This document shows positions 1 through 32,904 of a stretch of 32,904 bases of DNA, in pieces. This DNA comes from a virus (lineage: Duplodnaviria; Heunggongvirae; Uroviricota; Caudoviricetes). The stretch covers positions 1-32,904 of the IMG/VR virus record IMGVR_UViG_2778261269_000003; one strand, written 5' to 3'. How positions within the stretch are numbered: position 1 is the stretch's first letter; every line of letters starts with the position of its first letter. The position numbers were made by a program, and so were the translations under genes. Below the pieces are notes generated by a model. It was not told the origin of the DNA. It saw only the letters and a list, made by a program, of their open reading frames with translations, and made no database searches.

Positions 1-510
1 ATGGCTACATACGGCGGTCAGTTTACGCTTACAAAACAGGGGGACACAAAAGACACTATTACAAAAGAAAAAAGAAAAGATTATTCGTCAGAGAATTCTG
101 GCGAATCCTCTGACCAGCCAGAAAACGACCTTTCTGTGGTGAAACCGGATGCTGCAATTCAGAGCGGCAGCAAGTGGGGGACAGCAGAAGACCTGACCGC
201 CGCAGAGTGGATGTTTGACATGGTGAAGACCATCGCGCCATCAGCCAGAAAACCGAATTTTGCAGGGTGGGCTAACGATATCCGTCTGATGCGTGAACGT
301 GATGGACGTAACCACCGCGACATGTGTGTACTGTTCCGCTGGGCCTGCCAGGACAACTTCTGGTCCGGTAACGTGCTGAGTCCGGCCAAACTCCGCGACA
401 AGTGGACCCAGCTCGAAATCAACCGGAACAAGCAACAGGCTGGCGTGACAGCCGGAAAACCAAAACTCGACCTGACAAACACTGACTGGATTTACGGGGT
501 GGATTTATGA
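1..510 (+). CDS. O: Replication initiation protein O, C-terminal part; gene probably begins upstream of the window
   Basis: ORF runs from base 1 to stop at 508-510 and is immediately followed by a lambda P-like gene with ATGA overlap; translation recalled as matching the lambda O C-terminal region (by memory, not searched). Confidence 0.8.
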   Translation: MATYGGQFTLTKQGDTKDTITKEKRKDYSSENSGESSDQPENDLSVVKPDAAIQSGSKWGTAEDLTAAEWMFDMVKTIAPSARKPNFAGWANDIRLMRERDGRNHRDMCVLFRWACQDNFWSGNVLSPAKLRDKWTQLEINRNKQQAGVTAGKPKLDLTNTDWIYGVDL

Positions 511-1208
511 AAAACATCGCCGCACAGATGATTAACTTTGACCGTGAGCAGATGCGTCGGATCGCCAACAACATGCCGGAACAGTACGACGAAAAGCCGC
601 AGGTACAGCAGGTAGCGCAGATCATCAACGGTGTGTTCAGCCAGTTACTGGCAACTTTCCCGGCGAGCCTGGCTAACCGGGACCAGAACGAACTGAACGA
701 AATCCGCCGCCAGTGGGTTCTGGCTTTCCGGGAAAACGAGATCACCACAATGGAACAGGTTAACGCAGGAATGCGCGTAGCCCGTCGGCAGAATCGACCA
801 TTCCTGCCATCACCCGGGCAGTTTGTTGCATGGTGCCGTGAAGAAGCATCCGTTATTGCCGGACTGCCAAACGCCAGCGAGCTGGTTGATATGGTTTACG
901 AGTATTGCCGGAAGCGTGGCCTGTATCCGGATGCAGAGTCTTATCCGTGGAAATCAAACGCGCACTACTGGCTGGTTACCAACCTGTATCAGAACATGCG
1001 GGCCAATGCGTTGACTGACGCGGAATTACGGCGCAAGGCTGCCGATGAACTGTCCTGTATGACCGCGCGAATTAACCGTGGTGAGGCGATACCTGAACCA
1101 GTAAAACAACTTCCTGTCATGGGCGGTAGACCTCTAAATCGTGCACAGGCTCTGGCGAAGATCGCAGAAATCAAAGCTAAGTTCGGACTGAAAGGAGCAA
1201 GTGTATGA
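507..1208 (+). CDS. P: Replication protein P (DnaB helicase loader)
   Basis: 233 aa translation (MKNIAAQMINFDREQMRRIANNMPEQYDE...AKFGLKGASV) recalled as near-identical to lambda P; start overlaps the O stop. Confidence 0.93.
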   Translation: MKNIAAQMINFDREQMRRIANNMPEQYDEKPQVQQVAQIINGVFSQLLATFPASLANRDQNELNEIRRQWVLAFRENEITTMEQVNAGMRVARRQNRPFLPSPGQFVAWCREEASVIAGLPNASELVDMVYEYCRKRGLYPDAESYPWKSNAHYWLVTNLYQNMRANALTDAELRRKAADELSCMTARINRGEAIPEPVKQLPVMGGRPLNRAQALAKIAEIKAKFGLKGASV

Positions 1209-1495
1209 CGGGCAAAGAGGCAATTATTCATTACCTGGGGACGCATAATAGCTTCTGTGCGCCGGACGTTGCCGCGCTAACAGGCGCAACAGTAACCAGC
1301 ATAAATCAGGCTGCGGCTAAAATGGCACGGGCAGGTCTTCTGGTTATCGAAGGTAAGGTCTGGCGAACGGTGTATTACCGGTTTGCTACCAGGGAAGAAC
1401 GGGAAGGAAAGATGAGCACAAACCTGATTTTTAAGGAGTGTCGCCAGAGTGCCGCGATGAAACGGGTATTGGCGGTATATGGAGTTAAAAGATGA
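1205..1495 (+). CDS. ren: Ren protein (Rex exclusion resistance)
   Basis: 96 aa translation MTGKEAIIHYLGTHNSFCAPDVAALTG... recalled as lambda Ren; ATGA overlap with P stop. Confidence 0.88.
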   Translation: MTGKEAIIHYLGTHNSFCAPDVAALTGATVTSINQAAAKMARAGLLVIEGKVWRTVYYRFATREEREGKMSTNLIFKECRQSAAMKRVLAVYGVKR

Positions 1496-1520
1496 CCATC
1501 TACATTACTGAGCTAATAAC

Positions 1521-1552
1521 AGGCCTGCTGGTAATCGCAGGCCTTTTTATTT
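1521..1552 (+). terminator. Rho-independent terminator (lambda tR2 position)
   Basis: AGGCCTGC (1521-1528), 8-nt loop, GCAGGCCT (1537-1544), then TTTTTATTT; lies between ren and ninB. Confidence 0.6.
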
Positions 1553-1568
1553 GGGGGAGAGGGAAGTC

Positions 1569-2009
1569 ATGAAAAAACTAACCTTTGAAATTCGATCTCC
1601 AGCACATCAGCAAAACGCTATTCACGCAGTACAGCAAATCCTTCCAGACCCAACCAAACCAATCGTAGTAACCATTCAGGAACGCAACCGCAGCTTAGAC
1701 CAAAACAGGAAGCTATGGGCCTGCTTAGGTGACGTCTCTCGTCAGGTTGAATGGCATGGTCGCTGGCTGGATGCAGAAAGCTGGAAGTGTGTGTTTACCG
1801 CAGCATTAAAGCAGCAGGATGTTGTTCCTAACCTTGCCGGGAATGGCTTTGTGGTAATAGGCCAGTCAACCAGCAGGATGCGTGTAAGCGAATTTGCGGA
1901 TCTATTAGAGCTTATACAGGCATTCGGTACAGAGCGTGGCGTTAAGTGGTCAGACGAAGCGCGACTGGCTCTGGAGTGGAAAGCAAGATGGGGAGACAGG
2001 GCGGCATGA
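1569..2009 (+). CDS. ninB: NinB recombination protein (Orf family)
   Basis: 146 aa from ATG 1569 (MKKLTFEIRSPAHQQNAIHAV...) recalled as lambda NinB; the ORF-track start at 1551 is an upstream TTG. Confidence 0.88.
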   Translation: MKKLTFEIRSPAHQQNAIHAVQQILPDPTKPIVVTIQERNRSLDQNRKLWACLGDVSRQVEWHGRWLDAESWKCVFTAALKQQDVVPNLAGNGFVVIGQSTSRMRVSEFADLLELIQAFGTERGVKWSDEARLALEWKARWGDRAA

Positions 2010-2533
2010 CTATCAAATCAAATACGCCAGCACACGACAAGGACTGCTGGCAAACGCCGCTTTGGCTTTTTGATGCACTGGATATTGAGTTTGGATTCTG
2101 GCTGGATTCAGCTGCGAGCGACAAAAACGCTCTGTGCGCTCACTGGCTAACTGAGGCTGACGACGCGCTAAATTCTGAGTGGATAAGCCACGGTGCAATC
2201 TGGAATAACCCACCGTACAGCAATATCAGGCCGTGGGTGGAAAAAGCCGCTGAGCAGTGCATACAACAGCGACAGACGGTAGTGATGCTTGTGCCAGAGG
2301 ATATGTCAGTCGGATGGTTCAGCAAGGCTCTGGAGAGTGTCGACGAAGTTCGCATTATCACTGATGGACGGATTAATTTTATCGAACCATCGACGGGGCT
2401 GGAGAAGAAGGGAAACAGCAAAGGCTCCATGCTGCTGATTTGGCGACCGTTCATCAGTCCTCGACGGATGTTTACTACCGTATCCAAAGCGGCATTGATG
2501 GCGATCGGGCAGGGCGTCAGGAGGGCGGCATGA
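2006..2533 (+). CDS. Phage DNA N6-adenine methyltransferase (Dam-like)
   Basis: NPPY motif ([12 protein letters not shown]) in translation; ATG 2006 overlaps ninB stop (ATGA); sits where lambda has ninC/ninD. Confidence 0.75.
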
Positions 2534-2706
2534 GACGACAGCGACGAAGTATCACCGACATAATCTGCGAAAACTGCAAATACCTTCCAACGAAGCGCTC
2601 CAGAAATAAACGCAAGCCAATCCCAAAAGAATCTGACGTAAAAACCTTCAACTACACGGCTCACCTGTGGGATATCCGGTGGCTAAGACATCGTGCGAGG
2701 AAATGA
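2530..2706 (+). CDS. ninE: NinE protein
   Basis: Translation [27 protein letters not shown]... recalled as lambda NinE; ATGA overlap with the methyltransferase stop. Confidence 0.82.
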
Positions 2707-3110
2707 CAATGCTTTTAATTCAACCTGGATTTGGCCTTAGCATCAAAAAAGGGCACATGTTTGGCGAGAAAGAGTCTCAACGAAAAATGGTGTCTATCCG
2801 GTTGCCATTTATCAGTATTTATTGGCTAAACAGGGAGGCAACAAATTATTGGTATACCTGCGCCAGAGCAGCATTTAACGACCCTGAGTGGTTTGTAGAA
2901 AACCATCACGCTGTTCGTCAGGCAAAGAGAAAGGCCAATACGACATACATGAAGGCGTATCGAAAAGCATGGACAGAACACCGCGATCGATACCAACAAG
3001 ACATGGAAAAGCTTGAATCAGAAAACATGGAATTAAGACGAAAGCTCGGTGAAGCAAAACGAGACATTGATGCTTACAAGCGACTTTTTAATGGTGAAAG
3101 CCATGCTTAG
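2703..3110 (+). CDS. Hypothetical protein inserted between ninE and ninF (coiled-coil C-terminus)
   Basis: 135 aa ORF from ATG 2703 (ATGA overlap with ninE stop), ends 8 bp into ninF; no recognisable family. Confidence 0.4.
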
Positions 3111-3279
3111 CCCATCCCAAACCCTTCAATACCAGAAAGAAAGCGTCGAACGAGCTTTAACGTGCGCTAACTGCGGTCAGAAACTGCATGTGCTGGAAGT
3201 TCACGTGTGCTCCGATTGCTGCGCAGAACTGATGAGCGATCCGAATAGCTCAATGTACGAGGAAGAAGACGATGAGTGA
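3103..3279 (+). CDS. ninF: NinF protein
   Basis: Translation from ATG 3103 [40 protein letters not shown]... recalled as lambda NinF (Cys-rich). Confidence 0.8.
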   Translation: MLSPSQTLQYQKESVERALTCANCGQKLHVLEVHVCSDCCAELMSDPNSSMYEEEDDE

Positions 3280-3484
3280 TTACCTGAAATGGTATCTCTG
3301 CCACCGCTGGTTAATTAAGTTTGCTGTAAAAGACTGGATGACAGCGGATGCCAACAAGCTTAAGCAAAGAAAAGACTATTACTACGCCAGAATGAAGGAA
3401 AACTACTGCTCAATTCGCACTCGCATATTTATTAAAAAAGACCTTCAGTCAATTCTTCAATTGCGAGGGAAGGTAAATGGCTAA
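3272..3484 (+). CDS. Small hypothetical protein
   Basis: 70 aa ORF overlapping ninF stop and the downstream start; AT-rich; no recognisable motif. Confidence 0.3.
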   Translation: MSDYLKWYLCHRWLIKFAVKDWMTADANKLKQRKDYYYARMKENYCSIRTRIFIKKDLQSILQLRGKVNG

Positions 3485-3767
3485 CCTACGCAAAGAAGCG
3501 CGCGGCAGAGAATGCCAGGTACGTATTTACGGCGTATGCAATGGCAACCCTGAAACTACAGTTCTGGCACATTACCGGATGGCTGGAATTTGCGGAACGG
3601 GAATGAAGCCTGACGACCTGCTCGGCGCATGGGCTTGTAGCGCGTGTCACGATGAAATCGACCGACGCACCCATAATCTCGACAACAAAGACGCCAGACT
3701 TTACCACCTCGAAGGCGTGATCAGGACGCAGGCGATACTGCTGAAGGAGGGGAAGATTAAGCCATGA
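3477..3767 (+). CDS. YbcO-like phage protein (DUF1364, putative nuclease)
   Basis: Translation MANLRKEARGRECQVRIYGVCNGNPETTVLAH...ACSACHDEIDRR recalled as E. coli DLP12 YbcO; GAAGG RBS before ATG 3477. Confidence 0.68.
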   Translation: MANLRKEARGRECQVRIYGVCNGNPETTVLAHYRMAGICGTGMKPDDLLGAWACSACHDEIDRRTHNLDNKDARLYHLEGVIRTQAILLKEGKIKP

Positions 3768-4126
3768 ACGAATATCAGTTTGTGCTTCCATACCCGCCGT
3801 CGCTGAACACCTACTGGCGAAGACGAGGAAGCCAATACTACATCAGCGATAAAGGCCAGAAATACCGAAAAGACGTTCAGCAAATCATTCGCCAACTCAA
3901 GTTAGACATTTTCACCAAATCACGACTCCGTATCAAAGTCATCGCAGACGTTCCAGACTCCCGCCGCCGCGACCTCGATAACATCCTGAAAGGTTTACTC
4001 GACTCCCTTATCCACGCCGGATTTGCGGAAGACGACGAGCAATTCGATGACATTCGCGTAATTCGTGGCGTGAAAGTACCAGGCGGAAGGCTTGGAATAA
4101 AAATCACCGAACTGGAGAACGCATGA
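3764..4126 (+). CDS. rusA: Holliday junction resolvase RusA
   Basis: 120 aa translation with RusA hallmarks (LPYPPSLNTYWRR..., DSRRRDLDNILKGLLD, GGRLGIKITELE); ATGA coupling to upstream gene. Confidence 0.85.
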   Translation: MNEYQFVLPYPPSLNTYWRRRGSQYYISDKGQKYRKDVQQIIRQLKLDIFTKSRLRIKVIADVPDSRRRDLDNILKGLLDSLIHAGFAEDDEQFDDIRVIRGVKVPGGRLGIKITELENA

Positions 4127-4311
4127 ACGCCACAATTCAAACGATACCAGAGCTTCTTATCCAGGCACGAGGCAATCAGACCGAAGTGGCAAGGATGCTT
4201 TCCTGCGCAAGAGGAACAGTGCTCAAGTACAACCGAGACAGCAAAGGCGAGCGTCATGTAATAGTTAACGGCGTCCTGATGGTCAAACAGGGCAAGAGGG
4301 GAAGACGATGA
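4123..4311 (+). CDS. ninH: NinH protein
   Basis: 62 aa translation (...GNQTEVARMLSCARGTVLKY...VNGVLMV) recalled as lambda NinH; ATGA overlap with rusA. Confidence 0.72.
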   Translation: MNATIQTIPELLIQARGNQTEVARMLSCARGTVLKYNRDSKGERHVIVNGVLMVKQGKRGRR

Positions 4312-4931
4312 GACTCGAAAGCGTAGCTAAATTTCATTCGCCAAAAAGCCCGATGATGAGCGACTCACCACGGGCTACGGCTTCTGACTCTCTTTCCGGT
4401 ACTGATGTGATGGCTGCTATGGGGATGGCGCAATCACAAGCCGGATTCGGAATGGCTGCATTCTGCGGTAAGCATGAACTCAGCCAGAACGACAAACAAA
4501 AGGCTATCAACTATCTGATGCAATTTGCACACAAGGTATCGGGGAAATACCGTGGTGTGGCAAAGCTCGAAGGAAATACTAAGGCAAAGGTACTGCAAGT
4601 GCTCGCAACATTCGCTTATGCGGATTATTGCCGTAGTGCCGCGACGCCGGGCGCAAGATGCAGAGATTGCCACGGCACTGGCCGGGCGGTTGATATAGCC
4701 AAAACAGAGCAGTGGGGGAGAGTTGTTGAGAAAGAGTGCGGAAGATGCAAAGGCGTTGGCTATTCAAGGATGCCAGCAAGCGCCGCATATCGCGCTGTAA
4801 CGATGCTAATCCCAAACCTTACTCAATCCACTTGGTCACGCACGGTTAAGCCGCTGTATGACGCTCTGGTGGTGCAATGCCACAAAGAAGAGTCAATCGC
4901 AGACAACATTTTGAATGCGGTCACACGTTAG
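4308..4931 (+). CDS. Q: Late gene antiterminator Q
   Basis: 207 aa translation MRLESVAKFHSPKSPMMSDSPRATASDSLSG... recalled as near-identical to lambda Q. Confidence 0.93.
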   Translation: MRLESVAKFHSPKSPMMSDSPRATASDSLSGTDVMAAMGMAQSQAGFGMAAFCGKHELSQNDKQKAINYLMQFAHKVSGKYRGVAKLEGNTKAKVLQVLATFAYADYCRSAATPGARCRDCHGTGRAVDIAKTEQWGRVVEKECGRCKGVGYSRMPASAAYRAVTMLIPNLTQSTWSRTVKPLYDALVVQCHKEESIADNILNAVTR

Positions 4932-4973
4932 CAGCATGATTGCCACGGATGGCAACATATTAACGGCATGATA

Positions 4974-5016
4974 TTGACTTTTTGAATAAACTTGGGTAAA
5001 TTTGACCCAACGATGG
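4974..5016 (+). promoter_or_regulatory. Late promoter PR' with qut (Q utilisation) site
   Basis: TTGACT (4974-4979), 17-nt spacer, TAAATT (4997-5002) directly after Q; sequence recalled as the lambda PR'/qut region. Confidence 0.6.
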
Positions 5017-5201
5017 GTTAATTCGCTCGTTGTGGTAGTGAGATGAAAAGAGGCGGCGCTTACTACCGATTCCGCCTAGTTGGTCACTTCGACGTATCGT
5101 CTGGAACTCCAACCATCGCAGGCTGAGAGGTCTGCAAAATGCAATCCCGAAACAGTTCGCAGGTAATAGTTAGAGCCTGCATAACGGTTTCGGGATTTTT
5201 T
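5010..5201 (+). ncRNA. Short PR' leader transcript (lambda 6S RNA equivalent) ending at tR'
   Basis: Inferred from PR' position and the downstream terminator; about 190 nt, as in lambda. Start point estimated, not measured. Confidence 0.45.
5144..5201 (+). terminator. tR' Rho-independent terminator (target of Q antitermination)
   Basis: ATCCCGAAAC (5144-5153) pairs with GTTTCGGGAT (5187-5196), inner GCAGG/CCTGC helix, then TTTTTT. Confidence 0.7.
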
Positions 5202-5597
5202 ATATCTGTGCAACAGGTAAGAGCATTTGTAGAGTTCGACTCTCTACCGTGGGCTTTTTCCCGCGATGCGAGCCATAAATGCTCTTTCCGTTGTGCTGAA
5301 TTAAGCGAATACCGGAAGCAGAACCGGATCATCAAATGCGTACAGGCGTCATCGCCGCCCAGCAACAGCACAACCCAAACTGAGCCGTAGCCACTGGCTA
5401 TCCTGAATTCATCAGTGATAGTTACGCTGCGGCCTTCTACGCATGACCTTCGTGAAAGCGGGTGGCAAGAGGCTGCGCTAACAACCTCCTGCCGTTTTGC
5501 CCGTGCATATCGGTCACGAACAAATCTGATTACTAAACACAGTAGCCTGGATTTGTTCTATCAGTAATCGACCTTATTCCTAATTAAATAGAGCAAA

Positions 5598-5627
5598 TCC
5601 CCTTATTGGGGGTAAGACATGAAGATG
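5598..5627 (+). promoter_or_regulatory. Holin dual-start region with sdi stem-loop
   Basis: TCCCC-TTATT-GGGGG hairpin immediately upstream of ATG-AAG-ATG (Met1 5619, Met3 5625), as in lambda S. Confidence 0.5.
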
Positions 5628-5942
5628 CCAGAAAAACATGACCTGTTAGCCGCCATTCTCGCGGCAAAGGAACAAGGCATCGGGGCAATCCTTGCGTTTG
5701 CAATGGCGTACCTTCGCGGCAGATATAATGGCGGTGCGTTTACAAAAACAGTAATCGACGCAACGATGTGCGCCATTATCGCCTGGTTCATTCGTGACCT
5801 TCTCGACTTCGCCGGACTAAGTAGCAATCTCGCTTATATAACGAGCGTGTTCATCGGCTACATCGGTACTGACTCGATTGGTTCGCTTATCAAACGCTTC
5901 GCAGCCAAAAAAGCCGGAGTTGAAGATGGTGGAAACCAATAA
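5619..5942 (+). CDS. S: Holin / antiholin S (S107 from Met1, S105 from Met3)
   Basis: 107 aa translation [34 protein letters not shown]... recalled as lambda S. Confidence 0.93.
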
Positions 5943-6402
5943 ACAGCGCAAAGCATTCTTAGACATGCTGGCGTGGTCAGAAGGTACTGACAAAAAAGGA
6001 CAGCCTACAAATAACCGCGGTTACGATGTGATTGTCGGTGGATCGTTATTCACTGATTATTCAGATCACCCTCGCAAGCTGGTAACGCTGAATCCGAAAC
6101 TGAAATCTACGGCTGCCGGTCGGTATCAGATACTGTCGCGTTGGTGGGATGCCTACCGCAAGCAGCTTGGTCTGAAAGATTTCTCTCCTGCCAGTCAGGA
6201 TGCTGTCGCATTGCAGCAGATTAAAGAACGCCGCGCACTGGAGTTAATAGACTCTGGCGACATCCGTCAGGCAATCGATCGCTGCAGCAATATCTGGGCA
6301 TCACTACCCGGGGCAGGTTACGGTCAGTTTGAGCACAAAGCGGATAACCTTATCGCCAAATTCAAAGAGGCTGGCGGCACGGTAAACGAGCCAAAATCAT
6401 GA
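5926..6402 (+). CDS. R: Endolysin R (lytic transglycosylase)
   Basis: Translation from ATG 5926 [22 protein letters not shown]...GYDVIVGG recalled as lambda R; start overlaps S 3' end. Confidence 0.92.
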
Positions 6403-6860
6403 GCCGATTAACCGCAATCTTCATTGCTGTTGTCGTCTGCGTCATCGTGTCGCTTGGATGGGCTGTTAATCACTACCGCCACAACGCCATCACCTACAAA
6501 GACCAGCGCGACAAAGCCACCAAGAATCTCAGCCTGGCTAACGCCACCATCAAAGATATGCAGGTACGCCAGCGAGATGTCGCTGCACTGGATGCCAAAT
6601 ACACCGGAGAACTGGCTGATGCCAAGGCTACTATCGATCAGCTTGAGCGCGATGTTGCTTCTGGCAAGCGTCGGTTGCAGCTCAACGCCAGATGTCCCGC
6701 GAGCGGAGAGACCGGCACCGGCGGCATGGGCGATGCTTCCGGCCCCCGACTTACTGAATCCGCTGAACGGGATTATTTCACCCTCAGAGAGCGGATCATC
6801 ACAGTAACGAAGCAGGTAGGCTATCTGCAGGGATACATCAGAGAGCAATGCCTCAAATAA
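6399..6860 (+). CDS. Rz: i-spanin Rz
   Basis: 153 aa with N-terminal TM segment and coiled-coil periplasmic domain, recalled as lambda Rz; ATGA overlap with R. Confidence 0.88.
6619..6807 (+). CDS. Rz1: o-spanin Rz1 (lipoprotein embedded in +1 frame of Rz)
   Basis: ATG 6619 preceded by GGAGA; translation [20 protein letters not shown]... has a lipobox and Pro-rich tail ending NGIISPSE as in lambda Rz1. Confidence 0.72.
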
Positions 6861-6861
6861 C

Positions 6862-6888
6862 AGCCTCGCAATAGCGGGGCTTTTTTTA
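6862..6888 (+). terminator. Rho-independent terminator after lysis cassette
   Basis: 8-bp stem AGCCTCGC/GCGGGGCT (one G-U), loop AATA, followed by seven T. Confidence 0.6.
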
Positions 6889-6910
6889 TGCGCATCGCAG
6901 CGCGTTACAA

Positions 6911-6996
6911 ACCGAGAGCCTATAGGAAGCGAGCCTGAGATAAATCGTTATCTCTCGGGGCGACTTATCTATGCGAACAGGCTCGCAACTTATAGG
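6911..6996. repeat. Nested inverted-repeat (dyad symmetry) cluster
   Basis: GAGATAA-ATCG-TTATCTC (6937-6954); GCGAGCCTG (6929-6937) vs CAGGCTCGC (6978-6986); CCGAGAG (6912-6918) vs CTCTCGG (6952-6958); extra TTATCT half-site at 6965-6970. Confidence 0.5.
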
Positions 6997-7002
6997 TGAA
7001 TT

Positions 7003-7434
7003 ATGAAGAAGTTGATGACTACTGCTTTTGTATTCGTGCTGGTCTGGGGGCTGTTTGGCCTGCTGGTCTACGCGACTTTACAGGGCGACCACTCATTGAT
7101 GAGCATCGTCGTAGCGGCTTACTGGGCGATTATAGTTCTTGCCTGCTTCATCTCGCCTCTGTTTCTTGTGGCTGTGCTCATGGCAGGGAAAGAGAGTGAC
7201 CCAATGGAGCGTGCCAAGCTGTTAATCCCACTGAAGGACTATTACAAACGCAAGGGGGCGACTAGGAAGTTCATTAGCCTTGCGACCATGGCGGCAATTT
7301 TCGTCATGTTGTCTTATTCCGGCTGGGTGTTCACATCGTTGTTTTACATCTTGGCGTGTGGCTTTGTCACGGTGCTTAATTCGGTCGGCAGAGACAAGTT
7401 CGAAGAACTGACAGGCCACATCGTTAAGTTGTGA
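7003..7434 (+). CDS. Hypothetical integral membrane protein (about 4 predicted TM segments), moron candidate
   Basis: 143 aa, strongly hydrophobic segments; occupies the position where lambda has bor. Confidence 0.5.
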   Translation: MKKLMTTAFVFVLVWGLFGLLVYATLQGDHSLMSIVVAAYWAIIVLACFISPLFLVAVLMAGKESDPMERAKLLIPLKDYYKRKGATRKFISLATMAAIFVMLSYSGWVFTSLFYILACGFVTVLNSVGRDKFEELTGHIVKL

Positions 7435-7585
7435 CTCATTACAGAAGCTCTTCACTGAGGGGCTTCGATAATGATCTGTGTAACCCCGCAAGGATGGTGA
7501 TCACATCTTGCTGACGGGTAAGCCGTAAGTGGCTAAGCACATCTGAGAAGCTGAGCGAACGCTGCGACACGGCTAAGAGGTAATC

Positions 7586-7804
7586 ATGCCAGGCATCTAC
7601 CAAATCACCCTCACGACCCAAACAGGCGAAACCTTCACCGGAAAGATGACTGGGAGTCAGCCTGAGTTGGTTAATGGCTTTGTGCCGCTGGCGACCGAGA
7701 CTGGCGAGTGGTTGTATTTCGCTCCCGCCGATGTGAAGCGCGTGGAGTTCACGCCAGTACCGGTAGAGAAGACCGAACAGCCAGCAGACGAAACAACGGA
7801 GTAA
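7586..7804 (+). CDS. Small hypothetical protein
   Basis: 72 aa ORF with AAGAGG RBS 7 nt before ATG; acidic C-terminus. Confidence 0.45.
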   Translation: MPGIYQITLTTQTGETFTGKMTGSQPELVNGFVPLATETGEWLYFAPADVKRVEFTPVPVEKTEQPADETTE

Positions 7805-7807
7805 CCC

Positions 7808-7954
7808 ATGATTATCACCACCAAAGTTTCTCTTCGGCCTTACATGAAGCCGCTACTTATTCTGTCGGCGTTGCTTCACTGGGATTGGTTAACCGGTAAA
7901 TGTTTCAAAGTTGAAATGGTTGACGGCAATACGGCGACCATCGAATCGAAATAA
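7808..7954 (+). CDS. Very small hypothetical ORF (48 aa)
   Basis: ATG 7808 with GGAG about 7 nt upstream, stop TAA 7952-7954; below the ORF-track length cutoff. Confidence 0.25.
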   Translation: MIITTKVSLRPYMKPLLILSALLHWDWLTGKCFKVEMVDGNTATIESK

Positions 7955-7965
7955 TGGAGTAACGA

Positions 7966-8616
7966 ATGAGCAAGCCGGACTGGGAGGCCATCGAGACGGC
8001 GTACCGTGCCGGAGTGATGTCCCTCCGAGAAATAGCATCACAACACGGTATCAGCGAAGGCGCTATCCGTAAGCGTGCCAAGCGTGACGACTGGTCACGT
8101 GACCTGAATGCGAAGGTGAAAGAACGCGCTGACGATCTGGTACGCAAAGCTGAGGTACGCAAACAGGTACGCAGTGAAGTAACTTTTAACGAACGCGTAC
8201 TCATCGAGGCTACTGCTGAGGTAATCGCCAATGTCCGTATGGAGCATCGCGGCGACATTAAGCGAGCCCGGCAGATAACGAACGCCCTGTTTGATGAGTT
8301 GGGGGCAGAGTGCGCAGACGTGTCCGCACTGGAGAAGCTCGGAGAGTTGATGTTCGACCCCGACGACAAAGGTCAGGACAAGCTCAACGATCTGTATCAC
8401 AAAATAATCAGCCTGCCTTCCCGAGTTAAATCCATGAAAGACCTGAGCGACAGTCTCAAGACACTGATCGGCCTCGAACGTGAGGCTTATAGCATCGAGA
8501 ACAAGGCTGAAACGAAAGAGGTCACGCATAACGTCATGCTGGTACCAACCAGTGACAGCGTGGATGACTGGGAAGCGGCAGCACAGAAACAACAGGATGG
8601 GGTGCTCGATGGATGA
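7966..8616 (+). CDS. Terminase small subunit (HTH-containing)
   Basis: 216 aa with N-terminal HTH-like segment (MSLREIASQHGISEGAIRKRAKRDDW); directly upstream of and ATGA-coupled to terminase large subunit. Confidence 0.68.
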   Translation: MSKPDWEAIETAYRAGVMSLREIASQHGISEGAIRKRAKRDDWSRDLNAKVKERADDLVRKAEVRKQVRSEVTFNERVLIEATAEVIANVRMEHRGDIKRARQITNALFDELGAECADVSALEKLGELMFDPDDKGQDKLNDLYHKIISLPSRVKSMKDLSDSLKTLIGLEREAYSIENKAETKEVTHNVMLVPTSDSVDDWEAAAQKQQDGVLDG

Positions 8617-10175
8617 ATTACAAAGCTGTATGGAAGCCACTGCCTGGATCCCAGTCTCTGGCGCTGAGCTGTCCGTGTAACGAAATCCTGTTCGAGGGTA
8701 CTCGTGGCCCGGGAAAAACCGCTGCGCAGTTAGCCAGGTTCCGGCGTAACGTCGGCGTGGGCTATGGCTCATTCTGGCGCGGCGTCATCTTTGACACCGA
8801 ATATAAAAACCTTGCCGACATCATCACTCAGTCGAAGCGTATGTTTCGACTGTTCAACGATGGCGCGCGATATCTTTTGTCTGCGAGCGAATTGCGATGG
8901 GTATGGCCCACTGGCGAGGAACTTCTCTTCCGCTTCGGCAAACAGGCAGATGACTACTGGGATTTTCACGGTCAGGAATTCCCGTTTATCGGCTTTAACG
9001 AGCTGACGAAACAGCAGTCTCCAGAGTTCTACGAAATGATGTTCTCCTGTCGGCGTTCATCGTTCAGGCCGGAAAACTACCCGCTGGAGAATGGCAAGTT
9101 ACTAAGGCCAATCCCGCTGGAGACGTTCAGCACGACCAACCCGTTCGGCATCGGGCATACATGGGTGAAGAAACGCTTCATTGAGCCAGCACCACGCGGA
9201 ACCGTACAGCGTGACAGGCTGATGGTATTCAACCCCCAGACAGAGTGTGAGGAGGAAATCACGCTTACTCGCGTGGCAATTCACGGGTCCTATAAAGAGA
9301 ACCCGTATCTCGATCCGCAATACATCGCGACGCTGATGGCTATCAAAGACCCTAACCGCCGCAAAGCCTGGGTAGAGGGTTCTTGGGATGTAACCAGCGG
9401 TGGGCGCTTTGACCACCTGTGGAATGAAGCGCTGCACGTCATCAAGCCGTTCCGCATACCTGATAGCTGGACCGTCGACCGTTCCCATGACTGGGGCGAG
9501 TCGAAGCCGTTCTCTAACCTCTGGTGGGCGCAGGCTGATGGCACTGCCGCCGAACTGCCTGATGGTCGACAATTCTGCCCGCCGGCAGGGACGATAATCC
9601 TGATCGGCGAATGGTATGGCTGCCCGCCTGACGAGCTTAACAAAGGTCTGAATATGTCATCCACTAACGTCGCGAAAGGCGTGGCGTGGATTGATAAGCG
9701 ACTGGTTGGCGAAGACGTCGACGAGCCGGAAGAGATTCAAATCGACGGTATAACACAGGGACAACTGAACATTGTTCCGGGGATATGCTCGGAAGTTATT
9801 CCGGGGCCAGCGGATAGCGCCATTTTCAACACCGGCGACGATGAGTTATCCATCGGCCAGAAAATGGAAAATCAGGGTGTCGAATGGCTTGAAGCCAATA
9901 AGAAACCAGGCTCTCGAGTTAACGGCGCTTCGGTTTTCGCAGACATGCTTGAGGCAGTCGTTGAAGGCAAAAAGCTGGAATCCGGCATCCCGGAGAAGCC
10001 TGCCTTTTACGTGTTCGAACATTGCCGTGGCTGGATTAGCCGCATCCCAGTTCTGGTACGTGACAGCAAAAACCCTGATGACGTAGATACCCAGCAGGAA
10101 GATCACGACTGGGACGCCACCCGCTACCGTGTACTGCACTCTCCTCGCCGTTCTGGGGCGATATTCTTCACATAA
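8613..10175 (+). CDS. Terminase large subunit
   Basis: 520 aa with Walker A-like GTRGPGKT near N-terminus and acidic nuclease-type C-terminal half. Confidence 0.85.
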   Translation: MNYKAVWKPLPGSQSLALSCPCNEILFEGTRGPGKTAAQLARFRRNVGVGYGSFWRGVIFDTEYKNLADIITQSKRMFRLFNDGARYLLSASELRWVWPTGEELLFRFGKQADDYWDFHGQEFPFIGFNELTKQQSPEFYEMMFSCRRSSFRPENYPLENGKLLRPIPLETFSTTNPFGIGHTWVKKRFIEPAPRGTVQRDRLMVFNPQTECEEEITLTRVAIHGSYKENPYLDPQYIATLMAIKDPNRRKAWVEGSWDVTSGGRFDHLWNEALHVIKPFRIPDSWTVDRSHDWGESKPFSNLWWAQADGTAAELPDGRQFCPPAGTIILIGEWYGCPPDELNKGLNMSSTNVAKGVAWIDKRLVGEDVDEPEEIQIDGITQGQLNIVPGICSEVIPGPADSAIFNTGDDELSIGQKMENQGVEWLEANKKPGSRVNGASVFADMLEAVVEGKKLESGIPEKPAFYVFEHCRGWISRIPVLVRDSKNPDDVDTQQEDHDWDATRYRVLHSPRRSGAIFFT

Positions 10176-10185
10176 GGACAACTCA

Positions 10186-11661
10186 GTGAGTAACGATACA
10201 GAAATGCAAGTCCTCGCTGGGCTCATTGTGAACAGCCTCAACGAGGTCTCGAGATCACGTCAGCTTTATGCGGCTGGCTTCAACAAATCAGGTAACACCA
10301 AGCGGCACCATCTGTGGTGTGAATTTGGCTACCCTGAGCGTCTCGACTTTGACCACTTCTACAACATGTACGAGCGTAATGGCGCTGCGTTCGGCGCGGT
10401 TCATAAACTGCTGGATGCATGTTGGTCTGATAGTCCAGTAATCGTGGATGGCGACGAAACCAAAAAGGCCAAAAAGACCACGCCTTGGGAAAAGAAAGTC
10501 ACCAAGCTCATGAAGAAGTACTGGGCAAAAGTGAAAGATGCCGATCGACGGAATCTTGTCGGGCACTATTCCGCTCTCATCCTGCAGTTTGCAGACAGTC
10601 GGGAATGGTATGAACCAGTAAATCGTGACGTAATGCGTAATTCCCGTGAGCGCGGCCTGGTAAAGATGATTCCTGCATGGGAATCGCAGGTGAAACCGGG
10701 GGAGTTAGAGCAGGATCAGAAGTCTCCTGATTACGCCATGCCGAAGTTCTATTACTTCCAAGAGCAGCCTGTCGGGGATAACGGCAACATTGTCGGACCG
10801 ATGCGCTCCATCAAAATCCACCCTGAACGCATCATCATGTTTTGCGAGGGGTCAGAAGACGAATCATCCCTGGCTGGCATTCCTTTCTTGCGGGCAGGCT
10901 ATAACGACCTGCTGGATATGGCTAAAACCTCCGGCGGCAGCGCTGAAGGATTCCTGAAAAATGCCAGCAGGCAGCTCGGCATTAACATGTCGAAAGACAC
11001 CAAGATTGAAAAAATCATGGAGGATGCCAAGAAAGCCGGATATTCAGGGCTGGCTGAGGCGCTAAACGCCGCTATACAGAAGTTGAACTCTGGTACTGAT
11101 TCGGCGCTGGTTACGCAGGACGGAGAGGCGAAGGTGCTTTCTGTGGCCGCTGCCGATCCGAGTCCAACATGGACAGTGTCAGCTAATCAGTTCTCATCTT
11201 CAGTTCAATTGCCTTTCACCATCCTGTTTGGTCAGCAGACAGGAAGGCTTGCGTCAGATCAGGACAAAAACGACTTTGCCAAGCGCTGCAATAGTCGCCG
11301 CAATGGGTTCCAGACCGACCGGGCGAGTGCAGTTATAGAGCGACTTTGGACGGTGGAAGTTATCGAACCACCTAAATCTGGCGAAATCACGTTAACCTGG
11401 TCCGATCTACTCGCGCCAAGCGAGAAAGAGAAGATTGCCAACATGAAGGAAATGGCTGCGGTCGCGAAGGATACTCAGCAAGCCTATGGCACACCTGCTG
11501 TTGATGAGAACGAGGTCAGGGAGGCTGGAGAACTTGAGCCGCGTGAGGATGTTAAAACACCTGACCCAAATAAAAAGGTAACGACCGATGATCCTCTTTC
11601 CGATGACACTGGAGCAAAAGACGAAAGTAGGGACACCGGTAGTTCCGCGCAGCAAGGTTGA
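10186..11661 (+). CDS. Portal protein
   Basis: About 490 aa following terL; GTG 10186 with AAGGA RBS (alternative ATG 10204); acidic C-terminal tail. Confidence 0.72.
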   Translation: MSNDTEMQVLAGLIVNSLNEVSRSRQLYAAGFNKSGNTKRHHLWCEFGYPERLDFDHFYNMYERNGAAFGAVHKLLDACWSDSPVIVDGDETKKAKKTTPWEKKVTKLMKKYWAKVKDADRRNLVGHYSALILQFADSREWYEPVNRDVMRNSRERGLVKMIPAWESQVKPGELEQDQKSPDYAMPKFYYFQEQPVGDNGNIVGPMRSIKIHPERIIMFCEGSEDESSLAGIPFLRAGYNDLLDMAKTSGGSAEGFLKNASRQLGINMSKDTKIEKIMEDAKKAGYSGLAEALNAAIQKLNSGTDSALVTQDGEAKVLSVAAADPSPTWTVSANQFSSSVQLPFTILFGQQTGRLASDQDKNDFAKRCNSRRNGFQTDRASAVIERLWTVEVIEPPKSGEITLTWSDLLAPSEKEKIANMKEMAAVAKDTQQAYGTPAVDENEVREAGELEPREDVKTPDPNKKVTTDDPLSDDTGAKDESRDTGSSAQQG

Positions 11662-11692
11662 CCCGACGCGATCGGCAAAACAGGTCACCGCG

Positions 11693-12586
11693 ATGTTTCG
11701 GGATATCGAGGACCGGTATCTCGGCATCAAGCATGCACTGAAAGCTCAATTCGACCAGCGTCTGATCGGGCGGGAGCGTGAGGTAAACAGCCATAACTGG
11801 CACTTCCTCTGCCACGACCACGGCGAGGATATGCGGCTCTACCAGGTCAACGCCGGCAAGTTCATCTACGACATGTCGGCGCAGGAGCTGGCTGACCTGC
11901 TGGAAGCTGTGCAGGGCATTCTCGACGATTACCTGCTGGATGGTGGCGAGCAAAACCTCTGGGCTATGGATTACGTCGTCGCAGAGGCGCAGCGAGGCAC
12001 ACTGGAGGCATTCAACAACCTCTCTCAGCAGTCACAGGTGTACGCCAGCCAGACGACGCTACAGCAGCTTTTAAGCAGCCCTGGTTATCTGAACCAGATA
12101 GCGGCGGCCAGGCTGACAACGTTCAGTGACTGGAAGGTCATCAGCGATACGGCCCGCGGCGACCTGACCAACATCATCACCGATGCGGTAGCGCGCGGAG
12201 TGAATCCTCGCGAAACGGCCAGCGTCATCAGCAAGCGTCTCGATGTGTCCATGTCGAAGGCAAAGACTATCGCTCAAACTGAACAGGTCGGCGCGCTACG
12301 GCAGGCGCAATGGAATGAAACGGACTGGGCTGCTGACCGGTTGGGGCTGAATACCGGACTGCTGTGGTTGTCGGCACTCAAGCCAACAACGCGAACCTGG
12401 CACGCCAGCCGCCACGGCAAGGTCTACACCACTGAAGAGGTGCGGGACTTCTACGCCGAGAACGGCAACCGGTACAACTGCTACTGCAGCCAGATTCCGG
12501 CCCTGCTCAATGACGACGGCAGCATCTTCAATGAAGGGCTGGCTGAGAAGCTGGCGAAAGAGAGAAAGGCCTGGGCGTCAGGTTGA
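11693..12586 (+). CDS. Head morphogenesis protein (Mu F / SPP1 gp7-like)
   Basis: Position after portal, size and C-terminal Cys-containing region (NRYNCYCSQIP); start uncertain (11588, 11603 or 11693 all in frame). Confidence 0.6.
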   Translation: MFRDIEDRYLGIKHALKAQFDQRLIGREREVNSHNWHFLCHDHGEDMRLYQVNAGKFIYDMSAQELADLLEAVQGILDDYLLDGGEQNLWAMDYVVAEAQRGTLEAFNNLSQQSQVYASQTTLQQLLSSPGYLNQIAAARLTTFSDWKVISDTARGDLTNIITDAVARGVNPRETASVISKRLDVSMSKAKTIAQTEQVGALRQAQWNETDWAADRLGLNTGLLWLSALKPTTRTWHASRHGKVYTTEEVRDFYAENGNRYNCYCSQIPALLNDDGSIFNEGLAEKLAKERKAWASG

Positions 12587-12590
12587 TTCA

Positions 12591-12779
12591 TCAACCAAAT
12601 TCAACGACCTCATTAACTACAACCGTTAAATCATCGAATGTAGGCTTGGCGAATTGTAGGGCATGGTTCATGCAAAAAAGCATTGCGTCCTCACCCTTTG
12701 GATCGAGATATCCATCGTAATCAACGAAGATATCGTAGGATTGCCGGTTGATTGTGTAGTTAATTTTATACTTTTTCAT
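12591..12779 (-). CDS. Small hypothetical protein on the opposite strand (moron candidate)
   Basis: 62 aa ORF, ATG with AAGG RBS about 10 nt upstream, AT-rich relative to neighbours, convergent with head morphogenesis gene. Confidence 0.45.
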   Translation of the reverse strand: MKKYKINYTINRQSYDIFVDYDGYLDPKGEDAMLFCMNHALQFAKPTFDDLTVVVNEVVEFG

Positions 12780-12844
12780 TTTCTAATCGCCTTAATTACC
12801 TTCGAAGCATTTGAAATTTCAACATAGCATGAAGAGGACCCAGC

Positions 12845-14233
12845 ATGAAACGCAACCGCGTTAACGTGCTGACCGTCGTCAACTCCGCTTCAAACATCAC
12901 CACTGAAACCATCGACGGCAAGCCACATATCGTGGTTCGCGGCATCACGCCTGTCGTGGACGATATCGTGATGAACCGGAAGTTGTACCCGGCAGCAGAA
13001 ATCGAAAAGGCCTACAACACGCTTGAGCGTAACCCGATGCCGCTGGGCCACCCGAAGGTGGACGGCAAGCACGTGTCGGCGCGAGATGTCCGGGCAGTGA
13101 ATGAGTACCACGTCGGTGCCTGGCTGCAGAACGTCAGCCACAAGGACGGGAAGGTGACGGGCGATATGTACGTTAACCGCCAGTACGCCGAGTCCAGCGA
13201 GAAGGGCAAGCGCCTGATTAACCGTCTGGATGAGATGCTAGAGGGTACCAACTCCGACCCGATCCACATCTCCACCGGCCTGCTGTATTCCGGAATCGCC
13301 GCCAACGGCGAGTCGAAGGGCAAGAAGTACAACGAGATCGCCACCAACATGATGTTTGACCATGTGGCGGTGCTGCTCGATGAGCCAGGCGCAGGTACGC
13401 CGGAGGAGGGCGTGGGCATCTTCGTTAACTCAGAAGGTGATGAGCAACAGATTGAAGTTGCCCGTCTGGCTGACGGAATCGACTGCACCCGCGACGGCCT
13501 GCTCAACAAGACCAAATTCTTCTTCACCAACGCCTCCAACTTCTCTTTCGACGACATCTCCCGGGCTATCAGCGACAAGCTGCGCGAGGGTGACACCGAA
13601 GATAAGTGGCTTTGGCCTGAAACGGTGTGGCCGGACAGCTTCATCTACCGCGATGACACCAAATACCTGAAACAGAAGTACCTCATCGATGAGGGCGGCA
13701 AGGCCGTGTTCGTCGGCGAACCTGTAGAAGTCGTGCGCAAACCCACTGAGTACGAGATTAAAACCAACGGAGAGAATGATCCGATGAAAGAACTGATTAT
13801 CAATGCGCTGCAAGCCGCTGGTAAGCCGACCGAAGGCAAGTCCGACGCCGAGCTGATGGACGCATACAACCAGATGAAGGCCGACGAAGCCACCGCCAAG
13901 AAAAAAGGCGATGAAGAAATCGACCCTGAAACCGGCAAGCCCAAGAAAAAAGAGCAGGCCACCAATAACGAAGAGATGCCAGCCTGGGCGCAGAAACTCG
14001 CCGATCGCGTGGACGTCGTTTTCAACAGCCTGAACGCGAACGCCGATAAAGAGAAAGGCGAAAAGCGCGCAGCTGTGAAGCTGGCGATGAACATGAGCGA
14101 TGAAGAAGTCGCGGATCTGGACGGTAAGGCGCTCGACGCTATGTACGCCAAGTGTCAGACATCTTTCGGCCTGAACGGTGCGTTCCGCAACCAGGCTACC
14201 AACACCCAATCAGTCAGCGAAATGCCGGAGTAA
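12845..14233 (+). CDS. Putative prohead protease / scaffolding fusion protein (DUF2213-like)
   Basis: 462 aa between head morphogenesis and capsid genes; GAAGAGG RBS; C-terminal third is K/E-rich coiled coil typical of scaffolds. Confidence 0.55.
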   Translation: MKRNRVNVLTVVNSASNITTETIDGKPHIVVRGITPVVDDIVMNRKLYPAAEIEKAYNTLERNPMPLGHPKVDGKHVSARDVRAVNEYHVGAWLQNVSHKDGKVTGDMYVNRQYAESSEKGKRLINRLDEMLEGTNSDPIHISTGLLYSGIAANGESKGKKYNEIATNMMFDHVAVLLDEPGAGTPEEGVGIFVNSEGDEQQIEVARLADGIDCTRDGLLNKTKFFFTNASNFSFDDISRAISDKLREGDTEDKWLWPETVWPDSFIYRDDTKYLKQKYLIDEGGKAVFVGEPVEVVRKPTEYEIKTNGENDPMKELIINALQAAGKPTEGKSDAELMDAYNQMKADEATAKKKGDEEIDPETGKPKKKEQATNNEEMPAWAQKLADRVDVVFNSLNANADKEKGEKRAAVKLAMNMSDEEVADLDGKALDAMYAKCQTSFGLNGAFRNQATNTQSVSEMPE

Positions 14234-14236
14234 AAA

Positions 14237-14665
14237 ATGGCTAAAGACGGAAAACACGTAATTCACGCCGGTGGCATATTCCCTAACCCGCTGCTCAACC
14301 GTGAAGGCCGCGCCACCGCGGTCAAACCCGGCACCCTGGGCTTCTTCGATGCTGGCGTCTTCAAGGCGTCGGTAGATGGTAGCGAGACAGCGATTATCTA
14401 TGTCGCTGACTTCGATTATCTGCGCTGCAAAACGGTGGACGACACCTTTGCAGTAGATGATCTGTTGGTTGGCATCCATCCCTTGCCTGGCATGTTCCTG
14501 AACGTACGTGCTGCTGCCGGGACCTATAAAAAAGGCGACGCTCTCTCAATCGTCAACGGCCAGGTGAAGAAGTGGTCCACTGGCGAATCAGATCGCTGCT
14601 ATTGCGACGAAGAGCGCTCAATCACCGCCGCTGCTGGCGATCTCATTCGCGTAGTGATTAAGTAA
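14237..14665 (+). CDS. Putative head decoration-like structural protein (DUF2190-like)
   Basis: 142 aa gene between protease/scaffold and major capsid; GGAG RBS. Confidence 0.5.
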   Translation: MAKDGKHVIHAGGIFPNPLLNREGRATAVKPGTLGFFDAGVFKASVDGSETAIIYVADFDYLRCKTVDDTFAVDDLLVGIHPLPGMFLNVRAAAGTYKKGDALSIVNGQVKKWSTGESDRCYCDEERSITAAAGDLIRVVIK

Positions 14666-14676
14666 GGAGTCACTGA

Positions 14677-15771
14677 ATGCTTGTTTATTCTAAATCGCTG
14701 GGCGAAAAGACCGGCAACCTGGCCGTGAACCAGTACCAGTTTGGTATGCTGACACAGGAGCGTAATGCCGCACTGAACCATCAGGGCGTTAACGTCATGC
14801 AGGAAATGGCTGATCGCATTAATGCTATTAACCAGTTGAATGGCATCAACGCCGTGCGCTCACCTGCTGACCTGTACAAGGCCTTTGACCAGACCGTGCT
14901 GCGTCAATTCCAGCCGAACACTGAGTTCACACTGTTTAATGACCTGATGCCGCTGTCTCGTTCGGTACGCATCAATCAGACCGTGTACGAATACGCTAAG
15001 TCTGGCGGCCGCATGTGGGCCCACACCTCCATGTCTGGTCAGATTGGCGCGGCGCTGGATGCTGTGCAGTACCAGTACGACGGAACGATGGTTCCGGTGC
15101 ACGATACCGGCTTCAAGTTCCACTGGCGTGAGCCGCGCCTGAACAACCCGGACGCGTTCGACATCATCTCTGATGCTCAGTTCGAGTCCACCAACGAAGT
15201 TCGCCGCCAGTACGTGGATTACATCTACAACGGTTACCGCGACGCGGAAGGCAATTACATCAAGTTCGACGAGAAGACCTGGAAGGGCCTGAAGAACGAC
15301 GAGCGTGTGGCGATGGTTGACCTTGGCGCATCTGGCCTGAATATCGACTTCACCAGCGCGTCGGCGACCGCTGAGCAGATCCGCAATGCGGCAATCAAGC
15401 TGCGCGACACGCTCAAACTGACCAACAACCAGTACGCCGAGCAGACCTGGTATGTGTCGAGCGCCATCATTTCTAACCTTGAGCGCTACTTCAGCGACAA
15501 CTACCAGTCTGACACCATCTTGCAGGAGCTTCTGAAGTTGTCCGGTATTTCCGCGATTAAAGAAGATGCTCAACTGACCGGCAACCAGATCCTGATCGTT
15601 CCGCTGACTGCTGGTGTGATTGCACCGATTGTAGGCCAGGCGTTTGGCACCGTTGCCGATCCGCGTCCTTTCTACAATAGCGATTACATCTGGCGCACCT
15701 GGGGCGCGGCTGGCCTGATGGTTAAGACCGACATCAACAGCAAGAAATCTGTCATCTACGCACACAGCTAA
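14677..15771 (+). CDS. Major capsid protein
   Basis: 364 aa, AAGGAG RBS, position after scaffold and decoration genes; resembles lambda-E-like capsid family by eye. Confidence 0.78.
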   Translation: MLVYSKSLGEKTGNLAVNQYQFGMLTQERNAALNHQGVNVMQEMADRINAINQLNGINAVRSPADLYKAFDQTVLRQFQPNTEFTLFNDLMPLSRSVRINQTVYEYAKSGGRMWAHTSMSGQIGAALDAVQYQYDGTMVPVHDTGFKFHWREPRLNNPDAFDIISDAQFESTNEVRRQYVDYIYNGYRDAEGNYIKFDEKTWKGLKNDERVAMVDLGASGLNIDFTSASATAEQIRNAAIKLRDTLKLTNNQYAEQTWYVSSAIISNLERYFSDNYQSDTILQELLKLSGISAIKEDAQLTGNQILIVPLTAGVIAPIVGQAFGTVADPRPFYNSDYIWRTWGAAGLMVKTDINSKKSVIYAHS

Positions 15772-15780
15772 GGGGTAAAC

Positions 15781-16158
15781 ATGGCACTGGTAGAAATCAT
15801 TACAGACAATCTGTATGCCGGTGCCAACCTCCGCAAACTGGAGGTTGGTGCGGTTGTTGAGGTGGACGATGCAACAGCAGCGCGCTGGAAAGCGACCGGT
15901 AAAGCGAAAGACACTGACAAAAAGAAGGGTGAAAAACTCTTCGGCGAGTCAGTACCGGCAGCATCACAGCATAGCGATTTGCTCGAGCAGCTGACGGCGG
16001 TGACGAAGGAGCGTGATGAATCTCTGGAGCAGGTGGCTAAACTCACTGACCAGGCTGCAGCTGAAAAAGCCACATTCGATGAGCAGCTGGCGGCGGTGAC
16101 GAAGCGCGCTGAAGAGGCTGAAGCCGCCTTGGCTGAAGCTACCAAGAAGGCGAAATAA
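15781..16158 (+). CDS. Hypothetical coiled-coil structural protein with internal repeat
   Basis: 125 aa; repeats EQLTAVTKER / EQLAAVTKRAE encoded by near-identical 24-nt stretches at 15976-16006 and 16081-16110. Confidence 0.5.
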   Translation: MALVEIITDNLYAGANLRKLEVGAVVEVDDATAARWKATGKAKDTDKKKGEKLFGESVPAASQHSDLLEQLTAVTKERDESLEQVAKLTDQAAAEKATFDEQLAAVTKRAEEAEAALAEATKKAK

Positions 16159-16160
16159 CC

Positions 16161-16541
16161 ATGGCTGACCCAATCACAGCGGCAGACGTGCAGTCGTTCC
16201 TCGGTGAATTGGGTTACTCCATCCCGGGCGCGCTGCTGGAGCCGATCCTCTGCGTGGTGAATAAGATTATCCCTTGCCTCGATGGCGCTGGGTATGACGA
16301 CTGCACCGCGAAGCTGATCCTGATGTATGCCGCCGCGCTTATGGCTACGTCGTCCGGCGCTCGCCGCATCAAATCGCAGGGTGCGCCGTCTGGCGCGTCC
16401 CGCTCGTTTGAATATGGCGACGACAGCATTACCTGGCTGCGCGACTCGCTGGCGAAACTCGATACCAGCGGCTGCACCAATGAGCTACCAATCAGCGCCG
16501 GTAACAGTGTGGGCCTGTTCATGGTGGTTGGAGGCTGCTGA
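16161..16541 (+). CDS. Putative head-tail connector / adaptor protein
   Basis: 126 aa ORF immediately after the capsid-associated gene; assignment by position only. Confidence 0.4.
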   Translation: MADPITAADVQSFLGELGYSIPGALLEPILCVVNKIIPCLDGAGYDDCTAKLILMYAAALMATSSGARRIKSQGAPSGASRSFEYGDDSITWLRDSLAKLDTSGCTNELPISAGNSVGLFMVVGGC

Positions 16542-16714
16542 TGTCGTGGATATCCGTTAGCGTCAGGCTTCCGCGCTCGTTCACGCGCGTATGGGTGATG
16601 ACCGACACCGGGCGGGAGACAACTGGCTACGTTAAATCGGACGGTGAGTGGTTCATCAATTGCCCGCGCATCCGGGCGATTGGTGCCGTGGTACTGCGCT
16701 GGAAGGAGGGCTGA
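16541..16714 (+). CDS. Small phage protein (tentatively DUF551-like)
   Basis: 57 aa ORF ATGA-coupled at both ends (16541 and 16714); translation MSWISVSVRLPRSFTRVWVMTDTG...GEWFINCP; not in the ORF track because under 60 aa. Confidence 0.35.
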   Translation: MSWISVSVRLPRSFTRVWVMTDTGRETTGYVKSDGEWFINCPRIRAIGAVVLRWKEG

Positions 16715-17070
16715 TGTCGTCTACTGCTTCATGGTCCTACAACAAGCCATGCACGATATGGCGTAAGGGGGCGGGCGGTAATGATGAGTTTGGCGATCCT
16801 GTCGAACCATATGAACCGCCTGAAACCATCATGTGCGACTACATCGGCGGCCTGTCTGCAAAGCTCGGCTCCATCGGTAAAGAGGTTGTAGTAAAAAACA
16901 CCTTCTTCACAGCTTACGCTCTGGCGGATGAGGGCGATTACATCCTGATTGGTGTTAGCGCTGAGCTGGACCCGGTCGTGGCCGGTGCCGATGAGGTGCG
17001 CCACGTTACCCGCTGGAACGACACGCTCGACGGCCTGGAAGATGACTGGGCGATAATTACGGGAGTGTAG
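16714..17070 (+). CDS. Putative head closure / head-tail joining protein
   Basis: ATG 16714 preceded by AAGGAGG; 118 aa; position between connector and tail completion genes. Confidence 0.45.
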   Translation: MSSTASWSYNKPCTIWRKGAGGNDEFGDPVEPYEPPETIMCDYIGGLSAKLGSIGKEVVVKNTFFTAYALADEGDYILIGVSAELDPVVAGADEVRHVTRWNDTLDGLEDDWAIITGV

Positions 17071-17072
17071 CC

Positions 17073-17537
17073 ATGGGCATAAAAGTGAAGGGCGTCAGCC
17101 AGGCGAAGAAGCATCTGAACGATGTCATCAACGACGTTAAGGGGCGCAAGGTAATTCGCGCGCTGCAGTCCGCGATGATTCTTATCGGTGCGCGGGCGGC
17201 CTATTACACCCCGATCGACACCTCTACCTTGGTTAACAGCCAGTTCCGTGAAATCGACGCTGGCGGGGTTCTCATCACCGGGCGCATCGGTTACTCAGCC
17301 AACTATGCCGCGTACGTGCACGAAGCGTCAGGCAAGCTGAAAGGCCAGCCGCGCGCGCACTTTGGCGTGACCAGTAATCGCTCATCAGTTGGACCGCAGA
17401 AACCGAAAGAGTTCGGCGGCGGTATCGGGACAGGTAACTACTGGGACCCGCATGGTGAACCACAATTCCTGACCAAAGGCGCGAATGATGAGCGCGATAA
17501 CGTTGACGCGGTGATGCGCAAGGAGCTTTCGTTATGA
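17073..17537 (+). CDS. Tail completion protein (HK97 gp10-like)
   Basis: 154 aa; position and size match gp10-type tail component. Confidence 0.5.
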   Translation: MGIKVKGVSQAKKHLNDVINDVKGRKVIRALQSAMILIGARAAYYTPIDTSTLVNSQFREIDAGGVLITGRIGYSANYAAYVHEASGKLKGQPRAHFGVTSNRSSVGPQKPKEFGGGIGTGNYWDPHGEPQFLTKGANDERDNVDAVMRKELSL

Positions 17538-17917
17538 CACCCATGATGCACGAGCGGGTGCGCAACATGTTCGGCGACGCCGGGCTAACGACCGGTTTCA
17601 CGGTTCAACAGCTGATGTACGATGACCCGGGAAAGCTAACTGAAGCGGTGATGGTGTTCAGGCCAAACGGCGGGTCGAACATCCGTACTGACCTCGGTTC
17701 TGAGTATCACGTGCTGGTCGACGTCGTAGGCGCGAAAGACAAGCGCAAAGACGCGCTCAGCGCCGTGCAGCGCATCGTCGATTATGTCCAGGCTAACCCC
17801 ATGGCTGACGAGTGCGTCGGCTACATCCAGAACATGGGCGCAATTCCCGCGCCGGTGCTCACAGAAGAAGGGCGAATAGTCTTCCGACTCCAGTTCGCCT
17901 GCACTTACGGCGAATAG
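17534..17917 (+). CDS. Putative tail terminator protein
   Basis: 127 aa, ATGA-coupled to upstream gene, immediately before the major tail protein gene. Confidence 0.45.
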   Translation: MTPMMHERVRNMFGDAGLTTGFTVQQLMYDDPGKLTEAVMVFRPNGGSNIRTDLGSEYHVLVDVVGAKDKRKDALSAVQRIVDYVQANPMADECVGYIQNMGAIPAPVLTEEGRIVFRLQFACTYGE

Positions 17918-17932
17918 CCATCCCAACCAAAT

Positions 17933-17957
17933 AACCCGCTGAGGCGGGTTTTCTTTT
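17933..17957 (+). terminator. Rho-independent terminator / attenuator before major tail gene
   Basis: AACCCGC-TGAG-GCGGGTT followed by TTTTCTTTT. Confidence 0.6.
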
Positions 17958-17979
17958 ATACATCAAAGAGGAGTTTCAC

Positions 17980-18723
17980 ATGGCTAATTGCCAGAACTCG
18001 AACGAGCGCCTGTTCGGCGGTGCGGTCGTGCTGGAAGTCGCCGATGGCTGCCCGGACGTCAAACCACTCGAAGGTGAGTGGATGGCGCTGGCCGCTGGTA
18101 CGTCAAAGGGCTTCGACTTCAACCCGAACTCGGTTACCTCTGATGCGGATGACGGCGGCGGCTATGTCGAGACCATCATCACCAACAGTGATTTCACCCT
18201 GAGCTTTGAAGGTGAAGTGCGCAAGAAGGACAAGCTGGATCAGTACGGTGTCGGCAAATTCATCAAGTATTTCGCTGACGAGCTGAAGGCCAAACGTCAA
18301 CCCGGCATCTGGGTTCGCATGGATTACGGTCCGGTCGAATTCGTGGGCTACATGAACATCACGGCGCTGAGCTCTGACGGCGGTACCAACGACATCGTCA
18401 CATTCTCCACCGAGTTCAAAGTCGGCGATGCAACCACCATCGAAGTGAACGAGCTGACTGCTGTAGCGGTGACTGGCGTAACGGTAACTCCGGCTACCAG
18501 CACCGGCACGGCAGGCGGCACCAGCACCTTCACGGTGAACATCGCACCAACCGGCGCTACCAACAAAGATTTCACTGTGGCGACTACCGACGCGACCAAA
18601 GCAACTGCCACCGCCTCCGGCAACACCGTTACCGTGACGCGTGTTGCCACCGGCAGCGCGCAGATCATCATCAACACCGAAGACGGCAACTTTGTGGCCG
18701 TGCATACGGTTACCGTTACCTAA
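17980..18723 (+). CDS. Major tail protein with C-terminal Ig-like (Big_2-type) domain
   Basis: 247 aa; AGAGGAG RBS; C-terminal about 90 aa is Thr/Ala/Val-rich beta-type region (VTGVTVTPATSTGTAGGTSTFTV...). Confidence 0.75.
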   Translation: MANCQNSNERLFGGAVVLEVADGCPDVKPLEGEWMALAAGTSKGFDFNPNSVTSDADDGGGYVETIITNSDFTLSFEGEVRKKDKLDQYGVGKFIKYFADELKAKRQPGIWVRMDYGPVEFVGYMNITALSSDGGTNDIVTFSTEFKVGDATTIEVNELTAVAVTGVTVTPATSTGTAGGTSTFTVNIAPTGATNKDFTVATTDATKATATASGNTVTVTRVATGSAQIIINTEDGNFVAVHTVTVT

Positions 18724-18780
18724 CGGACATTCCAAAGGGCGGCGTGCTGCCCTTGATAATGACCGTTTACTGGAAGGCTT

Positions 18781-19452
18781 ATGACCGCTTTAACCGATAT
18801 TGGCGAACTATCTGTCAGTGACAGCCGCACCGGCGGGAAAGACTACCTTCTCCGGCCTTCATTTGAGGCTATGACCAGGATCGGCACTCCGGAAGAGATT
18901 GTGCAGACGTACGCCACCATCCACGGCAATGATGTTGCTCAGTTGATTGAGGTGTGTGCTGGCACGCTGGGGGGCTTTCCTGAATGGCTGTCTCCTTCTT
19001 TCAATCGCGCAGCTGAGAAGCTGTTATCGACGTGCATGCTGGTGCTGCAGGCATGCTGCGAGGAAGACCTGACGCCAATGATCGGCGAGTGGAAAGGGTG
19101 GCGGCATTGCGTTGTCTATCGCCCGGGCCAGATGCCGAAGAACGACATCATCGTACTGGCGCAGCACCTCATGCAGCACGGTGTCGTCGGAAAGGCAAAG
19201 GTACGCCAGTTGCAGCGCCACGAGACTGGCGAGCGCACAACAGAGTTTAAAGCATTCGACTACATCAGCGCGGCGCGTAGCCACTTCGGCATGAACCGTG
19301 TCGAAGCCTCACAGTTAACGATGACCGAATTTCAGATGCTGCTGGCGGCGAAATATCCCGATCAGAAAGGCTTCACACGCGATGAGTACGACAGCATCGC
19401 CGACGAATACCTGGCTAAACAGGCCGCACGCAGGGCAAAAGCAAAGCAATAA
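18781..19452 (+). CDS. Putative tail assembly chaperone
   Basis: 223 aa between major tail protein and tape measure; assignment by position. Confidence 0.4.
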   Translation: MTALTDIGELSVSDSRTGGKDYLLRPSFEAMTRIGTPEEIVQTYATIHGNDVAQLIEVCAGTLGGFPEWLSPSFNRAAEKLLSTCMLVLQACCEEDLTPMIGEWKGWRHCVVYRPGQMPKNDIIVLAQHLMQHGVVGKAKVRQLQRHETGERTTEFKAFDYISAARSHFGMNRVEASQLTMTEFQMLLAAKYPDQKGFTRDEYDSIADEYLAKQAARRAKAKQ

Positions 19453-19464
19453 CCGGAGAATGAC

Positions 19465-22395
19465 ATGGCAGGTGAGAAGAACGCCGGTAGCATCGTTTAC
19501 GAAATCAGCGCCGACGTTGAGCCGCTGTTGCAGGGCGGGAAACAGGCCATTGATGCTCTGGATAAACTGGATGCTGCAGCTCAGCAGTCCGGTAAGGGAA
19601 TGGATAACCTCGATCAGAGCACGTCCCAAACCGGATCCGCGTTTACTGAGCTGGCTGGCTATGCCAACTCTATGGATAACCAACTGCGTAAGCTGAACAC
19701 CAACGTGAGCGGGATCGCCCGAGCCATGGAAGAGGCTCGCAGCGGTACCGGTGGCGCTAACAATGAGTTTAATCGCGCAGAATCAATTATCGAGGCCTTA
19801 GGTAACCAACTCGCCGTGTTGGATGAGGCGCAAGAGAATGGCGCACGCAGTGCCGCGGTGCTGGCTGCTCAACTCCGTGCCGGTTCGAAGGCGACCGATG
19901 AAGAAAAGCAGAAGATTGGCGAGCTGACTGGTCGACTTTATGACATGAAAACTGGCGCCGAAGGTGGAGCGAAAGGTACTGGAAGCTGGAAATCCAGCAT
20001 GCAGCAGGCTGGTTATCAGGTTCAGGACTTCATAGTCCAGGTGCAGGGAGGGCAGTCTGCGCTGGTGGCTTTTGCTCAACAGGGCTCGCAGCTCGCAGGC
20101 GCGTTCGGTCCGGGCGGCGCAGTGGTTGGAGCATTCATTGCGCTCAGTTCAGTAATCGCTGGTGTGCTGATAACTTCGCTGAATGGTGGCAAGACAGCCA
20201 TGGACGCGCTCAAAGACGCAGCCGAAGCGATGGACAAGGTCATCAACGTCTCAATTAATGGCGTGGCTGCGCTGTCAGACAAATATGCGTACCTGGCGAA
20301 GACTAATGCTGAAGTAGCCACGCTGATGCGTAATCAGGCGCTTCTGGAGTACAACGAGGCGATCAACAAAATACCGAAAGCTATCAGTGATGCTTCAAGC
20401 TCACTGTTGTCTTTCGGTGATAAAGCATTGTCGGCCTTTTCCGGCGGCTATGCTTCGGTAGAAGGTTTTAACGATCGCCTGGCTACTCTGGAAATAACCA
20501 CCGATAACTATGCTGAGGCGGTCAAGCAGGCATACGGCGCCGGTCAGGCGTTCCAGGCGACAGCAAACAGTATCGGGAATACTGTTGGTGCTGTAGCGGA
20601 TAAGTTCGGCATCACCGAGCAGAAAGCCTTCGAGCTTAGCAAGCAGCTTTCAGATATTGCCAAAAACCCATCTCCTGAGGCATTGCAGCGCCTGGCTACA
20701 GAACTGCAGAACACGCAGAGCTCCACTGAAAAGGGACAAACTGCGCTCACAGCGTTCGTTGGTAAGTTGGTAGAACTGTCCCGTGAGGCGGTAATTGCCA
20801 AAGGCAACGTGGCAGCCCTCAAGCAGGAGACCGACAACCTGACGAGCGGTCAGAAGAACCTGATCAAGCAGTCAGAGCGAAACCTGGCCTTGTCGAAGCT
20901 GCAGGGTGAGGCTCGCGCCAGGCTGCAGGCTCAATATGCTGCCGAAGATGCTGGTTTTGCGAAGGATGATCCACACGCGAGGCAGATGGAAGATGACGCT
21001 GCCGCTACGTATAAAAATACGCAGGCGCAGAAGACACTTCAGTCCGAGCAGAAAAAAGGCGCTTCCCAGGCGGATTCCATTGCGCAGAAACTGGCGAATC
21101 TGAAACAGCAGTCAGAACTTGCCGCCGACTCAACCAATAAGCTGAGTCGCGAACAGTCGATGCTCAATGCAGAGCAGTCTCTTGGGAAGGGGGCTACTCA
21201 AGCGCAGATCGCAGAGGCTCGCCAGTATGCTGCTGCAAAATGGGACACTGCCAACGCCATAAAGGCGCAGGCGGCAGCGGAAAAACTTCTTCCTGAGGCA
21301 CGCGAGAACGCCAGTTACAGGCAGGATGTAGAGGATTTAAATACCGCTCTGGCTGCGAAAAAAATCAGTCAGGAGCAGTTCAATCAGACATCCGAGCGAC
21401 TGGAGGCGACTCACCAGGCGAACCTGGCAAAAATCCGCGCCCAGCAGGCGGTAACTCCACAGCAGGATGCGGTCGGTGGTGTTGACCCTGTTCAGCAACT
21501 GGCGAACGAGAATGCCAGAAAACTCGCGCTTATTCAGGCATTCGAGCAGCAAGGGCTTATCACTCATCAGAACGCACTTATGTTGCGCGCTACTGCTGAC
21601 AGGGAGTACGAACAGGCACGTATAGCAGCGCAATGGGAGATTTTCCGTAACCAGAGCGCAGGCAATGAAGCGCTGGCGGCGTCATTTGATGCACTGGCTG
21701 GTAATGCGTCCAATGCCTTAACCGGCATCATCACCGGGAGCATGTCAGCATCTGACGCTTTGCGATCGATCGGCAATACCGTCCTGAACAGCCTCATCAA
21801 TACTTTCGTCCAGATGGGCGTTGAGTGGGTGAAGTCGGCAATCATGGGACAGACAGCCACCACTGCAGCAGTTGCAGCATCAACTACGGCGCAGGCGGCT
21901 GGCATTGCCACCACGACGGCAACGTCTACGGCAGCGGCGGCAGCTACCACGGCGGCATGGACTCCTGCGGCCATCATGTCCTCCATTGCCTCGTTCGGTG
22001 GTGCGGTGGCGATCGGTATCGGCGCTATGGCTGGCATTTTGGCTCTGTCAGGTAAGCGCAAGAACGGCGGTCCAGTATCGGCTGGCGGGATGTATCAGGT
22101 AGGCGAAGGCGGCATGCCGGAGATTTACCAGGCCAGTACCGGTAAGCAGTACATGATACCGGGCGATAACGGCAAGGTGATCAGCAACAAGGATATGACC
22201 GCAGGGGGCGGTGGCGGGGTGGTAATCAACATACAGAACTACACGTCATCATCGGTCGATGCGCAGGCCGGAACGGATGCTAATGGTGGAGTGACTGTGG
22301 ATGTAATTGTCGCTGACCTGAACAACGGCGGCCCAATCAGCAACGCCATAACCAGCAATATGAACGTTAAACGCACGCCAAGGGGGCAGGGCTGA
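19465..22395 (+). CDS. Tail tape measure protein
   Basis: 976 aa, Ala/Gln-rich coiled-coil composition, hydrophobic Gly/Ala-rich segment near C-terminus; GGAGAA RBS. Confidence 0.9.
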   Translation: MAGEKNAGSIVYEISADVEPLLQGGKQAIDALDKLDAAAQQSGKGMDNLDQSTSQTGSAFTELAGYANSMDNQLRKLNTNVSGIARAMEEARSGTGGANNEFNRAESIIEALGNQLAVLDEAQENGARSAAVLAAQLRAGSKATDEEKQKIGELTGRLYDMKTGAEGGAKGTGSWKSSMQQAGYQVQDFIVQVQGGQSALVAFAQQGSQLAGAFGPGGAVVGAFIALSSVIAGVLITSLNGGKTAMDALKDAAEAMDKVINVSINGVAALSDKYAYLAKTNAEVATLMRNQALLEYNEAINKIPKAISDASSSLLSFGDKALSAFSGGYASVEGFNDRLATLEITTDNYAEAVKQAYGAGQAFQATANSIGNTVGAVADKFGITEQKAFELSKQLSDIAKNPSPEALQRLATELQNTQSSTEKGQTALTAFVGKLVELSREAVIAKGNVAALKQETDNLTSGQKNLIKQSERNLALSKLQGEARARLQAQYAAEDAGFAKDDPHARQMEDDAAATYKNTQAQKTLQSEQKKGASQADSIAQKLANLKQQSELAADSTNKLSREQSMLNAEQSLGKGATQAQIAEARQYAAAKWDTANAIKAQAAAEKLLPEARENASYRQDVEDLNTALAAKKISQEQFNQTSERLEATHQANLAKIRAQQAVTPQQDAVGGVDPVQQLANENARKLALIQAFEQQGLITHQNALMLRATADREYEQARIAAQWEIFRNQSAGNEALAASFDALAGNASNALTGIITGSMSASDALRSIGNTVLNSLINTFVQMGVEWVKSAIMGQTATTAAVAASTTAQAAGIATTTATSTAAAAATTAAWTPAAIMSSIASFGGAVAIGIGAMAGILALSGKRKNGGPVSAGGMYQVGEGGMPEIYQASTGKQYMIPGDNGKVISNKDMTAGGGGGVVINIQNYTSSSVDAQAGTDANGGVTVDVIVADLNNGGPISNAITSNMNVKRTPRGQG

Positions 22396-22892
22396 TGCCA
22401 ATTATCGACTATCCCGACTGGCTGCCGCTGGCGCAGAAGGCCAGCAAAAACATGACGCTTGATACAGGGTTCCAAACCGATCAGCCAGCGGTAGGCCCGG
22501 CTATCTTCGAGAATCAGACTGATGACCTAAAAGTGACATGGTCGGTAACGTGGATCTTCACGCTGGCTGAAGAACGAGCTTTCCAGCAGTGGCTACAAAG
22601 CCCGAATTATCTCAATCGTGGACTGAACTGGTTCCGGATGAATATCAATCTGGGCGGCAGTGGACTCCAGTTGCAGGAGCTTCACTTCACGCAGATGCCG
22701 GTGCAAACCAGTATCGACGGCGGGGTGGTGACCTGGGCGGGGACGGTTATTGCGAACCATCTCTACAACGCCGACGACGAATTTGACGACATCATTGTTG
22801 AGCTGCCACCGCCGTGGGATTCGTGGCTGGATATCGTAGTTACTGGTTATCCGGACGGCCGCGATCCGGAATCACTACCGAGGGTGCCGTAA
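22395..22892 (+). CDS. Minor tail protein (distal tail component)
   Basis: 165 aa, start overlaps tape-measure stop (TGATG). Confidence 0.5.
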   Translation: MPIIDYPDWLPLAQKASKNMTLDTGFQTDQPAVGPAIFENQTDDLKVTWSVTWIFTLAEERAFQQWLQSPNYLNRGLNWFRMNINLGGSGLQLQELHFTQMPVQTSIDGGVVTWAGTVIANHLYNADDEFDDIIVELPPPWDSWLDIVVTGYPDGRDPESLPRVP

Positions 22893-23362
22893 TGCCGAGC
22901 TTCAGAGAGTACAAGCAGCAGCGGCCGACGCGCGGGCTGTACGACACCATCACGTTCTACCATCCATCCTTTGGCTATATCCGCTTGGTCGACAAGCAGT
23001 TCTTTCCGAAGGTACTAGGAGGCCAGACGTACACGCCAGCGCGCTTTGAAATTGAAGAGAGCCAGCAGAGTGGCACGCCGGTGATAGACGCGACTGTGAA
23101 GTTAGGGCGGCTGTCGTCGGATATCAAAACGCTGATGAAGCAGTGGAAAGGTGCGGCGCGGCTGACGGCCATCACGGCCACCCGGAAAATCTTCGACAGT
23201 GGAGACGTGTCAGTGCCGATTAAGTCGTGGGAGTTGTACGTCAAGACGGTCGATATTGACGCCGATGCCGCTTCAGTGACGCTTTCTGTCACTAACCCGC
23301 TGAACAACAACATAGGCCGACTTTATGACCCTCAGGAATACACCGGGCTACAGTACCTCTGA
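22892..23362 (+). CDS. Minor tail protein
   Basis: 156 aa from ATG 22892 (TAATG coupling); the ORF-track start at 22814 is an upstream alternative. Confidence 0.5.
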   Translation: MPSFREYKQQRPTRGLYDTITFYHPSFGYIRLVDKQFFPKVLGGQTYTPARFEIEESQQSGTPVIDATVKLGRLSSDIKTLMKQWKGAARLTAITATRKIFDSGDVSVPIKSWELYVKTVDIDADAASVTLSVTNPLNNNIGRLYDPQEYTGLQYL

Positions 23363-23741
23363 TTTCATCAGCAAGGTGATCGGCGTGCCTTGGGCTAACC
23401 GGGCCTGCTCGTTCGAGAAAGTCGACTGCTGGGGATTGTGCGTGCTGTATTACCGGCATGTTCTCGGCATTGAGTTGCATCAGACGCCGGATTACGAAGC
23501 CGGCGAGGACTTCTTCACCTGCTATCAGGGTGACGTCGTTTTCTGGCGCCAGGTCGATAAACCAGTTGAAGGTGGGATATTCGTCGGGTACTGCGGCTCG
23601 CAACCGGCACACGTTGGCCTGGTGCTTAACCGGCAGGCGCTGCACTCGCGGGGCGAGAACGGCAGTGTGCGCATGGACTCGTTACTGGTTATTCAGAGGG
23701 CTTTCACTAAAGTGGAGTATTTTTCTTATGGCGCTGGTTGA
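23325..23741 (+). CDS. Tail-associated NlpC/P60-family cysteine peptidase
   Basis: 138 aa with candidate catalytic Cys in VDCWGLCVLYY and downstream His in PAHVGLVL. Confidence 0.62.
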   Translation: MTLRNTPGYSTSDFISKVIGVPWANRACSFEKVDCWGLCVLYYRHVLGIELHQTPDYEAGEDFFTCYQGDVVFWRQVDKPVEGGIFVGYCGSQPAHVGLVLNRQALHSRGENGSVRMDSLLVIQRAFTKVEYFSYGAG

Positions 23742-26205
23742 GATATCGAATTTTCCAGGAACGCCTAAGCTGCGTTGCAGGGTGCCAAACGGTACCCTTT
23801 TTTATGACTGGCTGGCGGCCAATGATGCCACCTTTCACAGTGATCTGCTAATCGTCCGCAACGGCGTGAGGTTAAGTGATGATGATGAGCTGGCGTTTGA
23901 ACTGAGCGAACTGGACAACATCCAGATATTCGACCAGCCAAAAGGTATCGTCAGCGATATCCTGAGCCCGATCTTCAAAGTTGTAGGCGCTGTGTTTTCC
24001 TTCCTGGCTCCTAAGCCTGCAATTGCTAACAACGGTGGCAACACCGTCGACTCACCGAATAATAGCCTGACTGGGCAGACAAATACCGCCAGAGTATACA
24101 AAGCGAAGCCTGACATTTATGGTCAGGTCAGATCGTTTCCCGACTTGATTCAGGAATCGATGTTTGAATATGTGCGCCAGAGCGAGAACGATGGTGGCCT
24201 GAAATATGTCACTGAGTGGATGTGTATTGGTATAGGTAAGTATGACTATGAGTCTGTTCGTTACTCAGAGTCGAGTCTTGGATCGATGGCCGGTGCTGAA
24301 TACCAGTTTTATCAGCCTGGTGAAGTGATACCGACTATTAACGAGGGGTATTCGTTCGACGATGTTGACGGGCAGGAGATGCCAGGGCCCAACGAAAGCG
24401 ACAATTTCCCAGTAGAATCTGCGACGGCAAATACCGTAGTAAGTGGTGATTATGCTGGAGGCCAGATAGCGATGAAAATCGTCAAGCAGGCTGAGTTCGA
24501 CTACTTCATGGGGCTCGTGCTACCGCATTCTGTCACCTTTACAATTAATGTCACCTACAACACTACATCGGGCAGCGTTACAGAAGATGTGCTTTTCTCA
24601 GGTACGCTGATTTCTGCTGTAGAGAGTGATGATGGTTCCTTGATAGACCATGTTCAGTGGTACACGTTCACCATGACAGATTTGCAGGGACCGCCAACAG
24701 TTCCATCTACTGCCACCATTAACACGACAAAATTCATTCTCAATGATAACGAGGCGCTTGTTGTGGGGCCTTTCTTCTCGCCTGTTGAGTCAACTGAGCT
24801 GTGGCTGCATACACAGTCATCACTTGGTGGCGGTAACTGGACGGACTGGACGGTAACAATCTGGAAAATTGACGACGATTACAATCAGATCCCCGGAACT
24901 CAGCAGGCCTTCACCTATCATCAGGGAACGCCGCATAAGTCGACCAGCGAAGTGTTTTATCGCACCGATAAAATAATTCCAGCAGGAGGGTTTGGTAAAT
25001 ACGCCATCAACTTCCAGCGTACAAACAACTCCAATGATGCCTCTATCCTGAAGGTCGAAGAGATTCACGCCGTTAATATTCGCAGCAATGTGGTTCACCC
25101 GACTGATACGCTTGTTCGTGTGAAGGTCAGGGCGACAGAGAATGCACTGGGTAGCCGTGACCGCAAATACAACGCCATGGTGACTCGCCATACCATCAGT
25201 TACAACCTGACGACACAGTCCGTGGATTACACATTACGGCCGTCTCGGTCGTTTGCTGACGCGGTGGCGCATACCTGGCTTGTAATGGGAGGCCAACCAG
25301 AAAACAGTATTGATCTGTACGGCCTGTACTCTATCGTGGAAAGCCTGCCTGATGAGCGGCTGGGCTACTTCGACTACACGTTTGACGATGAGAACGACTC
25401 ACTTGGTGACAGGGTGCAGGCGATCTGCAATGCAGCATCCGTCATGGCGTACTGGGATGACGGTGTGCTGACATTCACCCGCGACCAGAAGGTTGATTAT
25501 CCTGCTGCTGTATTCAACCGGGCCAACATGAAGACAGACGAGTACAAAATTACGTACGAAGCCACTCTTCCCGGAGGTTACGACGGCGTTCAGGTCTCCT
25601 ACGTTCATCCGACTACGAATAACAAGACGTACATCAACTACCGCGTTCTGAACGGCGTTATCGTCGAGCAGGAAGCTGAGAACCCAAACAAGCTTGAGAT
25701 AGTAGGATTCCGTAACGAGTACCAGGCTCGTGAGCGAGCGTTACGCGAAACAAAGCGGCTTATCTACTCCCGGGTGAAGATGAATGCCAAGGTATTTGAG
25801 GACGGGATTATCCAGGTGGGCAGCGTTATCCAGATGCCGGATATCTACGACAGCAACCAGCAGCAGGGTTACATCACCGGCCGCACTGGGAATAACTTCG
25901 ATACGAGCGAACCAATCAAGTTTACCGGAACGATGTATGTTCTGGTTACTGACAGCTTGGGCAATCCAACACTGCGTTATCCGGCAACGGCCCGCAGCGA
26001 CACGAAATATGGATTTACTGCAGCAATACCCACCATTCAGCTCAACATATGGAACGGAGACACTGTGCAGCTCCCGTCGCGCTATCTCATAGCGACCGTA
26101 GAAGAGTTAGATAGTCAATTATGGACAGTCAACAGCATCAAACCGAACACTGACAATACGGTATCCCTGATCGTCGCAGAGTACAGCGACTCAGTCTACG
26201 GATAG
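23728..26205 (+). CDS. Large tail tip / host specificity protein
   Basis: 825 aa from ATG 23728 (GGAG upstream); follows NlpC/P60 gene as in lambda-J-type and GTA-type tail tip modules. Confidence 0.65.
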   Translation: MALVEISNFPGTPKLRCRVPNGTLFYDWLAANDATFHSDLLIVRNGVRLSDDDELAFELSELDNIQIFDQPKGIVSDILSPIFKVVGAVFSFLAPKPAIANNGGNTVDSPNNSLTGQTNTARVYKAKPDIYGQVRSFPDLIQESMFEYVRQSENDGGLKYVTEWMCIGIGKYDYESVRYSESSLGSMAGAEYQFYQPGEVIPTINEGYSFDDVDGQEMPGPNESDNFPVESATANTVVSGDYAGGQIAMKIVKQAEFDYFMGLVLPHSVTFTINVTYNTTSGSVTEDVLFSGTLISAVESDDGSLIDHVQWYTFTMTDLQGPPTVPSTATINTTKFILNDNEALVVGPFFSPVESTELWLHTQSSLGGGNWTDWTVTIWKIDDDYNQIPGTQQAFTYHQGTPHKSTSEVFYRTDKIIPAGGFGKYAINFQRTNNSNDASILKVEEIHAVNIRSNVVHPTDTLVRVKVRATENALGSRDRKYNAMVTRHTISYNLTTQSVDYTLRPSRSFADAVAHTWLVMGGQPENSIDLYGLYSIVESLPDERLGYFDYTFDDENDSLGDRVQAICNAASVMAYWDDGVLTFTRDQKVDYPAAVFNRANMKTDEYKITYEATLPGGYDGVQVSYVHPTTNNKTYINYRVLNGVIVEQEAENPNKLEIVGFRNEYQARERALRETKRLIYSRVKMNAKVFEDGIIQVGSVIQMPDIYDSNQQQGYITGRTGNNFDTSEPIKFTGTMYVLVTDSLGNPTLRYPATARSDTKYGFTAAIPTIQLNIWNGDTVQLPSRYLIATVEELDSQLWTVNSIKPNTDNTVSLIVAEYSDSVYG

Positions 26206-26226
26206 AACCTAATCCGAATATCACAA

Positions 26227-26251
26227 CCCGGCCACTGAGCCGGTTTTTTTA
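26227..26251 (+). terminator. Rho-independent terminator between tail tip and fibre genes
   Basis: CCGGC-CACTGA-GCCGG followed by seven T. Confidence 0.55.
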
Positions 26252-26261
26252 TGGAAAAATT

Positions 26262-28637
26262 ATGGCCACCCAACCAACAAATAACGCAGTGCCAAGCGAA
26301 TCACCCCGTGATCTGAAGTTTAACGCGGGGAAAATTGATGAGTTCGTTACGTCTGAGAATCATGATTATGTTGACAGATTTGGCAATAAACATCGTACAA
26401 TTGAAGGCATAAATTACGATTCGAACCAGGCAATTCTGAATTATGGCTATATCACGAAGGATTCTTTTGAAGATGGCAGCACCATTAGCCTTGCTAACGA
26501 GTGCTTACGCTGGAAGAGCAACGGCGAGTACTACAGATGGGATGGGTCACTCCCCAAAGTAGTTCCCCCTGGCTCTACTCCGGAAGGCACTGGTGGGCTA
26601 GGGAAAGGTAAGTGGGTTGGTGTCGGAGATGCATCTTTGCGATCGGCAATGAAGAATGAGAATGGTACTGATTTAATTAATGGAACAAAATCTGTTGTTG
26701 GGTCAGTTACAAGATCACTAACAGATATGTTGTCAGACAAGATATCCGTGCGGGATTTTGGCGGAATTGATGACTATGATGGAACAAATGCATCAACATG
26801 CACTAACAACAGAATTCCATTTCAACGGTATTTTGAATATCTTAATTCAATTGGCGGTGGCGATCTAAATATTCCACGTAAATTAACCGGGAAATATTTT
26901 ATTAGTGGTGATGACCACACACAAGTTACCTCTAAAGTTCGTTTAAATACTGACGAAGGTGTATCTATACATCTTGATTTCTCTGGAGGTGCTTCAAATA
27001 CTCCATTTGCCAATCTCGATTTAAGGGCATCGAGCCAGATAAAGATTGAGTATGTTAATTTTGGTTATCCGTCATATGTTGGTGGTAGCGTAGACACGCC
27101 ATTTAGTGACTCTTTGCAAACCATGAACAATGGTGATGGTATTTACACGGTGCCAGAAGTACTATCAGGTAGTGATTTTAAAGTCATTTCATTGGGAAAT
27201 AGCTCTGTTGAAATACCACCGTTATCAACATCCGGAGATACAATCTCTTTTAATGGCGGAGGGGTTCCAACTGCAGCAGTCATCAGCGTGACTCCTGGTG
27301 ACGAAATTATGGCGTTAATAGGCTCGAATTCGCTTGGGGGAATTATTGCCGGTGTCGTCACGGTTAATGGCTATGCTTATGTTTCTCAAGATACTTCTAG
27401 TGGTAATATTACCCTTGCAGAAGGCACGATAGGGCAGCCAAATATACTAACTGGTCTTAATTATGCTCTCATGGATCAGCTAAGAGATCGGTTTGACCGT
27501 GCTATCATAACAGTAAAAATTACTTCATCGAGAACCTTTACCGTTATGGCTAACGGTCTGGCAATATGCAGTCATACCACCAGGTCTAGTATTCTTGGCG
27601 CTTGTCTTGGTACTTCCGACATTAATAGTATTGTGAATGTATCACAAATGTCTCGAGTTAGAGGGCATAGTTTTTCCGGGTCCAAGCCTTTGAGGATATT
27701 GGTTTGCGGAGATTCAATTACCGATCAAAATAATCAATATTCATGGGCCAAATATCTCCAGATGCAGTTGGGCTCAGCTGGCGTTAACATTGCAGAGATA
27801 AATAATTTAGCAGTGGCTGGACAGACAGCGGCCCAACAACTCAGCATCCTGAAAACTGTTGGTGTAGGATATGATATCTGCCTGATACAGGTTGGTGTAA
27901 ATGATGTTCAGTTACAGACTCCGGTAGCATCCTTCATTTCGACAATAAATGAAATGGTCACTTACGCGAAGGGGATTGGAGCATTTCCGATTGTTGGTGT
28001 ACCCACGGCTTTTTATTCTCTTGCAGAGGCGAATGCTAATGGGCAAACGGGAGGGCAAAACACATCAAACAACTCTTCGATAGGGATGTACCGATCGCTT
28101 CTTATTCGTGCTGTTGCAGCAGCTGGCGGAATTGTTAACCTTGAGCCTATGAAAGGACATGGAGCTATGACGGCTAAGTGGCTGTCACTGAAACCGTATG
28201 CCGTCAGCGATAGCATCGTGCTGGACAATATTCACCCCACTCCATATGGGTCGATGCTCCTGGCACAAGGATATGCGCGATGCATTCTTGGATGGCTTAC
28301 TAGGCCTGACATGACACCAACGGAAAGCTTTGAATTTATTCCTAGCGGGTGGCTTAGCCCAGGATTTGGCGAAACATCGATCCCTAAAATTAAAGGAAGG
28401 GAGTTCTCTGGGTTGATAAGTCTGCATGCAACAAATATCAATGATGGTTCAGTGGCCTTCACTTTGCCACCATCATTTAAAGTAGATAACGTTAAGATGC
28501 TTGCGGTGACAGGGACAAACAGTTCCGGGCTTCCGGTAGGTGTTTGTAATTTATATGTTGGGACAGACGGGAAGTGTTACTTCTTTAATATTCCAGAAGG
28601 AGTTACCCAAGTATCAATGGACGGTGTGGTTTTATAG
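26262..28637 (+). CDS. Tail fibre / tailspike with embedded SGNH (GDSL) esterase domain
   Basis: 791 aa; SGNH blocks ILVCGDSITDQ (GDS at 27708-27716), IQVGVNDV, and LDNIHPT (DxxH at 28224-28235). Confidence 0.78.
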   Translation: MATQPTNNAVPSESPRDLKFNAGKIDEFVTSENHDYVDRFGNKHRTIEGINYDSNQAILNYGYITKDSFEDGSTISLANECLRWKSNGEYYRWDGSLPKVVPPGSTPEGTGGLGKGKWVGVGDASLRSAMKNENGTDLINGTKSVVGSVTRSLTDMLSDKISVRDFGGIDDYDGTNASTCTNNRIPFQRYFEYLNSIGGGDLNIPRKLTGKYFISGDDHTQVTSKVRLNTDEGVSIHLDFSGGASNTPFANLDLRASSQIKIEYVNFGYPSYVGGSVDTPFSDSLQTMNNGDGIYTVPEVLSGSDFKVISLGNSSVEIPPLSTSGDTISFNGGGVPTAAVISVTPGDEIMALIGSNSLGGIIAGVVTVNGYAYVSQDTSSGNITLAEGTIGQPNILTGLNYALMDQLRDRFDRAIITVKITSSRTFTVMANGLAICSHTTRSSILGACLGTSDINSIVNVSQMSRVRGHSFSGSKPLRILVCGDSITDQNNQYSWAKYLQMQLGSAGVNIAEINNLAVAGQTAAQQLSILKTVGVGYDICLIQVGVNDVQLQTPVASFISTINEMVTYAKGIGAFPIVGVPTAFYSLAEANANGQTGGQNTSNNSSIGMYRSLLIRAVAAAGGIVNLEPMKGHGAMTAKWLSLKPYAVSDSIVLDNIHPTPYGSMLLAQGYARCILGWLTRPDMTPTESFEFIPSGWLSPGFGETSIPKIKGREFSGLISLHATNINDGSVAFTLPPSFKVDNVKMLAVTGTNSSGLPVGVCNLYVGTDGKCYFFNIPEGVTQVSMDGVVL

Positions 28638-28641
28638 TTCC

Positions 28642-28665
28642 GTGTGGGAGGTCTCCCTCCCACAC
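28642..28665. terminator. Bidirectional hairpin between convergent fibre and acylation-cassette genes
   Basis: Perfect 10-bp GC-rich stem GTGTGGGAGG / CCTCCCACAC with 4-nt loop TCTC; weak T-tract on + side. Confidence 0.5.
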
Positions 28666-28671
28666 TCACTA

Positions 28672-29751
28672 TTAATTGTAAGGGGTTTCTCTTTCCATTT
28701 CTAAAACTATGGCTCTGAAATTTCTATTAAACTCATAACCAGGTTTATTATGTAACTCTGCATTTATGCAGTCTCCTAGAAGAGAACTTCTGATTCTAGC
28801 ACCATACCCATTGGTATGATAAGCAGAGTCCATAAATAATTTTCCTCCAAGATTAGACGCGCTTGGTGCGCAAATAACGTTAATACCAGCAACAGAAAGC
28901 AAACCCTTAAGTTTCATTAACGACTGCATGGTTTGTCCATTATCAGTGTCAAACCCCGGATTTCGCATCGTAACAGGCCATGTAATAAATAATTTCCCAC
29001 CTTTATTAGAAACAAAATTATTTATTTCCTTGAGTGTTGTATATGTATGTTCAGATATTTTAGGAATGTCTGAGTTATATGTAAATGTGCCATTATACAC
29101 AGAATCGTAAACAGTTTTACCGTCAATAAAAACATTGATGTCACCGTTTTTATTTAGACTTTTATAACTGTACCCATTATATTCACCATTGGTAGAGTTA
29201 AGATGATTGATGACATCACTCAACGGTGAAACCAGGCCTTTATCTTCAGCATTAAATCCTTCAACTAACCTTTTGGGGCTAACATTCATCATGAACTTTA
29301 TACGGTTATAAATGTTGATGCTTGATAGGTAATCCTGGCCCCACCCCAATATATTATTAACAAACCAATCAGTTGGTGCTTCCGTACGTGTGTAGTACTC
29401 ATACTCAAGCGGCATTACAACGATATCACCATTTTTAAAATGCTTTTTTAATTGATAAAAATGATAGTTTATATCTAGCTCTGCATGCGTTGCAATATTT
29501 ACAACTGGAAGTGATGTTTTATGGGAAATAATTTCACTATTTATAGAAAATAAGCTATTCGACCCGCTAGAGATTATTATTTTTTTCCCATTTATCCTGT
29601 CAGCGGCAACGCCTTTAAAATCAATTACGTTCTTTAGCCACCACTCACCTACAACCTGCTTTCCTTCCTGCATTTTGAAAGCATAAATAAACGTCCCAGC
29701 GGCAAATGCAAGTATTGCTAAGAATATAGAGAAGCTGAATTTATAATTCAC
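28672..29751 (-). CDS. DltD/AlgJ-like membrane-anchored partner protein of MBOAT acyltransferase
   Basis: 359 aa with N-terminal TM anchor, C-terminal FMDSAYHTNGYG resembling the DltD/AlgJ D..H..G.G motif; GTG start 9 nt after MBOAT stop with AAGGG RBS. Confidence 0.55.
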   Translation of the reverse strand: MNYKFSFSIFLAILAFAAGTFIYAFKMQEGKQVVGEWWLKNVIDFKGVAADRINGKKIIISSGSNSLFSINSEIISHKTSLPVVNIATHAELDINYHFYQLKKHFKNGDIVVMPLEYEYYTRTEAPTDWFVNNILGWGQDYLSSINIYNRIKFMMNVSPKRLVEGFNAEDKGLVSPLSDVINHLNSTNGEYNGYSYKSLNKNGDINVFIDGKTVYDSVYNGTFTYNSDIPKISEHTYTTLKEINNFVSNKGGKLFITWPVTMRNPGFDTDNGQTMQSLMKLKGLLSVAGINVICAPSASNLGGKLFMDSAYHTNGYGARIRSSLLGDCINAELHNKPGYEFNRNFRAIVLEMERETPYN

Positions 29752-29760
29752 TGTTCGCCC

Positions 29761-31203
29761 TTAAAAATTGAAGTAAATAAAGGATCCGGGAGCCGCCCCA
29801 CCCAAGGAAGCAGTCACTGCAATGCAAACGCCAAAGGCACACAGGCATGGAGCAAGCAGATTCCACGCTATACCACTCTTATGTTCTTTGGTCATCTCCA
29901 TGAAAACATTAGAATTTACATTAATTAAGCACGTCATAATGGCAATGGCGCAAACAGCTATCATATAGAAACCACCTTTCGATGCCTCATAGAGGAATGA
30001 GTCCGCAAAAGGTTGAGCATATTTAAATCCGGAAACCAAAGAATCGTAACCAGCAAACATTTTCTTTAGCAAACTAAAAGCATCATTTAAGTTATCTGTT
30101 CTGAAGAAAATCCAGGTGATATTCACGTAATTGAATGTTATAAACCAACCTACAACGCTCGGCATGCGAAAGCCATTTTGTGACCAATACCTGTGAATGA
30201 CAAGCCCAGCCCCGTGTAAAGCGCCCCACGCCAAAAAATTCCATCCAGCTCCATGCCAGAAACCGCCGATCAAAAACGTCAAAAACAGGTTTAGATATGT
30301 GCGTAATACACCATTTCGGTTTCCGCCAAGAGGAATGTAGACATAATTCCTGAGCCACGTGGAAAGGGTAATGTGCCAGCGTCTCCAGAAATCTTGAAGG
30401 TCTGTTGCTATGTATGGTGAATTGAAGTTGATAGGCAGCACAACGCCAAACAGAAGGGCCGAGCCAATCGCCATGTCAGTATATCCGGAGAAATCAAAGT
30501 ATAACTGGATACTGTATGAGAGGCTGGTTATCCATGCCTCCAAAGCACCAAGGGCTGAGATATTTGCATAACCTTGATCCGCTATAGAGCCAAAATATGA
30601 AGACAAGACAACTTTTTTGAATATTCCGACACTAAATATAAATACTGCGGGAACGAAATATTTCCCGAAATAATTATCCCTTGAGTTGAGTTGGTTTGTA
30701 ATTACATCATAATTTGTTATCGGGCCAGAGATGAGCTTAGGGAAAAACAAAATGTAGCAGCAATAATTTAATATTGAAATGTTAGATATCTGCTTTCTAT
30801 ACAAACTAACTGATAAAGAAATCTGCTGAAATGTATAGAAGCTTATGGCTAACGGCGCAATAACATTCATGTGGCCTATATTTAGGTTGAAAATACTAGA
30901 TATGTTACTTGCAAAGAAGTTGCAGTATTTAAAATAACCAAGAGATGCCACGTTAAATATAACTGATAATGCTACATATAATTTTGTCTTTTCAGATTTC
31001 ATCATTGTTAATATTGCGTAGTTTATCAGCATCGATATCAACAAAAGAGGCAAGAAATTAAATGTGAAAAAAGTATAGAAATACAGGCTAGCGCAACAAA
31101 TCCACACCTTGGAGAGAGCAATGTTAAATTTTTTCAGGAAAAGGAATATCAATACCACCAAAGGTAAAAACATTACAGAATATTCTAACGAGTTAAATAA
31201 CAT
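29761..31203 (-). CDS. MBOAT-family membrane-bound O-acyltransferase (AlgI/DltB/PatA-like)
   Basis: 480 aa polytopic membrane protein with the MBOAT His motif FWRRWHITLSTWLRNYVYIPLGGNR; very AT-rich. Confidence 0.8.
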   Translation of the reverse strand: MLFNSLEYSVMFLPLVVLIFLFLKKFNIALSKVWICCASLYFYTFFTFNFLPLLLISMLINYAILTMMKSEKTKLYVALSVIFNVASLGYFKYCNFFASNISSIFNLNIGHMNVIAPLAISFYTFQQISLSVSLYRKQISNISILNYCCYILFFPKLISGPITNYDVITNQLNSRDNYFGKYFVPAVFIFSVGIFKKVVLSSYFGSIADQGYANISALGALEAWITSLSYSIQLYFDFSGYTDMAIGSALLFGVVLPINFNSPYIATDLQDFWRRWHITLSTWLRNYVYIPLGGNRNGVLRTYLNLFLTFLIGGFWHGAGWNFLAWGALHGAGLVIHRYWSQNGFRMPSVVGWFITFNYVNITWIFFRTDNLNDAFSLLKKMFAGYDSLVSGFKYAQPFADSFLYEASKGGFYMIAVCAIAIMTCLINVNSNVFMEMTKEHKSGIAWNLLAPCLCAFGVCIAVTASLGGAAPGSFIYFNF

Positions 31204-31749
31204 GCCTTATCCCTTATATAAGTTATCAATCAAGTTTAAACCGCTATCAGAACACCAAATTCGCTTATCCATTCATGAACCTCTTCCACGCGCAATCTGC
31301 AACCACACTTAACATCCATGGTATTAACTTTAATTCCTAAAATTAGTGACATGGAGTTTACCACTACAGAGAAATCTGATCATTACTTGATCGAAAGAAG
31401 GGAACGTGGTGCTGTGCGTATACACAGCAATGGTCGGAGAAGCATCTCTGATCCCATATGCTCGCTCTTTGGTGGTTTGCAGAATGGAAGGCGAGTTGAG
31501 GATAAGGCGATATCGTAAATCATCAACTCCTCACCTGGAGGAATTGCAGACGGGGAGGCGTAAAAGATACCAGTGCACGATGACGGAACTAGCCCGGATG
31601 CGATCTTTGGGATGTTCACCTACATCATCCACGATGTTCGCTCTGACGAGTTCGACGACTTTCTGGTGATGTGATGGGGCATGGATGAGGAAAACATTAT
31701 CGAAAACAACCCAAAACAGATGGAGTTGAGAGGTGTCTTGCACCATTTC
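31204..31749. other. Non-coding region between conversion cassette and integrase; candidate attP and promoter of the reverse-strand cassette
   Basis: About 550 bp with only short mutually overlapping ORFs; lies at the 3' end of int as attP does in lambda; no tRNA-like T-arm seen. Confidence 0.3.
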
Positions 31750-32904
31750 TCACAACTTACCATCAAGCCAGTCTGCCCACCACTGCATCATCTCCCTGCG
31801 CTTATCCATGTACTGAGCGTGATTGTATATCCCACGCACAGATCCGCCGTTTGCATGTGCCAGTTGCACTTCAATAGCGTCAGCAGGCCATTCGTGCTCG
31901 TTCATAATCGTGCTGAATTCATGCCTGAATCCGTGACCGCTTTCCAGACCCTCATAGCCGATTTGTTTGATCACAAGCAGTACCGCGTTCTCGCAGATTG
32001 GCTTCTTCTTATCGTTGCGCCCGGCAAAAACAAACTCTGAGACTGGTTTGGTGATGGAGCTTAGCGTAGTGAGAAGTTCAACTACCTGGTCTGACATAGG
32101 AACCACATGAATTTTGCGTCCTTTCATCACACTGGCGTCGATGGTGATAATCCTATTTTCAAAATCGACGTTCTTCCATAGCATGGAACGAAGCTCTTTC
32201 GTTCTTAGGGCTGTGTAGCGTAAAACTTTGGTCGCAATGAGCGATACGATACTTCCTGAAAATGTTGCCAGTGCTTTGTTGAATGCCGGGATCTGGTCTG
32301 CAGGAAGAAACGGGAAGTTCTTCTTGCGGTATCCCTTCATGGCGTCAGCAAGGTCAGGTGCCGGGTTATATTTAGCCCTTCCGGTGACAATAGCGTAACG
32401 GAAAACCTCGCCGCATCTTCTGCGTGCTTTGTTGGCTCGTTCCATTGCACCGCGATCTTCAAACCTGCGGATTACTTCCAGCAGTTGCATCGGCTCAATA
32501 TCCTGAATTTCAAGGCCGCCAATGATAGGTAAAATGTCGTCGTCAAACATTTTGGCAAGTTCAGTTGCATACCCTACTGACCATACTTGCTTCTTGTGCT
32601 CGTACCATTCCTTGTAAATCGCACTAAAGGAATTGTTGTTAGACGAAGCCTTTTTCGCCTTTACAGGATCGATGCCAACCGAGATGTCTTTCCTCGCAGT
32701 CCATGCTTTATCCCTTGCCTCCTGCAAAGTCATAAGCGGATATTTTCCGACGGTCAGGATTTTCTCCTTACCGTCAATCTTGTAGCGAAGCTGCCATACC
32801 TTTTTCCCTGACACAGGGACATAAAGGTACAGGCCATTACCATCGAGAAGGCGGTATGGTTTTTCTTTCGGCTTTGCTGCTTCAATCTGCTTAACGGTGA
32901 GCAT
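31750..32904 (-). CDS. int: Tyrosine site-specific integrase (P4-type N-terminal arm-binding domain)
   Basis: 384 aa; start codon is the last three bases of the window; N-terminus ...KPKEKPYRLLDGNGLYLYV..., C-terminus HGFRHEFST...RGIYNHAQY with conserved His/Arg/Tyr residues. Confidence 0.9.
   Translation of the reverse strand: MLTVKQIEAAKPKEKPYRLLDGNGLYLYVPVSGKKVWQLRYKIDGKEKILTVGKYPLMTLQEARDKAWTARKDISVGIDPVKAKKASSNNNSFSAIYKEWYEHKKQVWSVGYATELAKMFDDDILPIIGGLEIQDIEPMQLLEVIRRFEDRGAMERANKARRRCGEVFRYAIVTGRAKYNPAPDLADAMKGYRKKNFPFLPADQIPAFNKALATFSGSIVSLIATKVLRYTALRTKELRSMLWKNVDFENRIITIDASVMKGRKIHVVPMSDQVVELLTTLSSITKPVSEFVFAGRNDKKKPICENAVLLVIKQIGYEGLESGHGFRHEFSTIMNEHEWPADAIEVQLAHANGGSVRGIYNHAQYMDKRREMMQWWADWLDGKL

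Follow-up and report, generated by a model that had tools for sequence, protein, structure and literature searches.

The window, meaning the whole 32,904-nt stretch of phage DNA that was analysed (1-32904), is a mosaic, in which the first ~6.5 kb (replication, nin, Q and S) are about 95% identical to the E. coli phages E212 and HK140, and the part from about 6465 onward, which holds mostly structural genes, is only about 85% identical to the Enterobacter phages ENT1, BHUENT3/6 and CobraSix. The region described here leads from the Q antiterminator gene through the late promoter PR', a 6S-type leader RNA, the terminator tR' and a further leader to the dual start of the holin/antiholin gene S (Table 1). 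In a megablast search, window 4900-5700 (801 nt) was aligned over the whole query with lambda J02459/NC_001416 44478-45267 at 94.3% identity, and 178 phage records were matched by the same query; the lambda late region (J02459 about 43886-45509) has the same order and spacing and nearly the same sequence as the window. An earlier reading of the window from its letters (the sequence-only reading) had placed an intact PR', a qut region with 6S leader, a tR' about 190 nt downstream and an intact sdi hairpin and S dual start here, and all of these were recovered, with promoter and terminator elements undisrupted in the alignment with lambda.

PR' is the sole promoter-like match in a promoter scan of 4800-5800 and lies directly downstream of Q, and the signature of PR' and qut is complete, with TTGACT-17-TAAATT beside Q, a spacer element predicted to bind Q, the -10-like pause element AACGAT, and a Q of lambda type. 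The PR' spacer with its Q-binding element (TtTTGAATAAAcTTGGG) has two mismatches to lambda, and in a five-way alignment of the late region (window, lambda, Dewey, Kapi1 and IME10) both positions vary in Dewey, Kapi1 and IME10 as well. In alignment with lambda, the discriminator carries one change, the AACGAT pause element is identical and the 6S leader differs by one substitution (A>T at 5124). The role of AACGAT at +1 to +6 is presumed from established lambda knowledge, and +1 is assumed to be 5009/5010 by alignment to the lambda start; on that assumption, the T run of tR' ends at about +192 to +194, and a G+C-rich hairpin followed by a U run lies about 194 nt from the start, the arrangement of tR' and 6S RNA. 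No base of the tR' stem (5143-5195) or of its T6 run (5196-5201) differs from lambda, and the hairpin is visible in a fold of 5010-5300; owing to its branched loop, it escapes a simple terminator scan. The alignment with lambda is likewise free of differences from about 5480 up to and including the S start, a stretch that takes in the sdi hairpin and the Met-Lys-Met start ATGAAGATG (5619-5627), which together form the signature of a dual-start holin. Q and S are identical to their lambda counterparts at 205/207 and 106/107 residues, respectively. As judged by its sequence, the late control region is an ordinary, textbook switch of the lambda type and as such already known; since intact and near-identical elements stand beside a 99%-identical Q, Q-dependent late expression and lambda-style holin/antiholin timing of lysis by S107/S105 would be the behaviour expected from established lambda biology.

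Table 1. Features of the late control region of the window, with the basis of each assignment.
Feature	Positions	Strand	Basis
Q antiterminator gene, 207 aa	4308-4931	+	ORF list
PR' late promoter: -35 TTGACT (4974-4979), 17-nt spacer, -10 TAAATT (4997-5002)	4974-5002	+	promoter scan and lambda alignment
Pause-inducing element AACGAT, -10-like, at transcript start, part of qut	5009-5014	+	equal to lambda in alignment
6S-type leader RNA, about 194 nt	5010-5203	+	ends assigned from lambda coordinates
tR' intrinsic terminator: branched hairpin (5143-5195) and T6 (5196-5201)	5143-5201	+	alignment, fold
Long hairpin module, 19 pairs and bulged A5215, 48-nt apical domain	5209-5295	+	covariance model, covariation
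Module strands: 5' strand; 3' strand	5209-5228; 5277-5295	+	helix covariation
Predicted RNase III cuts	5224^5225; 5282^5283	+	RNase III rules and Qin homologue
Stretch differing from lambda, 52 nt (41 nt in lambda)	5228-5279	+	alignments
T-arm-like hairpin, 6-bp stem GTAGAG/CTCTAC, invariant 7-nt loop TTCGACT	5229-5247	+	2 pairs with compensatory changes, 21 variants
Second hairpin CGTGGG-CTTTTT-CCCGCG, acceptor-like, loop-capped	5248-5265	+	100% of cells paired, 2 pairs double-changed
Conserved single strand ATGCGAGCCAT, 11 nt	5266-5276	+	alignment A3
Remaining late leader, lambda-like	5296-5596	+	alignment
sdi hairpin AUCCCC-UUAUU-GGGGGU over Shine-Dalgarno region of S	5597-5613	+	centroid fold; equal to lambda
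S holin/antiholin gene, 107 aa; S107 start 5619, S105 start 5625 (ATG AAG ATG)	5619-5942	+	ORF list

The sequence-only reading had also remarked that part of the leader downstream of tR' seemed to differ from lambda, which the alignments bear out and narrow down to 5228-5279, the only real difference between the window and lambda in this region, bounded on both sides by lambda-identical sequence. The stretch makes up the tip of a long hairpin that is itself conserved, and is a structured, conserved RNA domain rather than random divergence. The hairpin begins 8 nt past the T run of tR' (fold z = -4.5), and alignment and folding of lambda give the same outer helix with another interior, only the apical cassette on the helix being exchanged: the apical 41 nt of lambda are replaced by 52 nt in the window. 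A covariance model of the window element (its tip model was built from close relatives, with an effective number of 1.09) scores 113 bits at 5211-5297 in the window and 37 bits on lambda, where only the base helix is matched. A second intrinsic terminator after tR' was considered and ruled out, as the 3' flank of the hairpin (GUGCUGAAUUAAG) has no U run, and a terminator scan finds no + strand terminator at this hairpin. An 83-aa ORF (5139-5390, +) spans tR' and the whole module and is the counterpart of lambda orf-64 (44621-44815), lengthened by the swapped segment; because it overlaps conserved RNA structure, it is probably no gene.

As modelled, the tip of the window type is a conserved three-way junction with a mimic of the tRNA T-arm, in which the T-arm hairpin (5229-5247) is a perfect look-alike of its tRNA counterpart and its 3' strand is directly abutted by the second hairpin (5248-5265). 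Alignment A3, comprising 21 of the 24 distinct 88-nt variants of the window type that were gathered, has 98.1% of cells paired in the three helices and double changes at 7 pairs, values that were reached by 0/500 shuffles, with slid controls at no more than 60%; RNAalifold independently predicts the same three helices from the window-type alignment. All window-type tips in A3 share GATGCGAG (5265-5272) unchanged; its first G is also the closing base of the second hairpin. Several A3 positions are G.U on this strand, and the RNA is therefore the late-sense strand. The window-type tip was found in 59/5426 complete E. coli genomes, at 46 chromosomal places and at 18 on plasmids of about 90-110 kb, which are P1-like where examined. 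Among 50,697 phage records it occurs in only three, all of Enterobacter phage and at 80-83% identity, and pattern scans of IMG/VR gave 48 and 69 loci. In the GTDB representative genomes, Kluyvera has the sole true match, and 17/18 of the scan matches were rejected as chance matches in unrelated MAGs and genomes. That the tip is conserved in three genera speaks against its being mere filler.

No tRNA, with its cloverleaf and anticodon arm, is called by ARAGORN anywhere in the window, and in 4950-5640 neither RF00005 nor any relevant Rfam family gives a match at E<=10; in the whole window, Rfam gives no match at gathering score, the models for AgvB/AsxR, STnc100, YrlA and DicF included. The patch could nonetheless be the decaying remnant of a tRNA gene, left behind by recombination and without function of its own, since genes for tRNA-Asn, Thr, Arg and Tyr lie in or beside the same slot in Kapi1, mEp506 and P1-like plasmids, since a textbook T-arm is followed by an acceptor-like strand, and since neither ARAGORN nor Rfam calls a tRNA in it. 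We consider such decay improbable, because both tip hairpins keep their pairing by compensatory changes among the E. coli, Enterobacter and Kluyvera copies, the 8-nt single-stranded stretch is invariant, no co-resident tRNA matches the patch above shuffled controls, and the T-arm adjoins the 5' strand of the enclosing helix, whereas in tRNA it adjoins the 3' strand. An origin as a fragment of a neighbouring phage tRNA was rejected (best local alignments 19-25, against a shuffled mean of 18.8 and maximum of 29), as was the M3 RNA of phi80, a phage-induced RNase P substrate that is described as having no T-loop equivalent.

The base helix of the module is found far beyond the window type. In one scan, the same helix flanks enclose at least 32 unrelated interiors, and a wider scan gave at least 86 distinct helix sequences with about 49 unrelated tip types. 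In a scan by 3' flank, the helix sequence varies with complementarity kept, as in the pairs AGGTAAGAGCATTG/CAGTGCTCTTTCC, GTTGAGAACACTGG/CCAGTGTTCTCAAC, GATAAGGGCATTTG/AAGTGTCCTTTTC and AGCAATATCACTGG/CAGTGATATTTCT. A helix-only alignment (A4) of 42 distinct helices has double changes at 12/19 pairs and 95.1% of cells paired, a percentage that is inflated by the selection of members at >=17/19 complementary positions, which leaves the diversity of pair types unaffected; slid controls stay at or below 63%, and the observed values were reached by 0/500 shuffles. Across the 86 helices, both strands read AGNGCNYU in dyad symmetry, and one position holds a U.G wobble in 52/86, the keeping of which again identifies the RNA as the late-sense strand. 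A boxA reading of the 3' strand UGCUCUUU, prompted by its resemblance to the rrn boxA, was dropped, as family members change these bases together with compensating partners.

Unrelated interiors within identical flanks are also the pattern expected from recombination in those flanks, and the inverted repeat might then act as DNA, as a conserved boundary or recombination site for swapping the enclosed cassette. This is highly improbable, as the helix changes with compensating partners, which homologous recombination does not require, and as many pairs are G.U, on one strand only, and the element always lies in the sense orientation of the leader transcript.

In late leaders, in P1 and in CI-adjacent operons, modules come after a terminator or stand among tRNAs. 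Those in late leaders are located after tR' or after tRNA arrays, and in operons beside CI-like S24 repressors, the terminator ahead of the module has an end like that of the dicF terminator. The leader of the P1 ban operon holds four modules interleaved with tRNA-Asn and tRNA-Thr and positioned under ORFs of the opposite strand, plp and upl, and E. coli K-12 has a module in Qin (L319:3175-3256), 127 nt upstream of dicF. By the helix criteria used, no module was found in the late regions of the K-12 prophages DLP12 and Qin, and the same helix scan found none in the lambda N leader, whose RNase III hairpin was thereby rejected as a family member. T-arm-like hairpins occur in 7/49 independent tip types, against 0.02 expected from shuffles, and in one tip (L156) a complete cloverleaf-like domain, not called a tRNA by ARAGORN, stacks on the helix. 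The hairpin family is absent from Rfam 15, where the nearest signal is a sub-threshold STnc100 match just 3' of modules.

Several observations concern the surroundings of these modules. The P1 genes plp ('putative lipoprotein') and upl (1973-2542 in L318, from NC_005856.1; 69472-70041 in the record) lie opposite the strand of the ban leader and cover modules 2 (2005-2089) and 3 (2231-2322), and upl also reaches into the beginning of module 4 (2507-2583); both may be spurious ORFs over structured RNA. Compared with lambda and the window, IME10 has an extra insertion of ~137 nt directly after the module (L003, locus about 690-830), and in Kapi1 tRNA-Asn and tRNA-Thr take the place of the module and about 100 nt beyond; insertions and replacements thus have a hot spot in the few hundred bases that follow tR'. 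In the P1-like plasmid NZ_CP021537 (L005, about 1340-1400), a tRNA-Ser is followed by only the 5' half of a module (GCAACGTTAAGAGTATTTGG), fused straight to the lambda-like leader that follows the window module, in what looks like a deletion scar.

The pairing pattern of the helix points to RNase III. According to the rules of Altuvia et al. (2018), the two pairs between the staggered cuts are paired, usually as G-C/C-G, and pairing is strongest four pairs out on either side (D/D'), where it is A-U/U-A; the register of the 'D' pair is our own reading of their text. Across the 86 helices, the central positions hold G-C (65/86) and C-G (71/86), one or both of them in 83/86, and the fourth pair from the centre is A-U in 85/86 on one side and U-A in 80/86 on the other. 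The window has an intramolecular helix of about two turns (19 pairs and one bulge), the central pairs G5223-C5282 and C5224-G5281 between the predicted cuts, and, in the same self-assigned register, A-U/U-A at D/D' (Altuvia et al., 2018). The dyad-symmetric AGNGCNYU pattern suits a homodimeric enzyme.

The Qin module provides a homologue for which processing is on record. RNase III generates the 5' terminus of the ~190-nt DicF species, as primer extension and an rnc mutant showed (Faubladier et al., 1990; bioRxiv 10.1101/2023.04.14.536235). With the predicted Qin cut, the RNA would begin at L319:3245 and measure 191 nt up to the annotated 3' end of dicF, against the ~190 nt reported there for the DicF species; this position follows from arithmetic on the gel size of about 190 nt, as distinct from a published coordinate. 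The helix at the dicF site, AUAAC-GCGAAAGCGCAUGG / CCGUGCGCUUCCG-GUUGU, is homologous to that of the window, CAAC-AGGUAAGAGCAUUU / AAAUGCUCUUUCC-GUUG, with the same conserved A-U, G-C/C-G and U-A positions, and both lie in an untranslated stretch of a phage operon. The two differ in that the dicF site belongs to the early-left (dicB) operon and the window module to the late leader, in that the Qin tip is 43 nt and, unlike the window tip, has no T-arm, and in that cleavage is experimentally supported at the dicF site and predicted in the window. By homology with Qin, lambda would be cut at 44802^44803 and 44849^44850 and the window at the corresponding 5224^5225 and 5282^5283, and we infer cleavage in this phage and in lambda on these grounds; the literature searched holds no report of an RNase III site in the lambda late leader. 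Overall, the conserved hairpin looks like an unrecognised RNase III processing site common to lambda, P1 and the E. coli dicF locus.

The dicF locus holds a second helix of interest. A long-range helix in L319 (K-12 NC_000913.3), 3441-3459 with 3578-3596, is complementary at 18/19 positions and has the 118 nt that separate dicF from dicB inside it; homologous flanks in P1 and L273 show STnc100 matches below threshold. According to a review, the 72-nt form of DicF arises by a further RNase III cut, and the 3' end so made lies at about 3454, inside the 5' strand of the 3441-3459/3578-3596 helix. Given this cut inside a second helix, RNase III helices that bracket non-coding cargo seem to be a habit of these leaders.

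The long hairpin might also remain uncut and serve either to back up tR' against read-through in lysogens, by termination or pausing, or to shield the adjacent RNA from exonucleases or 5'-end-dependent RNase E. Its position always a few bases past an intrinsic terminator or a tRNA would fit such a role, and tandem terminators after PR' in lambda were reportedly described by Luk and Szybalski in 1983. We nevertheless think it quite unlikely, as the 3' flank of the helix has no U run, the sequence-specific, dyad-symmetric conservation of AGNGCNYU is needless for a hairpin that is merely stable, and the Qin homologue coincides with an end that depends on RNase III.

The account that we lean towards, and hold to be somewhat probable, is that of a working lambda late switch followed by a post-tR' RNase III double-cleavage helix with an exchangeable tip. 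PR' would act constitutively and give rise to a ~194-nt 6S-type RNA that ends at tR'; Q would load at the Q-binding/pause site and allow read-through of tR' into S-R-Rz and the structural genes, with translation of S from its two starts controlled by the sdi hairpin. The read-through transcript would fold 8 bases past the tR' T run into the ~19-bp helix (5209-5228 with 5277-5295), and RNase III would cut both of its strands at the predicted positions, detach the 6S/tR' leader from the late mRNA and release the apical domain as a ~58-nt RNA; in relatives, the same cleavage would also detach tRNAs that are inserted after tR'. The RNase III model accounts for the conserved helix, but not for the conservation of the T-arm tip itself. 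A much broader proposal, which we regard as doubtful, is a cassette system shared by lambdoid phages, P1-like phage-plasmids and prophage remnants, in which the RNase III helix is a universal excision signal and the exchangeable cargo, of at least 49 types and with several tRNA mimics, acts as phage small RNAs. The 58-nt T-arm domain of the window would then be one cargo and lambda would carry another, and excised cargos could, for example, be decoys for tRNA-directed host nucleases or for tRNA-binding enzymes.

The classical phage RNase III hairpins, such as the site in the lambda N leader and T7 R1.1, are helices of about 20 bp whose cutting separates or activates RNA segments. The module has no sequence relationship to either of them, and the exchangeable apical cassette is its own. 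The topology of the window tip recalls the tRNA-like domain of YrlA, being that of a tRNA whose acceptor end is closed and whose anticodon side is open; in contrast to YrlA (RF02553), the window element has no Rfam match at E<=10, no D-arm and no Rsr/Ro context, and is far smaller. The STnc100/PasD prophage sRNAs (RF02076; bioRxiv 10.64898/2026.05.13.724894) occupy the same neighbourhood, from Q or early operons to the lysis genes, and sub-threshold matches of 32-33 bits lie directly 3' of the modules in P1 and in L273; these cover the flank of the module and not the module, and there is none in window 4950-5640 at E<=10. In lambdoid prophages, AgvB and AsxR (RF02702/RF02703) likewise lie downstream of PR' (Tree et al., 2014, PMC4104026). 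The module has CACAAC at its foot, similar to the GcvB target motif CACAACA, with the difference that these bases are paired in the module. The AgvB and AsxR RNAs of EHEC prophages are, unlike the module, primary transcripts of 51-60 nt in which the 5' end varies and the terminator is conserved, and a reading as an anti-sRNA of this kind, which CACAAC at the helix foot had prompted, was ruled out by this architecture and by the absence of an Rfam match.

In the literature searched, there appears to be no description of the family, of its occurrence in lambda and P1 or of its exchangeable tips; one member, the site upstream of dicF, has been a known RNase III site since 1990 (Faubladier et al., 1990) but was not connected to a family. 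Lambda, the best-studied phage, hence seems to carry an unannotated, conserved RNA processing hairpin right after tR'. If true, this would account for the excision of tRNAs and small RNAs from within long phage leaders, would give a sequence rule for finding such processing sites, and would flag P1 plp/upl and ORFs of the lambda orf-64 type as probably spurious.

Two further observations were made in related phages. An IMG/VR phage contig that also carries hairpin modules has, within an array of six tRNAs, one with the anticodon CTA (L152, 9535-9610), which ARAGORN labels Pyl and which is thus amber-reading. In the Enterobacter phage CobraSix (L008), an Rfam match to isrJ (62.6 bits, 1855-1928) lies directly after a putative Q gene; as this is where a short PR'-proximal transcript would lie, another Q/PR' type may have sRNAs of the IsrJ type as its 6S-like leader RNA.

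Follow-up and report, generated by a model that had tools for sequence, protein, structure and literature searches.

The leader of the phage MS2 maturation gene acts as a kinetic trap, and lambda cIII mRNA adopts alternative structures. The E. coli rpsO/S15, alpha-operon/S4 and T4 gene 32 leaders are translational operators that are autoregulated by the encoded protein, with a pseudoknot/hairpin equilibrium at or near the ribosome binding site (RBS). Structured RNAs of other kinds are found in phage transcripts as well: long, irregular intercistronic hairpins with an asymmetric internal loop or bulge serve as RNase III sites in the polycistronic RNAs of T7 and lambda, and the cis-acting put RNAs of the lambdoid phages HK022 and HK639, which lie just downstream of the early promoters, act on RNA polymerase and replace N. 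Finally, HDV-like ribozymes are nested double pseudoknots with three hallmarks: P1 opens with a G.U wobble, a P3 of 3 bp carries a 7-8-nt L3 from which P1.1 forms, and J4/2 contains the catalytic C.

Here, we analyze a dyad-rich region of a phage genome (the window is the whole stretch of DNA analyzed, 32,904 nt) and propose, with a probability of roughly 0.6, that positions 6888-6999 constitute a structured RNA leader on the late transcript, which would act in cis as a translational throttle or switch. Like the MS2 maturation-gene and lambda cIII leaders, this would be a cis-acting phage 5' leader with the RBS paired to an upstream strand and an earlier-forming pairing adjacent to it. However, the element has no sequence or structural homology to either, its putative competing pairing is a loop-to-flank pseudoknot (PK), and it is internal to an antiterminated operon, preceded by a terminator, and joined to many unrelated genes. 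Control of initiation is predicted here, as at the rpsO, alpha-operon and gene 32 leaders, but the proteins encoded downstream of the different copies are unrelated to one another, such that a shared autoregulator, and thus autoregulation by the gene product, is unlikely. Compared to the T7 and lambda RNase III hairpins, which it resembles in outline, the element adds a conserved P0, PK and P4 (the parts are listed in Table 1) as well as a fixed relation to the Shine-Dalgarno (SD) sequence and AUG. Although HK639 itself has a copy, we rejected an identity as a put antitermination RNA, because its copies lie behind Rz or between Q and the holin gene, within the late operon of Q-encoding phages (e.g., the phage of the window, phi80 and RothC), where they follow a terminator and adjoin a start codon.

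The strand order A - B - hairpin - A' - B' and the 0-nt linkers at A/B and hairpin/A' are shared with the HDV-like ribozymes. Unlike these, however, the element does not open its A/A' helix with G.U (in the major types, PK begins with C-G or some other Watson-Crick pair), its helix B is ~29 bp long, there is no equivalent of P3/L3, and Rfam gives no match. P4, a hairpin of 4-5 bp closed by a tetraloop, has no means of forming P1.1, and the lineage of the window does without it, such that it is dispensable. An HDV-like self-cleaving ribozyme was therefore rejected.

The dyad region and its fold

Inspection of positions 6600-7400 places the stop codon of Rz at 6858-6860, followed by a terminator-like hairpin with a T run and then by the dyad, which is therefore correctly placed in the preliminary description, behind the Rz terminator and ahead of a membrane-protein gene. 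All of the inverted repeats listed there were located within 6912-6996 by a repeat finder, namely GAGATAA (6937-6943)/TTATCTC (6948-6954), GCGAGCCTG (6929-6937)/CAGGCTCGC (6978-6986) and CCGAGAG (6912-6918)/CTCTCGG (6952-6958), together with the second TTATCT (6965-6970) and the two TATAGG motifs (6921-6926 and 6991-6996). In the output of the same program, the TATAGG arms and the GCGAGCCTG arms are joined as a single interrupted inverted repeat of 19 nt (6919-6937/6978-6996, 84% complementary), and an extra pair of 10-nt arms is listed (6938-6947/6961-6970).

The dyad symmetry is real and beyond chance. Folding of both strands, which had been put forward as a check, gave -37.0 kcal/mol for the + strand RNA of 6905-7005, compared to -21.4 ± 3.2 kcal/mol for 200 dinucleotide shuffles (z -4.93, with 0/200 as good), and -34.6 kcal/mol (z -4.73) for the - strand RNA of the same interval. 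The + strand fold is a single long hairpin, interrupted and of ~29 bp. An intrinsic terminator can be rejected as the identity of this hairpin (6919-6996), since the bases that follow it, GUGAAUUAUG, contain no U run, and only 6862-6888 qualifies as such. We note that the element begins before the listed repeats, at a GC hairpin (6888-6905), and that the window carries one copy of it.

Table 1. Parts of the element and adjoining features in the window (MFE, minimum free energy; P(unpaired), unpaired probability).
Feature	Position	Strand	Sequence and remarks
Intrinsic terminator after Rz	6862..6888	+	Stem-loop AGCCTCGC-AATA-GCGGGGCT plus T run; terminator scan
P0, small GC hairpin	6888-6893 / 6900-6905	+	AUGCGC / GCGCGU, loop AUCGCA; in the MFE of every transcript prefix
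Spacer from P0 to PK, 6 nt	6906-6911	+	
PK 5' strand	6912..6918	+	CCGAGAG; pairs with 6952-6958
P1 5' strand	6919..6926	+	CCUAUAGG, includes anti-SD CC; pairs with 6989-6996
P2 5' strand	6929..6937	+	GCGAGCCUG; pairs with 6978-6986
P3 5' strand	6938..6947	+	AGAUAAAUCG; pairs with 6961-6970
Linker	6948..6951	+	UUAU; site of the P4 mini-hairpin in most relatives (alignments)
PK 3' strand, in apical loop	6952..6958	+	CUCUCGG
Linker	6959-6960	+	GG
P3 3' strand	6961..6970	+	CGACUUAUCU
One-sided bulge, 3' side only	6971..6977	+	AUGCGAA; conserved, 6-7 nt; family consensus GUG(N)NRA (alignments)
P2 3' strand	6978..6986	+	CAGGCUCGC
P1 3' strand	6989..6996	+	CUUAUAGG; final AGG opens the SD; G6995 and G6996 P(unpaired) 0.00
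SD and start codon of the downstream gene	6994..7005	+	AGGUGA 6994-6999; ATG 7003
Downstream gene	7003..7434	+	143-aa multi-pass membrane protein; rha at this place in most relatives; phrog_162 match ('lysis' category), E 4e-12

As drawn from the aligned homologues, the predicted family plan is P0, an interrupted P1-P2-P3 hairpin, usually a P4 cap, and a PK of 5-8 bp between the 5' flank and the apical loop. Conservation in the alignments extends to unpaired bases, namely the GUG.. of the bulge, the UUA after P3 and the GG after PK. In most relatives, the P4 mini-hairpin (e.g., AGGUGGCGACCU) sits between UUAU and the PK 3' strand, and it is missing in the lineage of the window, which comprises six close variants, all with the same membrane-protein gene next. 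This deletion joins UUAU to CUC, such that the innermost repeat, GAGATAA/TTATCTC, is specific to this lineage: the proximal UUAUCUC consists of the UUAU linker and the first bases of the PK 3' strand, and the partner of GAGAUAA that is conserved in relatives is the distal UUAUCU, in P3. Thus, the three nested repeats described previously are all present, but the innermost of them is not the conserved pairing.

Homologues and compensatory variation

A BLAST search with the intergenic region found the element at 70-84% identity behind the lysis genes of many phages, including HK639, CUS-3, SPN3UB, P22-like Salmonella phages, and Klebsiella and Enterobacter phages, as well as in 128 E. coli genomes. 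A pattern search on two conserved blocks, covering viral contigs and Enterobacterales genomes, gave 136 copies with 83 distinct cores, with copies in Enterobacter, Pantoea, Rahnella, Providencia and Yersinia; the corresponding scan of genome contigs returned mostly chance matches in unrelated phyla, with 13 genuine loci of the Enterobacterales type. With the CUS-3 copy as the query, 165 phage records of the main type were obtained, including 73 Stx2a phages, HK620, and Hafnia and Erwinia phages. P22 carries a diverged copy, and this P22 type is present in 75 further records (ES18, Stx2 phage 1717, BTP1, HK544 and others), while phi80 has a high-scoring copy ahead of rha and a second copy ahead of gp49. 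Finally, a covariance model built from the plain alignment described below retrieved 103 copies, 98 of them distinct, including those of P22, ES18, 1717 and Erwinia as well as second-copy variants. At least 240 phage records contain a member of the family (P22, phi80, HK620, HK639, CUS-3, ES18, Stx1 and Stx2 phages), among them phages or prophages of Klebsiella, Enterobacter, Erwinia, Hafnia, Providencia and Yersinia.

A search of the whole window against Rfam 15 gave no match at the gathering thresholds. E-value searches of Rfam with window positions 6800-7100 and with the HK639 locus (L001, 1400-1750) returned weak matches only, far under the gathering scores and mostly on the upstream terminator; the match on the HK639 hairpin was to mir-627, at 19 bits compared to a gathering score of 86. 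We found no description of the element in the searchable literature; Henthorn & Friedman 1995, which falls outside that scope, might mention a stem-loop upstream of rha. The element is thus apparently a widespread and so far undescribed RNA family of a known general kind, the structured cis-regulatory leader, and we refer to it in this analysis as the rha leader. If this assignment is correct, some of the most thoroughly studied temperate phages, including P22, phi80, HK620, ES18 and the Stx1- and Stx2-converting phages, would hold an unannotated, strongly conserved regulatory RNA in their late operons, for the annotation of which in prophages the covariance model is ready to use.

Covariation was evaluated in two alignments, a plain MAFFT alignment of the 83 distinct cores (A1) and an alignment of 98 distinct rows that was structure-aligned by the covariance model (A3) and is therefore fitted to the model structure. 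In A1, 85.9% of the cells in the proposed pairs are paired, compared to 81.2% after column shuffling, with a covariation score of 0.165 compared to 0.092 (0/500), and sliding the 3' partners by 1-3 columns lowers pairing to 40-54%. The corresponding values in A3 are 88.8% and 80.1% for pairing, 0.242 and 0.092 for the covariation score, and 37-47% for the slid controls. Double-sided changes occur in 30 of the 34 nested pairs of A3, compared to 16.1 ± 2.0 in shuffled alignments (0/500), and RNAalifold, run independently on A3, returns P1-P3 with 20/23 pairs compensated.

When individual helices are considered, P3 has double changes in 9/10 pairs (A3). P0 is present in nearly all homologues, with the compensatory variants GUGC..GCAC, GCGU..ACGC and UGCGU..ACGCA. 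The invariance of P2 in the first set is an artifact of the search pattern, in which P2 was fixed; among copies found by BLAST or the covariance model, P2 covaries, reading GGCCUUUG/CAAAGGUU in P22, CCGUUG/CAACGG in ES18, AAGCCUG/CAGGCUU in Erwinia and ACCCUUG/CAAGGUU in second copies.

The pairing between the apical loop and the 5' flank was assessed by duplex folding, because no single column register is possible for it. PK was found in all 83 distinct A1 sequences and in all 98 A3 rows, in the latter with at least 5 bp and mostly 6-8 bp. There are 30 distinct complementary versions of PK5'/PK3' among the 98 sequences, such as CGAGAG/CUCUCG, CCCGAG/CUCGGG, CCAAGAG/CUCUUGG, CCCAGAG/CUCUGGG, UCCUGGAG/CUCCGGGG, CCACCGA/UCGGUGG, CGUCGA/UCGACG and CCGAAGA/UCUUCGG. 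Cognate strands have a mean duplex energy of -11.05 kcal/mol, compared to -7.78 kcal/mol for non-cognate strands (permutation p<1e-4). These data show that the structure is maintained by compensatory evolution, and an RNA structure, which was among the options originally suggested for the dyad, is strongly supported by this covariation in ~100 distinct homologues.

As regards the strand on which the structure is functional, we note that at two positions a C.A mismatch is conserved on the + strand (in 78 and 65, respectively, of the 98 rows), where the - strand would have G.U, while 94 cells in 17 pairs are G.U on the + strand. The two conserved C.A positions make such wobble counts ambiguous for strand. 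Nevertheless, from the fixed orientation and spacing relative to the start codon, together with the polarity of the late operon, we infer that the functional strand is the + strand, in the sense of the late operon.

Downstream genes and position in the late operon

The ATG of the downstream gene lies 16-24 nt past the P2 3' strand (ACAGGCTC) in all 136 copies and 6-13 nt beyond P1, with the GG of the SD within the base of P1. At every late-operon position at which it was found, the element directly precedes a start codon. Approximately 101 of the downstream proteins form one single-linkage cluster, the representative of which is Rha (PF09669) and the annotated members of which include KilA-N proteins (e.g., HK620 hkbK and the SPN3UB gene). 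The remaining downstream proteins are 10 MUG113/T5orf172 proteins, 6 membrane ORFs of the type found in the window, 3 ANT/KilAC antirepressors and 1 HNH protein; a Pfam search with the 143-aa membrane protein of the window gave no match. In Klebsiella phage RothC and Escherichia phage CharmingMan, the copy follows Q (plus tRNAs) and precedes an HNH homing-endonuclease gene, with the holin gene farther downstream, and in Stx2a phages a second copy lies ahead of a 189-aa gene that is inserted between R and Rz. A hairpin with a T run, of several unrelated sequences, is found just upstream of P0 in most copies. The element thus behaves as a portable 5' leader of accessory genes in the Q-dependent late operon.

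According to PMC4936722, rha (orf201) is a late-operon gene of P22 that is detrimental in the absence of IHF, 'which regulates the rha gene'. The same IHF relation is stated for the rha genes of phi80 and ES18 in their records. When the leader DNA was inspected by eye, no convincing IHF consensus site was seen. The leader offers a mutable cis element with which to revisit the lethality of Rha to the phage in IHF-deficient hosts.

The arrangement of these loci also bears on whether the dyad could instead be a site at the DNA level, be it an operator or another palindrome bound by a protein, a cruciform, a site for packaging (pac) or recombination, or a 'boundary sequence' for module exchange between lambdoid phages. 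The dyad symmetry is, after all, genuine, and in other phages the modules on either side of the conserved element vary, with differing lysis cassettes upstream and differing genes downstream, and with identical leaders joined to different coding sequences. Alignment against relatives had been put forward to see whether the dyad marks a recombination breakpoint, and in the window itself the breakpoint lies elsewhere: positions 32 to ~6802 (O, P, nin, Q, S, R and Rz) are ~92.5% identical to phage lambda, and the sequence from ~6465 rightward is ~85% identical to the Enterobacter phages ENT1/BHUENT, such that the mosaic crossover falls inside Rz and not at the dyad, and the suggested end of lambda-like sequence at the dyad misses by ~100-400 bp. 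The lambdoid 'boundary sequences', short conserved stretches at junctions of exchangeable modules, are the idea behind the bsq features of the CUS-3 record. In the portion of the CUS-3 record considered here, a bsq feature is annotated only upstream of the holin gene, and none over the element.

An operator for a promoter of the downstream gene, as suggested in the preliminary description, finds no support, as a promoter scan found no sigma-70-like promoter in 6500-7600, and what is conserved is complementarity rather than sequence: the arms vary while remaining complementary, G-U pairs are included, some of which are G-U on one strand only, and a covarying loop-to-flank pairing such as PK would be meaningless in duplex DNA. 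The pac sites of headful phages usually lie within the small terminase gene, which in the window starts at 7966, ~1 kb downstream of the element. We found no positive evidence for a packaging or recombination site, and the element also occurs at other positions of the late operon (between Q and the holin gene, and between R and Rz), always before a start codon. Taking these observations together, we consider a DNA-level site to be very improbable, and its use as a homology patch in module exchange may be a side effect rather than the selected function.

Predicted Shine-Dalgarno masking and the proposed role of the pseudoknot

In partition-function folds of six representatives, the GG of the SD has a P(unpaired) of at most 0.03 in five (the window, HK639, phi80, P22 and Stx2a), while it is only partly masked in CUS-3 (0.3-0.4), and the AUG is mostly open. 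In these models, a conserved helix just ahead of the start codon holds the SD in paired form, which is the arrangement of an SD-sequestering leader. We infer translational control from this position and from the thermodynamic models. In the mechanism that we propose, the base of P1 would pair the anti-SD CC(U) with the SD GG while leaving the AUG free, and the upstream terminator would admit only antiterminated polymerase. On the Q-antiterminated late transcript, the leader would then keep translation of the accessory gene low or conditional. The potentially harmful targets would be a membrane protein in the window and, in relatives, proteins of the Rha, KilA-N, ANT, T5orf172 and HNH kinds, and, if true, this would explain how accessory genes that are possibly harmful when over-expressed are tolerated in the most heavily transcribed operon of the phage.

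The position of PK relative to these helices is tightly constrained. The linker from PK3' to the P3 3' strand is 0-2 nt in 98/98 sequences, and PK5' lies at most 2 nt from the first invariant P1 pair in 95/98 sequences. The P22 type has extra bases between PK5' and the main part of P1, yet there the CCU right after PK5' pairs with the SD, such that the anti-SD always adjoins PK5'. With linkers so short and fixed, two arrangements are left: a switch, in which PK and part of the long hairpin are sterically incompatible, or a compact fold, in which PK forms a coaxial stack with P3 and lies alongside P1-P2. We dropped the stronger claim, based on classical H-type geometry, that PK and P3 exclude each other, because a linker of 0-2 nt leaves room for PK to stack coaxially onto P3 while P1-P2 serves as a long connecting arm. 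The compact fold is predicted to strain the outermost anti-SD/SD pairs.

Folding of successive transcript prefixes places the PK helix in the MFE structure once PK3' has been made; PK is then displaced as the 3' strands of P3, P2 and P1 appear, and at full length the long hairpin replaces it. In these prefix folds, the PK 3' strand is also seen paired to the invariant GCCUGAGA, a pairing that by eye fails in the Providencia and L022 variants and was set aside as non-conserved. Since PK touches both the anti-SD strand and the P3 3' strand (0-2 nt in each case), it would act either as an early competing conformation or as a tertiary clamp and, as the modulating element, would in doing so set whether the outermost SD-masking pairs form. 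The abundant natural compensatory variation makes this a good system in which to study the interplay of a loop-to-flank pairing and an SD-masking helix during antiterminated transcription.

The irregular shape of the hairpin would also suit a site of processing or stability control by RNase III or another RNase, at which the late polycistronic RNA would be cut and the upstream message split from that of the accessory gene. A lower stem of ~20 bp with mismatches, an asymmetric bulge of 6-7 nt and an upper stem of 10 bp is a shape similar to that of the RNase III sites of phages T7 and lambda, and in the window P1 and P2 together provide ~20 bp, the one-sided bulge 7 nt and P3 10 bp, in keeping with the roughly two turns of irregular dsRNA, broken by an internal loop or bulge, of a T7 R1.1-like site. 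The intercistronic place in a long operon is as expected of such a site, the adjoining terminator hairpin could protect the upstream 3' end, and the conserved mismatches could tune cleavage. However, a processing site would require neither PK nor P0, nor a set distance to the start codon, and the element tracks the downstream gene rather than the upstream one. We therefore consider processing, the main alternative, to be unlikely as the primary role, although a cut, which would free the SD strand and so activate translation, or else set the half-life of the mRNA, would be compatible with a translational throttle as the step that activates it.

For simple masking of the SD by a hairpin, P0, PK, the conserved bulge and P4 would all be unnecessary, and thus the real function may be richer, involving ligand or protein binding, processing or catalysis. 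In one such scenario, PK, the bulge and the UUA and GG linkers would form the compact tertiary core of a ligand- or protein-sensing riboregulator (a riboswitch-like aptamer) or of a small self-cleaving ribozyme. Two side-by-side stacks of similar length are possible (PK with P3, 16-17 bp, and P1 with P2, ~20 bp), the linkers are 0-2 nt everywhere, unpaired bases are conserved in the bulge, UUA and GG, and the unrelated nature of the downstream genes argues for a shared external signal. Against this, there is no match to an Rfam riboswitch or ribozyme, the HDV-like hallmarks are missing, and the gene context yields no candidate ligand, which renders this scenario distinctly doubtful.

More broadly, the translational throttle or switch that we favor could be extended, tentatively and with rather low confidence, to a new class of pseudoknotted riboregulator whose compact fold senses a host or phage factor or a small molecule, or is processed. 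This would gate the late genes of the rha, kilA-N and ant antirepressor type and of the homing-endonuclease type in P22, phi80, HK620 and the Shiga-toxin phages, and would be the cis element that ties rha expression to host physiology, as in the old Rha/IHF phenotype of phi80 and P22. For these two phages, the position of the leader also suggests corrected rha start codons in the reference records.

Leader copies and the genes behind them

In several phages the leader, the folded RNA element that adjoins the start codon of an accessory gene, occurs twice within one late region (see the table), in diverged copies that each precede a different accessory gene. This suggests that the leader and its gene together form a cassette able to insert at several sites. 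In phi80 a leader copy precedes gp49, in an Stx2a phage a copy precedes a 189-aa gene sited between R and Rz, and in RothC a copy precedes an HNH gene sited between Q and holin.

Coordinates of the features discussed (L-numbers are homologous loci, in their own coordinates)
Feature	Sequence	Position
ORF embedded in Rz, +1 frame	window	6424-6807
Overlap of lambda and ENT1 similarity within Rz	window	6465-6802
143-aa multi-pass membrane ORF	window	7003-7434
Leader copies in two-copy phages	L258 (phi80)	9257-9362
	L249	1178-1300
	L237	588-710
	L033	4861-4981
	L173	11105-11223
	L125	8528-8632
	L146	3238-3342
	L255	829-951
rha start region, P22	L252 (NC_002371 38500-41724)	1076-1147
rha start region, phi80	L258 (NC_021190 36000-46150)	7740-7778
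"Hypothetical protein" over element, SPN3UB, minus strand	L003	1491-1649
C·A position, alignment columns 20/114	window	6923/6992
C·A position, alignment columns 27/106	window	6930/6985

Annotated starts and reading frames over the element

The annotated rha starts of P22 (orf201, GTG at 1076) and phi80 (at 7740, in the bulge/3' strand) fall within the RNA element. Directly past the element, both phages have an ATG in frame with rha and provided with a Shine-Dalgarno sequence (at 1145 and 7776, respectively); initiation there gives an N-terminus resembling those of other Rha proteins. In these reference annotations rha is probably over-extended, by 23 codons in P22 and by 12 in phi80. The "hypothetical protein" calls made across the element in SPN3UB and in several P22-like Salmonella phages are probably spurious ORFs spanning a structured RNA.

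Conserved C·A positions in P1 and P2

At two positions in P1/P2, a C·A mismatch is found in 78 and 65, respectively, of the 98 distinct sequences in the covariance-model alignment of the element, the window having U-A and C-G instead; on the opposite strand, both would read as G·U pairs. These positions could be deliberate weak points, A+·C wobbles or antideterminants of an RNase, or they could hint at an antisense function.

Genes flanking the element in the prophage

The ORF nested in Rz encodes a lipobox-like motif (LLASVGC) followed by a proline-rich tail, as expected of an Rz1 o-spanin. Similarity to lambda extends to ~6802 and that to Enterobacter phage ENT1 begins at ~6465, and since the two overlap within Rz, the similarity tracks place the mosaic junction of the prophage inside the spanin gene and not in intergenic DNA. 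Downstream, the 143-aa membrane ORF has no Pfam match, and matches PHROG 162 along its whole length (E = 4e-12). The label of this family, "endolysin" (lysis category), is odd for a small membrane protein; instead of a moron for lysogenic conversion, the ORF may encode a membrane protein associated with lysis.

Follow-up and report, generated by a model that had tools for sequence, protein, structure and literature searches.

A 62-aa reverse-strand accessory gene in a cargo hot spot of the head-assembly operon of a lambdoid prophage

Genomic setting and coding status of the reverse gene

The DNA analysed here, a stretch of 32,904 nucleotides referred to as the window, derives from a lambdoid prophage, of which it represents the right arm. 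Its plus strand carries early and regulatory genes (a lambda P-like replication gene, NinB, Dam, YbcO, RusA, and the Q antiterminator), lysis and packaging genes (holin, Rz, and the large terminase at 8613-10175), head genes (portal at 10129-11661, MuF-like, DUF2213, head decoration at 14237-14665, and a DUF6260 capsid protein), and the tail genes with the tail spike, after which reverse-strand conversion genes and the integrase are located. All the genes from Q through the tail spike lie on the plus strand except a 62-aa gene on the minus strand, so this ORF is antisense within the Q-dependent late operon (Table 1). The first-pass annotation had described an AT-rich minus-strand ORF of this length embedded in a co-directional structural operon, and the coordinates, the drop in GC content, and the strands of the genes agree with that description. 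Specifically, the GC content is 0.36-0.43 over the cassette that harbors the ORF versus 0.55-0.62 in the flanks (about 0.57); the left edge of the cassette falls within the last 4 codons of the MuF gene, and its right edge lies 11 nt 5' of the ATG of the DUF2213 gene. This ATG is at position 12845, and a divergent spacer of 65 bp (12780-12844) separates the 62-aa ORF from the DUF2213 gene.

Table 1. Position, strand, and supporting evidence of the features at the MuF/DUF2213 junction of the window
Feature	Position	Strand	Evidence or remark
MuF-like head morphogenesis / minor capsid gene (left flank)	11588..12586	plus	PF04233, phrog_758, TIGR01641
Low-GC cargo cassette, 259 bp, GC about 0.39	12575..12833	both	junction alignments, composition, hot-spot survey
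Inverted repeat GGTTGA-TTCA-TCAACC	12581..12596	both	spans the MuF stop (TGA, 12584-12586) and the minus-strand stop (12591-12593)
62-aa protein-coding gene	12591..12779	minus	62 codons, read from 12779 to 12591; ATG start; product MKKYKINYTINRQSYDIFVDYDGYLDPKGEDAMLFCMNHALQFAKPTFDDLTVVVNEVVEFG; supported by dN/dS and AF2
Shine-Dalgarno-like AAGGCGA	12787..12793	minus	7 nt 5' of the ATG; conserved in Pectobacterium
Perfect 12-bp palindrome TTGAAATTTCAA	12811..12822	both	chance frequency, unconserved
Putative extended -10 element TGCTATGTT	12821..12829	minus	single TGNTATRTT match in the whole window
Weak putative -35 element TTCATG	12844..12849	minus	3/6 matches, 17-nt spacer; from reading of the sequence
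DUF2213 / phrog_760 gene (right flank)	12845..14233	plus	scaffold/protease candidate by position only

The MuF-like protein is a short form: the Pfam MuF domain extends to residue 302 of its 332 aa, and no additional C-terminal toxin domain follows. In MuF polymorphic toxin systems, a MuF protein with a C-terminal toxin domain is followed by an immunity gene; such a reading of the locus was rejected, as MuF is without a toxin domain here and the small gene is convergent rather than downstream and co-oriented. On the other flank, the gene previously labelled protease/scaffold was found to match DUF2213 and phrog_760, whereas the role in that label is a guess from position, since no library gives the protein a name.

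The length of the ORF is not significant as such, since open runs of 62 or more codons occur in 23% of the shuffled cassettes. It is sequence conservation, and not length, that identifies the ORF as a genuine and selectively maintained gene. In the comparison with a Pectobacterium copy, third codon positions hold 30 of the 44 nucleotide differences and dN/dS is 0.073 (binomial P 5e-8), while the comparison with the Hafnia-type group (L023) yields 12 synonymous and 5 non-synonymous changes and a dN/dS of 0.077 (binomial P 6e-6). The neighboring genes in the same comparison have dN/dS values of 0.11 (MuF) and 0.20 (DUF2213), and by this measure the constraint on the 62-aa gene is on par with that on its structural neighbors. 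The remaining five frames are all closed in the window and Pectobacterium copies alike, and each of the plus-strand frames across the cassette contains 2-4 stops in both species. Conservation in related phages was part of what the first-pass annotation asked of the ORF: homologues exist and are under purifying selection (dN/dS about 0.07), though the gene is absent from close relatives.

Cargo hot spot and protein family

The junction between MuF and DUF2213 accommodates a broad set of exchangeable genes. Klebsiella and Enterobacter phages share 82-87% identity with the window in the flanks but have other genes at this position, including ORFs of 74, 104, and 158 aa and an HNH homing endonuclease; these cargos are all on the plus strand and end with a GC hairpin and T-run terminator. 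No homology links the 62-aa protein to the 74-aa cargo of phage ST101-KPC2phi6.1. A survey of IMG/VR retrieved 80 loci from 491 relatives, and across the retrieved loci the first 200 aa of DUF2213 are 97-100% identical, so recombination at the hot spot could use this near-identical N-terminus as an anchor. The usable junctions (n = 79) comprise 78 of the 80 IMG/VR loci and the window; they contain 45 cargo clusters, and the DNA from the MuF stop to the DUF2213 ATG measures 122-1304 bp, four loci having just 122 bp between the two genes.

Minus-strand cargos are restricted in the 79 junctions to the 62-aa gene, found in the window and in one IMG/VR contig, and to T6SS immunity genes of the Rap1a family (PF18602, E 6e-19 and 1.5e-13), found at ten loci. 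The 62-aa cargo is rare, being carried by approximately 1 in 491 IMG/VR relatives of the backbone. PADLOC detected no known defence families among the other hot-spot cargos. The commonest plus-strand cargo encodes a 64-aa protein, is present at 12 loci, and is co-oriented with the late genes. This protein aligns with the 62-aa protein over 45 residues without gaps (29% identity, pairwise E 8e-5), and the profile-profile comparison of the 64-aa cargo with the 62-aa family (P 0.003-0.007) did not strengthen the pairwise similarity; judging from these alignments, the two are possibly related. If they were homologous, orientation would not be essential to the function, and the argument for expression in the lysogen that is developed below would be weaker. 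The exchange of the 62-aa gene with other cargos, its absence from close relatives, and its deviant GC content support its classification as a moron. It shares with the classic morons (lambda bor, HK97 gp15; HK97/HK022 genomics, references in PMC10884400) the status of an extra gene separating two genes that are neighbours in relatives, together with a GC content that deviates from the flanks, a dispensable and variable presence among close relatives, and, probably, its own promoter. It differs from them in having no recognisable terminator, a putative promoter that is weak and in part provided by the backbone, and a product predicted to be cytoplasmic and not a lipoprotein or membrane protein.

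The 62-aa protein has a mass of 7.3 kDa and a pI of 4.6, and no hydrophobic signal-like stretch is recognized by eye at its N-terminus. The AF2 model is compact (pLDDT 86.8) with a beta-beta-alpha-beta arrangement, in which the strands span residues 2-10, 13-21, and 53-61 and the helix spans residues 30-44. A word-index search of 5.8 billion proteins returned homologues in two 90%-identity clusters. The first includes sequences from E. coli, Enterobacter, and Hafnia with 94-100% identity and five sequence variants, the exact sequence carried by the window being found on 51 contigs, and the second consists of a single Pectobacterium polaris protein with 77% identity. A full HMMER scan of 1.84 billion representatives contributed a third cluster, the Serratia protein P0004 (64 aa, 35% identity, E 8e-5), for a total of 3 clusters; the HMMER matches P0003, P0005, and P0006 were rejected as repeat-protein false positives, and a follow-up profile search retrieved no additional family members. 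The family has two matches in IMG/VR; it was found in none of the 5,426 complete E. coli RefSeq genomes, the GTDB species representatives, or the plasmids, and tblastn of the 62-aa protein against 50,697 GenBank phage records (E up to 1) gave no match.

Domain and structure libraries did not relate the protein to a characterized family. The 62-aa protein has no match in Pfam even at E up to 10, none in PHROGs below E 0.1, none in PADLOC and NCBIfam, and none below E 0.08 in a sequence search of the PDB, and the region has no match in Rfam. Foldseek searches with the AF2 model reached at best an E of 0.23 in the PDB and of 5e-3 in BFVD, the latter to uncharacterised proteins. T7 Gp2 and T4 Dmd resemble the 62-aa protein in having about 60 aa and a beta-sheet with one helix, and proteins of these types appeared as weak matches in three fold searches; all the fold matches were discarded as generic for a small alpha/beta fold, Gp2 and Dmd scoring no better than the ribosomal protein eL20 and PurS, and hhalign against Gp2 gave a probability of 0.2%, that is, no sequence relation. 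Neither an enzyme-like fold match nor a catalytic motif was found for the 62-aa protein. Neither the pI (4.6, 5.3, and 8.8) nor the net charge is conserved in the family; the Serratia relative, with a pI of 8.8, shows that acidity is not shared by all members, and its basic character weakens the idea of an acidic DNA mimic. By sequence searches the family is a rare orphan, and by its model the fold is generic. The homology and structure searches that the first-pass annotation had proposed thus recovered three clusters of homologues, but not a family or fold match that assigns a function.

The Serratia relative is encoded in lambda-type prophages of Serratia marcescens, between the Rz/Rz1 lysis genes and Nu1, an interval which we take to be the slot of bor in lambda. 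In this bor-like slot the gene is reversed and antisense to the late genes, like the 62-aa gene, and it too is AT-rich. The presence of the family in another backbone and in another slot indicates that it is mobile cargo, not bound to the head module or to one backbone. Moreover, the Serratia gene is the second of a two-gene unit, and its start overlaps (ATGA) the stop of an upstream orphan gene coding for a 106-aa protein. This partner evolves faster (omega 0.48 vs 0.18 for the 64-aa Serratia gene), has a premature stop in most loci, and belongs to a family of only 2 clusters; its AF2 model (pLDDT 61) is too poor for a fold search. Pfam, NCBIfam, and PADLOC identified no toxin or antitoxin domain in either the 62-aa or the 106-aa protein. 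By analogy, the overlap of the 106-aa and 64-aa genes resembles that of toxin-immunity and toxin-antitoxin pairs, and the partner is possibly toxin-like.

The Pectobacterium copy is an intact gene in a prophage remnant without capsid genes, in which MuF is shorter by a 4-aa deletion and only a truncated DUF2213 remains. This remnant adjoins OLD-TOPRIM/UvrD (Gabija-like) genes and a relaxase.

Putative expression signals at the cassette edges

The divergent spacer contains elements compatible with a promoter directed toward the 62-aa gene. The putative -10 element is unchanged in the E. coli and Hafnia-type copies and reads TGATATATT in Pectobacterium, whereas the bases just 3' of it vary; the putative -35 element overlaps the start codon of DUF2213 and belongs to the conserved backbone. 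Together, these elements would form a weak hybrid divergent promoter with transcription starting near 12814. A consensus scan of 12300-12900 detected no sigma-70 promoter at threshold. In the hot-spot survey, with a -10 motif that was defined post hoc after inspection of the sequences, TATGTT occurs 18 nt from the DUF2213 start codon in 11 of the 79 loci and in none of the remaining 68. All 11 loci have a reverse gene abutting DUF2213, which is the 62-aa gene in two of them and a 118-aa Rap1a gene in nine; the tenth Rap1a locus (L069, of the 116-aa type) has a different upstream sequence. The occurrence of TATGTT at an equal offset in front of unrelated reverse cargos suggests a common divergent promoter, and the 62-aa gene probably has a promoter of its own. 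As for the independently regulated moron of the first-pass annotation, the accessory nature of the gene holds, relatives carrying other cargo at this site, and its own promoter is probable, while its own terminator does not find support: the scan of 12300-12900 revealed no intrinsic terminator for the 62-aa gene.

Two symmetrical elements had been reported at the edges of the gene, and both are present, but neither appears to be a regulatory structure. The palindrome is perfect and lies within the 65-bp divergent region, where it shares bases with the end of the putative -10 element and includes the predicted start of transcription. The window contains 6 perfect palindromes of 12 bp versus 8.3 +/- 2.8 in local shuffles, although the P value for the 65-bp region taken alone is 0.018. 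The palindrome is perfect in the E. coli group only, reads TTGAAACTTCGA in loci L022-L027, is imperfect in Pectobacterium, and has no counterpart in the Rap1a cassettes; its chance frequency and lack of conservation led to its rejection as an operator. Likewise, the inverted repeat does contain both stop codons, and it exists because both convergent genes end in GGT-TGA. Inverted repeats with a 6-bp stem number 58 in the window versus 49 +/- 8 expected; the hairpin at the stop codons lacks a U-tract and is weak (-6.6 to -6.9 kcal/mol), with a z of about 0 versus shuffles when folded in its context, and the repeat is broken in loci L005, L006, and L022-L027. A role as a bidirectional terminator was rejected on the same grounds of chance frequency and lack of conservation.

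Proposed role and rival explanations

Small reverse-strand genes embedded in the late operon of temperate phages have been described in the Tab/anti-Tab and Tai/Ati systems, which the 62-aa gene resembles in this respect. Tab of the P. aeruginosa phage JBD26 is a protein of 83 aa encoded on the minus strand between the terminase genes, with its own promoter; it is expressed from the prophage and stops the tail assembly of invading phages (PMC10884400). Tai of phi80 is part of a noncontiguous operon and is lysogen-expressed, and the expression of Q lowers Tai (PMC11364771). This arrangement results in constitutive expression in the lysogen that is down-regulated once Q-dependent late transcription begins (PMC10884400, PMC11364771). 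The likeness has its limits: between MuF and DUF2213 there is no adjacent co-directional counter-defence gene, and Tab and Tai are located at the terminase or upstream of packaging, unlike the 62-aa gene. Moreover, no similarity to Tab or Tai emerged from tblastn among 50,697 phage records, in which the inclusion of JBD26 and phi80 is unconfirmed, or from PADLOC. A parallel by position is offered by the Rap1a cargos, which share with the 62-aa gene the slot, the reverse orientation, and the offset of TATGTT, both products being small and non-enzymatic. In contrast to the 62-aa protein, which shows no hydrophobic N-terminus by eye and no Rap1a similarity, the Rap1a proteins have 116-118 aa and signal peptides and are periplasmic.

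The Tab/Tai architecture and the finding that T6SS immunity is the sole recognisable reverse cargo at this junction favour a protective binder acting at the time of lysogeny. We consider it reasonably probable that the 62-aa gene is a lysogen-expressed moron in a noncontiguous-operon arrangement and that its product is a small binder protein. In such a mechanism, the gene would have its own weak divergent promoter, with the -10 TATGTT at the cassette edge and the -35 over the DUF2213 start codon, and would be expressed during lysogeny, when the late operon is not transcribed; once the prophage is induced, late transcription from the opposite direction would reduce its expression. The product would be a small cytoplasmic beta-beta-alpha-beta protein that binds and neutralises another protein, that is, a factor of the immunity, antitoxin, or exclusion type of which the lysogen would be the beneficiary. 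Among the possible activities, binding is the most likely in light of the confident and compact AF2 model, the lack of an enzyme-like match, and the pair-like overlap seen in Serratia. The window contains no partner gene for the 62-aa gene; the cassette holds a single gene.

The main alternative, which is less likely, is that the gene codes for an anti-defence protein, either anti-CRISPR-like or a Dmd-like orphan antitoxin, which would be expressed early in infection from its own promoter, without dependence on the late operon, and would inhibit host immunity. The position matches the acr locus of the Mu-like Pseudomonas phages, a low-GC locus flanked by the Mu G homologue and the protease/scaffold gene (PMC3993853; RGP G in PMC4378225), and in both cases a low-GC and highly variable insert lies between head morphogenesis and protease/scaffold-position genes. 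A small, acidic protein of an orphan family also fits the typical profile of these factors, and the gene adjoining the Serratia relative may code for a toxin-like protein. However, the acr operons run in the direction of the structural genes and include aca, whereas here a single reversed gene is present and no Aca-type HTH gene adjoins it; Pfam and PHROG searches found no Acr homology, the cassette contains no HTH/aca partner, the 62-aa protein itself has a predicted beta-beta-alpha-beta rather than an HTH fold, and the lack of a Pfam match rules out the anti-CRISPR families covered by Pfam. The sequence relation to Gp2 is absent and the fold matches are not specific, as detailed above. In addition, the reversal within the late operon fits expression in the lysogen better, the known reverse cargo of the slot is an immunity gene that protects the lysogen, and the promoter looks weak, while acr promoters are strong.

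Other readings would assign the locus a role in the phage itself or no role at all. The divergent promoter and an antisense transcript might act in cis to tune MuF and DUF2213, the protein being incidental: with no terminator, the minus-strand transcript would continue antisense into the 3' end of MuF, and the cassette adds 258 untranslated nt to the late mRNA. This is very unlikely, given that the amino-acid sequence is under strong purifying selection (omega 0.07), that the family also occurs at an unrelated position in the Serratia prophages, and that relatives lack the 62-aa cassette. Similarly improbable is a product that assists head assembly without being essential to it, or that forms a minor part of the virion or is ejected, in functional association with MuF and DUF2213, as suggested by the location in the head module, by the hot spot lying always between the same two head genes, and by the co-orientation of the possibly related 64-aa cargo with the late genes; such a protein would hardly be encoded antisense to the late operon, carried by so few relatives of the backbone, kept in a decayed Pectobacterium remnant without capsid genes, and found in Serratia outside the head module on a lambda-type backbone. 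The interpretation as a spurious ORF in AT-rich recombination junk at the hot spot draws on the frequency of equal stop-free runs in the shuffled cassettes and on the lack of a known domain and the paucity of homologues, and it has scarcely any credit in view of the third-position bias and low omega in two independent comparisons, of a homologue with 35% identity from a different genus and setting, and of a conserved SD-like element with all other frames closed in both species.

With the lysogen-expressed binder as the preferred reading, the gene is, as it stands, an ordinary phage accessory gene, and its interest lies mainly in the hot spot and in the promoter geometry that it has in common with a T6SS immunity cargo. 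It adds an uncharacterised family of small proteins, confirmed as genes, to the pool of prophage accessory genes, and it draws attention to an unusually diverse cargo hot spot within a head-assembly operon (45 cargos at 79 loci), where a divergent promoter anchored in the backbone seems to serve two unrelated reverse cargos, one of them for T6SS immunity. Should the 62-aa protein turn out to act in immunity, exclusion, or anti-defence, similar genes could profitably be sought in this hot spot. More speculatively, the 62-aa protein could be the orphan immunity protein or antitoxin of a new two-gene toxin-immunity family, represented in Serratia by the 106-aa and 64-aa proteins, and the minus-strand side of the junction could be an “immunity-gene dock”, a proposal that we regard as doubtful. 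If it were true, the promoter of the dock would be anchored in the conserved 5' end of DUF2213, and unrelated protective genes would be swapped in and expressed in the lysogen.

A plastic junction with a conserved border

The junction between the MuF-like head morphogenesis gene and the DUF2213 gene is extremely plastic: across 79 loci that share 97-100% identity at the DUF2213 N-terminus, it holds 45 cargo clusters of 122-1304 bp. Over the first ~55 nt of the DUF2213 gene, the window has 100% identity to two of the four Klebsiella phages compared (L001, L002) and to the Pectobacterium remnant (L005), and a single base sets it apart from the other two phages (L003, L004), while the genes around this conserved end are only 60-95% identical within this set. 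Such a sharply conserved 5' anchor may drive cargo exchange via recombination.

Features of the window and of the comparison loci
Feature	Locus	Position	Strand
143-aa ORF	window	7003-7434	plus
Variable segment	window; equivalent stretch in L030-L109	12575-12833 (window)
Conserved DUF2213 5' end	window	12845-12900
Tail spike with GDSL esterase domain	window	26262-28637	plus
MBOAT O-acyltransferase gene	window	29761-31203	reverse
Integrase	window	31750-32904
AcrIF11-like gene	L006	10990-11475	reverse
AcrIF11-like gene	L007	11351-11836	reverse
64-aa cargo	L031 and 11 other loci	2714-2908 (L031)	plus
200-215-aa family, CFTESP motif	12 loci		plus
160-171-aa family, hydrophobic N-terminal stretch	6 loci		plus
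HNH homing endonucleases	3 loci		plus
Rap1a gene, 118 aa	L044, L062, L065, L066, L072, L080, L086, L090, L099	MuF stop to DUF2213 ATG	minus
Rap1a gene, 116 aa	L069	MuF stop to DUF2213 ATG	minus
Serratia two-gene cassette	L014; also L015-L021, L029	7684-8195 (L014)	reverse
Pectobacterium polaris copy	L005	9137-11190 and surroundings

Other cargos of the junction

The cargo that occurs most often, a 64-aa protein (MLNKYFVAYQILKNG...), is encoded in the orientation of the late operon, with a terminator after its gene. Its alignment with the 62-aa protein is ungapped but weak (pairwise BLASTP E 8e-5; hhalign P 0.003-0.007), and the two may be distantly homologous. Two families of unknowns and HNH homing endonucleases also recur on the plus strand, and PADLOC gave no match for the recurrent plus-strand cargo families of the junction.

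In related prophages, the same hot spot carries orphan T6SS immunity genes of the Rap1a family (PF18602), oriented opposite to the late operon and coding for proteins with signal-like N-terminal sequences, an indication that these prophages confer protection from interbacterial T6SS amidase effectors.

Other copies and relatives of the 62-aa gene

In Serratia marcescens lambda-type prophages, an AT-rich cassette between Rz/Rz1 and Nu1 combines a 106-aa orphan, reduced to 100 aa by a premature stop in most loci, with a 64-aa homologue of the 62-aa protein, the two genes overlapping at ATGA. The Pectobacterium polaris copy is itself intact and lies within a prophage remnant of three genes; of its two neighbours there, MuF has lost 4 aa by deletion and DUF2213 is truncated. 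The surrounding island contains Gabija-like genes (OLD-TOPRIM/AAA_15 and UvrD-like) along with genes for a relaxase, TerD and the T6SS sheath.

In one Hafnia-type copy (L022), the region upstream of the gene contains a 9-bp tandem duplication (CTTCGAATG) at the equivalent of window ~12810-12818, exactly at the position of the 12-bp palindrome; the palindrome site is thus tolerant of indels.

Other regions of the window and of sister prophages

Two sister E. coli prophages with the same 62-aa gene (L006, L007) carry an AcrIF11-like ADP-ribosyltransferase gene (PF26151) where the lysis genes give way to the terminase genes; the Rz-to-terminase stretch of the window has instead a 143-aa ORF that weakly matches phrog_162 endolysin. 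After the tail spike, the reverse strand encodes an unknown protein of 359 aa and the MBOAT O-acyltransferase, next to the integrase; window 26262-31203 looks like a conversion module for surface-polysaccharide acetylation paired with a deacetylating tail spike.

Follow-up and report, generated by a model that had tools for sequence, protein, structure and literature searches.

A small gene in the head module of a lambdoid phage carries two near-identical 24-nt direct repeats, both in frame and exactly 32 codons apart. One-, two- and three-copy states of the repeat were all found among its relatives, corresponding to proteins of 93, 125 (the common form) and 157 aa that differ in steps of exactly 96 nt, and the two copies within a genome resemble each other more than either resembles its counterparts in other genomes. 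Misaligned exchange between the two 24-nt copies probably accounts for both the gain and loss of the unit and the likeness of the copies in this helical head-module protein.

The repeat pair and the gene that carries it

The window, by which we mean the whole stretch of 32,904 nt that was analysed, has the gene content of a lambdoid temperate siphophage of Enterobacteriaceae, and its early and lysis genes include O/P-like replication genes, NinB/Orf, a methyltransferase, RusA, Q and lysis genes. The head genes upstream of the gene of interest comprise both terminase subunits, the portal, a head-morphogenesis protein, a DUF2213 protein, a head decoration protein (14237-14665, + strand; phrog_766 'head decoration', E 3.2e-58) and, immediately upstream, the major capsid protein (14677-15771, + strand), a DUF6260 protein with a TW1/Sf11-like HK97 fold (PF19774, E 1.1e-113). 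The PDB relatives of the capsid protein are 5wk1 (1.5e-21) and 9ocb (3.2e-20), which derive from phage TW1 and from the major capsid protein of Shigella phage Sf11, respectively (PMC12724387). The repeat-bearing gene occupies 15781-16158 (+ strand, stop codon included) and encodes a small head-module protein of 125 aa. As read from the sequence, a Shine-Dalgarno-like AAGGGG (15770-15775, + strand) overlaps the stop of the capsid gene and lies 5 nt before the ATG at 15781. The DUF7370 gene (16161-16541, + strand; PF24085, E 6.9e-42) starts 2 nt past the stop of the repeat-bearing gene and is followed by genes for the neck, tail-terminator, major tail, tape measure, tail-tip and fibre proteins. 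The order of decoration, capsid, repeat-bearing and DUF7370 genes is conserved across phages of Klebsiella, Enterobacter, Erwinia and Hafnia and in prophage contigs, and the downstream DUF7370 neighbour is the same in every relative examined. Of the 82 sites that vary among 14 orthologues, 56 are third codon positions of the + frame. A mirror open reading frame on the minus strand (15768-16145, 125 codons) was rejected as a gene, as it is interrupted in two of the relatives (L007 and L011) and the substitutions track the + frame.

Copy 1 of the repeat (GAGCAGCTGACGGCGGTGACGAAG, 15985-16008, + strand) encodes EQLTAVTK at residues 69-76, and copy 2 (GAGCAGCTGGCGGCGGTGACGAAG, 16081-16104, + strand) encodes EQLAAVTK at residues 101-108. 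Both copies are in frame and identical at 23 of 24 positions, with the consensus GAGCAGCTG(A/G)CGGCGGTGACGAAG. A preliminary description of this DNA had reported the two near-identical strings and the repeated peptide EQL(T/A)AVTK, and both were recovered as quoted; the spacing of 105 bp that it gave is wrong, since the copies lie 96 nt apart from start to start, with 72 nt between them. A direct-repeat search returned this single 24-nt family, its start-to-start distance being exactly 32 codons. When up to 3 mismatches were allowed, the 24-mer had no match in the 32.9-kb window other than these two copies (shuffled sequences gave an expectation of 0), and in 2000 codon shuffles of the repeat-bearing gene the best 24-nt window did not exceed 20/24, as opposed to the 23/24 observed. 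A chance or low-complexity origin of the repeat is ruled out by these codon and whole-window shuffles. Identity between the copies drops abruptly at both edges of the 24-mer, the codons 3' of the eight shared ones being unrelated between copy 1 and copy 2, and Tandem Repeats Finder detected no array in the window. The feature is thus a pair of short dispersed direct repeats flanking a 96-nt unit rather than a tandem array.

The 125-aa protein matched PHROG 25242 (phrog_25242) over its full length, with residues 1-125 on positions 1-121 of the 121-position profile (E 3.1e-34), and its N-terminal domain (the first 41 residues) matched PHROG 2288 (E 3e-08). Pfam DUF7302 (PF23976) aligned with residues 19-49 at 19.6 bits (E 0.0012), which is under the gathering threshold of 24.9 bits, and 11 of 25 family members matched it at E <= 0.01 (lowest E 4.4e-06). 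Judged by these profile matches, the 125-aa protein is a distant DUF7302 relative and not a member by the curated cut-off. DUF7302, PHROG 25242 and PHROG 2288 are uncharacterised small phage protein families with no functional information attached, and DUF7302 was not mentioned in the literature searched. NCBIfam gave no match, and PDB sequence searches with the single sequence and with the family profile returned weak coiled-coil noise only. In an exhaustive search of 1.84 billion cluster representatives, the family amounted to only 27 clusters of 59-134 aa, all of them with the N-terminal domain at residue 1. The family alignment is laid out as N-terminal domain, charged linker, FEVATP motif, an optional helix (0 to ~65 residues) and, at the end, the basic KK(A/G/D)K; many members are without the EQL motif or without the whole helix.

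Length alleles and homogenised copies

The preliminary description had suggested that recombination between the repeats could drive length variation, and the products expected of an exchange in either direction exist. Among the best 120 protein clusters, 118 are of 125 aa, one is of 124 aa and one (P0001) is of 157 aa. P0001 contains the unit EQLAAVTKERDESLEQVAKLTDQAAAEKATFD exactly twice. Its locus (L004, a 98.5-kb contig of NCBI GCA_044718675.1) has the same gene neighbourhood, and Tandem Repeats Finder reported there a period of 96 with 2.2 copies and 99% matches. Two IMG/VR loci (L013 and L014) also encode 157 aa with another unit (…EQLAKLTDLVAADKATFD); their two units are 100% identical and three repeat copies are present. 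Further 157-aa proteins are P0275, P0276 and P0280, of which P0276 is RefSeq WP_155033499.1 from a 468-kb contig of Enterobacter ludwigii. The 157-aa allele was seen in an NCBI contig, a RefSeq protein, five JGI/IMG contigs (L013 and L014 among them) and an ENA sequence. Units of one lineage are unlike those of another, yet the units of any one genome match each other, so the duplications are independent and recent; the 96-nt tandem duplication arose in at least two independent events, one of them represented by the E. ludwigii protein.

The single-copy deletion product of 93 aa was predicted in advance and then searched for in a large protein collection. Three proteins of 93 aa (P0121, P0122 and P0123), recovered by this search alone, showed 96-98% identity to the predicted deletion construct over their whole length. 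They come from three separate samples: sequencing runs assembled by Logan account for two, and an ENA metagenome for the third. All lie between the capsid and DUF7370 genes. DNA alignment of these alleles showed an exact 96-nt deletion with one 24-mer left, and several SNPs distinguish the three contigs. All three have I25 and P64 in common, so that they may descend from a single deletion. The unit that is absent in the 93-aa alleles and tandemly doubled in the 157-aa alleles corresponds in the DNA alignments to positions 15985-16080 of the window (+ strand, 32 codons), and the breakpoints of its gain and loss fall inside the repeat. In homologues of 125 or 126 aa the repeat is found at the unchanged 96-nt spacing down to ~75% identity. 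An unconserved repeat and a uniform gene length among homologues had been named as the contrary outcome in the preliminary description; what the comparison returned was a conserved repeat and a length that varies.

Length variants are rare, occurring in 2 of 20 complete IMG/VR loci of this type and in about 1 of 120 protein clusters, and none was found in 18 metagenome loci, about six of which are of the 96-nt repeat type. Eight complete E. coli genomes carry the 121-aa allele type only, for which homology to the window begins at ~16083, and therefore provide no high-quality check of the length variants. The rarity of the variants among these consensus assemblies argues for a low rate of length switching; either turnover is slow or the variants are mildly deleterious.

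The two copies were also compared at synonymous positions. Within a genome, both copies carry the same synonymous variants, and these change from one genome to the next: TTG…GCA is paired in L006, L010 and L011, CTC in L017 and L018, CTC…ACC in L019-L023, and GCT GAG…ACA in L024. Copies within a genome differ on average at 1.9 of 24 positions and orthologous copies across genomes at 3.7-4.6, and none of 20000 permutations reached the observed within-genome similarity in a test that ignores phylogeny. As a control for lineage-specific codon usage, every other same-residue polymorphic codon pair of the gene (n=219) was examined in 17 genomes in a manner that is not phylogeny-aware. The identical-codon excess was 0.47-0.53 at the Leu, Ala and Thr repeat pairs and averaged 0.006 in the controls (sd 0.12, maximum 0.415). 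This excess over controls implies that the copies interact, whether through gene conversion or through repeated rounds of expansion and contraction, and the co-varying synonymous variants indicate concerted evolution of the two copies.

Other lineages carry repeats of their own. The 132/133-aa forms contain ALEQLK(Q/T)A twice, 21 residues apart, and at the DNA level this is a repeat of ~24 nt with 22-24 of 24 positions identical, a spacing of 63 nt and synonymous variants common to the copies. AEEAEAA occurs twice in the 115/121-aa forms, 18 residues (54 nt) apart, EKKRADEAVDALAAL twice in P0147, 32 residues apart, and AELEEKNAQ twice in P0135, 28 residues apart. A scan with a 132-aa homologue yielded 80 loci, one of which (L136) has a product of 154 aa, longer than the 133-aa alleles by exactly one unit. 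Its tandem repeat, with a 63-nt period and 2.4 copies that are 100% identical, is flanked by the repeat of its own lineage; the same process thus acts on a different repeat in a second lineage.

Probable exchange between the copies and competing explanations

Misaligned exchange between the two copies probably adds or removes exactly one 96-nt unit with no new junction peptide being created, and the interaction behind unit gain and loss probably also keeps the two copies alike. Such exchange could take the form of replication slippage or of unequal homologous recombination in which sister or co-infecting genomes take part. Among the proteins of the phage are NinB/Orf and RusA, which belong to recombination, and a length of 24 bp lies near the lower limit for efficient RecA-type exchange. 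As the junctions lie in identical sequence, all local contexts of the product already exist in the parent, which would explain why the products remain open reading frames and persist.

We also considered that the peptide EQLAAVTK might be needed twice, for example as two binding sites or two equivalent core segments of a coiled coil, in which case the DNA identity would be a by-product and no relevant recombination would take place. Such a need would fit with the conservation of the peptide at both positions in homologues of 75-98% identity, with the persistence of 125 or 126 aa in most alleles, and with the Leu and the Val/Thr of the motif, which fit the core in both heptad registers. However, the codons CTG/CTC/TTG, GCG/GCA and ACG/ACC/ACA co-vary between the copies far above control codon pairs, alleles with the exact gain and loss of one unit have their breakpoints within the repeat, and the motif or the entire helix is dispensed with by many family members. 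As the sole explanation, a double requirement for the peptide is largely refuted and we regard it as very unlikely.

It is more improbable still that the 93- and 157-aa alleles are assembly artefacts, produced by collapse or expansion of the repeat in a gene of one true length. The 93-aa alleles were indeed seen only in short-read metagenome or SRA assemblies (Logan or ENA), and a degenerate deletion-junction pattern gave no match in genome contigs or in the viral contigs of IMG/VR. Nevertheless, the three contigs with the 93-aa form were obtained from different samples with different pipelines, and SNPs in and around the gene tell them apart. Logan contigs are built with k = 31, and the 24-nt repeat is shorter than this. 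In addition, perfect tandem duplications are rarely made by assemblers, and the 157-aa alleles occur in several sources with two unit sequences. That the 24-mers are instead cis-acting nucleic-acid elements within the coding region, such as a protein-binding pair, an RNA structure or a packaging signal, would agree with two sharply bounded near-identical 24-mers at a fixed spacing whose DNA identity is maintained within genomes, but it is hardly credible given that the 24-mer differs between lineages yet stays paired within each, that unrelated repeats occur at 63 and 54 nt in other lineages, that one-copy and three-copy alleles persist, and that there is no Rfam family match in 15500-16500, no extra copy in the window and no inverted repeat lying wholly within the gene (the one pair detected spans 15875-16238 and extends into the next gene).

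Unit-wise length polymorphism and concerted evolution driven by short in-frame repeats in a coiled-coil segment are well known elsewhere. The streptococcal M protein is a size-variable helical heptad protein whose in-frame repeats recombine, resulting in whole-unit alleles and homogenised repeats. The gene described here resembles it in its in-frame direct repeats, its whole-unit alleles (93/125/157 and 133/154 aa) and its homogenised copies. It differs in having two short dispersed 24-nt copies around a 96-nt unit and no long tandem array, and in that the variants are rare and the product is a small phage head-module protein. Phage tape measure proteins are helical and tolerate in-frame duplications and deletions, with tail length as the phenotypic readout. 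They likewise are helical phage morphogenesis proteins in which such tolerated changes alter physical length, but the readout there is the tail, whereas the helix of the present protein is not known to measure any structure. What is new is the example in an uncharacterised phage protein family, and its interest is modest. It offers a clean natural case in which a pair of 24-nt repeats has given rise to exact in-frame gain and loss alleles while its copies have been kept homogeneous, in a widespread and unstudied capsid-adjacent gene of Enterobacter, Klebsiella, E. coli and Salmonella prophages. The length of this gene differs between otherwise near-identical prophages, which is relevant to annotation and typing.

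Predicted structure and possible function of the protein

The structure of the protein was predicted with AlphaFold2 from an alignment of 25 sequences (A2, consisting of the window protein and 24 relatives), with a mean pLDDT of 86. In the model, residues 1-52 (15781-15936, + strand) form a beta-rich N-terminal domain (pLDDT 83-91), with strands at 2-6, 11-13, 18-20, 25-28 and 42-44 and a helix at 30-38, and this domain is conserved in 27 of 27 family representatives. A low-confidence linker follows at residues 53-61 (15937-15963, + strand), where most relatives have FEVATP; the pLDDT is ~60 at residues 51-60, 71 at 61-70 and below 50 at 57-59. Residues 62-124 (15964-16152, + strand) are predicted to form a single long, uninterrupted alpha-helix (pLDDT 93-95) that contains both repeat copies, and the same helix was obtained from a single-sequence run. 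The hydrophobicity power of this helix is maximal at a period of 3.5 residues (p = 0.001 vs shuffles). The coiled coil suggested in the preliminary description is thus supported by the helix at 62-124 of this monomer prediction together with the 3.5-residue hydrophobic periodicity.

Thirty-two residues correspond to four heptads and 4 further residues, so that the Leu of the motif moves from a 'd' to an 'a' core position between the copies, and the L..VT of the motif can fit both heptad registers. In a continuous coiled coil, a third repeat copy, and likewise each added unit, would impose a stutter. Given a rise of 1.5 Å per residue in an alpha-helix, one unit step would alter the predicted helix by ~32 residues, or roughly 4.8 nm. 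The N-terminal domain and the conserved C-terminal end (TKRAEEAEAALAEATKKAK) would be left intact by such steps. We infer that the helix serves as a spacer that can be dispensed with and whose length can be adjusted; some family members have no helix at all. Since the helical segment is evidently dispensable and tolerant of length changes, it could serve as an insertion or display site.

The position and layout of the protein recall lambda gpFI, the product of the packaging chaperone gene FI that bridges the procapsid and the terminase-DNA complex. We tentatively consider that the protein may be a functional analogue of gpFI, with a capsid-binding domain tethered to a helical arm, in which case it would help the procapsid and the terminase-DNA complex to meet. 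Like FI, the gene lies between the major capsid gene and the head-completion genes, immediately downstream of the former, and relatives keep it in this slot. The proteins are similar in size (132 aa for gpFI and 125 aa here), both consist of a small globular domain and a helical segment with a variable linker between them, and close gpFI homologues also vary slightly in length, mostly between 128 and 136 aa. In contrast to gpFI, the domain order is reversed, with the globular domain coming first in the window protein, and the capsid module here is TW1/Sf11-like and not lambda-like. None of the 25 members of alignment A2 matched PF14000 (Packaging_FI) at E <= 0.01. With hhalign, residues 2-43 of the family aligned with the head-binding domain of gpFI (87-130) at 31% identity with a probability of ~2%, and P was ~0.02-0.03 both against the single gpFI sequence and against an alignment of 115 gpFI sequences. 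An hhalign comparison with a gpFI alignment gave P 0.026 and a probability of 1.9%; the set of 115 sequences is shallow (homologues 86-99% identical) and makes no deep profile. A Foldseek search of the PDB with the predicted model returned nothing significant: the gpFI structure 2LSM was outside the top 50, and YqbF (2hjq), on which the literature searched likewise yielded nothing useful, was found at E 1.1. As cited in PMC4493119, Popovic et al. 2012 related lambda gpFI to MCP3 of TP901-1 and proposed that MCP3 is attached to the capsid protein through a frameshift at the capsid gene's 3' end.

A different and rather doubtful reading would place the protein in the virion, as a fibre on the capsid surface or as an auxiliary decoration, with the N-terminal domain on the capsid and the helix forming an outward oligomeric coiled coil, so that length changes would alter its surface reach. 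The location of the gene in the head module between capsid and connector genes is compatible with this, as are the combination of a small globular domain with a long helix of heptad periodicity and the high variability and modularity of the helical part among relatives, which are common in exposed parts. On the other hand, a dedicated decoration protein is already present for the capsid, and the protein showed no structural match to known decoration or fibre proteins. Virion mass spectrometry of the distantly related phages Sf11 and AAS23 did not include the product of their capsid-adjacent gene, a putative counterpart of the present one (PMC12724387; PMC8004638).

We think it improbable, furthermore, that the in-frame repeats of ~24 nt are maintained as an evolvability device, by which a tether would be re-tuned after capsid or terminase partners are swapped in mosaic phages. 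At least three lineages have retained a repeat pair of their own, spaced 96, 63 and 54 nt apart, and in two of them the pair yields single-step changes of 32 or 21 residues in the helix that would act as the tether. Within a packaging helper of the gpFI kind, this tether would join the capsid-binding domain to the basic C-terminal end that the family conserves. Should the protein indeed be gpFI-like, the natural series of 0, 31, 63 and 95 helical residues would be a ready-made tether-length experiment on procapsid-terminase docking.

Repeats and a mosaic boundary in the repeat-bearing gene

Of 24 complete E. coli genomes with a match, which have the 121-aa type of allele, eight show homology to the window at the nucleotide level from about 16083 onwards (region 16083-16250). 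This position corresponds to the start of copy 2 of the 24-nt direct repeat (16081-16104), so a mosaic boundary falls at the repeat region. The module conserved between these genomes and the window consists of the C-terminal end of the repeat-bearing gene (15781-16158, +) and the directly downstream DUF7370 gene (16161-16541, +).

Other lineages of this gene family possess near-perfect repeats of their own, about 24 nt long and spaced by 63 nt and 54 nt, at the homologous loci L069 (1730-1754 and 1793-1817), L136 (531-683), and L064 and L065 (in both, the gene begins at 1501). The 154-aa allele of L136, an IMG/VR locus, represents expansion of the 63-nt unit by exactly one unit.

An ORF of 125 codons mirrors the gene on the opposite strand (15768-16145, -); it is unsupported as a coding sequence and is interrupted in the relatives L007 and L011.

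Possible relation to lambda gpFI and naming of the alleles

Residues 2-43 of the N-domain (window 15784-15909) were aligned with the C-terminal head-binding domain (residues 87-130) of gpFI, the lambda packaging chaperone, over 42 columns with 31% identity. The alignment is statistically weak (P ~0.02-0.03), but its position is suggestive. Length also varies among close gpFI homologues (P0154-P0273, 86-99% identical), which are mostly 128-136 aa; the few longer outliers of 141-225 aa may be fusions or have miscalled starts.

The product of P0275, a 157-aa allele from JGI/IMG, is identical to that of loci L013/L014 and is named "small-conductance mechanosensitive channel" in one source, and a precomputed faint Pfam match on the 157-aa allele P0001 reads "MIPOL1_C". 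These two labels seem to reflect coiled-coil noise and not a genuine annotation.

Other genes of the window

Positions 16541-16714 (+) are occupied by a gene of 57 aa, the homologue of which is annotated as "50S ribosomal protein L13" in two Klebsiella phage records, probably a mis-annotation. For the ORF listed with a GTG start at 16648-17070 (+), the PHROG 797 match begins only at residue 23 and points to the ATG at 16714 as a likelier start; the ORF as listed is probably over-extended. Downstream of the tail-fibre gene, two large minus-strand ORFs of 359 aa (28672-29751) and 480 aa (29761-31203) had no PHROG match at E <= 1e-5 and are possibly cargo of the prophage, such as morons or genes for defence.

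Follow-up and report, generated by a model that had tools for sequence, protein, structure and literature searches.

A DUF6246 gene in a lambdoid element as a candidate single-frame tail assembly chaperone gene lacking a conserved frameshift site

Results

Organization of the tail genes

The window analyzed here is a stretch of 32,904 nt (positions 1 to 32,904 of the IMG/VR virus record IMGVR_UViG_2778261269_000003). The element is lambdoid and mosaic: bases 32-6520 match the early region of HK140 and E212 at ~95% identity, the late region matches Enterobacter phages ENT1 and BHUENT at ~85%, and the segment 17900-19496 shares 92.7% identity with Enterobacter phage CobraSix. Near-identical copies are numerous in Enterobacter, Kluyvera, Klebsiella aerogenes, and Citrobacter genomes. 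The features of the tail locus are as follows:

17073-17537: Neck1/tail-completion gene
17534-17917: tail terminator gene (PF23842, E 3.6e-50)
17980-18723, + strand: major tail (tube) protein gene (phrog_853 'major tail protein', E 3e-102)
18735-18754, + strand: intergenic hairpin between the tube gene and the proposed chaperone gene, with an 8-bp G+C-rich stem (AAGGGCGG-CGUG-CUGCCCUU) and no U-tail
18781-19452, + strand: DUF6246 gene, proposed single-frame tail assembly chaperone (PF19759, phrog_791)
19453-19464, + strand: 12-nt spacer CCGGAGAATGAC with a Shine-Dalgarno-like GGAG at 19455-19458 for the tape measure gene
19465-22395, + strand: tape measure gene, 976 aa, starting with ATG at 19465 (phrog_1538, E 1.4e-220)

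The DUF6246 gene starts with ATG, ends with TAA at 19450-19452 and encodes a 223-aa product. It occupies the whole interval between the stop of the tube gene at 18723 and the tape measure start at 19465, and the ORF list of the window holds no second candidate between these two genes. The initial annotation correctly placed the end of this ORF (19452) 12 nt before the tape measure start; both ORFs lie in the same frame, separated by the TAA codon and the spacer. The tube protein carries a C-terminal Ig-like domain (Pfam Big_2 at aa 163-244). RNA folding of the region around the hairpin (18715-18790) gave -23.5 kcal/mol, with a z-score of -1.8 vs. shuffles. The hairpin was not called by the terminator scan, and it may serve as an mRNA 3′-end stabilizer or a weak attenuator.

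Family membership and conserved position of the gene

The product of ORF 18781-19452 matches the Pfam family DUF6246 (PF19759) over model positions 1-184 of 185 with 239.5 bits (E 3e-71), well above the curated gathering threshold of 27 bits, and PHROG 791 with an E value of 1.4e-90. Both families are listed as being of unknown function in Pfam and PHROGs. A tblastn search revealed DUF6246 homologues in 332 phage records, with hosts including Salmonella, Klebsiella, Pseudomonas, Escherichia, Vibrio, Aeromonas, Erwinia, Mannheimia, and others, and a profile search of 1.84 billion cluster representatives yielded 451 members at 50% identity (E <= 1e-3). Nearly all of the best 150 of these 451 are 180-240 aa long and match the profile end to end in a single stretch, which suggests that the one-piece architecture is ancestral and stable; these best 150 are full-length members only, a set from which stand-alone ORFs for the second (T-like) half of a chaperone are not detectable. 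A local fusion or an assembly artefact as the origin of the window gene is ruled out by the family-wide one-piece architecture.

The order of tube gene, DUF6246 gene and tape measure gene was found in all 11 annotated relatives examined, i.e., Enterobacter phage CobraSix, Salmonella phages LPST10 and S137, Klebsiella phages KlebP_265 and ST101-KPC2phi6.1, Pseudomonas phage BR243a, Mannheimia phage 535AP2, Erwinia phage Midgardsormr38, Vibrio phages H2 and 1.076.O, and Escherichia phage mEp013. Family members occupy this position in many phages of Proteobacteria. Several temperate relatives carry morons (Arc repressor and antirepressor, HTH genes, HicAB) on one side of the DUF6246 gene. The homologue of KlebP_265 was annotated by its authors as a tail assembly chaperone, and other homologues are labelled 'glycoprotein' or 'putative tail protein' in some records. 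A full-text literature search for 'DUF6246' returned one unrelated genome paper only, the literature on DUF6246, on Jerseyvirus and Skatevirus chaperones and on 3FGX contained annotation-level mentions only, and NCBIfam gave no matches for the window protein, two of its relatives or gp16 of Rhodobacter phage RcapNL (see below).

Predicted structure of the protein and similarity of its C-terminal domain to frameshift-accessed T domains

For structure prediction we used an alignment of 89 diverse DUF6246 members; an earlier AlphaFold run with 36 close homologues had given a pLDDT of 48.6 and was discarded. The resulting AF2 model of the window protein (mean pLDDT 87.7, pTM 0.78) shows a two-domain architecture with a low-confidence linker, and its parts correspond to the following segments of the gene:

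18781-19188, + strand: predicted N-terminal alpha/beta domain (aa 1-136), modelled as three short strands followed by helices
19189-19251, + strand: predicted flexible linker (aa 137-157), modelled with no secondary structure, pLDDT 59 at aa 141-150
19252-19449, + strand: predicted C-terminal helical, T-like domain (aa 158-223) with motifs HFGMNRVEASQLTMTEFQMLL and FTRDEYDSIADEY

The end of the N domain is marked by an invariant H133-G134..G137 motif. Neither the PDB sequence search with both profiles nor Foldseek against the PDB gave anything meaningful, and a PHROGs scan of the separate N and C domains found only phrog_791 and a small family of unknown function, phrog_29657. The N domain had no significant match to any chaperone family.

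In Foldseek searches against viral models, the DUF6246 members were directly followed by gp16 of Rhodobacter phage RcapNL (E 0.034, probability 0.99) and by a 'tail assembly protein' from a Paenibacillus phage (probability 0.94). RcapNL gp16 is a 190-aa ORF located between the tube gene and tape-measure-like genes; its N-terminal part belongs to Pfam Phage_TAC_11, the family of the RcGTA g10 chaperone (E 1.2e-8), and in the GenBank record both of its parts lie in one frame. Three IMG/VR relatives of gp16 (L088-L090) have the N-terminal part in frame 0 and the C-terminal part in the -1 frame, with tblastn spans of 3n+2 nucleotides and slip sites at A_AAA_AAG (L088) or within a run of nine A residues (L089, L090). 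All three have the layout of a classical G/GT pair. One reconstructed RcapNL-type GT product matched Phage_TAC_6 with an E value of 8.6e-5, and the match fell in the frameshift-accessed part.

We compared the 228-sequence DUF6246 profile with a four-sequence alignment of these GT products by hhalign. The two aligned over 142 collinear columns with a score of 34.5 (P 1.6e-4, probability 50%), vs. 12.6 +/- 2.0 for 60 column shuffles (maximum 18.5) and 13.0 for the reversed template. When the C domain alone was aligned with the T domain of the RcapNL family, a score of 23.5 was obtained over 68 columns (P 2.7e-4, probability 41%; column shuffles 9.8 +/- 2.4, z 5.8). The N domain alone gave no significant similarity to its RcapNL-type counterpart (z 1.3), and a G-like nature of the N domain is weakly supported. 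In the full comparison, the 'GKK' slip site of the RcapNL type aligned to aa ~139-142 of the window protein, at the start of the predicted linker.

The window protein did not match Phage_TAC_6 (PF09550; gathering threshold 23.4 bits) even at E <= 1. Weak matches to this family were seen in 7 of the 89 DUF6246 members (13-14 bits, E 0.05-0.12), and these map to aa 162-191 of the window protein, their register being that of the hhalign alignment and of the match of the reconstructed GT product. Two C-terminal motifs, G-x4-E-x3-(L/M)-T-x2-E and (P/F)-T-x2-E-(Y/F)-(D/E), are common to both types and read HFGMNRVEASQLTMTEF and FTRDEYD in the window protein and MGRLPAEVRAMTPEET and PTDAEFE in the RcapNL type. 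There is moderate support for homology of the DUF6246 C domain with frameshift-accessed T domains, consistent across comparisons but under the customary confidence cut-offs. Alignment by hhalign with the single sequences of lambda G and T gave no signal for either domain, and an IMG/VR scan for relatives of lambda T found only ~99% identical copies, useless for a profile. Covariation among 52 close relatives, between the N domain and the tape measure protein and between the C domain and the tube protein, was uninformative, as divergence was too low; the sole correlation (rho 0.39), which involved the N domain and the Ig domain of the tube protein, reflects physical linkage.

The label 'tail chaperone' was originally a positional guess, and it has gained support from the conserved gene order together with the remote similarity between the C domain and T domains. 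We consider it quite unlikely that the product is another tail component or an accessory protein, with chaperoning done otherwise or not needed. Such a role would accord with the unknown function listed in Pfam and PHROGs, the failure of the N domain to match any chaperone family significantly, and the 'glycoprotein' and 'putative tail protein' labels. It is at odds with a position that is strictly conserved across very different phages, with the similarity of the C domain to a frameshift-accessed T domain, and with the lack of another candidate ORF between the tube and tape measure genes.

Reading frame of the gene and its 3′ end

In most long-tailed phages the two halves of the tail assembly chaperone are joined by a programmed ribosomal frameshift. 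Few recoding events in phage biology are as conserved as this G/GT frameshift, which serves as a landmark for annotators.

Coding constraint was examined along the gene, and the nucleotide diversity at codon positions 1/2/3 was as follows:

N domain: 0.053/0.017/0.257
Linker: 0.057/0.051/0.382
C domain: 0.024/0.023/0.268

Diversity at the third position exceeds that at the first and second positions 5-15-fold in all three segments. Codons 1-223 are read in the single frame 0, and the whole ORF is under purifying selection.

The initial annotation regarded one ORF as the sole overlapping alternative frame and found its composition unlike that of a protein:

19382-19696, + strand: +1-frame ORF of 104 aa, rich in Arg, Trp, Ser, and Thr, judged non-coding

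It is indeed the only alternative + strand ORF that crosses the stop codon of the DUF6246 gene; three others with ATG, GTG or TTG starts (18947-19072, 19032-19250, and 19112-19294) overlap the gene internally. In the window a stop closes the -1 frame at 19461, and the +1 frame runs without a stop from codon 182 to 19694. This +1 frame is not conserved in relatives that are >90% identical, where it ends at codon 242, 259, 277 or 305, and the ORF overlaps the strongly supported start of the tape measure gene. Variation at third codon positions, moreover, tracks frame 0 of the chaperone gene.

Further comparisons were made with 11 distant copies (30-52% identity). Here a shift of +1 or -1 would add at most about 15 aa, barring the tape measure frame; the exceptions to this limit are the non-conserved +1 ORF of the window itself and one 41-aa run in a single sequence (L172). 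In Midgardsormr38 and mEp013 the DUF6246 gene is followed by a minus-strand gene, in 535AP2 by a terminator and then a minus-strand gene, and in S137 by a 220-nt gap, and the downstream DNA of these four phages thus leaves no room for an extension. In LPST10, KlebP_265, BR243a, and Vibrio phage 1.076.O, the stop codon of the chaperone gene overlaps the tape measure ATG (TAATG or TGATG). This overlap puts the two genes in a different relative frame, and therefore a read-through fusion is not conserved in the family. As judged from these sequences, the close coupling of the chaperone stop to the tape measure start is conserved, and their frame relation is not.

The open +1 frame between codon 182 and 19694, and the frame shared by the chaperone and tape measure genes in the window, would permit a cryptic 3′ frameshift into ORF 19382-19696 or a read-through fusion to the tape measure protein. 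Both are highly improbable given the variable ends of the +1 frame in close relatives and its closure in distant ones, the minus-strand genes or terminator that often follow distant copies, and the stop/ATG overlaps in four phages. The last 150 nt of the gene, where the initial annotation had proposed a heptamer search, likewise contain no slippery motif, and the sole run there is AAAA at 19437.

Search for slippery sites and other recoding signals

Only two in-phase X_XXY_YYZ heptamers are present in the window gene, G_GGG_GGC at 18969 and C_CCG_GGC at 19122. A stop in the -1 frame is met two codons after the first and 40 codons after the second; therefore, slippage at either of them would shorten the product and never extend it. 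For this reason the absence of a canonical slip site is real and not an oversight of the initial annotation.

The search was extended to a close set of 79 distinct coding sequences, all >90% identical to the window gene, and to the distant set. No conserved slippery heptamer was found among the 79 close copies. The CCCGGGN at codon 115 is kept in 32 of them and GGGGGGC in one. We rejected the codon-115 site as a slip site: it is a by-product of conserved Arg-Pro-Gly codons, and slippage would truncate the product within the N domain. Among the 11 distant copies heptamers are sporadic, with no slippery site at a homologous position. Synonymous diversity in a 15-codon sliding window over 75 close copies showed no marked local dip, and its lowest value was observed over the first 15 codons. 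No recoding signal of any other kind is maintained in the gene. Of the two possibilities left by the initial annotation, a product made without frameshifting and a slippery site that had escaped notice, these results favor the former, given the single frame of codons 1-223 and the lack of a conserved heptamer in both sets, and argue against the latter. We conclude that a frameshift extension is almost certainly absent from the chaperone gene of the window.

One sequence at the domain junction deserved closer inspection. Codons 136-138 of the window gene read GTC GGA AAG, one base off the lambda G_GGA_AAG, and a -1 shift here would meet a stop 19 codons on. The -1 frame after codon 138 reads KGKGTPVAAPRDW... 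in the window. Among the 75 close copies, codon 137 is GGA in 40, GGC in 20, GGT in 11, and GGG in four, codon 138 is AAA in 45 and AAG in 30, and distant members have A, C, D or V in place of Lys138. Synonymous codons replace one another freely at positions 137 and 138, so that the linker maintains no slip site, and C_GGA_AAG was rejected as a maintained signal, since it is not conserved at the nucleotide level.

The same junction bears on whether two products might still be made, with the fused form as the default and a short, G-only form arising by a -1 shift, termination or proteolysis in the linker. In lambda, the -1 frameshift sets a G:GT ratio of ~30:1 and gpG must outnumber gpGT (PMC5009743), which gives this scheme its appeal. 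The GTC GGA AAG codons sit exactly at the inferred G/T junction, and the predicted disorder of the linker would make it accessible to proteases. In addition, the Mannheimia copy has an in-phase A_AAA_AAT at codons 128 and 149, with both -1 paths stopping at codon 151, and in a metagenomic relative (L178) an in-frame TGA falls exactly at the junction and is followed by an intact C domain. We nevertheless regard a short form, the most serious of the alternatives, as unlikely. Besides the free variation of the junction codons and the replacement of Lys138, no slippery site is conserved at any position and no dip in the synonymous rate is seen. The sole near relative of the TGA variant has a ~38-aa deletion across the same spot, which suggests prophage decay, and no further copies of the variant were present in the genome contigs searched. 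An arrangement of an in-phase heptamer conserved together with a nearby -1 stop, as in dnaX, was not found among the 79 close or the 11 distant copies.

Discussion

We propose that ORF 18781-19452 encodes a fused, single-frame 'GT' tail assembly chaperone made without recoding, a reading that we hold to be probable, with considerable room for doubt. By analogy with lambda, the N domain (aa 1-136) would play the role of gpG and coat or hold the tape measure protein, the linker of ~20 residues would give reach between the domains, and the C domain (aa 158-223) would act like the T part of gpGT in recruiting the major tail protein. For the C domain, the presumed partner is the tube protein encoded at 17980-18723, the counterpart in this analogy of lambda gpV, and the presumed client is the tape measure protein encoded at 19465-22395. 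The chaperone itself would be expected, again from lambda, to be absent from virions.

As both parts lie in one frame, every chaperone molecule would carry the T-like domain, and therefore the G:GT ratio would not be set by a frameshift here, unlike in lambda. Since lambda needs an excess of gpG, a GT-only system would need another stoichiometry or an unseen route to a short form. Speculatively, expression levels could be set by the hairpin at 18735-18754 and by the short distance to the tape measure start. A more doubtful idea, which we mention as a long shot, is that the family either is a widespread natural case of a GT-only fusion, for which the frameshift-set G:GT ratio, regarded as essential from lambda, is dispensable, or has repeatedly reinvented control of this ratio at the linker, as the UGA of L178, the A_AAA_AAT of the Mannheimia copy, and the C_GGA_AAG of the window might then illustrate.

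If DUF6246 is a fused chaperone, several hundred phage and prophage genes now called 'hypothetical', 'glycoprotein' or 'DUF6246' would gain a function, and annotation pipelines would get a rule against forcing a frameshift at such loci. It would also make enterobacterial lambdoid prophages a tractable system in which to ask whether tail-length determination truly needs the short form in excess. For the window itself the finding is largely ordinary; it has some annotation value and might serve as a natural test of the G:GT ratio rule.

Comparison with known systems

A model for the two-product alternative is E. coli dnaX (tau/gamma), in which the full-length product is made by default and the shorter one by a -1 shift into an immediate stop. 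That gene has a conserved A_AAA_AAG with stimulators, and nothing comparable is conserved in DUF6246 genes.

In lambda, the tape measure protein is coated by gpG and by the G portion of gpGT, whose T portion binds the tube protein and nucleates tube polymerization; neither gpG nor gpGT is found in the virion (PMC5009743). The window gene resembles this system in its location between the tube (V in lambda) and tape measure (H) genes and in a putative two-part logic of a tape-measure-binding and a tube-recruiting part, with the partners assigned here by analogy only. Total size is similar as well, 279 aa for gpGT vs. 223 aa for the window protein, and both have a Gly-Lys dipeptide at the junction. 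Unlike lambda, which uses a -1 shift at G_GGA_AAG, the window gene carries both parts in a single frame and maintains no slip site. Outside the DUF6246 family, the closest relative that could be detected is the RcapNL type; its members L088-L090 need a -1 shift, and the window protein falls below the Pfam thresholds for both Phage_TAC_11 and Phage_TAC_6.

Widespread as it is, the G/GT frameshift is not universal, and other solutions exist. A frameshift-less chaperone locus is ascribed to T4-like phages (Vladimirov, Gautam & Davidson 2022, as cited in PMC10885494), several subclusters of Microbacterium cluster EA have no frameshift (PMC7302621), Rhodobacter phage RcZahn has no evident frameshift sequence (PMC8601537), and in Gordonia cluster DJ no chaperone gene was confidently identified (PMC12859696). 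None of these four papers (PMC10885494, PMC7302621, PMC8601537, PMC12859696) treats DUF6246. In Microbacterium EA two ORFs are expressed separately, whereas the window has one ORF apparently with both parts. The PRFect authors counted 1203 of 3679 SEA-PHAGES genomes without an annotated joined frameshift gene, and 347 of these 1203 have a single chaperone gene. With frameshift-less loci already on record, a missing frameshift is unusual but not new, and the novelty of the present case is modest, as what is added is a function for a DUF. What appears to be undescribed is that DUF6246 forms a large family of in-frame two-domain chaperones with a C domain like the frameshift-accessed T domains. 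With its function proposed from gene position and remote similarity, the window locus is best seen as a putative frameshift-free variant of a familiar system and not as a new kind.

Mosaic organization and the tube-tape measure interval

The left end of the window (32-6520) shares approximately 95% identity with the early region of the lambdoid phages HK140/E212, including O, P, Q and the methylase, and the structural region (6465-25000) matches Enterobacter phages ENT1 and BHUENT at approximately 85%; the element is therefore mosaic. Two mechanical ORF calls, 22814-23362 and 23458-26205, overlap the upstream genes by 79 and 284 nt, respectively. Each gene probably begins instead at an internal ATG (near 22889 and near 23738, respectively) that abuts the upstream stop codon.

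A comparison covering the tape measure of the window (19465-22395) and 52 related loci showed that, in relatives with chaperones only 4-6% apart, the tape measures differ by 23% over the first 200 aa and by 47% over aa 201-600. Very different tape measures are apparently served by the same chaperone. The tube-chaperone-tape measure interval is an insertion hot spot. In temperate relatives (L172, L173, L175, L176 and L085), morons adjoin the DUF6246 gene, and the inserted kinds comprise an Arc repressor with an antirepressor, an HTH protein, small ORFs on the minus strand accompanied by terminators, and HicAB.

Hairpins lie on both sides of the tube gene in the window. The tube and chaperone genes are 57 nt apart; the gap holds a strong 8-bp G+C hairpin without a U-tail (18735-18754), and a larger fold around it (18722-18767) has a free energy of -23.5 kcal/mol. 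Upstream, at 17933-17960, a terminator-like hairpin, AACCCGCTGAGGCGGGTT, is followed by TTCTTTTATA; it is located within the late operon, between the tail terminator and major tail protein genes.

Junction variants in related putative chaperone genes

In the Rhodobacter phage RcapNL, an A7 run joins the G-like and T-like parts of gp16 (L086:10354-10926) in a single frame in the record. Three IMG/VR relatives of this gene (L088-L090) can join the two parts only by a -1 shift, for which A_AAA_AAG or an A9 run serves as the slip site; transcriptional slippage could be another mode of action for the A9 runs. The one-frame state of RcapNL either occurs naturally or reflects a sequencing error in the homopolymer.

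In a Pasteurellaceae-like DUF6246 gene on a Logan contig (ERR4007762; L178:1501-2172), a TGA codon falls in frame precisely where the N domain meets the linker. The junction reads HGIIG*AKL, and the TGA takes the position of K138 in the window protein. Beyond the TGA, the C domain is intact and its frame unchanged. The sole 90%-cluster mate of this gene, P0416, has an in-frame deletion of approximately 38 aa spanning the TGA-equivalent spot. This TGA represents either prophage decay or a read-through device yielding short and long forms.

In the DUF6246 gene of Mannheimia phage vB_MhS_535AP2 (L085:2986-3651), the heptamer A_AAA_AAT occurs twice in phase, at codons 128 and 149; the pair may have arisen by chance, given the AT-rich genome. 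The -1 paths from both sites share one stop, at codon 151, and their product would be short, as in dnaX.

Follow-up and report, generated by a model that had tools for sequence, protein, structure and literature searches.

The window analysed here, a stretch of 32,904 nucleotides of tailed-phage DNA, raises the question of whether its tail spike carries an enzyme directed against the bacterial surface, which chemical group this enzyme would attack and how the two genes that follow the spike gene might be related to it. The element is an E. coli prophage of a temperate lambdoid siphovirus, and the flanks of identical loci place its integration site at an argW-type site, beside yfdC in identical prophages. 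The spike gene begins 57 nt downstream of a gene encoding a TipJ-type tail-tip protein, the true start of which is probably internal (a product of 825 aa is called in identical prophages). Two genes convergent with the spike gene stand after it, the nearer encoding a putative acyltransferase partner and the farther an MBOAT O-acyltransferase (Table 1).

Table 1. Positions of the features discussed, in nucleotides of the window; residue numbers are those of the spike.
Feature	Coordinates	Strand	Evidence
TipJ-type host-specificity / tail-tip protein gene	23458..26205	+	Relatives annotated 'host specificity factor TipJ family phage tail protein'
Tail spike gene, 791 aa, with predicted esterase domain	26262..28637	+	List of open reading frames; Pfam Tail_spike_N and Lipase_GDSL_2
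N-terminal virion-attachment adaptor, residues 1–140	26262..26681	+	Pfam Tail_spike_N; PDB 9occ_G
Conserved neck domain, residues ~160–290, DFGGxDDxDGT motif	26739..27131	+	Conservation; model pLDDT 80–90
All-beta sandwich, residues ~296–470	27147..27671	+	Model pLDDT >90, all strands; Foldseek
Predicted SGNH/GDSL esterase domain, residues 477–680	27690..28301	+	Pfam Lipase_GDSL_2 at 482–663
Block I, ILVCGDSITDQ, residues 479–489, predicted nucleophile Ser485	27696..27728	+	
Block II, NLAVAGQTAA, predicted oxyanion-hole Gly520	27804..27833	+	
Block III, IQVGVNDV, residues 542–549, predicted oxyanion-hole Asn547	27885..27908	+	
Block V, LDNIHPT, residues 654–660, predicted catalytic Asp655 and His658	28221..28241	+	
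C-terminal beta domain, residues ~700–791	28359..28634	+	Model pLDDT 85–93, all strands; conserved in homologues
359-aa membrane-anchored protein, DltD-like SGNH fold, putative acyl-acceptor-specific transferase partner	28672..29751	-	
480-aa MBOAT O-acyltransferase, C-terminal acyl-shuttle motif FIYFNF	29761..31203	-	Pfam MBOAT, E 2.7e-35
Tyrosine integrase, prophage end	31750..32904	-	Pfam Phage_integrase, Arm-DNA-bind_3

Judging from its sequence, the 791-aa product is a tail spike or fibre, because it combines a Tail_spike_N adaptor and a match to PDB 9occ with a position right after the TipJ gene; the adaptor and this position agree with the tail fibre proposed in the preliminary description. 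Pfam Tail_spike_N (PF18668) matches residues 65–123 (E 1.2e-17) and the 'putative tail protein gp13' of 9occ covers residues 1–134 (E 2e-47). This adaptor is an exchangeable module, and homologues of the C-terminal part of the spike bear others (PF03906, PF09008, PF12571, PF27114 and PF26208). That the C-terminal module follows phage adaptors of at least six kinds is the signature of a receptor-binding module. Next to the adaptor, the neck domain contains four residues that are invariant in the alignment of homologues (D170, D171, G174 and N182), and the phmmer alignment of the spike with CBA120 TSP3 (6nw9) reaches residue 263. The following beta-sandwich matches in Foldseek galectin-fold lectins as well as enzymes that join a beta-sandwich to an SGNH domain (YxiM, PbeAcXE and Ape1), and its model points to a putative glycan-binding domain of lectin or CBM type.

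The SGNH blocks GDS, GxND and DxxH had been reported beforehand between positions 27690 and 28250; all three are found there, in this order, and the glycine of block II (G520 in NLAVAGQTAA) can be added to them. An HMM search identifies an SGNH/GDSL domain by Lipase_GDSL_2 (E 7.5e-13, 49.8 bits for a gathering score of 32.9) and by Lipase_GDSL (29.6 bits for a cut-off of 23.6), and the predicted structure also favours this assignment, the domain fitting the three-layer alpha/beta/alpha SGNH fold. Among 29 aligned sequences with identities down to 28%, the invariant residues include G483, D484 and S485, G520, G545, N547 and D548, and D655, N656, I657, H658 and P659. Since the Pfam matches lie above their cut-offs and these residues are invariant across the alignment, the presence of SGNH motifs in the spike goes far beyond chance.

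The spike had been likened to that of coliphage G7C, and this comparison holds for the architecture and the N-terminal adaptor; for the SGNH domain, no sequence kinship is detectable. The tailspike gp63.1 of G7C (PDB 4QNL), an O-antigen deacetylase, shares with the spike studied here an adaptor of the Tail_spike_N type: residues 92–166 of 4qnl match the N-terminus of the spike in phmmer (E 9e-9), and both gp63.1 and the CBA120 TSPs match the spike at residues 58–133 only. No 4qnl match extends beyond this adaptor, whether the query is the whole protein or residues 467–693 in phmmer or a 15-sequence profile, so that a close kinship between the SGNH domain and that of gp63.1 was rejected. As only the adaptor is detectably related, the likeness to G7C is an analogy of architecture rather than close homology. 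The flanking domains differ too, as do the phages: G7C is N4-like, a virulent podovirus, and the element described here is a prophage of a temperate lambdoid siphovirus. Receptor-binding proteins of temperate or virulent phages in which an SGNH esterase takes the place of the beta-helix depolymerase are also known from temperate Klebsiella phages (PMC13123978) and, as deacetylase spikes, from Acinetobacter phage Aristophanes and Pectobacterium phages PP99 and Possum; they involve other hosts and other glycans, their target being the capsule. Further counterparts are SGNH/GDSL spikes of E. coli prophages of the same TipJ-type family (exemplified by the 860-aa WP_122927289 of strain L73), which share the gene position, the adaptor and the same module of beta-sandwich, SGNH and C-terminal domains, with the motifs GDSITD, QIGVNDIQ and DNIHPT. 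These spikes are only 26% identical to that of the window (residues 317–789), and where the window has the MBOAT pair, their prophages have an AT3 acyltransferase gene downstream. The closest homologue from cultured phages, found in Aeromonas phages, is only 29% identical. The initial statement that such spikes are known from 'a few phages' understates the case: SGNH receptor-binding proteins have been reported to be highly prevalent in Klebsiella prophages, and an NCBI entry 100% identical to the 791-aa spike is already named 'GDSL-type esterase/lipase family protein'. The spike therefore adds one member to a recognised and common class and its kind is not new.

It is highly probable that the spike is a receptor-binding, virion-borne polysaccharide O-acetyl esterase and that the downstream pair is an O-acyltransferase system of lysogenic conversion. 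For the spike, the O-acetyl esterase is the best reading, and we infer from it the catalysis, the glycan substrate and the role in adsorption. Its action may be pictured as follows. The adaptor would fix the spike to the tail tip, leaving a receptor module made of the neck, the lectin-like beta-sandwich, the SGNH esterase and the small C-terminal beta domain. This module would bind an O-acetylated surface polysaccharide, either the O-antigen or another envelope glycan, and would hydrolyse its acetyl esters through a triad of Ser485 (the nucleophile), His658 and Asp655, with the oxyanion hole formed by Gly520 and Asn547, while the sugar backbone would be left intact. Repeated binding and release would move the virion down to the outer membrane, as has been shown for gp63.1 of G7C. 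The latter deacetylates the O-antigen, an activity that is essential for infection (PMC10743462), and SGNH receptor-binding proteins of Klebsiella prophages hydrolyse pNP-acetate, two proteins being active (PMC13123978). A phage with such a spike would read whether a surface sugar is acetylated and not what its backbone is; its host range and the resistance to it would hinge on O-acetylation, which is usually missed by serotyping and by O/K-locus typing.

Two other readings of the SGNH domain have to be considered. Among PDB sequences, the domain comes closest to TesA/lysophospholipase-like enzymes and to an acetyl-xylan esterase, with an E of only ~1e-5, so that the substrate class is not fixed by homology. 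That the domain is of the lipase or lysophospholipase type, acting on outer-membrane lipids or on LPS acyl chains and helping tail penetration rather than attacking acetylated sugars, is very unlikely. Binding modules derived from enzymes normally lose their catalytic residues. In this spike, the nucleophile, oxyanion-hole and acid/base residues are all among the positions that do not vary in the alignment, the E. coli spikes of 860 aa, distant as they are, keep them too and the dN/dS of the receptor module is 0.15, all of which argues against a domain that has lost catalysis and serves only for structure or for lectin-like recognition of the receptor. The loop 632–656, directly before the DxxH block, is poorly modelled (pLDDT <50), which leaves the geometry of the triad as a prediction and would fit such a loss, but a binding-only domain is highly improbable.

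The more interesting part of the locus, namely the MBOAT and its partner, lies just outside the region covered by the preliminary description. The MBOAT carries its conserved histidine as His277 in FWRRWHITLSTW and has two extra C-terminal TM helices (411–429 and 449–467), absent from DltB, after which it ends in FIYFNF; its homologues end in FIYAAF or FLYFQF. The FxYxxF acyl-shuttle hexapeptide has been defined for the PatA-type MBOATs (PMC12148441). For the partner, fold comparison finds DltD, PatB and OafB to be the closest, DltD being the best and above PatB. Its Ser and His are conserved, with GSN instead of GDS in block I and a DxxxH motif whose Asp is not invariant. It belongs to no named family according to searches of Pfam, NCBIfam, PHROGs and PDB sequences, so that the fold alone places it, and ten of its relatives, most of them from low down among the 150 matches listed, have no Pfam match either; neither the MBOAT nor the partner was found in PHROGs. 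The SGNH domains of spike and partner were considered as possible paralogues, and this was rejected (hhalign probability of 0.4%, with only the region of the block V His aligning).

An MBOAT with an invariant His next to a partner with an SGNH fold is likewise found in PatA/PatB, AlgI/AlgJ-AlgX, WssH/WssI and DltB/DltD (PMC12148441). In contrast to these bacterial pairs, the one described here is borne by a phage, occupies the seroconversion slot and has a partner that falls outside the Pfam, NCBIfam and PHROG families. The pair fills the slot in which related prophages carry AT3 acyltransferases. The Oac of Sf6 and the GtrC of BTP1 (AT3 family) are encoded at the same place, with the tail spike gene on one side and the integrase gene on the other, and the presumed common role is to acylate the glycan receptor of the spike in lysogens; these are single AT3 proteins, whereas the MBOAT and its SGNH-fold partner form a two-protein system. 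Most likely, the MBOAT and its partner O-acylate a glycan of the host envelope in lysogens and thereby cause lysogenic conversion. Alternatively, the pair could be an unrelated fitness moron that O-acetylates peptidoglycan, in the manner of PatA/PatB, or some polymer other than the receptor of the spike. This is unlikely: seroconversion genes canonically lie in the slot that separates spike and integrase, and in relatives the AT3 (Oac-like) genes located there vary along with the spike. In addition, the lineages differ more in the partner than in the MBOAT, which would be expected of a partner that follows a changing acceptor glycan, and the best structural matches of the partner are with DltD and not with PatB. 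A literature search retrieved no paper joining MBOAT with lysogenic conversion, and among the 14 papers that mention both MBOAT and prophage, no title or abstract deals with a phage MBOAT. A conversion cassette made of an MBOAT and its partner would add a second enzyme class to phage serotype conversion, besides AT3/Oac and Gtr, and would assign a function to a large unannotated family (~4,800 cluster representatives, no Pfam model). With a predicted esterase spike and a probable O-acyltransferase in the same prophage, a single element may determine how the E. coli surface is acetylated and also detect it.

Whether spike and acyltransferase act on the same group is a separate matter. The spike esterase might remove the exact acyl group that the MBOAT and its partner install, a private mark on the host glycan that this phage family alone could open. 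Such a system could serve in counter-exclusion against heteroimmune relatives or in receptor destruction that frees the progeny from lysogen debris; the mark would then shield the lysogens from other phages while kin virions could still take it off, or it would allow the progeny to escape from this debris. Consistent with this, the genes for spike, partner and MBOAT are contiguous and their order recurs in five diverged lineages, among them that of Cedecea, in which the identity to the genes of the window is only 30% for the spike module, 54% for the partner and 69% for the MBOAT. Stranded cassettes in E. coli YZ22MPE6, Ewingella and Cedecea also preserve the block, and other SGNH spikes of E. 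coli prophages likewise precede acyltransferases, AT3 genes being found downstream of esterase spikes in five prophages (M37H, L73, XJ5.2, 20A24 and XJ55). However, AT3 acyltransferases also stand behind spikes of this prophage family that have no esterase, beta-helix ones among them. In four prophages, the slot holds an acyltransferase or acetyltransferase gene behind a beta-helix spike (D9 and strain 53), a 'head-binding' one (A14) or one annotated only as hypothetical (FDAARGOS_1277). Within the related E. coli TipJ-type prophages, the slot is thus filled behind esterase and non-esterase spikes alike, and the idea of an acyltransferase neighbour proper to esterase spikes was rejected. Conversely, homologues of the pair adjoin receptor-binding proteins other than SGNH ones, and the pair is missing behind about ten homologues of the spike for which the downstream sequence is long enough. 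The dS values of spike and MBOAT differ about nine-fold, which implies that the block is mosaic. In the classical paradigm (oac of Sf6; GtrC of BTP1, PMC4413052), conversion blocks the phage's own spike and does not feed it. The removal by the spike of the very group that the pair adds is for these reasons rather doubtful.

The stranded cassettes were also considered as a possible domestication of the esterase, and this found no support: the E. coli remnant and a phage contig (L005) are equally diverged from the window, with identical dN and dS. This equal divergence, together with uniformly low dN/dS, fits recent decay and hitch-hiking of the cassettes.

The three SGNH motifs that the preliminary description had read in the tail fibre are present at the place claimed, as re-derivation of their positions from the ORF translation showed (see the table), and block II is also found (NLAVAGQT, G520). 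Pfam Lipase_GDSL_2 matches residues 482–663 of this spike (E 7.5e-13, 49.8 bits, for a gathering score of 32.9) and Tail_spike_N matches residues 65–123. Among the 42 homologues gathered for the part downstream of the adaptor, 28 were aligned with the window protein; G483, D484, S485, G520, G545, N547, D548, D655 and H658 are invariant across this alignment, down to 28% identity. An AlphaFold2 model built on the homologue alignment (mean pLDDT 77, mostly 80–95 in the receptor module, residues ~160–791) predicts five successive parts. Its top Foldseek matches, YxiM, PbeAcXE and Ape1, are enzymes combining a beta-sandwich and an SGNH domain, which argues against a non-hydrolase fold; the middle domain also matches galectin-fold lectins. 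The loop 632–656, directly before the DxxH block, is poorly modelled and the catalytic triad is a predicted one. The initial observation is confirmed, and its reading as an esterase spike acting on surface polysaccharide is supported computationally.

Coordinates of the spike, its motifs and modelled parts, and the downstream genes in the window
Feature	Nucleotides	Residues	Strand	Remarks
Spike ORF	26262..28637	791 aa	+	starts 57 nt downstream of a TipJ-type tail-tip gene
N-terminal adaptor	26262-26681		+	part 1 of 5 in the AlphaFold2 model
Receptor module	26682-28637		+	
Conserved neck		~160-290		AlphaFold2 model
All-beta sandwich		~296-470		AlphaFold2 model
SGNH domain		477-680		AlphaFold2 model
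C-terminal beta domain		~700-791		AlphaFold2 model
GDS block	27696-27728	479-489	+	motif located in translation
GxND block	27885-27908	542-549	+	motif located in translation
DxxH block	28221-28241	654-660	+	motif located in translation
Partner	28672..29751	359 aa	-	one N-terminal transmembrane helix
MBOAT	29761..31203	480 aa	-	Pfam MBOAT, E 2.7e-35
CTCAA-CTCAA tandem	30680-30689		-	MBOAT coding nt 511-515

The likeness to gp63.1, the tailspike of coliphage G7C (PDB 4qnl), holds for architecture and superfamily and, by sequence, for the adaptor only (residues 58–133, E 9e-9). It does not extend to the sequence of the SGNH domain: 4qnl was missed both by a search with the SGNH region alone and by a 15-sequence profile of that region, so that there the resemblance is one of architecture and superfamily. 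In the PDB, the sequence of this region best matches TesA/lysophospholipase-like enzymes and an acetyl-xylan esterase (E ~1e-5). Judging from these comparisons, the SGNH domains of the two spikes would most likely have been recruited independently. Deacetylase spikes are on record for G7C, the Pectobacterium phages PP99 and Possum and the Acinetobacter phage Aristophanes. NCBI lists an identical spike protein under the name 'GDSL-type esterase/lipase family protein [Escherichia coli]', and public assemblies contain it in at least 116 blocks. Other SGNH spikes lie at the same gene position in related E. coli prophages; an 860-aa type shares the three motifs with the window spike but only 26% identity over residues 317–789. 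No close homologue was found among the cultured phages of the INPHARED GenBank phage collection, the best match (29% identity) being from Aeromonas phages. The spike is new and uncharacterised, of a kind that is already known and common.

The esterase receptor module has been shuffled among no fewer than six types of virion adaptor, in hosts ranging from Escherichia to Aeromonas: Tail_spike_N, the T7 tail-fibre N-terminus PF03906, the P22 Head_binding domain PF09008, PF27114, PF26208 and the tail-collar domain PF12571 (examples are proteins P0018, P0025, P0028–P0031 and P0042).

The following scheme can be proposed for the action of the spike. The adaptor would fix it to the tail tip. For all steps from glycan binding onward, we infer that the beta-sandwich and SGNH domains would bind an O-acetylated surface glycan, whose acetyl ester would be attacked by Ser485, with His658 as the base, Asp655 as the acid and the oxyanion stabilised by Gly520 and Asn547. 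The tail could then reach the membrane through repeated cycles of binding, deacetylation and release, as previously proposed for G7C (PMC10743462).

The two genes that follow are convergent with the spike gene and lie between it and the integrase gene, where lysogenic-conversion genes classically sit. GC content falls from ~53% to 30–46% over 26100–31500, across the spike receptor module (43%) and these two genes (35% and 38%, for 53% in the rest of the window), which indicates that the cassette was horizontally acquired. The invariant histidine of the MBOAT protein, His277, lies within FWRRWHITLSTW; the protein has two extra C-terminal transmembrane helices and ends in FIYFNF, which fits the FxYxxF 'acyl shuttle' motif of PatA. 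PatA auto-acetylates the tyrosine of this motif and then hands the acetyl to PatB, whereas DltB lacks the motif (PMC12148441). The partner has no sequence match in Pfam, NCBIfam, PHROG or PDB. It would be membrane-anchored, and its confident model (pLDDT 91.5) predicts a DltD-like SGNH fold; G62, S63, N64, H311 and N313 are invariant, and H311 aligns with the block V histidine of the spike. From the MBOAT motifs and these partner traits, the two proteins look like a putative MBOAT–SGNH O-acyltransferase pair for lysogenic conversion. No PHROG family was found for either protein and a literature search found no description of a phage MBOAT conversion module; this phage-borne pair is the part most deserving of experimental follow-up. 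The partner family is large: a cut-off of E <= 1e-3 yields 4,790 cluster representatives, one of <= 1e-30 yields 441. Ten relatives checked, most of them taken low in the list of 150 matches, have no Pfam match. Some members (among P0044–P0216) carry ~130 additional C-terminal residues.

In three sister prophages (L004, L039 and L040), whose spike is identical to that of the window and whose integrase is just 83% identical, one copy of the CTCAA-CTCAA tandem is lost and the resulting frameshift splits the MBOAT ORF. This could reflect decay or a slippage-prone on/off site of the conversion module.

The spike esterase might remove the very ester that the pair installs, but such a write-and-erase relationship appears unlikely. 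The order spike, partner, MBOAT does recur in five diverged lineages (spike/partner/MBOAT identity to the window 97/95/84, 60/63/87, 62/59/76, 61/55/67 and 30/54/69%), and E. coli YZ22MPE6, E. coli LF4-1, Ewingella americana and Cedecea davisae have kept the three-gene block while lacking the remainder of the prophage. In YZ22MPE6, Ewingella and Cedecea, the block lies amid housekeeping genes, other phage genes being absent; the Cedecea spike has two in-frame stops in its adaptor, its esterase part being still open with intact motifs. The simplest explanation for these three stranded blocks is hitch-hiking with a selected conversion module. Domestication was also considered, and dN/dS gave no sign of it. 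However, some ten spike homologues whose downstream sequence is long enough lack the pair, and its homologues also adjoin non-SGNH spikes and fibres. Furthermore, the spike genes of the window and YZ22MPE6 show a synonymous divergence of 0.11, against 0.26 between their partner genes and 0.91 between their MBOAT genes, so the three-gene block is a mosaic.

Related E. coli TipJ-type prophages, which serve as the decisive control, also argue against such a tie, as they carry an AT3 acyltransferase in the post-spike slot whether the spike is an esterase (M37H, L73, XJ5.2, 20A24, and XJ55 with its separate SGNH protein) or not (D9 and strain 53, beta-helix; A14, another type). AT3 is alone in the slot in seven of these relatives (among L058–L067); in XJ55, an IS5 element separates it from the 227-aa SGNH protein, and FDAARGOS_1277 carries instead a GNAT acetyltransferase and a 'polysaccharide deacetylase family protein'. 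The post-spike slot is a general conversion slot, and with the MBOAT pair the window has an unusual occupant there. On the best reading of this comparison, the slot gene would be matched to whichever glycan the adjacent spike uses, on the model of Sf6 oac and BTP1 gtrC.

As a whole, the window is a temperate E. coli prophage of the lambdoid group. In the early region it shares ~95% identity with HK140 and ~93% with lambda; its tail genes resemble, at ~82–87% identity, those of a siphovirus family from E. coli and Enterobacter, and a tyrosine integrase is encoded at its right end. In identical prophages elsewhere, yfdC, mlaA and fadL adjoin the integrase end, and one related prophage has a tRNA-Arg gene at the same junction, so that the integration site is of the argW type. 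Two small ORFs (87 and 119 aa, 31406-32040, + strand) without any Pfam match lie between the MBOAT and integrase genes; the 119-aa ORF shares sequence with the 3' end of the integrase gene, which is read from the other strand, and may thus not be a real gene. In XJ5.2, Tn3 and IS3 remnants with the quinolone-resistance gene qnrS1 truncate the prophage on the upstream side of its NlpC/P60 tail gene, so that a resistance island sits inside a decaying prophage.

What the first reader, a model, noticed from the sequence alone, without database searches (positions are those of the whole stretch)
26262..31203. Possible functional coupling of a virion esterase with a prophage acyltransferase on the same surface polymer
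A predicted deacylating tail fibre sits directly beside a predicted acylating conversion cassette. One hypothesis is that the lysogen modifies the receptor polymer and the fibre esterase processes it during infection, giving immunity-like exclusion or receptor specificity, as with P22 tailspike and gtr or Sf6 and oac. The MBOAT-based chemistry would be new. This is a hypothesis only.
Basis: inference. Interest (0 to 1): 0.75.

Follow-up and report, generated by a model that had tools for sequence, protein, structure and literature searches.

The report
Phage esterase fibre beside acyltransferase cassette
An E. coli prophage carries a tail fibre that probably strips acetyl groups from a surface sugar polymer, next to a two-gene cassette that probably adds acyl groups to such a polymer; the pairing is real and conserved, but a link between the two activities is only inferred.

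Summary
Window 26262-28637 (+) encodes a 791-aa side fibre made of a virion anchor, a lectin-like middle part and an SGNH esterase with intact catalytic residues. Convergent to it lie a 359-aa membrane-anchored SGNH-fold protein (28672-29751, -) and an MBOAT (29761-31203, -), followed by the IntS integrase.

The cassette sits between integrase and fibre. Sf6 oac, K-12 gtrABS and CUS-3 neuO occupy the same slot.

The fibre-partner-MBOAT trio recurs in E. coli, Enterobacter, Ewingella, Cedecea and Yokenella. The distal fibre and the partner are exchanged as one block between conserved flanks (Mantel r=0.91, p=0.0002).

- MBOAT-based phage serotype conversion has a precedent. Pseudomonas phage JBD44 gp40-41 is reported to acetylate O-antigen and to block re-adsorption.
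- The pairing is not obligatory. Related cassettes sit beside non-esterase fibres, and 81-91% identical esterase fibres occur without a cassette.

Most likely the cassette acylates the glycan that the fibre reads and so alters adsorption to lysogens. No result here shows that the esterase removes the cassette's own ester. I rate it a new variant of a known kind, of moderate interest.

The parts
26262..26681 (+). Fibre N-terminal virion-anchor region (residues 1-140). It includes the Tail_spike_N domain (residues 65-123).
   Evidence: Pfam PF18668, E=1.2e-17. Residues 1-134 match PDB 9occ_G 'putative tail protein gp13', E=2e-47. This part is conserved (75-92%) between phages whose distal fibre differs. 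It is homologous to the N-terminus of the JBD44 gp39 tail spike (HMM E=8e-16).
26682..27695 (+). Fibre middle part, beta-rich and lectin-like. Variable between phages.
   Evidence: The AF2 model is mostly beta strands over model residues 59-343 (full-length 199-483). Foldseek hits galectin-like beta-sandwiches and the non-catalytic domains of two-domain CE2-type carbohydrate esterases. Nucleotide identity to the Enterobacter prophage falls to 50-65% here.
27696..28259 (+). Fibre SGNH/GDSL esterase domain (residues 479-666).
   Evidence: Pfam Lipase_GDSL_2 E=7.5e-13 and Lipase_GDSL E=9.4e-07. GDS 483-485, G520, N547, D655 and H658 are invariant in 28 homologues. The fold matches acetyl-xylan, CE2 and peptidoglycan O-acetyl esterases (Foldseek E=1e-7 to 1e-10).
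28260..28637 (+). Fibre C-terminal beta domain.
   Evidence: AF2 strands over model residues 569-645, pLDDT about 90. It co-varies with the SGNH part.
28642..28665 (.). Perfect 10-bp GC-rich hairpin (GTGTGGGAGG-TCTC-CCTCCCACAC) between the two convergent stop codons. Likely a bidirectional terminator.
   Evidence: Read directly from the sequence. Sf6 has an annotated terminator in the same position between its tailspike and oac. The simple terminator scan did not report it, and no T-run follows the stem.
28672..29751 (-). Partner: a 359-aa N-terminally membrane-anchored SGNH-fold protein, the presumed extracytoplasmic acyl-transferase subunit.
29761..31203 (-). MBOAT-family membrane acyltransferase (480 aa), the presumed conduit that carries the acyl group across the membrane.
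   Evidence: Pfam PF03062, E=2.7e-35. DltB structures 8jem and 6bug match at E=4e-30. It is 50% identical to JBD44 gp41. H317 (FWHG) and the RRWHITLS/IPLGGNR motifs are present. GC content is 36-39% against 53-57% for the tail genes.
31204..31749 (-). Non-coding region upstream of the cassette, presumed to hold its promoter and regulatory elements.
   Evidence: It contains no tRNA and no Pfam-matching small ORF. No sigma-70 consensus site was reported here. It has four GATC sites, and the pair at -189/-178 is also present in three related loci. Its function is inferred only.
31750..32904 (-). IntS-type tyrosine integrase, marking the argW-proximal end of the prophage.
   Evidence: Pfam Phage_integrase, Phage_int_M and Arm-DNA-bind_3. 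It is 96-99% identical to the integrases of K-12 intS, Sf6, HK620 and CUS-3. The same prophage in GCA_052766365.1 is followed by yfdC-, mlaA- and fadL-type genes, as at K-12 argW.

Best explanation
The MBOAT and its membrane-anchored SGNH-fold partner form a lysogenic-conversion cassette that the prophage expresses.

Proposed steps:
1. The MBOAT passes an acyl group, most likely acetyl from a cytoplasmic donor, across the inner membrane.
2. The partner transfers it onto a surface glycan while that glycan is in the periplasm. O-antigen is the most likely target, capsule or ECA less so.
3. The target is the same glycan that the neighbouring side fibre binds and de-O-acetylates on naive hosts through its lectin-like and SGNH esterase domains.
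4. The extra or repositioned ester on lysogens alters fibre recognition, so lysogens adsorb fewer phages. This gives superinfection exclusion and protects the prophage's own progeny.

Shown here: the domain identities, the position in the int-fibre slot, the conservation of the trio, and the block co-inheritance of distal fibre and partner.

Inferred: the donor, the acceptor glycan, expression in the lysogen, and the effect on adsorption.
For: 1. The slot is the canonical one for modifiers of the receptor glycan. Sf6 has tailspike-terminator-oac-int, K-12 has tail fibre genes-gtrS/B/A-intS-argW, and CUS-3 has int-neuO-endosialidase.
2. JBD44 is the closest characterised system. Its MBOAT is 50% identical. 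Its convergent tail spike gp39 shares the fibre's N-terminal anchor. A preprint states that gp40-41 acetylate O-antigen and reports about 10^4-fold fewer free phage when they are deleted.
3. The MBOAT-partner pair is a widespread module. In other bacteria it lies among glycosyltransferase, EpsG and cytidylyltransferase genes, which points to a polysaccharide substrate.
4. The partner has an SGNH/DltD-like fold with an invariant Ser and His and an N-terminal membrane anchor. This matches the known logic of MBOAT plus an extracytoplasmic SGNH transferase (PMC9558356).
5. The fibre has a complete SGNH catalytic set and a carbohydrate-esterase fold.
6. The distal fibre and the partner co-vary (Mantel r=0.91, p=0.0002), while the MBOAT does not (r=0.46, p=0.06). 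Identity profiles show distal fibre plus partner exchanged as one block between a conserved fibre N-terminus and a conserved MBOAT. This fits the idea that these are the two glycan-specific components.
7. For esterase-type receptor-binding proteins, the acetyl group is itself the receptor determinant. Non-acetylated mutants resist phage G7C (PMC10743462). Changing the ester pattern is therefore a plausible way to change adsorption.
Against: - No experiment or chemistry is available for this cassette or this fibre.
- The acceptor polymer is unknown, and the host's O-antigen type was not examined.
- Esterase fibres 81-91% identical occur without any cassette. Related cassettes sit beside non-esterase fibres. 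Each part therefore works without the other.
- SGNH fibres are among the most common enzymatic receptor-binding proteins in temperate Klebsiella phages (PMC13123978). Co-occurrence could be partly chance, and I did not compute a background-corrected enrichment.
- Block inheritance of adjacent genes is also expected from linkage alone.
- No promoter was detected upstream of the MBOAT.
- The cassette is often broken in relatives, by IS1 and by a 5-bp frameshift.
Confidence: 0.45

Rival explanations
1. Matched writer and eraser. The fibre esterase hydrolyses exactly the ester that the cassette installs. The cassette would be a 'lock' that shields lysogens and remnant-carrying cells from other phages. 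The linked esterase would be the 'key', or a receptor-destroying enzyme, that lets this phage penetrate or detach from acylated glycan.
For: The two chemistries are opposite and sit side by side. The distal fibre and the partner are inherited as one block. Esterase-type fibres need the acetylated glycan as substrate (G7C). In Yokenella, the gene next to the MBOAT and partner encodes a full homologue of the distal fibre (HMM E=9e-110). Its virion anchor is replaced by a Tat-like lipoprotein signal, MAISRRILLKLAAPLALLTAAC. That makes it an exported esterase kept beside the cassette, reminiscent of PatA/PatB/Ape. Cassette-bearing remnants without a full prophage exist and would be infectable targets.
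Against: If lysogens displayed the fibre's own substrate, they would adsorb their own progeny. This is the opposite of what the JBD44 cassette is reported to achieve. Near-identical fibres occur in prophages and genomes with no cassette, so their substrate ester must be made by something else. The Yokenella case is a single locus, and its signal peptide was read by eye.
Confidence: 0.22
2. No functional coupling. The cassette is a generic cargo gene set inserted at the usual cargo site between int and the last tail gene. It modifies a polymer unrelated to the fibre's receptor, and the esterase fibre is simply the tail gene that happens to lie there.
For: The cassette is found beside at least four other kinds of receptor-binding protein. 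The fibre is found without the cassette. SGNH fibres are common in temperate enterobacterial phages. The low GC of the cassette marks it as a foreign insertion. Adjacent genes co-inherit by linkage.
Against: The characterised cargoes compared here (Sf6 oac, CUS-3 neuO, JBD44 gp40-41; P22 gtr from general knowledge) modify the glycan read by the adjacent receptor-binding protein. Recombination boundaries in two independent comparisons fall at the fibre N-domain junction and at or inside the MBOAT. They do not fall between fibre and partner, although only 34 bp separates those two genes, against 9 bp between partner and MBOAT.
Confidence: 0.22
3. Peptidoglycan O-acetylation system of the PatA/PatB/Ape type. 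The cassette would O-acetylate murein, for example to resist the lysozymes of incoming phages, and the SGNH protein would be the matching O-acetyl-peptidoglycan esterase.
For: The gene content resembles the OAP cluster: an MBOAT, an SGNH transferase and an SGNH esterase. PatB and Ape1 appear among the structural matches.
Against: The esterase is a virion fibre with a tail-anchor domain, located outside the outer membrane. The partner is membrane-anchored and resembles DltD more than PatB, with no sequence similarity to PatB. The nearest characterised MBOAT relative acts on O-antigen. Chromosomal relatives lie in polysaccharide loci.
Confidence: 0.03

Closest known systems
Pseudomonas phage JBD44 gp39-gp40-gp41 (tail spike plus a two-gene O-antigen acetylation, 'anti-Kronos' system)
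   Same: [quoted passage not shown] The MBOATs are 50% identical. The spike and the window fibre share the N-terminal anchor. A preprint states that the cassette acetylates O-antigen and reports that deleting it greatly lowers free-phage titre, attributed to re-adsorption by lysogens.
   Different: The JBD44 partner is AlgX/DHHW-like (Pfam ALGX, E=7e-13). It is unrelated in sequence to the window partner (BLASTP and hhalign negative). No SGNH domain was detected in the JBD44 spike. In JBD44 the neighbour on the other side is the endolysin gene, not int. The host is Pseudomonas.
Sf6 tailspike/oac, P22 tailspike/gtrABC, K-12 CPS-53 gtrABS and CUS-3 endosialidase/neuO
   Same: Sf6, K-12 CPS-53 and CUS-3 have the same IntS integrase and the same slot between int and the receptor-binding protein. 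Sf6 also has the same convergent orientation with an intervening terminator. In these systems the cargo modifies the glycan that the adjacent protein recognises. P22 is cited from general knowledge only.
   Different: Those cargoes are an AT3 acetyltransferase (oac), the Gtr glucosylation trio, or a cytoplasmic hexapeptide-type acetyltransferase (NeuO). None is an MBOAT with a partner. Their receptor-binding proteins are glycosidases, not esterases.
Esterase receptor-binding proteins: G7C gp63.1, Pectobacterium PP99 tail spike, Klebsiella prophage SGNH fibres
   Same: A Tail_spike_N anchor followed by an SGNH esterase. G7C gp63.1 (4qnl) matches the window fibre in the anchor region. These proteins deacetylate O-antigen or capsule without depolymerising it, and the acetyl group is required for infection.
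   Different: Sequence similarity to gp63.1 is confined to the anchor. The SGNH part is not detectably similar by phmmer. None of the papers read here mentions an adjacent acyltransferase cassette.
Bacterial MBOAT plus SGNH-partner systems: DltB/DltD, PatA/PatB(/Ape), AlgI/AlgJ/AlgX, WssH/WssI
   Different: The window has no DltA/DltC-type ligase or carrier gene, although a Microbulbifer relative does have one upstream. The partner has no sequence match to any of these partner families. The cassette is carried by a phage and sits next to a fibre.

Membership tests
MBOAT superfamily (PF03062) | Pfam model match above the gathering score. | tested here: met
   122.7 bits against a cutoff of 27, E=2.7e-35, residues 40-362.
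MBOAT superfamily (PF03062) | Conserved catalytic histidine in a W-H-G context, plus the R-W-H and P-L-G-G motifs. | tested here: met
   FWHGAGW starts at residue 315 (H317), RRWHITLS at 274 and IPLGGNR at 290.
DltB (D-alanyl-lipoteichoic acid, TIGR04091 equivalog) | Score above the equivalog cutoff, and an accompanying DltA/DltC donor system. | tested here: not met
   168.9 bits against a cutoff of 375. No ligase or carrier gene lies between the fibre and int.
SGNH/GDSL hydrolase (fibre) | The conserved blocks GDS, G, GxND and DxxH with the catalytic Ser, Gly, Asn and His. | tested here: met
   GDS 483-485, G520, N547, D655 and H658 are invariant in 28 homologues. Pfam PF13472 scores 49.8 bits against a cutoff of 32.9. 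The fold match agrees.
SGNH/GDSL hydrolase (fibre) | Measured esterase activity on an O-acetylated glycan. | not testable with these tools
   This needs purified protein with pNP-acetate and polysaccharide NMR.
SGNH-fold acyltransferase partners (DltD / PatB / AlgX-AlgJ) | SGNH-like alpha/beta/alpha fold with a nucleophilic Ser and a His. | tested here: met
SGNH-fold acyltransferase partners (DltD / PatB / AlgX-AlgJ) | Sequence-level membership of the DltD, ALGX or DHHW Pfam families. | tested here: not met
   There is no Pfam hit at E<=0.01 and no PDB sequence hit with the family profile. hhalign to the AlgX-like JBD44 gp40 gives probability 0.4%. This is a separate family with no curated model.
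SGNH-fold acyltransferase partners (DltD / PatB / AlgX-AlgJ) | Gene immediately adjacent to an MBOAT gene. | tested here: met
   The MBOAT gene lies directly upstream of the partner in the large majority of the ~100 loci scanned, across many phyla.
Prophage serotype-conversion cargo in the IntS int-to-fibre slot | Location between the IntS integrase and the receptor-binding protein gene, transcribed opposite to the tail genes. | tested here: met
   The window gene order matches Sf6, K-12 CPS-53 and CUS-3. The same prophage lies at argW in L107.
Prophage serotype-conversion cargo in the IntS int-to-fibre slot | Changes the chemical structure or serotype of a surface glycan in lysogens. | not testable with these tools
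   This needs LPS or capsule chemistry on a lysogen and on a cassette-deletion lysogen.
JBD44-type two-gene MBOAT O-antigen acetylation / self-exclusion system | An MBOAT homologous to gp41, plus a downstream extracytoplasmic partner, convergent with the tail spike. | tested here: met
   The MBOATs are 50% identical. The architecture is the same. The spike N-terminus is homologous to the window fibre.
JBD44-type two-gene MBOAT O-antigen acetylation / self-exclusion system | A partner homologous to gp40 (AlgX-like). | tested here: not met
   BLASTP E=4.1 and hhalign probability 0.4%.
JBD44-type two-gene MBOAT O-antigen acetylation / self-exclusion system | Deletion lowers free-phage titre through re-adsorption. 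| not testable with these tools
   This is a phage-titre experiment.
PatA/PatB/Ape peptidoglycan O-acetylation cluster | A soluble periplasmic PatB and a periplasmic Ape esterase acting on MurNAc. | tested here: inconclusive
   The resemblance is at fold level only. The esterase carries a virion anchor rather than a signal peptide, except in the Yokenella homologue. The substrate cannot be tested.

The most novel reading that the evidence does not exclude
The distal fibre (lectin plus esterase) and the partner transferase are a matched eraser/writer pair for one ester on one surface glycan. They would be swapped between phages as a single specificity block, flanked by a conserved fibre anchor and a conserved MBOAT. 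In Yokenella the same pair appears to have been taken over by the cell as an exported lipoprotein esterase beside the cassette. That would make a surface-glycan counterpart of PatA/PatB/Ape that originated on, or moves through, phage tail fibres.
Probability: 0.2. Interest if true: 0.8.

Novelty: new variant of a known kind. Interest (0 to 1): 0.55.

Why it matters
If the cassette acylates the fibre's receptor glycan, it adds a third chemistry to enterobacterial serotype conversion, beside AT3 acetylases and Gtr glucosylation. That chemistry is an MBOAT with a previously uncurated SGNH-fold partner family, which has about 4,800 50%-identity clusters and is almost always found next to an MBOAT gene.

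It would also give an easily testable system in which a phage carries both an ester-adding and an ester-removing enzyme for a surface polymer. This bears on three questions:
- how esterase-type fibres, now known to be common in temperate phages, choose hosts;
- how lysogens avoid re-adsorbing their own progeny;
- whether O-acetyl patterns missed by O- and K-locus typing are set by prophages.

The block structure (conserved anchor, variable distal fibre plus partner, conserved MBOAT) suggests a simple rule for predicting matched fibre/modifier specificities from sequence.

Tried and rejected
- attP between cassette and int. ARAGORN finds no tRNA or tRNA fragment in the window. In Sf6 the attP core lies beyond int, and in K-12 argW lies beyond intS. 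The 546-bp gap is therefore upstream regulatory DNA, not attP.
- Promoter and terminator scan of 28500-31900. The counts equal the shuffled expectation and no site falls in the upstream gap. The hairpin between the convergent genes was found only by reading the sequence.
- Dam/OxyR-type phase variation, as in gtr. There are four GATC sites in the gap, and the -189/-178 pair is also present in three related loci. More distant cassettes lack them. Not established.
- Slipped-strand phase variation. The CAACT x2 against x1 frameshift in a close relative involves only two repeat units. I treat it as a loss-of-function mutation.
- Sequence links from the partner to DltD, PatB or AlgX. Pfam, NCBIfam, PDB phmmer, PDB profile search and hhalign against JBD44 gp40 were all negative. 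Only fold comparison places the protein.
- PHROGs and PADLOC. Neither has a family for the MBOAT or the partner. tblastn of the partner against 50,697 phage genomes found nothing.
- The source of the JBD44 O10 statement (reference 46 of the preprint) could not be retrieved.
- Retention of the fibre in 'three-gene islands' as evidence for a cellular role. The Cedecea and E. coli YZ22MPE6 copies are 5'-truncated remnants, so decay explains them. Only the Yokenella copy has a new export signal.

Full report
**What is in the window**

The window is most of a lambdoid siphovirus prophage of E. coli. Its left part resembles the replication, nin and Q regions of HK140 and lambda. Its structural genes resemble those of temperate Enterobacter and Klebsiella phages.

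After the tape-measure and distal tail genes come four genes:
- a 791-aa fibre (26262-28637, +);
- a 359-aa protein (28672-29751, -);
- a 480-aa MBOAT (29761-31203, -);
- an integrase (31750-32904, -).

The fibre protein is 100% identical to an E. coli protein in public assemblies (P0148). In one of those genomes the same prophage is followed by yfdC-, mlaA- and fadL-type genes. That is the K-12 argW/intS neighbourhood. The integrase is 96-99% identical to the integrases of K-12 intS, Sf6, HK620 and CUS-3. GC content falls from 53-57% in the tail genes to 36-39% in the cassette, which marks the cassette as acquired cargo.

**Checking the observation**

Both domain calls hold.

*Fibre.* It has a Tail_spike_N anchor (E=1.2e-17) and a GDSL/SGNH domain (E=7.5e-13). 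Residues 1-134 match a solved siphophage tail protein, 9occ_G. The anchor matches the CBA120 and G7C spikes. In an alignment of 28 homologues, GDS 483-485, G520, N547, D655 and H658 are invariant. An AlphaFold model of residues 141-791 (pLDDT 81) matches two-domain carbohydrate esterases: CE2 enzymes, acetyl-xylan esterases, YxiM and Ape1. It also matches a galectin-like sandwich.

*MBOAT.* It scores 122.7 bits on PF03062 and carries the WHG histidine. Among solved structures it is closest to DltB.

**The cassette as a module**

A profile of the partner finds 4,787 50%-identity cluster representatives. None of ten sampled members has a significant Pfam match. Nine viral and 80 genomic loci were fetched with the partner profile. 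In nearly all of them an MBOAT gene lies directly upstream of the partner, across Campylobacterota, Desulfobacterota, Gammaproteobacteria, Bacteroidota and Cyanobacteria.

Chromosomal neighbours include GT1/GT4 glycosyltransferases, EpsG, a cytidylyltransferase and a methyltransferase. In a Microbulbifer genome the upstream gene encodes an adenylation-carrier-thioesterase protein, a Dlt-like arrangement. The pair is therefore a widespread, uncurated module of MBOAT plus extracytoplasmic SGNH transferase that acts on polysaccharides. This follows the same logic as DltB/DltD, PatA/PatB and AlgI/AlgJ-AlgX (review PMC9558356). The window has no carrier or ligase gene, so a host donor is the default inference, most simply acetyl-CoA.

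**The slot**

Sf6 has tailspike (+), terminator, oac (-), int (-), then attP. K-12 CPS-53 has tail-fibre genes, gtrS/B/A (-), intS (-), then argW. CUS-3 has attL, int, neuO and the endosialidase tailspike. The window has the same order and orientation. It even has a perfect 10-bp hairpin in the 34-bp gap between the convergent stop codons (28642-28665).

In the characterised systems of this kind, the cargo modifies the glycan that the neighbouring receptor-binding protein reads. The MBOAT-partner pair is thus a fourth kind of cargo in a well-known slot.

**A precedent for MBOAT chemistry in phages**

tblastn of the MBOAT against 50,697 phage genomes finds Pseudomonas phages JBD44, JBD88b, JBD94b, DO4 and LC3I3 at 46-50% identity. 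JBD44 has gp41 (MBOAT), then gp40, convergent with the gp39 tail spike. gp40 is AlgX/DHHW-like.

Taylor et al. (bioRxiv 10.1101/2024.03.05.583538) state that these two genes acetylate O-antigen and confer serotype O10. Deleting them lowered spontaneous free-phage titre about 10^4-fold, which the authors attribute to re-adsorption of progeny by lysogens.

The first 93 residues of gp39 match the N-terminal anchor of the window fibre family (E=8e-16). The claim that the MBOAT chemistry would be new is therefore not correct in general. Three things are new here: the enterobacterial setting, a partner family unrelated in sequence to gp40, and an esterase as the neighbouring fibre. I found no paper in the searchable library that describes this enterobacterial cassette.

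The convergent trio of MBOAT, partner and GDSL fibre was found at these loci:

| Source | Loci | Note |
|---|---|---|
| Enterobacter hormaechei prophage end | L003-L006 | |
| E. coli | L007/L008, L014 | |
| E. coli YZ22MPE6 and LF4-1 | L001 (LF4-1 not fetched) | IS1-flanked remnant (L001) |
| Ewingella | L012 | |
| Cedecea | L009/L010 | fibre 5'-truncated |
| Yokenella | L011 | |
| Viral contigs | L013, L015, L016 | |
| Metagenomic contigs | L110, L112/L113 | |

The cassette is rare. It occurs in 2 of 5,426 complete E. coli genomes. The partner search returned 27 clusters at 90% identity among 5.8 billion, of which about ten form the enterobacterial group.

There are exceptions in both directions.

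Cassettes next to other kinds of fibre:
- a Mu-like fibre with its assembly protein (L111, partner 50% identical);
- a P22-type Head_binding plus pectate-lyase tailspike (L114/L115);
- a Tail_spike_N fibre without GDSL (L017);
- myovirus fibres (L018, L019) and another P22-type spike (L021).

Esterase fibres without a cassette:
- L116/L104, with 91% identity in the SGNH part; in L116 the fibre gene is followed directly by holE- and glnS-type host genes;
- L002 and L105, with 81-82% identity on P22-type scaffolds.

The strain carrying L002 has no cassette anywhere in its genome. SGNH fibres are also reported as among the most prevalent enzymatic receptor-binding proteins of temperate Klebsiella phages (PMC13123978). 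Raw co-occurrence is therefore weak evidence for esterase-specific coupling.

**Co-inheritance**

This is the stronger signal. Across nine trios, partner identity tracks fibre-esterase identity (Mantel Spearman r=0.91, p=0.0002). MBOAT identity tracks neither (r=0.46, p=0.06; r=0.34, p=0.12). Two identity profiles show why.

| Comparison | Conserved parts | Diverged parts |
|---|---|---|
| Window vs Enterobacter prophage (L003) | tail genes, fibre anchor 79-92%; MBOAT 81-91%; first 300 bp upstream 77-85% | distal fibre and partner 50-69% |
| Window vs second E. coli element (L007) | 26500-30500 (distal fibre, partner, 3' two-thirds of MBOAT) 89-99% | flanks 41-69% |

The distal fibre and the partner therefore move as one block between a conserved anchor and a conserved MBOAT. 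JBD44 fits the same picture at greater distance. Its anchor and MBOAT are conserved, while its spike body and partner are entirely different. This is what is expected if the partner and the distal fibre are the two glycan-specific parts. Linkage of adjacent genes contributes to the signal too. Even so, the boundaries avoid the 34-bp gap between fibre and partner, while using the equally short partner-MBOAT junction or the MBOAT itself.

**Direction of the coupling**

For esterase fibres the acetyl group is the receptor determinant. Mutants lacking O-unit acetylation are completely resistant to G7C (PMC10743462). If the cassette made the fibre's own substrate, lysogens would soak up their own progeny. 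That is the opposite of the JBD44 result. Near-identical fibres also work in cassette-free backgrounds.

I therefore favour masking: the cassette adds a different or additional ester to the same glycan and so reduces recognition. I give this 0.45.

The writer/eraser alternative (0.22) is kept alive by the block co-inheritance and by one striking locus. In Yokenella the gene next to the cassette encodes a full homologue of the distal fibre (E=9e-110). Its virion anchor is replaced by MAISRRILLKLAAPLALLTAAC, which reads as a Tat-type lipoprotein signal. That would be an exported esterase kept beside the acyltransferase, as Ape is beside PatA/PatB.

Pure positional coincidence gets 0.22. A peptidoglycan-acetylation reading gets 0.03.

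**Decay**

The module is often damaged:
- IS1 lies between the partner and the MBOAT in the otherwise identical prophage (L107).
- IS1 truncates the partner and removes the MBOAT in Citrobacter (L117).
- IS1 clips the fibre in E. coli YZ22MPE6.
- A 5-bp CAACT deletion frameshifts the MBOAT in a close relative (95.7% nucleotide identity across the compared 6.9-kb region).

This points to fluctuating or negative selection on the cassette.

**Verdict**

This is a new variant of a known kind: prophage serotype-conversion cargo next to the receptor-binding protein. Three features are unusual: an uncurated partner family, an esterase fibre as neighbour, and block co-inheritance of the two glycan-facing parts. 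All functional statements remain inference, and the experiments needed to settle them are simple. Interest: 0.55.

Noticed in passing
window 28642-28665: A perfect 10-bp GC-rich hairpin (GTGTGGGAGG-TCTC-CCTCCCACAC) fills most of the 34-bp gap between the convergent fibre and partner stop codons. It is a likely bidirectional terminator. The consensus scan did not report it, and no T-run follows the stem.
   Followed up: partly
window 30679-30695 (- strand); L013/L102: The MBOAT gene contains CAACT twice in tandem at about codon 170. A close relative on an IMG/VR contig has one copy, which frameshifts the gene. This is either a plain inactivating mutation or minimal slippage.
   Followed up: partly
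L107:13525-14222; L117:10324-11021; L001:11183-11880: IS1 has hit the three-gene module independently three times. It lies between the partner and the MBOAT in the same prophage at argW. It truncates the partner and removes the MBOAT in Citrobacter freundii. It clips the fibre N-terminus in E. coli YZ22MPE6.
   Followed up: partly
L011:12567-14735 (-), Yokenella regensburgei: A 722-aa homologue of the distal fibre (mid, SGNH and C-terminal parts) has its virion anchor replaced by a Tat-like lipoprotein signal (MAISRRILLKLAAPLALLTAAC). It sits convergent to an MBOAT-partner pair. An AT3 acyltransferase gene lies 1.3 kb upstream and IS66 is nearby. It looks like a fibre part taken over as an exported esterase.
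   Followed up: partly
L042:5596-8292, Microbulbifer harenosus: A single protein with AMP-binding, carrier (PP-binding) and thioesterase domains lies directly upstream of an MBOAT-partner pair. This Dlt-like layout suggests that some family members transfer a carrier-bound acyl or aminoacyl group rather than acetyl.
   Followed up: no
window 31378-31392, 31450-31453, 31602-31605: There are four GATC sites in the 546-bp region upstream of the MBOAT. The closely spaced pair at -189/-178 is also present in three related loci (L003, L013, L015) but absent from more distant cassettes. Dam-dependent phase variation, as in gtr operons, is possible but not shown.
   Followed up: partly
L029:8767-11086, Oleiphilus MAG: Two partner paralogues lie in tandem downstream of one MBOAT gene.
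   Followed up: no
P0013, P0018, P0019, P0020, P0025 (alignment A1, columns ~430-544): Some partner homologues from Arcobacter and relatives carry a conserved C-terminal extension of about 120 residues (…GKDYKLIAHSPEDC…AYGFWT…) that the phage and enterobacterial versions lack. Its function is unknown.
   Followed up: no
L009, L012, L001 (Cedecea, Ewingella, E. coli YZ22MPE6): The fibre-partner-MBOAT trio survives as a small island among ordinary chromosomal genes with no other annotated phage gene nearby. The Cedecea and E. coli fibre copies are 5'-truncated, so these look like prophage remnants in which the cassette end was retained.
   Followed up: partly
window 1-25000: The prophage backbone is mosaic. 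The replication, nin and Q region is 93-95% identical to HK140, E212 and lambda-type phages. The head and tail genes are about 85-87% identical to temperate Enterobacter and Klebsiella siphophages.
   Followed up: no

Follow-up and report, generated by a model that had tools for sequence, protein, structure and literature searches.

A probable receptor-specificity cassette, exchangeable and AT-rich, with an esterase-type tailspike and a putative MBOAT–SGNH acyltransferase operon in an Escherichia coli prophage

The right end of the window, by which we mean the whole 32,904-nt stretch of DNA analysed here, contains an AT-rich block that we read, with a probability of roughly 70%, as an exchangeable receptor-specificity cassette, made up of an esterase tailspike gene and a convergent acyltransferase operon at the integrase-proximal end of a prophage (Table 1). 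Most likely it determines host range and also brings about lysogenic conversion, through O-acylation of a surface glycan outside the cytoplasm. The two proteins of the operon, an MBOAT-family protein and a 359-residue SGNH-fold partner, probably re-decorate the sugars of the host surface. A host-range and conversion module had been proposed in an earlier note, and this function is supported by the gene content (MBOAT and SGNH partner), the position of the slot and the parallel with the gtrABS genes of E. coli K-12.

The block at 26262-31203 has a GC content of 0.402 against 0.532 for positions 1-26261, and all 427 equally long windows in the latter are at 0.490 or above (mean 0.537, sd 0.023). 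Sliding GC runs at 0.53-0.58 over 8-23 kb, drops to 0.431 at 26001-27000, reaches its lowest values (0.355-0.368) at 28.5-31.5 kb and is back to 0.489 at 31501-32500. The tailspike gene (GC 0.434, GC3 0.365), the partner gene (0.350, 0.311) and the MBOAT gene (0.383, 0.424) all lie below the head and tail genes (GC 0.51-0.61, GC3 0.56-0.74), and the block differs from the rest in non-overlapping 500-bp windows (Mann-Whitney p = 3e-6). The three cassette genes also differ in synonymous codon usage from a reference of 19 structural genes (5948 codons, GC3 0.645; chi2 610.8, df 41, p ~1e-102), with CTG providing 19 of 142 leucine codons, as against 228 of 438 in the structural genes, and with AGA/AGG as the main arginine codons. 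These measurements confirm the AT-rich block and the AT-rich codon choice that the earlier note had judged by eye. Its placement of the composition shift further into the fibre gene does not hold, since GC is already 0.437 around the start of the gene (26100-26399); the anchor, taken as the first 400 nt, is intermediate (0.470, with 0.427 for the remainder). At the other end, the AT-rich stretch extends about 150 bp beyond 31203, upstream of the MBOAT gene.

The products of two of the three cassette genes are hydrophobic or anchored in the membrane, with many Ile, Phe, Leu, Asn and Lys residues, and low GC might reflect only such an amino-acid make-up, or a local mutational bias, with no separate evolutionary origin. 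We give this reading next to no credence. The tailspike, a soluble protein, is likewise AT-rich, GC3 and synonymous codon choice are strongly shifted, and the comparative data reveal cassette exchange with sharp junctions; the codon test and the junction mapping together refute it. The slot is AT-rich in every relative (AT3 acyltransferase genes, GC 0.335-0.345; gtrS, 0.276), indicating that low GC marks a class of cassette, not a single recent import.

The element is an E. coli prophage with a CobraSix-like tail and lambdoid early genes, integrated at argW. Its backbone is 80-83% identical at the nucleotide level to CobraSix and to the E. coli prophages L011-L013. In blastn comparisons the match to CobraSix, L011 and L013 stops at 26408 and the match to L001 and L095 begins at 26430; at this junction the identity profile rises from 0.53-0.56 to 0.97. 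The recent breakpoint thus maps to tailspike codons 50-56 and not to the ~120 residues suggested earlier, while the anchor reaches residue ~134-160 at the protein level. On the right, contig L094 is 100% identical to the window up to ~31757 and ~70% identical beyond. It diverges exactly where the 99% identity to K-12 IntS starts (98.8-99% between the window int and intS at the nucleotide level), which places the right junction at the int stop codon. In E. coli GCA_052766365.1, tRNA-Arg(CCT), yfdC and mlaA come after the same int.

Relatives that share the backbone carry unrelated tailspike C-termini (GDSL esterase, head-binding type, GDPD), and in each of L011-L013 a reverse-strand AT3 acyltransferase gene follows the tailspike in the same slot. 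In L011 the GDSL tailspike is a different one and its companion a non-homologous AT3 acyltransferase; in L012 and L013 a non-esterase tailspike precedes the AT3. The window's own cassette is present in L095, L001, L004, L014 and L015. In the first two it is 91-97% identical at the nucleotide level; L095 has it on another viral backbone, and L001 as a remnant in the chromosome, flanked by IS1 and located between yiiG and frvB. The block shows the deviant composition, the discrete junctions (26408/26430 and ~31757) and the occurrence in unrelated contexts of a mosaic module, and a colinear, evenly diverged 26.4-31.75 kb region across the backbone relatives is contradicted by the junction mapping. 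Horizontal acquisition with module exchange at the fibre, as the note had proposed, is supported by the sharp junctions, the swapped tailspike C-termini and the cassette on other backbones. From comparison of these genomes, we regard the right end as a swappable host-recognition cassette. IS1 has inserted into the cassette repeatedly (L001, L103, L110), suggesting that it may be dispensable or costly.

Table 1 Features of the right end of the window.
Feature	Position	Strand	Basis or detail
Tailspike / receptor-binding protein, 791 aa	26262..28637	+	Pfam, PHROG, AF2, Foldseek
Tailspike virion-anchor region, aa 1-134	26262..26663	+	phmmer versus PDB 9occ_G gp13, E 2e-47
Left recombination junction	26408..26430	.	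tailspike codons ~50-56; blastn
Tailspike SGNH/GDSL esterase domain, aa 479-666	27696..28259	+	Pfam GDSL, conserved motifs
Tailspike catalytic Ser485 (predicted)	27714-27716	+	GDS motif
Tailspike catalytic His658 (predicted)	28233-28235	+	DNIH motif
G+C-rich hairpin, convergent tailspike/partner gap	28642..28665	.	GTGTGGGAGG-TCTC-CCTCCCACAC
Membrane-anchored SGNH-fold protein (DltD-like), 359 aa, putative acyl-to-glycan transferase (partner)	28672..29751	-	AF2, structure matches, conserved residues
Partner His312	28816-28818	-	block V
Partner Ser64	29560-29562	-	GSN, block I
Partner N-terminal TM helix	aa 4-27		single TM segment
MBOAT-family membrane O-acyltransferase (AlgI/PatA/DltB-like), 480 aa	29761..31203	-	Pfam, DltB alignment
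MBOAT conserved His317	30253-30255	-	GFWHGAGW, aligned with GFWHGITW of DltB 8jem
MBOAT conserved His277	30373-30375	-	RWHITLS, aligned with RWHMSLS of DltB 8jem
AT-rich region upstream of MBOAT operon	31204..31411	-	GC 0.337 over 31050-31349
Conserved motif GATCAAGTAATGATCAGATTT	31373-31393	-	two GATC sites, 11 bp apart
LexA-box-like CTGT-N8-ACAG	31412-31427	+	sole CTGT-N8-ACAG of the window
umuD-like S24 peptidase remnant, 5'-truncated, frameshifted	31430-31659	+	tblastn of L011/L013 S24 peptidases
Right cassette junction	~31750-31760	.	at int stop codon
IntS-type tyrosine integrase (argW)	31750..32904	-	Pfam Phage_integrase, Phage_int_M, Arm-DNA-bind_3

The tailspike comprises an N-terminal anchor, a variable β-rich central region (residues ~160-470), an SGNH esterase domain and a C-terminal β domain. 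Pfam detects Tail_spike_N (PF18668; residues 65-123, 1.2e-17) and Lipase_GDSL_2 (residues 482-663, 7.5e-13), and the full-length match is PHROG 13362. The first 120-160 residues are 54-67% identical to tailspikes of relatives with unrelated C-termini, which, together with the match of the anchor to 9occ_G gp13, upholds the conserved N-terminal ~120 residues noticed earlier. Among 38 homologues there is no variation in GDS (483-485), G520, GxND (545-548) or DNIH (655-658). The AF2 model (pLDDT 78) was matched by Foldseek to CBA120 TSP N-domains, to G7C gp63.1 (4qnl, E 4e-11, similarity over the full length) and to carbohydrate esterases built from a β-sandwich and an SGNH domain. As in gp63.1 (PDB 4QNL), a tailspike N-terminal domain of CBA120/G7C type (phmmer, 4qnl, residues 92-166) is combined with an SGNH domain that has the complete, intact catalytic set. 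Sequence similarity to gp63.1 is confined to the N-terminal domain, the SGNH domain being related by fold only, and the global TM-score against 4qnl is low (0.17), since no overall superposition of the multi-domain monomer model is obtained. In temperate phages, receptor-binding proteins of SGNH type have been shown to act as esterases, and acetyltransferases are frequent in prophages (PMC13123978). The window tailspike shares the SGNH domain with such proteins of Klebsiella prophages and is itself predicted to be an esterase.

The upstream gene of the convergent operon encodes a member of the MBOAT superfamily (PF03062, residues 40-362, 2.7e-35, 122.7 bits versus a cut-off of 27), with five to six strongly hydrophobic segments in a crude Kyte-Doolittle scan. 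The protein aligns with the DltB structures 8jem and 6bug (E 4e-30), and the alignment covers the RWHxxLS and GFWHG motifs, in which His277 and His317 are presumably catalytic by comparison with DltB. The AF2 model of the partner is confident and adopts an SGNH fold. Its structure matches include DltD and PatB; the longest alignments are to DltD, which the partner also resembles in its N-terminal membrane anchor. The block I serine and the block V histidine lie in G63-S64-N65 and at H312, which show no variation among 28 homologues; the block V aspartate (D308) is Asn in many of them, so the full triad is not universal. At the sequence level, the partner has no Pfam or NCBIfam match at E<=0.01 (GDSL, DltD, ALGX and DHHW included), its profile retrieved nothing relevant from the PDB sequences, and no match to DltD, PatB or AlgX was found. 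Neither protein of the operon has a PHROG family, and the partner is absent among 50,697 deposited phage genomes. Its family comprises ~4,800 cluster representatives, and in 76 of 96 loci, spread over many phyla, its gene is preceded directly by a same-strand MBOAT gene. MBOAT-then-partner is an ancient gene pair.

The pair might be a DltB/DltD-like system that moves a non-acetyl group, D-alanyl or another carrier-protein acyl, onto an envelope polymer. DltB is the best match of the MBOAT among solved structures and in NCBIfam, and the DltD alignments and anchor of the partner point the same way. However, the TIGR04091 DltB score is 168.9 bits, far under the equivalog cut-off of 375, and the closest phage MBOATs carry an AlgI-like annotation. 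The stretch from the tailspike to the umuD relic contains just two genes, with no dltA, dltC or dltX-like gene in the cassette and no carrier-protein or ligase gene between 28672 and 31749. We consider a Dlt-like system very improbable.

AlgI/AlgX and PatA/PatB are established examples of an MBOAT working with a separate SGNH protein (PMC9558356). The pair could then O-acetylate peptidoglycan in the manner of PatA/PatB, so that the lysogen's wall would resist lysozyme-type enzymes, those of superinfecting phages included, with no relation to the tailspike receptor. Most non-phage relatives of the pair indeed lie outside obvious polysaccharide clusters (L017, L020, L022), but one sits within a polysaccharide-synthesis cluster. 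Other structures match the partner better than PatB, which lacks sequence similarity to it, and the fast divergence of the partner (53-63% identity, against 67-90% for the MBOAT) is unexpected for an invariant acceptor. The position of the slot and the replacement of the pair by AT3 or gtr genes in relatives point to surface glycans, and we judge peptidoglycan to be quite an unlikely target.

The reading that we prefer remains host range plus conversion of a surface glycan, in that putative glycan-modifying genes lie between tailspike and IntS and are interchangeable with AT3 (L011-L013) or gtrABS (K-12). In the proposed mechanism, the receptor-binding part of the tailspike, fused at ~codon 50-56 to a backbone-specific anchor, would most likely let the virion bind an O-acetylated surface polysaccharide and strip its acetyl groups, like G7C gp63.1. 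The convergent two-gene operon would be expressed from the prophage. Its MBOAT would move an acyl group, for which acetyl is the likeliest candidate, across the inner membrane, and the membrane-anchored, periplasm-facing partner would transfer it via Ser64 and His312 onto a surface glycan, most likely the O-antigen. The outcome would be lysogenic conversion altering serotype and phage susceptibility. For a tailspike that requires acetyl groups and a prophage that adds acyl groups, the logic of exclusion is not obvious, which counts against this explanation.

Partner identity is 50% or more at 11 loci, and 10 of these have a convergent esterase tailspike. In diverged loci the anchor (66-92% identity) and the MBOAT are conserved, whereas the tailspike central region (31-63%) and the partner have diverged, as expected if the latter two read the glycan. 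One could go further and propose a lock-and-key arrangement, or 'private receptor', in which the pair installs the exact O-acyl group recognised, and taken off again, by the phage's own esterase tailspike. Rivals needing the unmodified glycan would be excluded by conversion, this phage lineage would keep access, and the esterase would prevent trapping of progeny on lysogen debris. The convergent tailspikes fit this, as do the co-varying identities of tailspike C-terminus and partner (100/100, 97/95, 61/62, 63/60, 32/53 and 31/54) and the independent coupling of a different GDSL tailspike to an AT3 in L011. Yet the co-divergence is equally expected if both proteins merely read the same host serotype, and AT3 genes also stand behind the non-esterase tailspikes of L012 and L013. 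Homologous esterase tailspikes, 45-85% identical, occur in prophages without the pair downstream (L107, L108, L109), indicating that the esterase must have a substrate independent of the pair and that the halves of the cassette are not obligatorily coupled. We consider such a private receptor unlikely. We are likewise doubtful of a matched 'write and erase' system, in which the prophage's O-acyl mark would block competitors and only virions with the co-inherited esterase would erase it. If it were true, the cassette would create and control its own receptor state and would be the first phage conversion system of an MBOAT and a previously unnamed DltD-like partner family.

The hairpin between the convergent genes (dG -21.8 kcal/mol, z -3.65; none of 200 shuffles folds equally well) is likely a bidirectional terminator. 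Upstream of the operon, the motif GATCAAGTAATGATCAGATTT is kept in L004 and L096 despite diverged flanks; no consensus sigma-70 promoter for the operon was found. The umuD-like remnant is matched in two frames (E ~1e-9), and relatives have intact umuD/umuC behind the conversion gene. We take the LexA-like box and the remnant (31412..31659) to be a relic of the backbone.

The order of an MBOAT followed by a separate SGNH-fold extracytoplasmic transferase is shared with PatA/PatB (peptidoglycan), AlgI/AlgJ/AlgX (alginate), WssH/WssI (cellulose) and DltB/DltD (teichoic acid D-alanylation), and the window pair has the MBOAT His motifs and the SGNH fold with Ser and His in common with these systems. 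Unlike the named partner families, the window partner has no ALGX, DHHW or DltD Pfam match and no PDB sequence match, and unlike the bacterial systems, the pair comes without accessory genes (algF, dltA, dltC), is prophage-borne and adjoins a tailspike. In the Pseudomonas temperate phages JBD44, JBD88b, JBD94b, DO4 and LC3I3, gp41 is an MBOAT 47-50% identical to that of the window (residues 32/74-382), followed by a same-strand SGNH-like gp40 of ~370 residues; beyond gp40 lies a convergent gene of 720 aa, close to the tail-fibre gene. JBD44 gp40 is of AlgX type (PF16822, 6.7e-13) and unrelated to the window partner (hhalign probability 0.4%), and these phages differ from the window prophage in host genus and backbone. 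The literature searched yielded no description of the function of the JBD44-group gp41 MBOAT and gp40, nor of an MBOAT and SGNH-partner enzyme pair in phages.

Serotype-converting modules offer the other comparison. Sf6 Oac (AT3), P22/SfV GtrABC and K-12 CPS-53 IntS-GtrABS are encoded by AT-rich genes between tailspike or fibre genes and the integrase, on the opposite strand to the tail genes and swapped with the receptor-binding protein, as in the window. In CPS-53, gtrABS lies between the same IntS and tail-fibre genes (argW-intS-gtrA-gtrB-gtrS, GC down to 0.276). The window cassette differs from all of these in having an MBOAT and a separate DltD-like SGNH protein, neither an AT3 nor a Gtr set. 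As a kind of module it is ordinary.

Over the head and tail genes, GC content in 1-kb windows is 0.53-0.58. It falls to 0.43 at 26-27 kb, reaches a minimum of 0.355-0.37 between 28.5 and 31.5 kb, and returns to 0.49 in the integrase region; about 150 bp past 31203 are still AT-rich. The entire block (26262-31203) is a cassette of genes for a tailspike (791 aa), an SGNH-fold partner protein (359 aa) and an MBOAT protein (480 aa). Its GC content is 0.402 compared to 0.532 upstream, and none of the 427 windows of this length elsewhere fell below 0.490. Since the GC windows, a Mann-Whitney test of the GC difference between block and rest (non-overlapping 500-bp windows, p = 3e-6) and the synonymous codon usage of the cassette genes against 19 structural genes (chi2 = 611, df 41, p ~1e-102) agree, the AT-rich block is real and far beyond chance. 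An earlier note had seen by eye an AT-rich fibre gene and two reverse-strand genes with AT-rich codon choice. GC, GC3 and codon tests bear this out, with sliding-window GC and codon usage both significantly different from the rest of the window. Its placing of the GC drop further into the fibre gene was mistaken: the start of the tailspike gene is already low, and the N-terminal anchor has an intermediate GC content of 0.470 and the remainder 0.427.

Features of the cassette and its surroundings, with comparison entries
Feature	Coordinates	Strand	GC	GC3	Remarks
Tailspike gene	26262-28637	+	0.434	0.365	
Perfect 10-bp G+C-rich hairpin	28642-28665				between the ends of the convergent tailspike and partner genes (34 bp apart); dG -21.8 kcal/mol, z -3.65
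Partner gene (359 aa)	28672-29751	-	0.350	0.311	
MBOAT gene (480 aa)	29761-31203	-	0.383	0.424	
Motif GATCAAGTAATGATCAGATTT	31373-31393	-			170-190 nt upstream of MBOAT start; two GATC sites 11 bp apart
LexA-box-like CTGT-N8-ACAG	31412-31427	+			sole such match in the window
umuD-like S24 peptidase remnant	31430-31659	+			5'-truncated, frameshifted
IntS-type integrase	31750-32904	-			99% identical to K-12 IntS
Structural genes (comparison)			0.51-0.61	0.56-0.74	
JBD44 cassette (locus L106)	4755-9517				gp41 MBOAT and gp40 SGNH-like, convergent with gp39 (720 aa)

That the low GC is an amino-acid or compositional effect arising without horizontal transfer is refuted, as GC3 and the synonymous codon statistics exclude amino-acid bias as its sole cause. 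The slot between tailspike or fibre genes and integrase is AT-rich in all its occupants (AT3 genes 0.335-0.345, gtrS 0.276, tailspike C-termini 0.39-0.48). We name no donor from the low-GC Campylobacterota, because their homologues share just 35-38% identity, too little for such an assignment, and because the MBOAT-partner pair is AT-rich relative to its own flanks in every enterobacterial host compared. Such a compositional signal is textbook knowledge, as is the exchange of modules at tailspikes, and finding it is ordinary for a module of this kind. A second, smaller GC dip (0.39-0.44) at 2667-3484 on the forward strand covers two small early-region ORFs (147 and 70 aa) that gave no Pfam match.

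The window is the late half of a temperate phage genome, with genes for a lambda-P-like replication protein, a phage Dam methylase, the Q antiterminator, Rz, terminase and head proteins, and a siphovirus-type tail with TipJ. The tail region has 80-92% nucleotide identity to Enterobacter phage CobraSix and E. coli prophages. The mechanical 915-aa ORF at 23458-26205 (+) over-extends the TipJ-like host specificity gene, which in relatives starts at the equivalent of 23728, encodes 825 aa and overlaps the end of the NlpC/P60 gene. In E. coli GCA_052766365.1, tRNA-Arg(CCT), yfdC, mlaA and fadL come after this same end of the prophage; the integration site is argW.

Homology to the backbone relatives CobraSix, L011 and L013 ends at 26408, and homology to two unrelated cassette carriers begins at 26430 (91-97% identity). 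One carrier is a viral contig with a different anchor (L095); the other (L001) is a remnant, flanked by IS1, that lies between yiiG and frvB in E. coli YZ22MPE6 and LF4-1. These limits place a recent left junction at tailspike codons ~50-56. On the right, identity to an IMG/VR contig (L094) is ~100% between 24357 and ~31757 but only ~70% beyond, and ~31757 is the exact onset of identity to K-12 intS. The earlier proposal of module exchange within the fibre gene thus holds, given such sharp junctions. Its anchor of ~120 aa needs revision: the recent breakpoint lies at the codons named, and at the protein level the anchor reaches aa ~134-160, with 54-67% identity to relatives. In backbone relatives the slot holds other tailspikes (one with a different GDSL esterase, one of head-binding and one of GDPD type), with an AT3 acyltransferase on the reverse strand after each of them; in K-12 CPS-53, gtrABS sits between the same IntS and the fibre genes. 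In the L094 copy of the MBOAT gene, identity dips to 0.95 at about window positions 30657-30757 and tblastn covers just 310 aa in one frame; this copy probably carries an indel or frameshift, the window's being intact. At least three independent IS1 insertions were seen in the cassette: at L001 8183-8880, truncating the tailspike anchor; at L103 13525-14222, in the 9-bp MBOAT-partner gap; and at L110 9324-10021, where the partner is truncated and the MBOAT lost. Such repeated hits suggest either that AT-rich targets are preferred or that the cassette is selected against.

The interval 31204-31749 consists of a umuD relic and regulatory DNA; its small ORFs were rejected as genes, their coding not being conserved in relatives. 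Because relatives keep an intact umuD/umuC at this position, the umuC end of the backbone appears to have given way to the IntS integrase module. Motif GATCAAGTAATGATCAGATTT is kept in L004 and L096 despite diverged flanks. Phase-variable gtr operons suggest, by analogy, that it may be a site for a Dam-sensitive regulator; the phage Dam methylase is encoded at 1946-2533. Scanning 28400-31900 for promoter and terminator consensus sequences gave no enrichment relative to shuffled sequence and, ahead of the MBOAT gene, no promoter. The hairpin between the convergent genes is probably a bidirectional terminator.

The tailspike contains Tail_spike_N (aa 65-123) and a GDSL lipase/esterase domain (aa 479-666) by Pfam, and its anchor (aa 1-134) matches PDB 9occ_G (E 2e-47). 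Across 38 homologues, drawn from E. coli, Proteus, Hafnia, Enterobacter, Ewingella, Citrobacter and metagenomes, the SGNH blocks GDS(483-485), G520, GxND(545-548) and DxxH(655-658) do not vary. The AF2 model (pLDDT 78) matches the N-domains of CBA120 tailspikes, beta-sandwich-plus-SGNH carbohydrate esterases, and G7C gp63.1 (4qnl, E 4e-11, 869 columns), an O-antigen deacetylase. The same receptor-binding part occurs behind at least five N-terminal anchors (PF18668, PF09008, PF03906, PF27114, PF12571). SGNH receptor-binding proteins of Klebsiella prophages are active esterases (PMC13123978), and we infer esterase activity for this tailspike.

A match to PF03062 (122.7 bits) identifies the 480-aa protein as an MBOAT. 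Its alignment to DltB structures includes the two conserved His motifs, but its score lies below the DltB equivalog threshold; Dlt-like transfer of a non-acetyl group by the pair appears very improbable. The partner has no family in Pfam, NCBIfam, PHROG or PADLOC, its profile found nothing relevant among PDB sequences, and none of the three cassette proteins has a defence-system model in PADLOC. AF2 models the partner confidently (pLDDT 91), with an SGNH fold and a TM helix at the N-terminus; G63-S64-N65 and H312 are invariant. The family comprises 4,787 representatives at 50% clustering (E<=1e-3), and MBOAT lies directly upstream on the same strand at 76 of 96 fetched partner loci from many phyla. 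In one Cellvibrio MAG the pair lies within a surface-polysaccharide cluster; the other pair loci examined for context were uninformative. A genome scan placed the Cedecea homologue P0007 at locus L015. Some non-enterobacterial homologues, including one from Arcobacter, are ~490 aa long (P0013, P0018, P0019, P0020, P0025) and share a conserved ~120-aa C-terminal extension (…YLYKSNGKDYKLI.H…AYGFWT.GA..W, columns ~420-544 of partner alignment A1). The pair has the MBOAT plus SGNH protein architecture of AlgI/AlgX, PatA/PatB and DltB/DltD (PMC9558356). The MBOAT would carry an acyl group across the membrane and the partner would place it on a polymer.

Eleven loci have a partner with 50% identity or more, and 10 of them have a convergent esterase tailspike, with further cases at L001, L103-L105 and L110. 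More distant pairs come after a P22-type or Mu-type fibre (L008-L010). Esterase tailspikes 45-85% identical occur without the pair at L107, L108 and L109, which rules out obligatory coupling; the coupling of the halves is one-directional. These three loci also disfavour a strict lock-and-key relationship, and a write-and-erase system of matched tailspike and pair is accordingly an unlikely reading. In sliding identities the anchor and MBOAT are conserved, and the centres of the tailspike (aa ~200-440) and partner (aa ~160-280) are most diverged. This pattern fits anchor and MBOAT as putative homology arms and the inner parts as candidate glycan-reading elements. Such divergence beside a conserved MBOAT, like the findings on the two reverse-strand genes, argues against an invariant acceptor, making O-acetylation of peptidoglycan by the pair improbable. 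We favour, at a probability of about 0.7, a host-range and lysogenic-conversion cassette that would O-acylate a surface glycan; the acyl group is probably acetyl and the glycan probably the O-antigen. The earlier note had suggested a host-range and conversion function, which gains support from gene content (an MBOAT with an SGNH protein), from the pair's position in the conversion slot beside an esterase tailspike, and from AT3 in relatives and gtrABS in K-12 at that slot.

Unlike the composition and the tailspike exchange, the enzymes of the cassette are not textbook. To our knowledge, the enzymes credited to date with serotype-converting O-acetylation in phages are of the AT3 type (Oac, OafA/OafB) or are cytoplasmic transferases (NeuO). 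MBOAT and AT3 are known to share function for peptidoglycan only, according to a 2022 review (PMC9558356). PHROGs hold no family for MBOAT or partner, the partner was not found among 50,697 deposited phage genomes, and literature text searches returned no paper linking MBOAT with tailspikes or lysogenic conversion. If the favoured reading is true, an MBOAT with a DltD-like SGNH protein is a further enzymatic route to phage-driven surface variation in Enterobacterales. The pair in a classical conversion slot would offer a first functional context for a large unnamed family (~4,800 representatives), and telling homology arms (anchor, MBOAT) from specificity parts (tailspike centre, partner) would aid prediction of host range and of effects on serotype from prophage sequence. 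Among phages, the closest precedent comes from JBD44 and its relatives, temperate Pseudomonas phages with an uncharacterised MBOAT (gp41) and AlgX-type gp40. The convergent gp39 has no Pfam match, and gp40 was rejected as a relative of the partner, hhalign showing the families to be unrelated. The JBD44 cassette is analogous to that of the window but was assembled independently.
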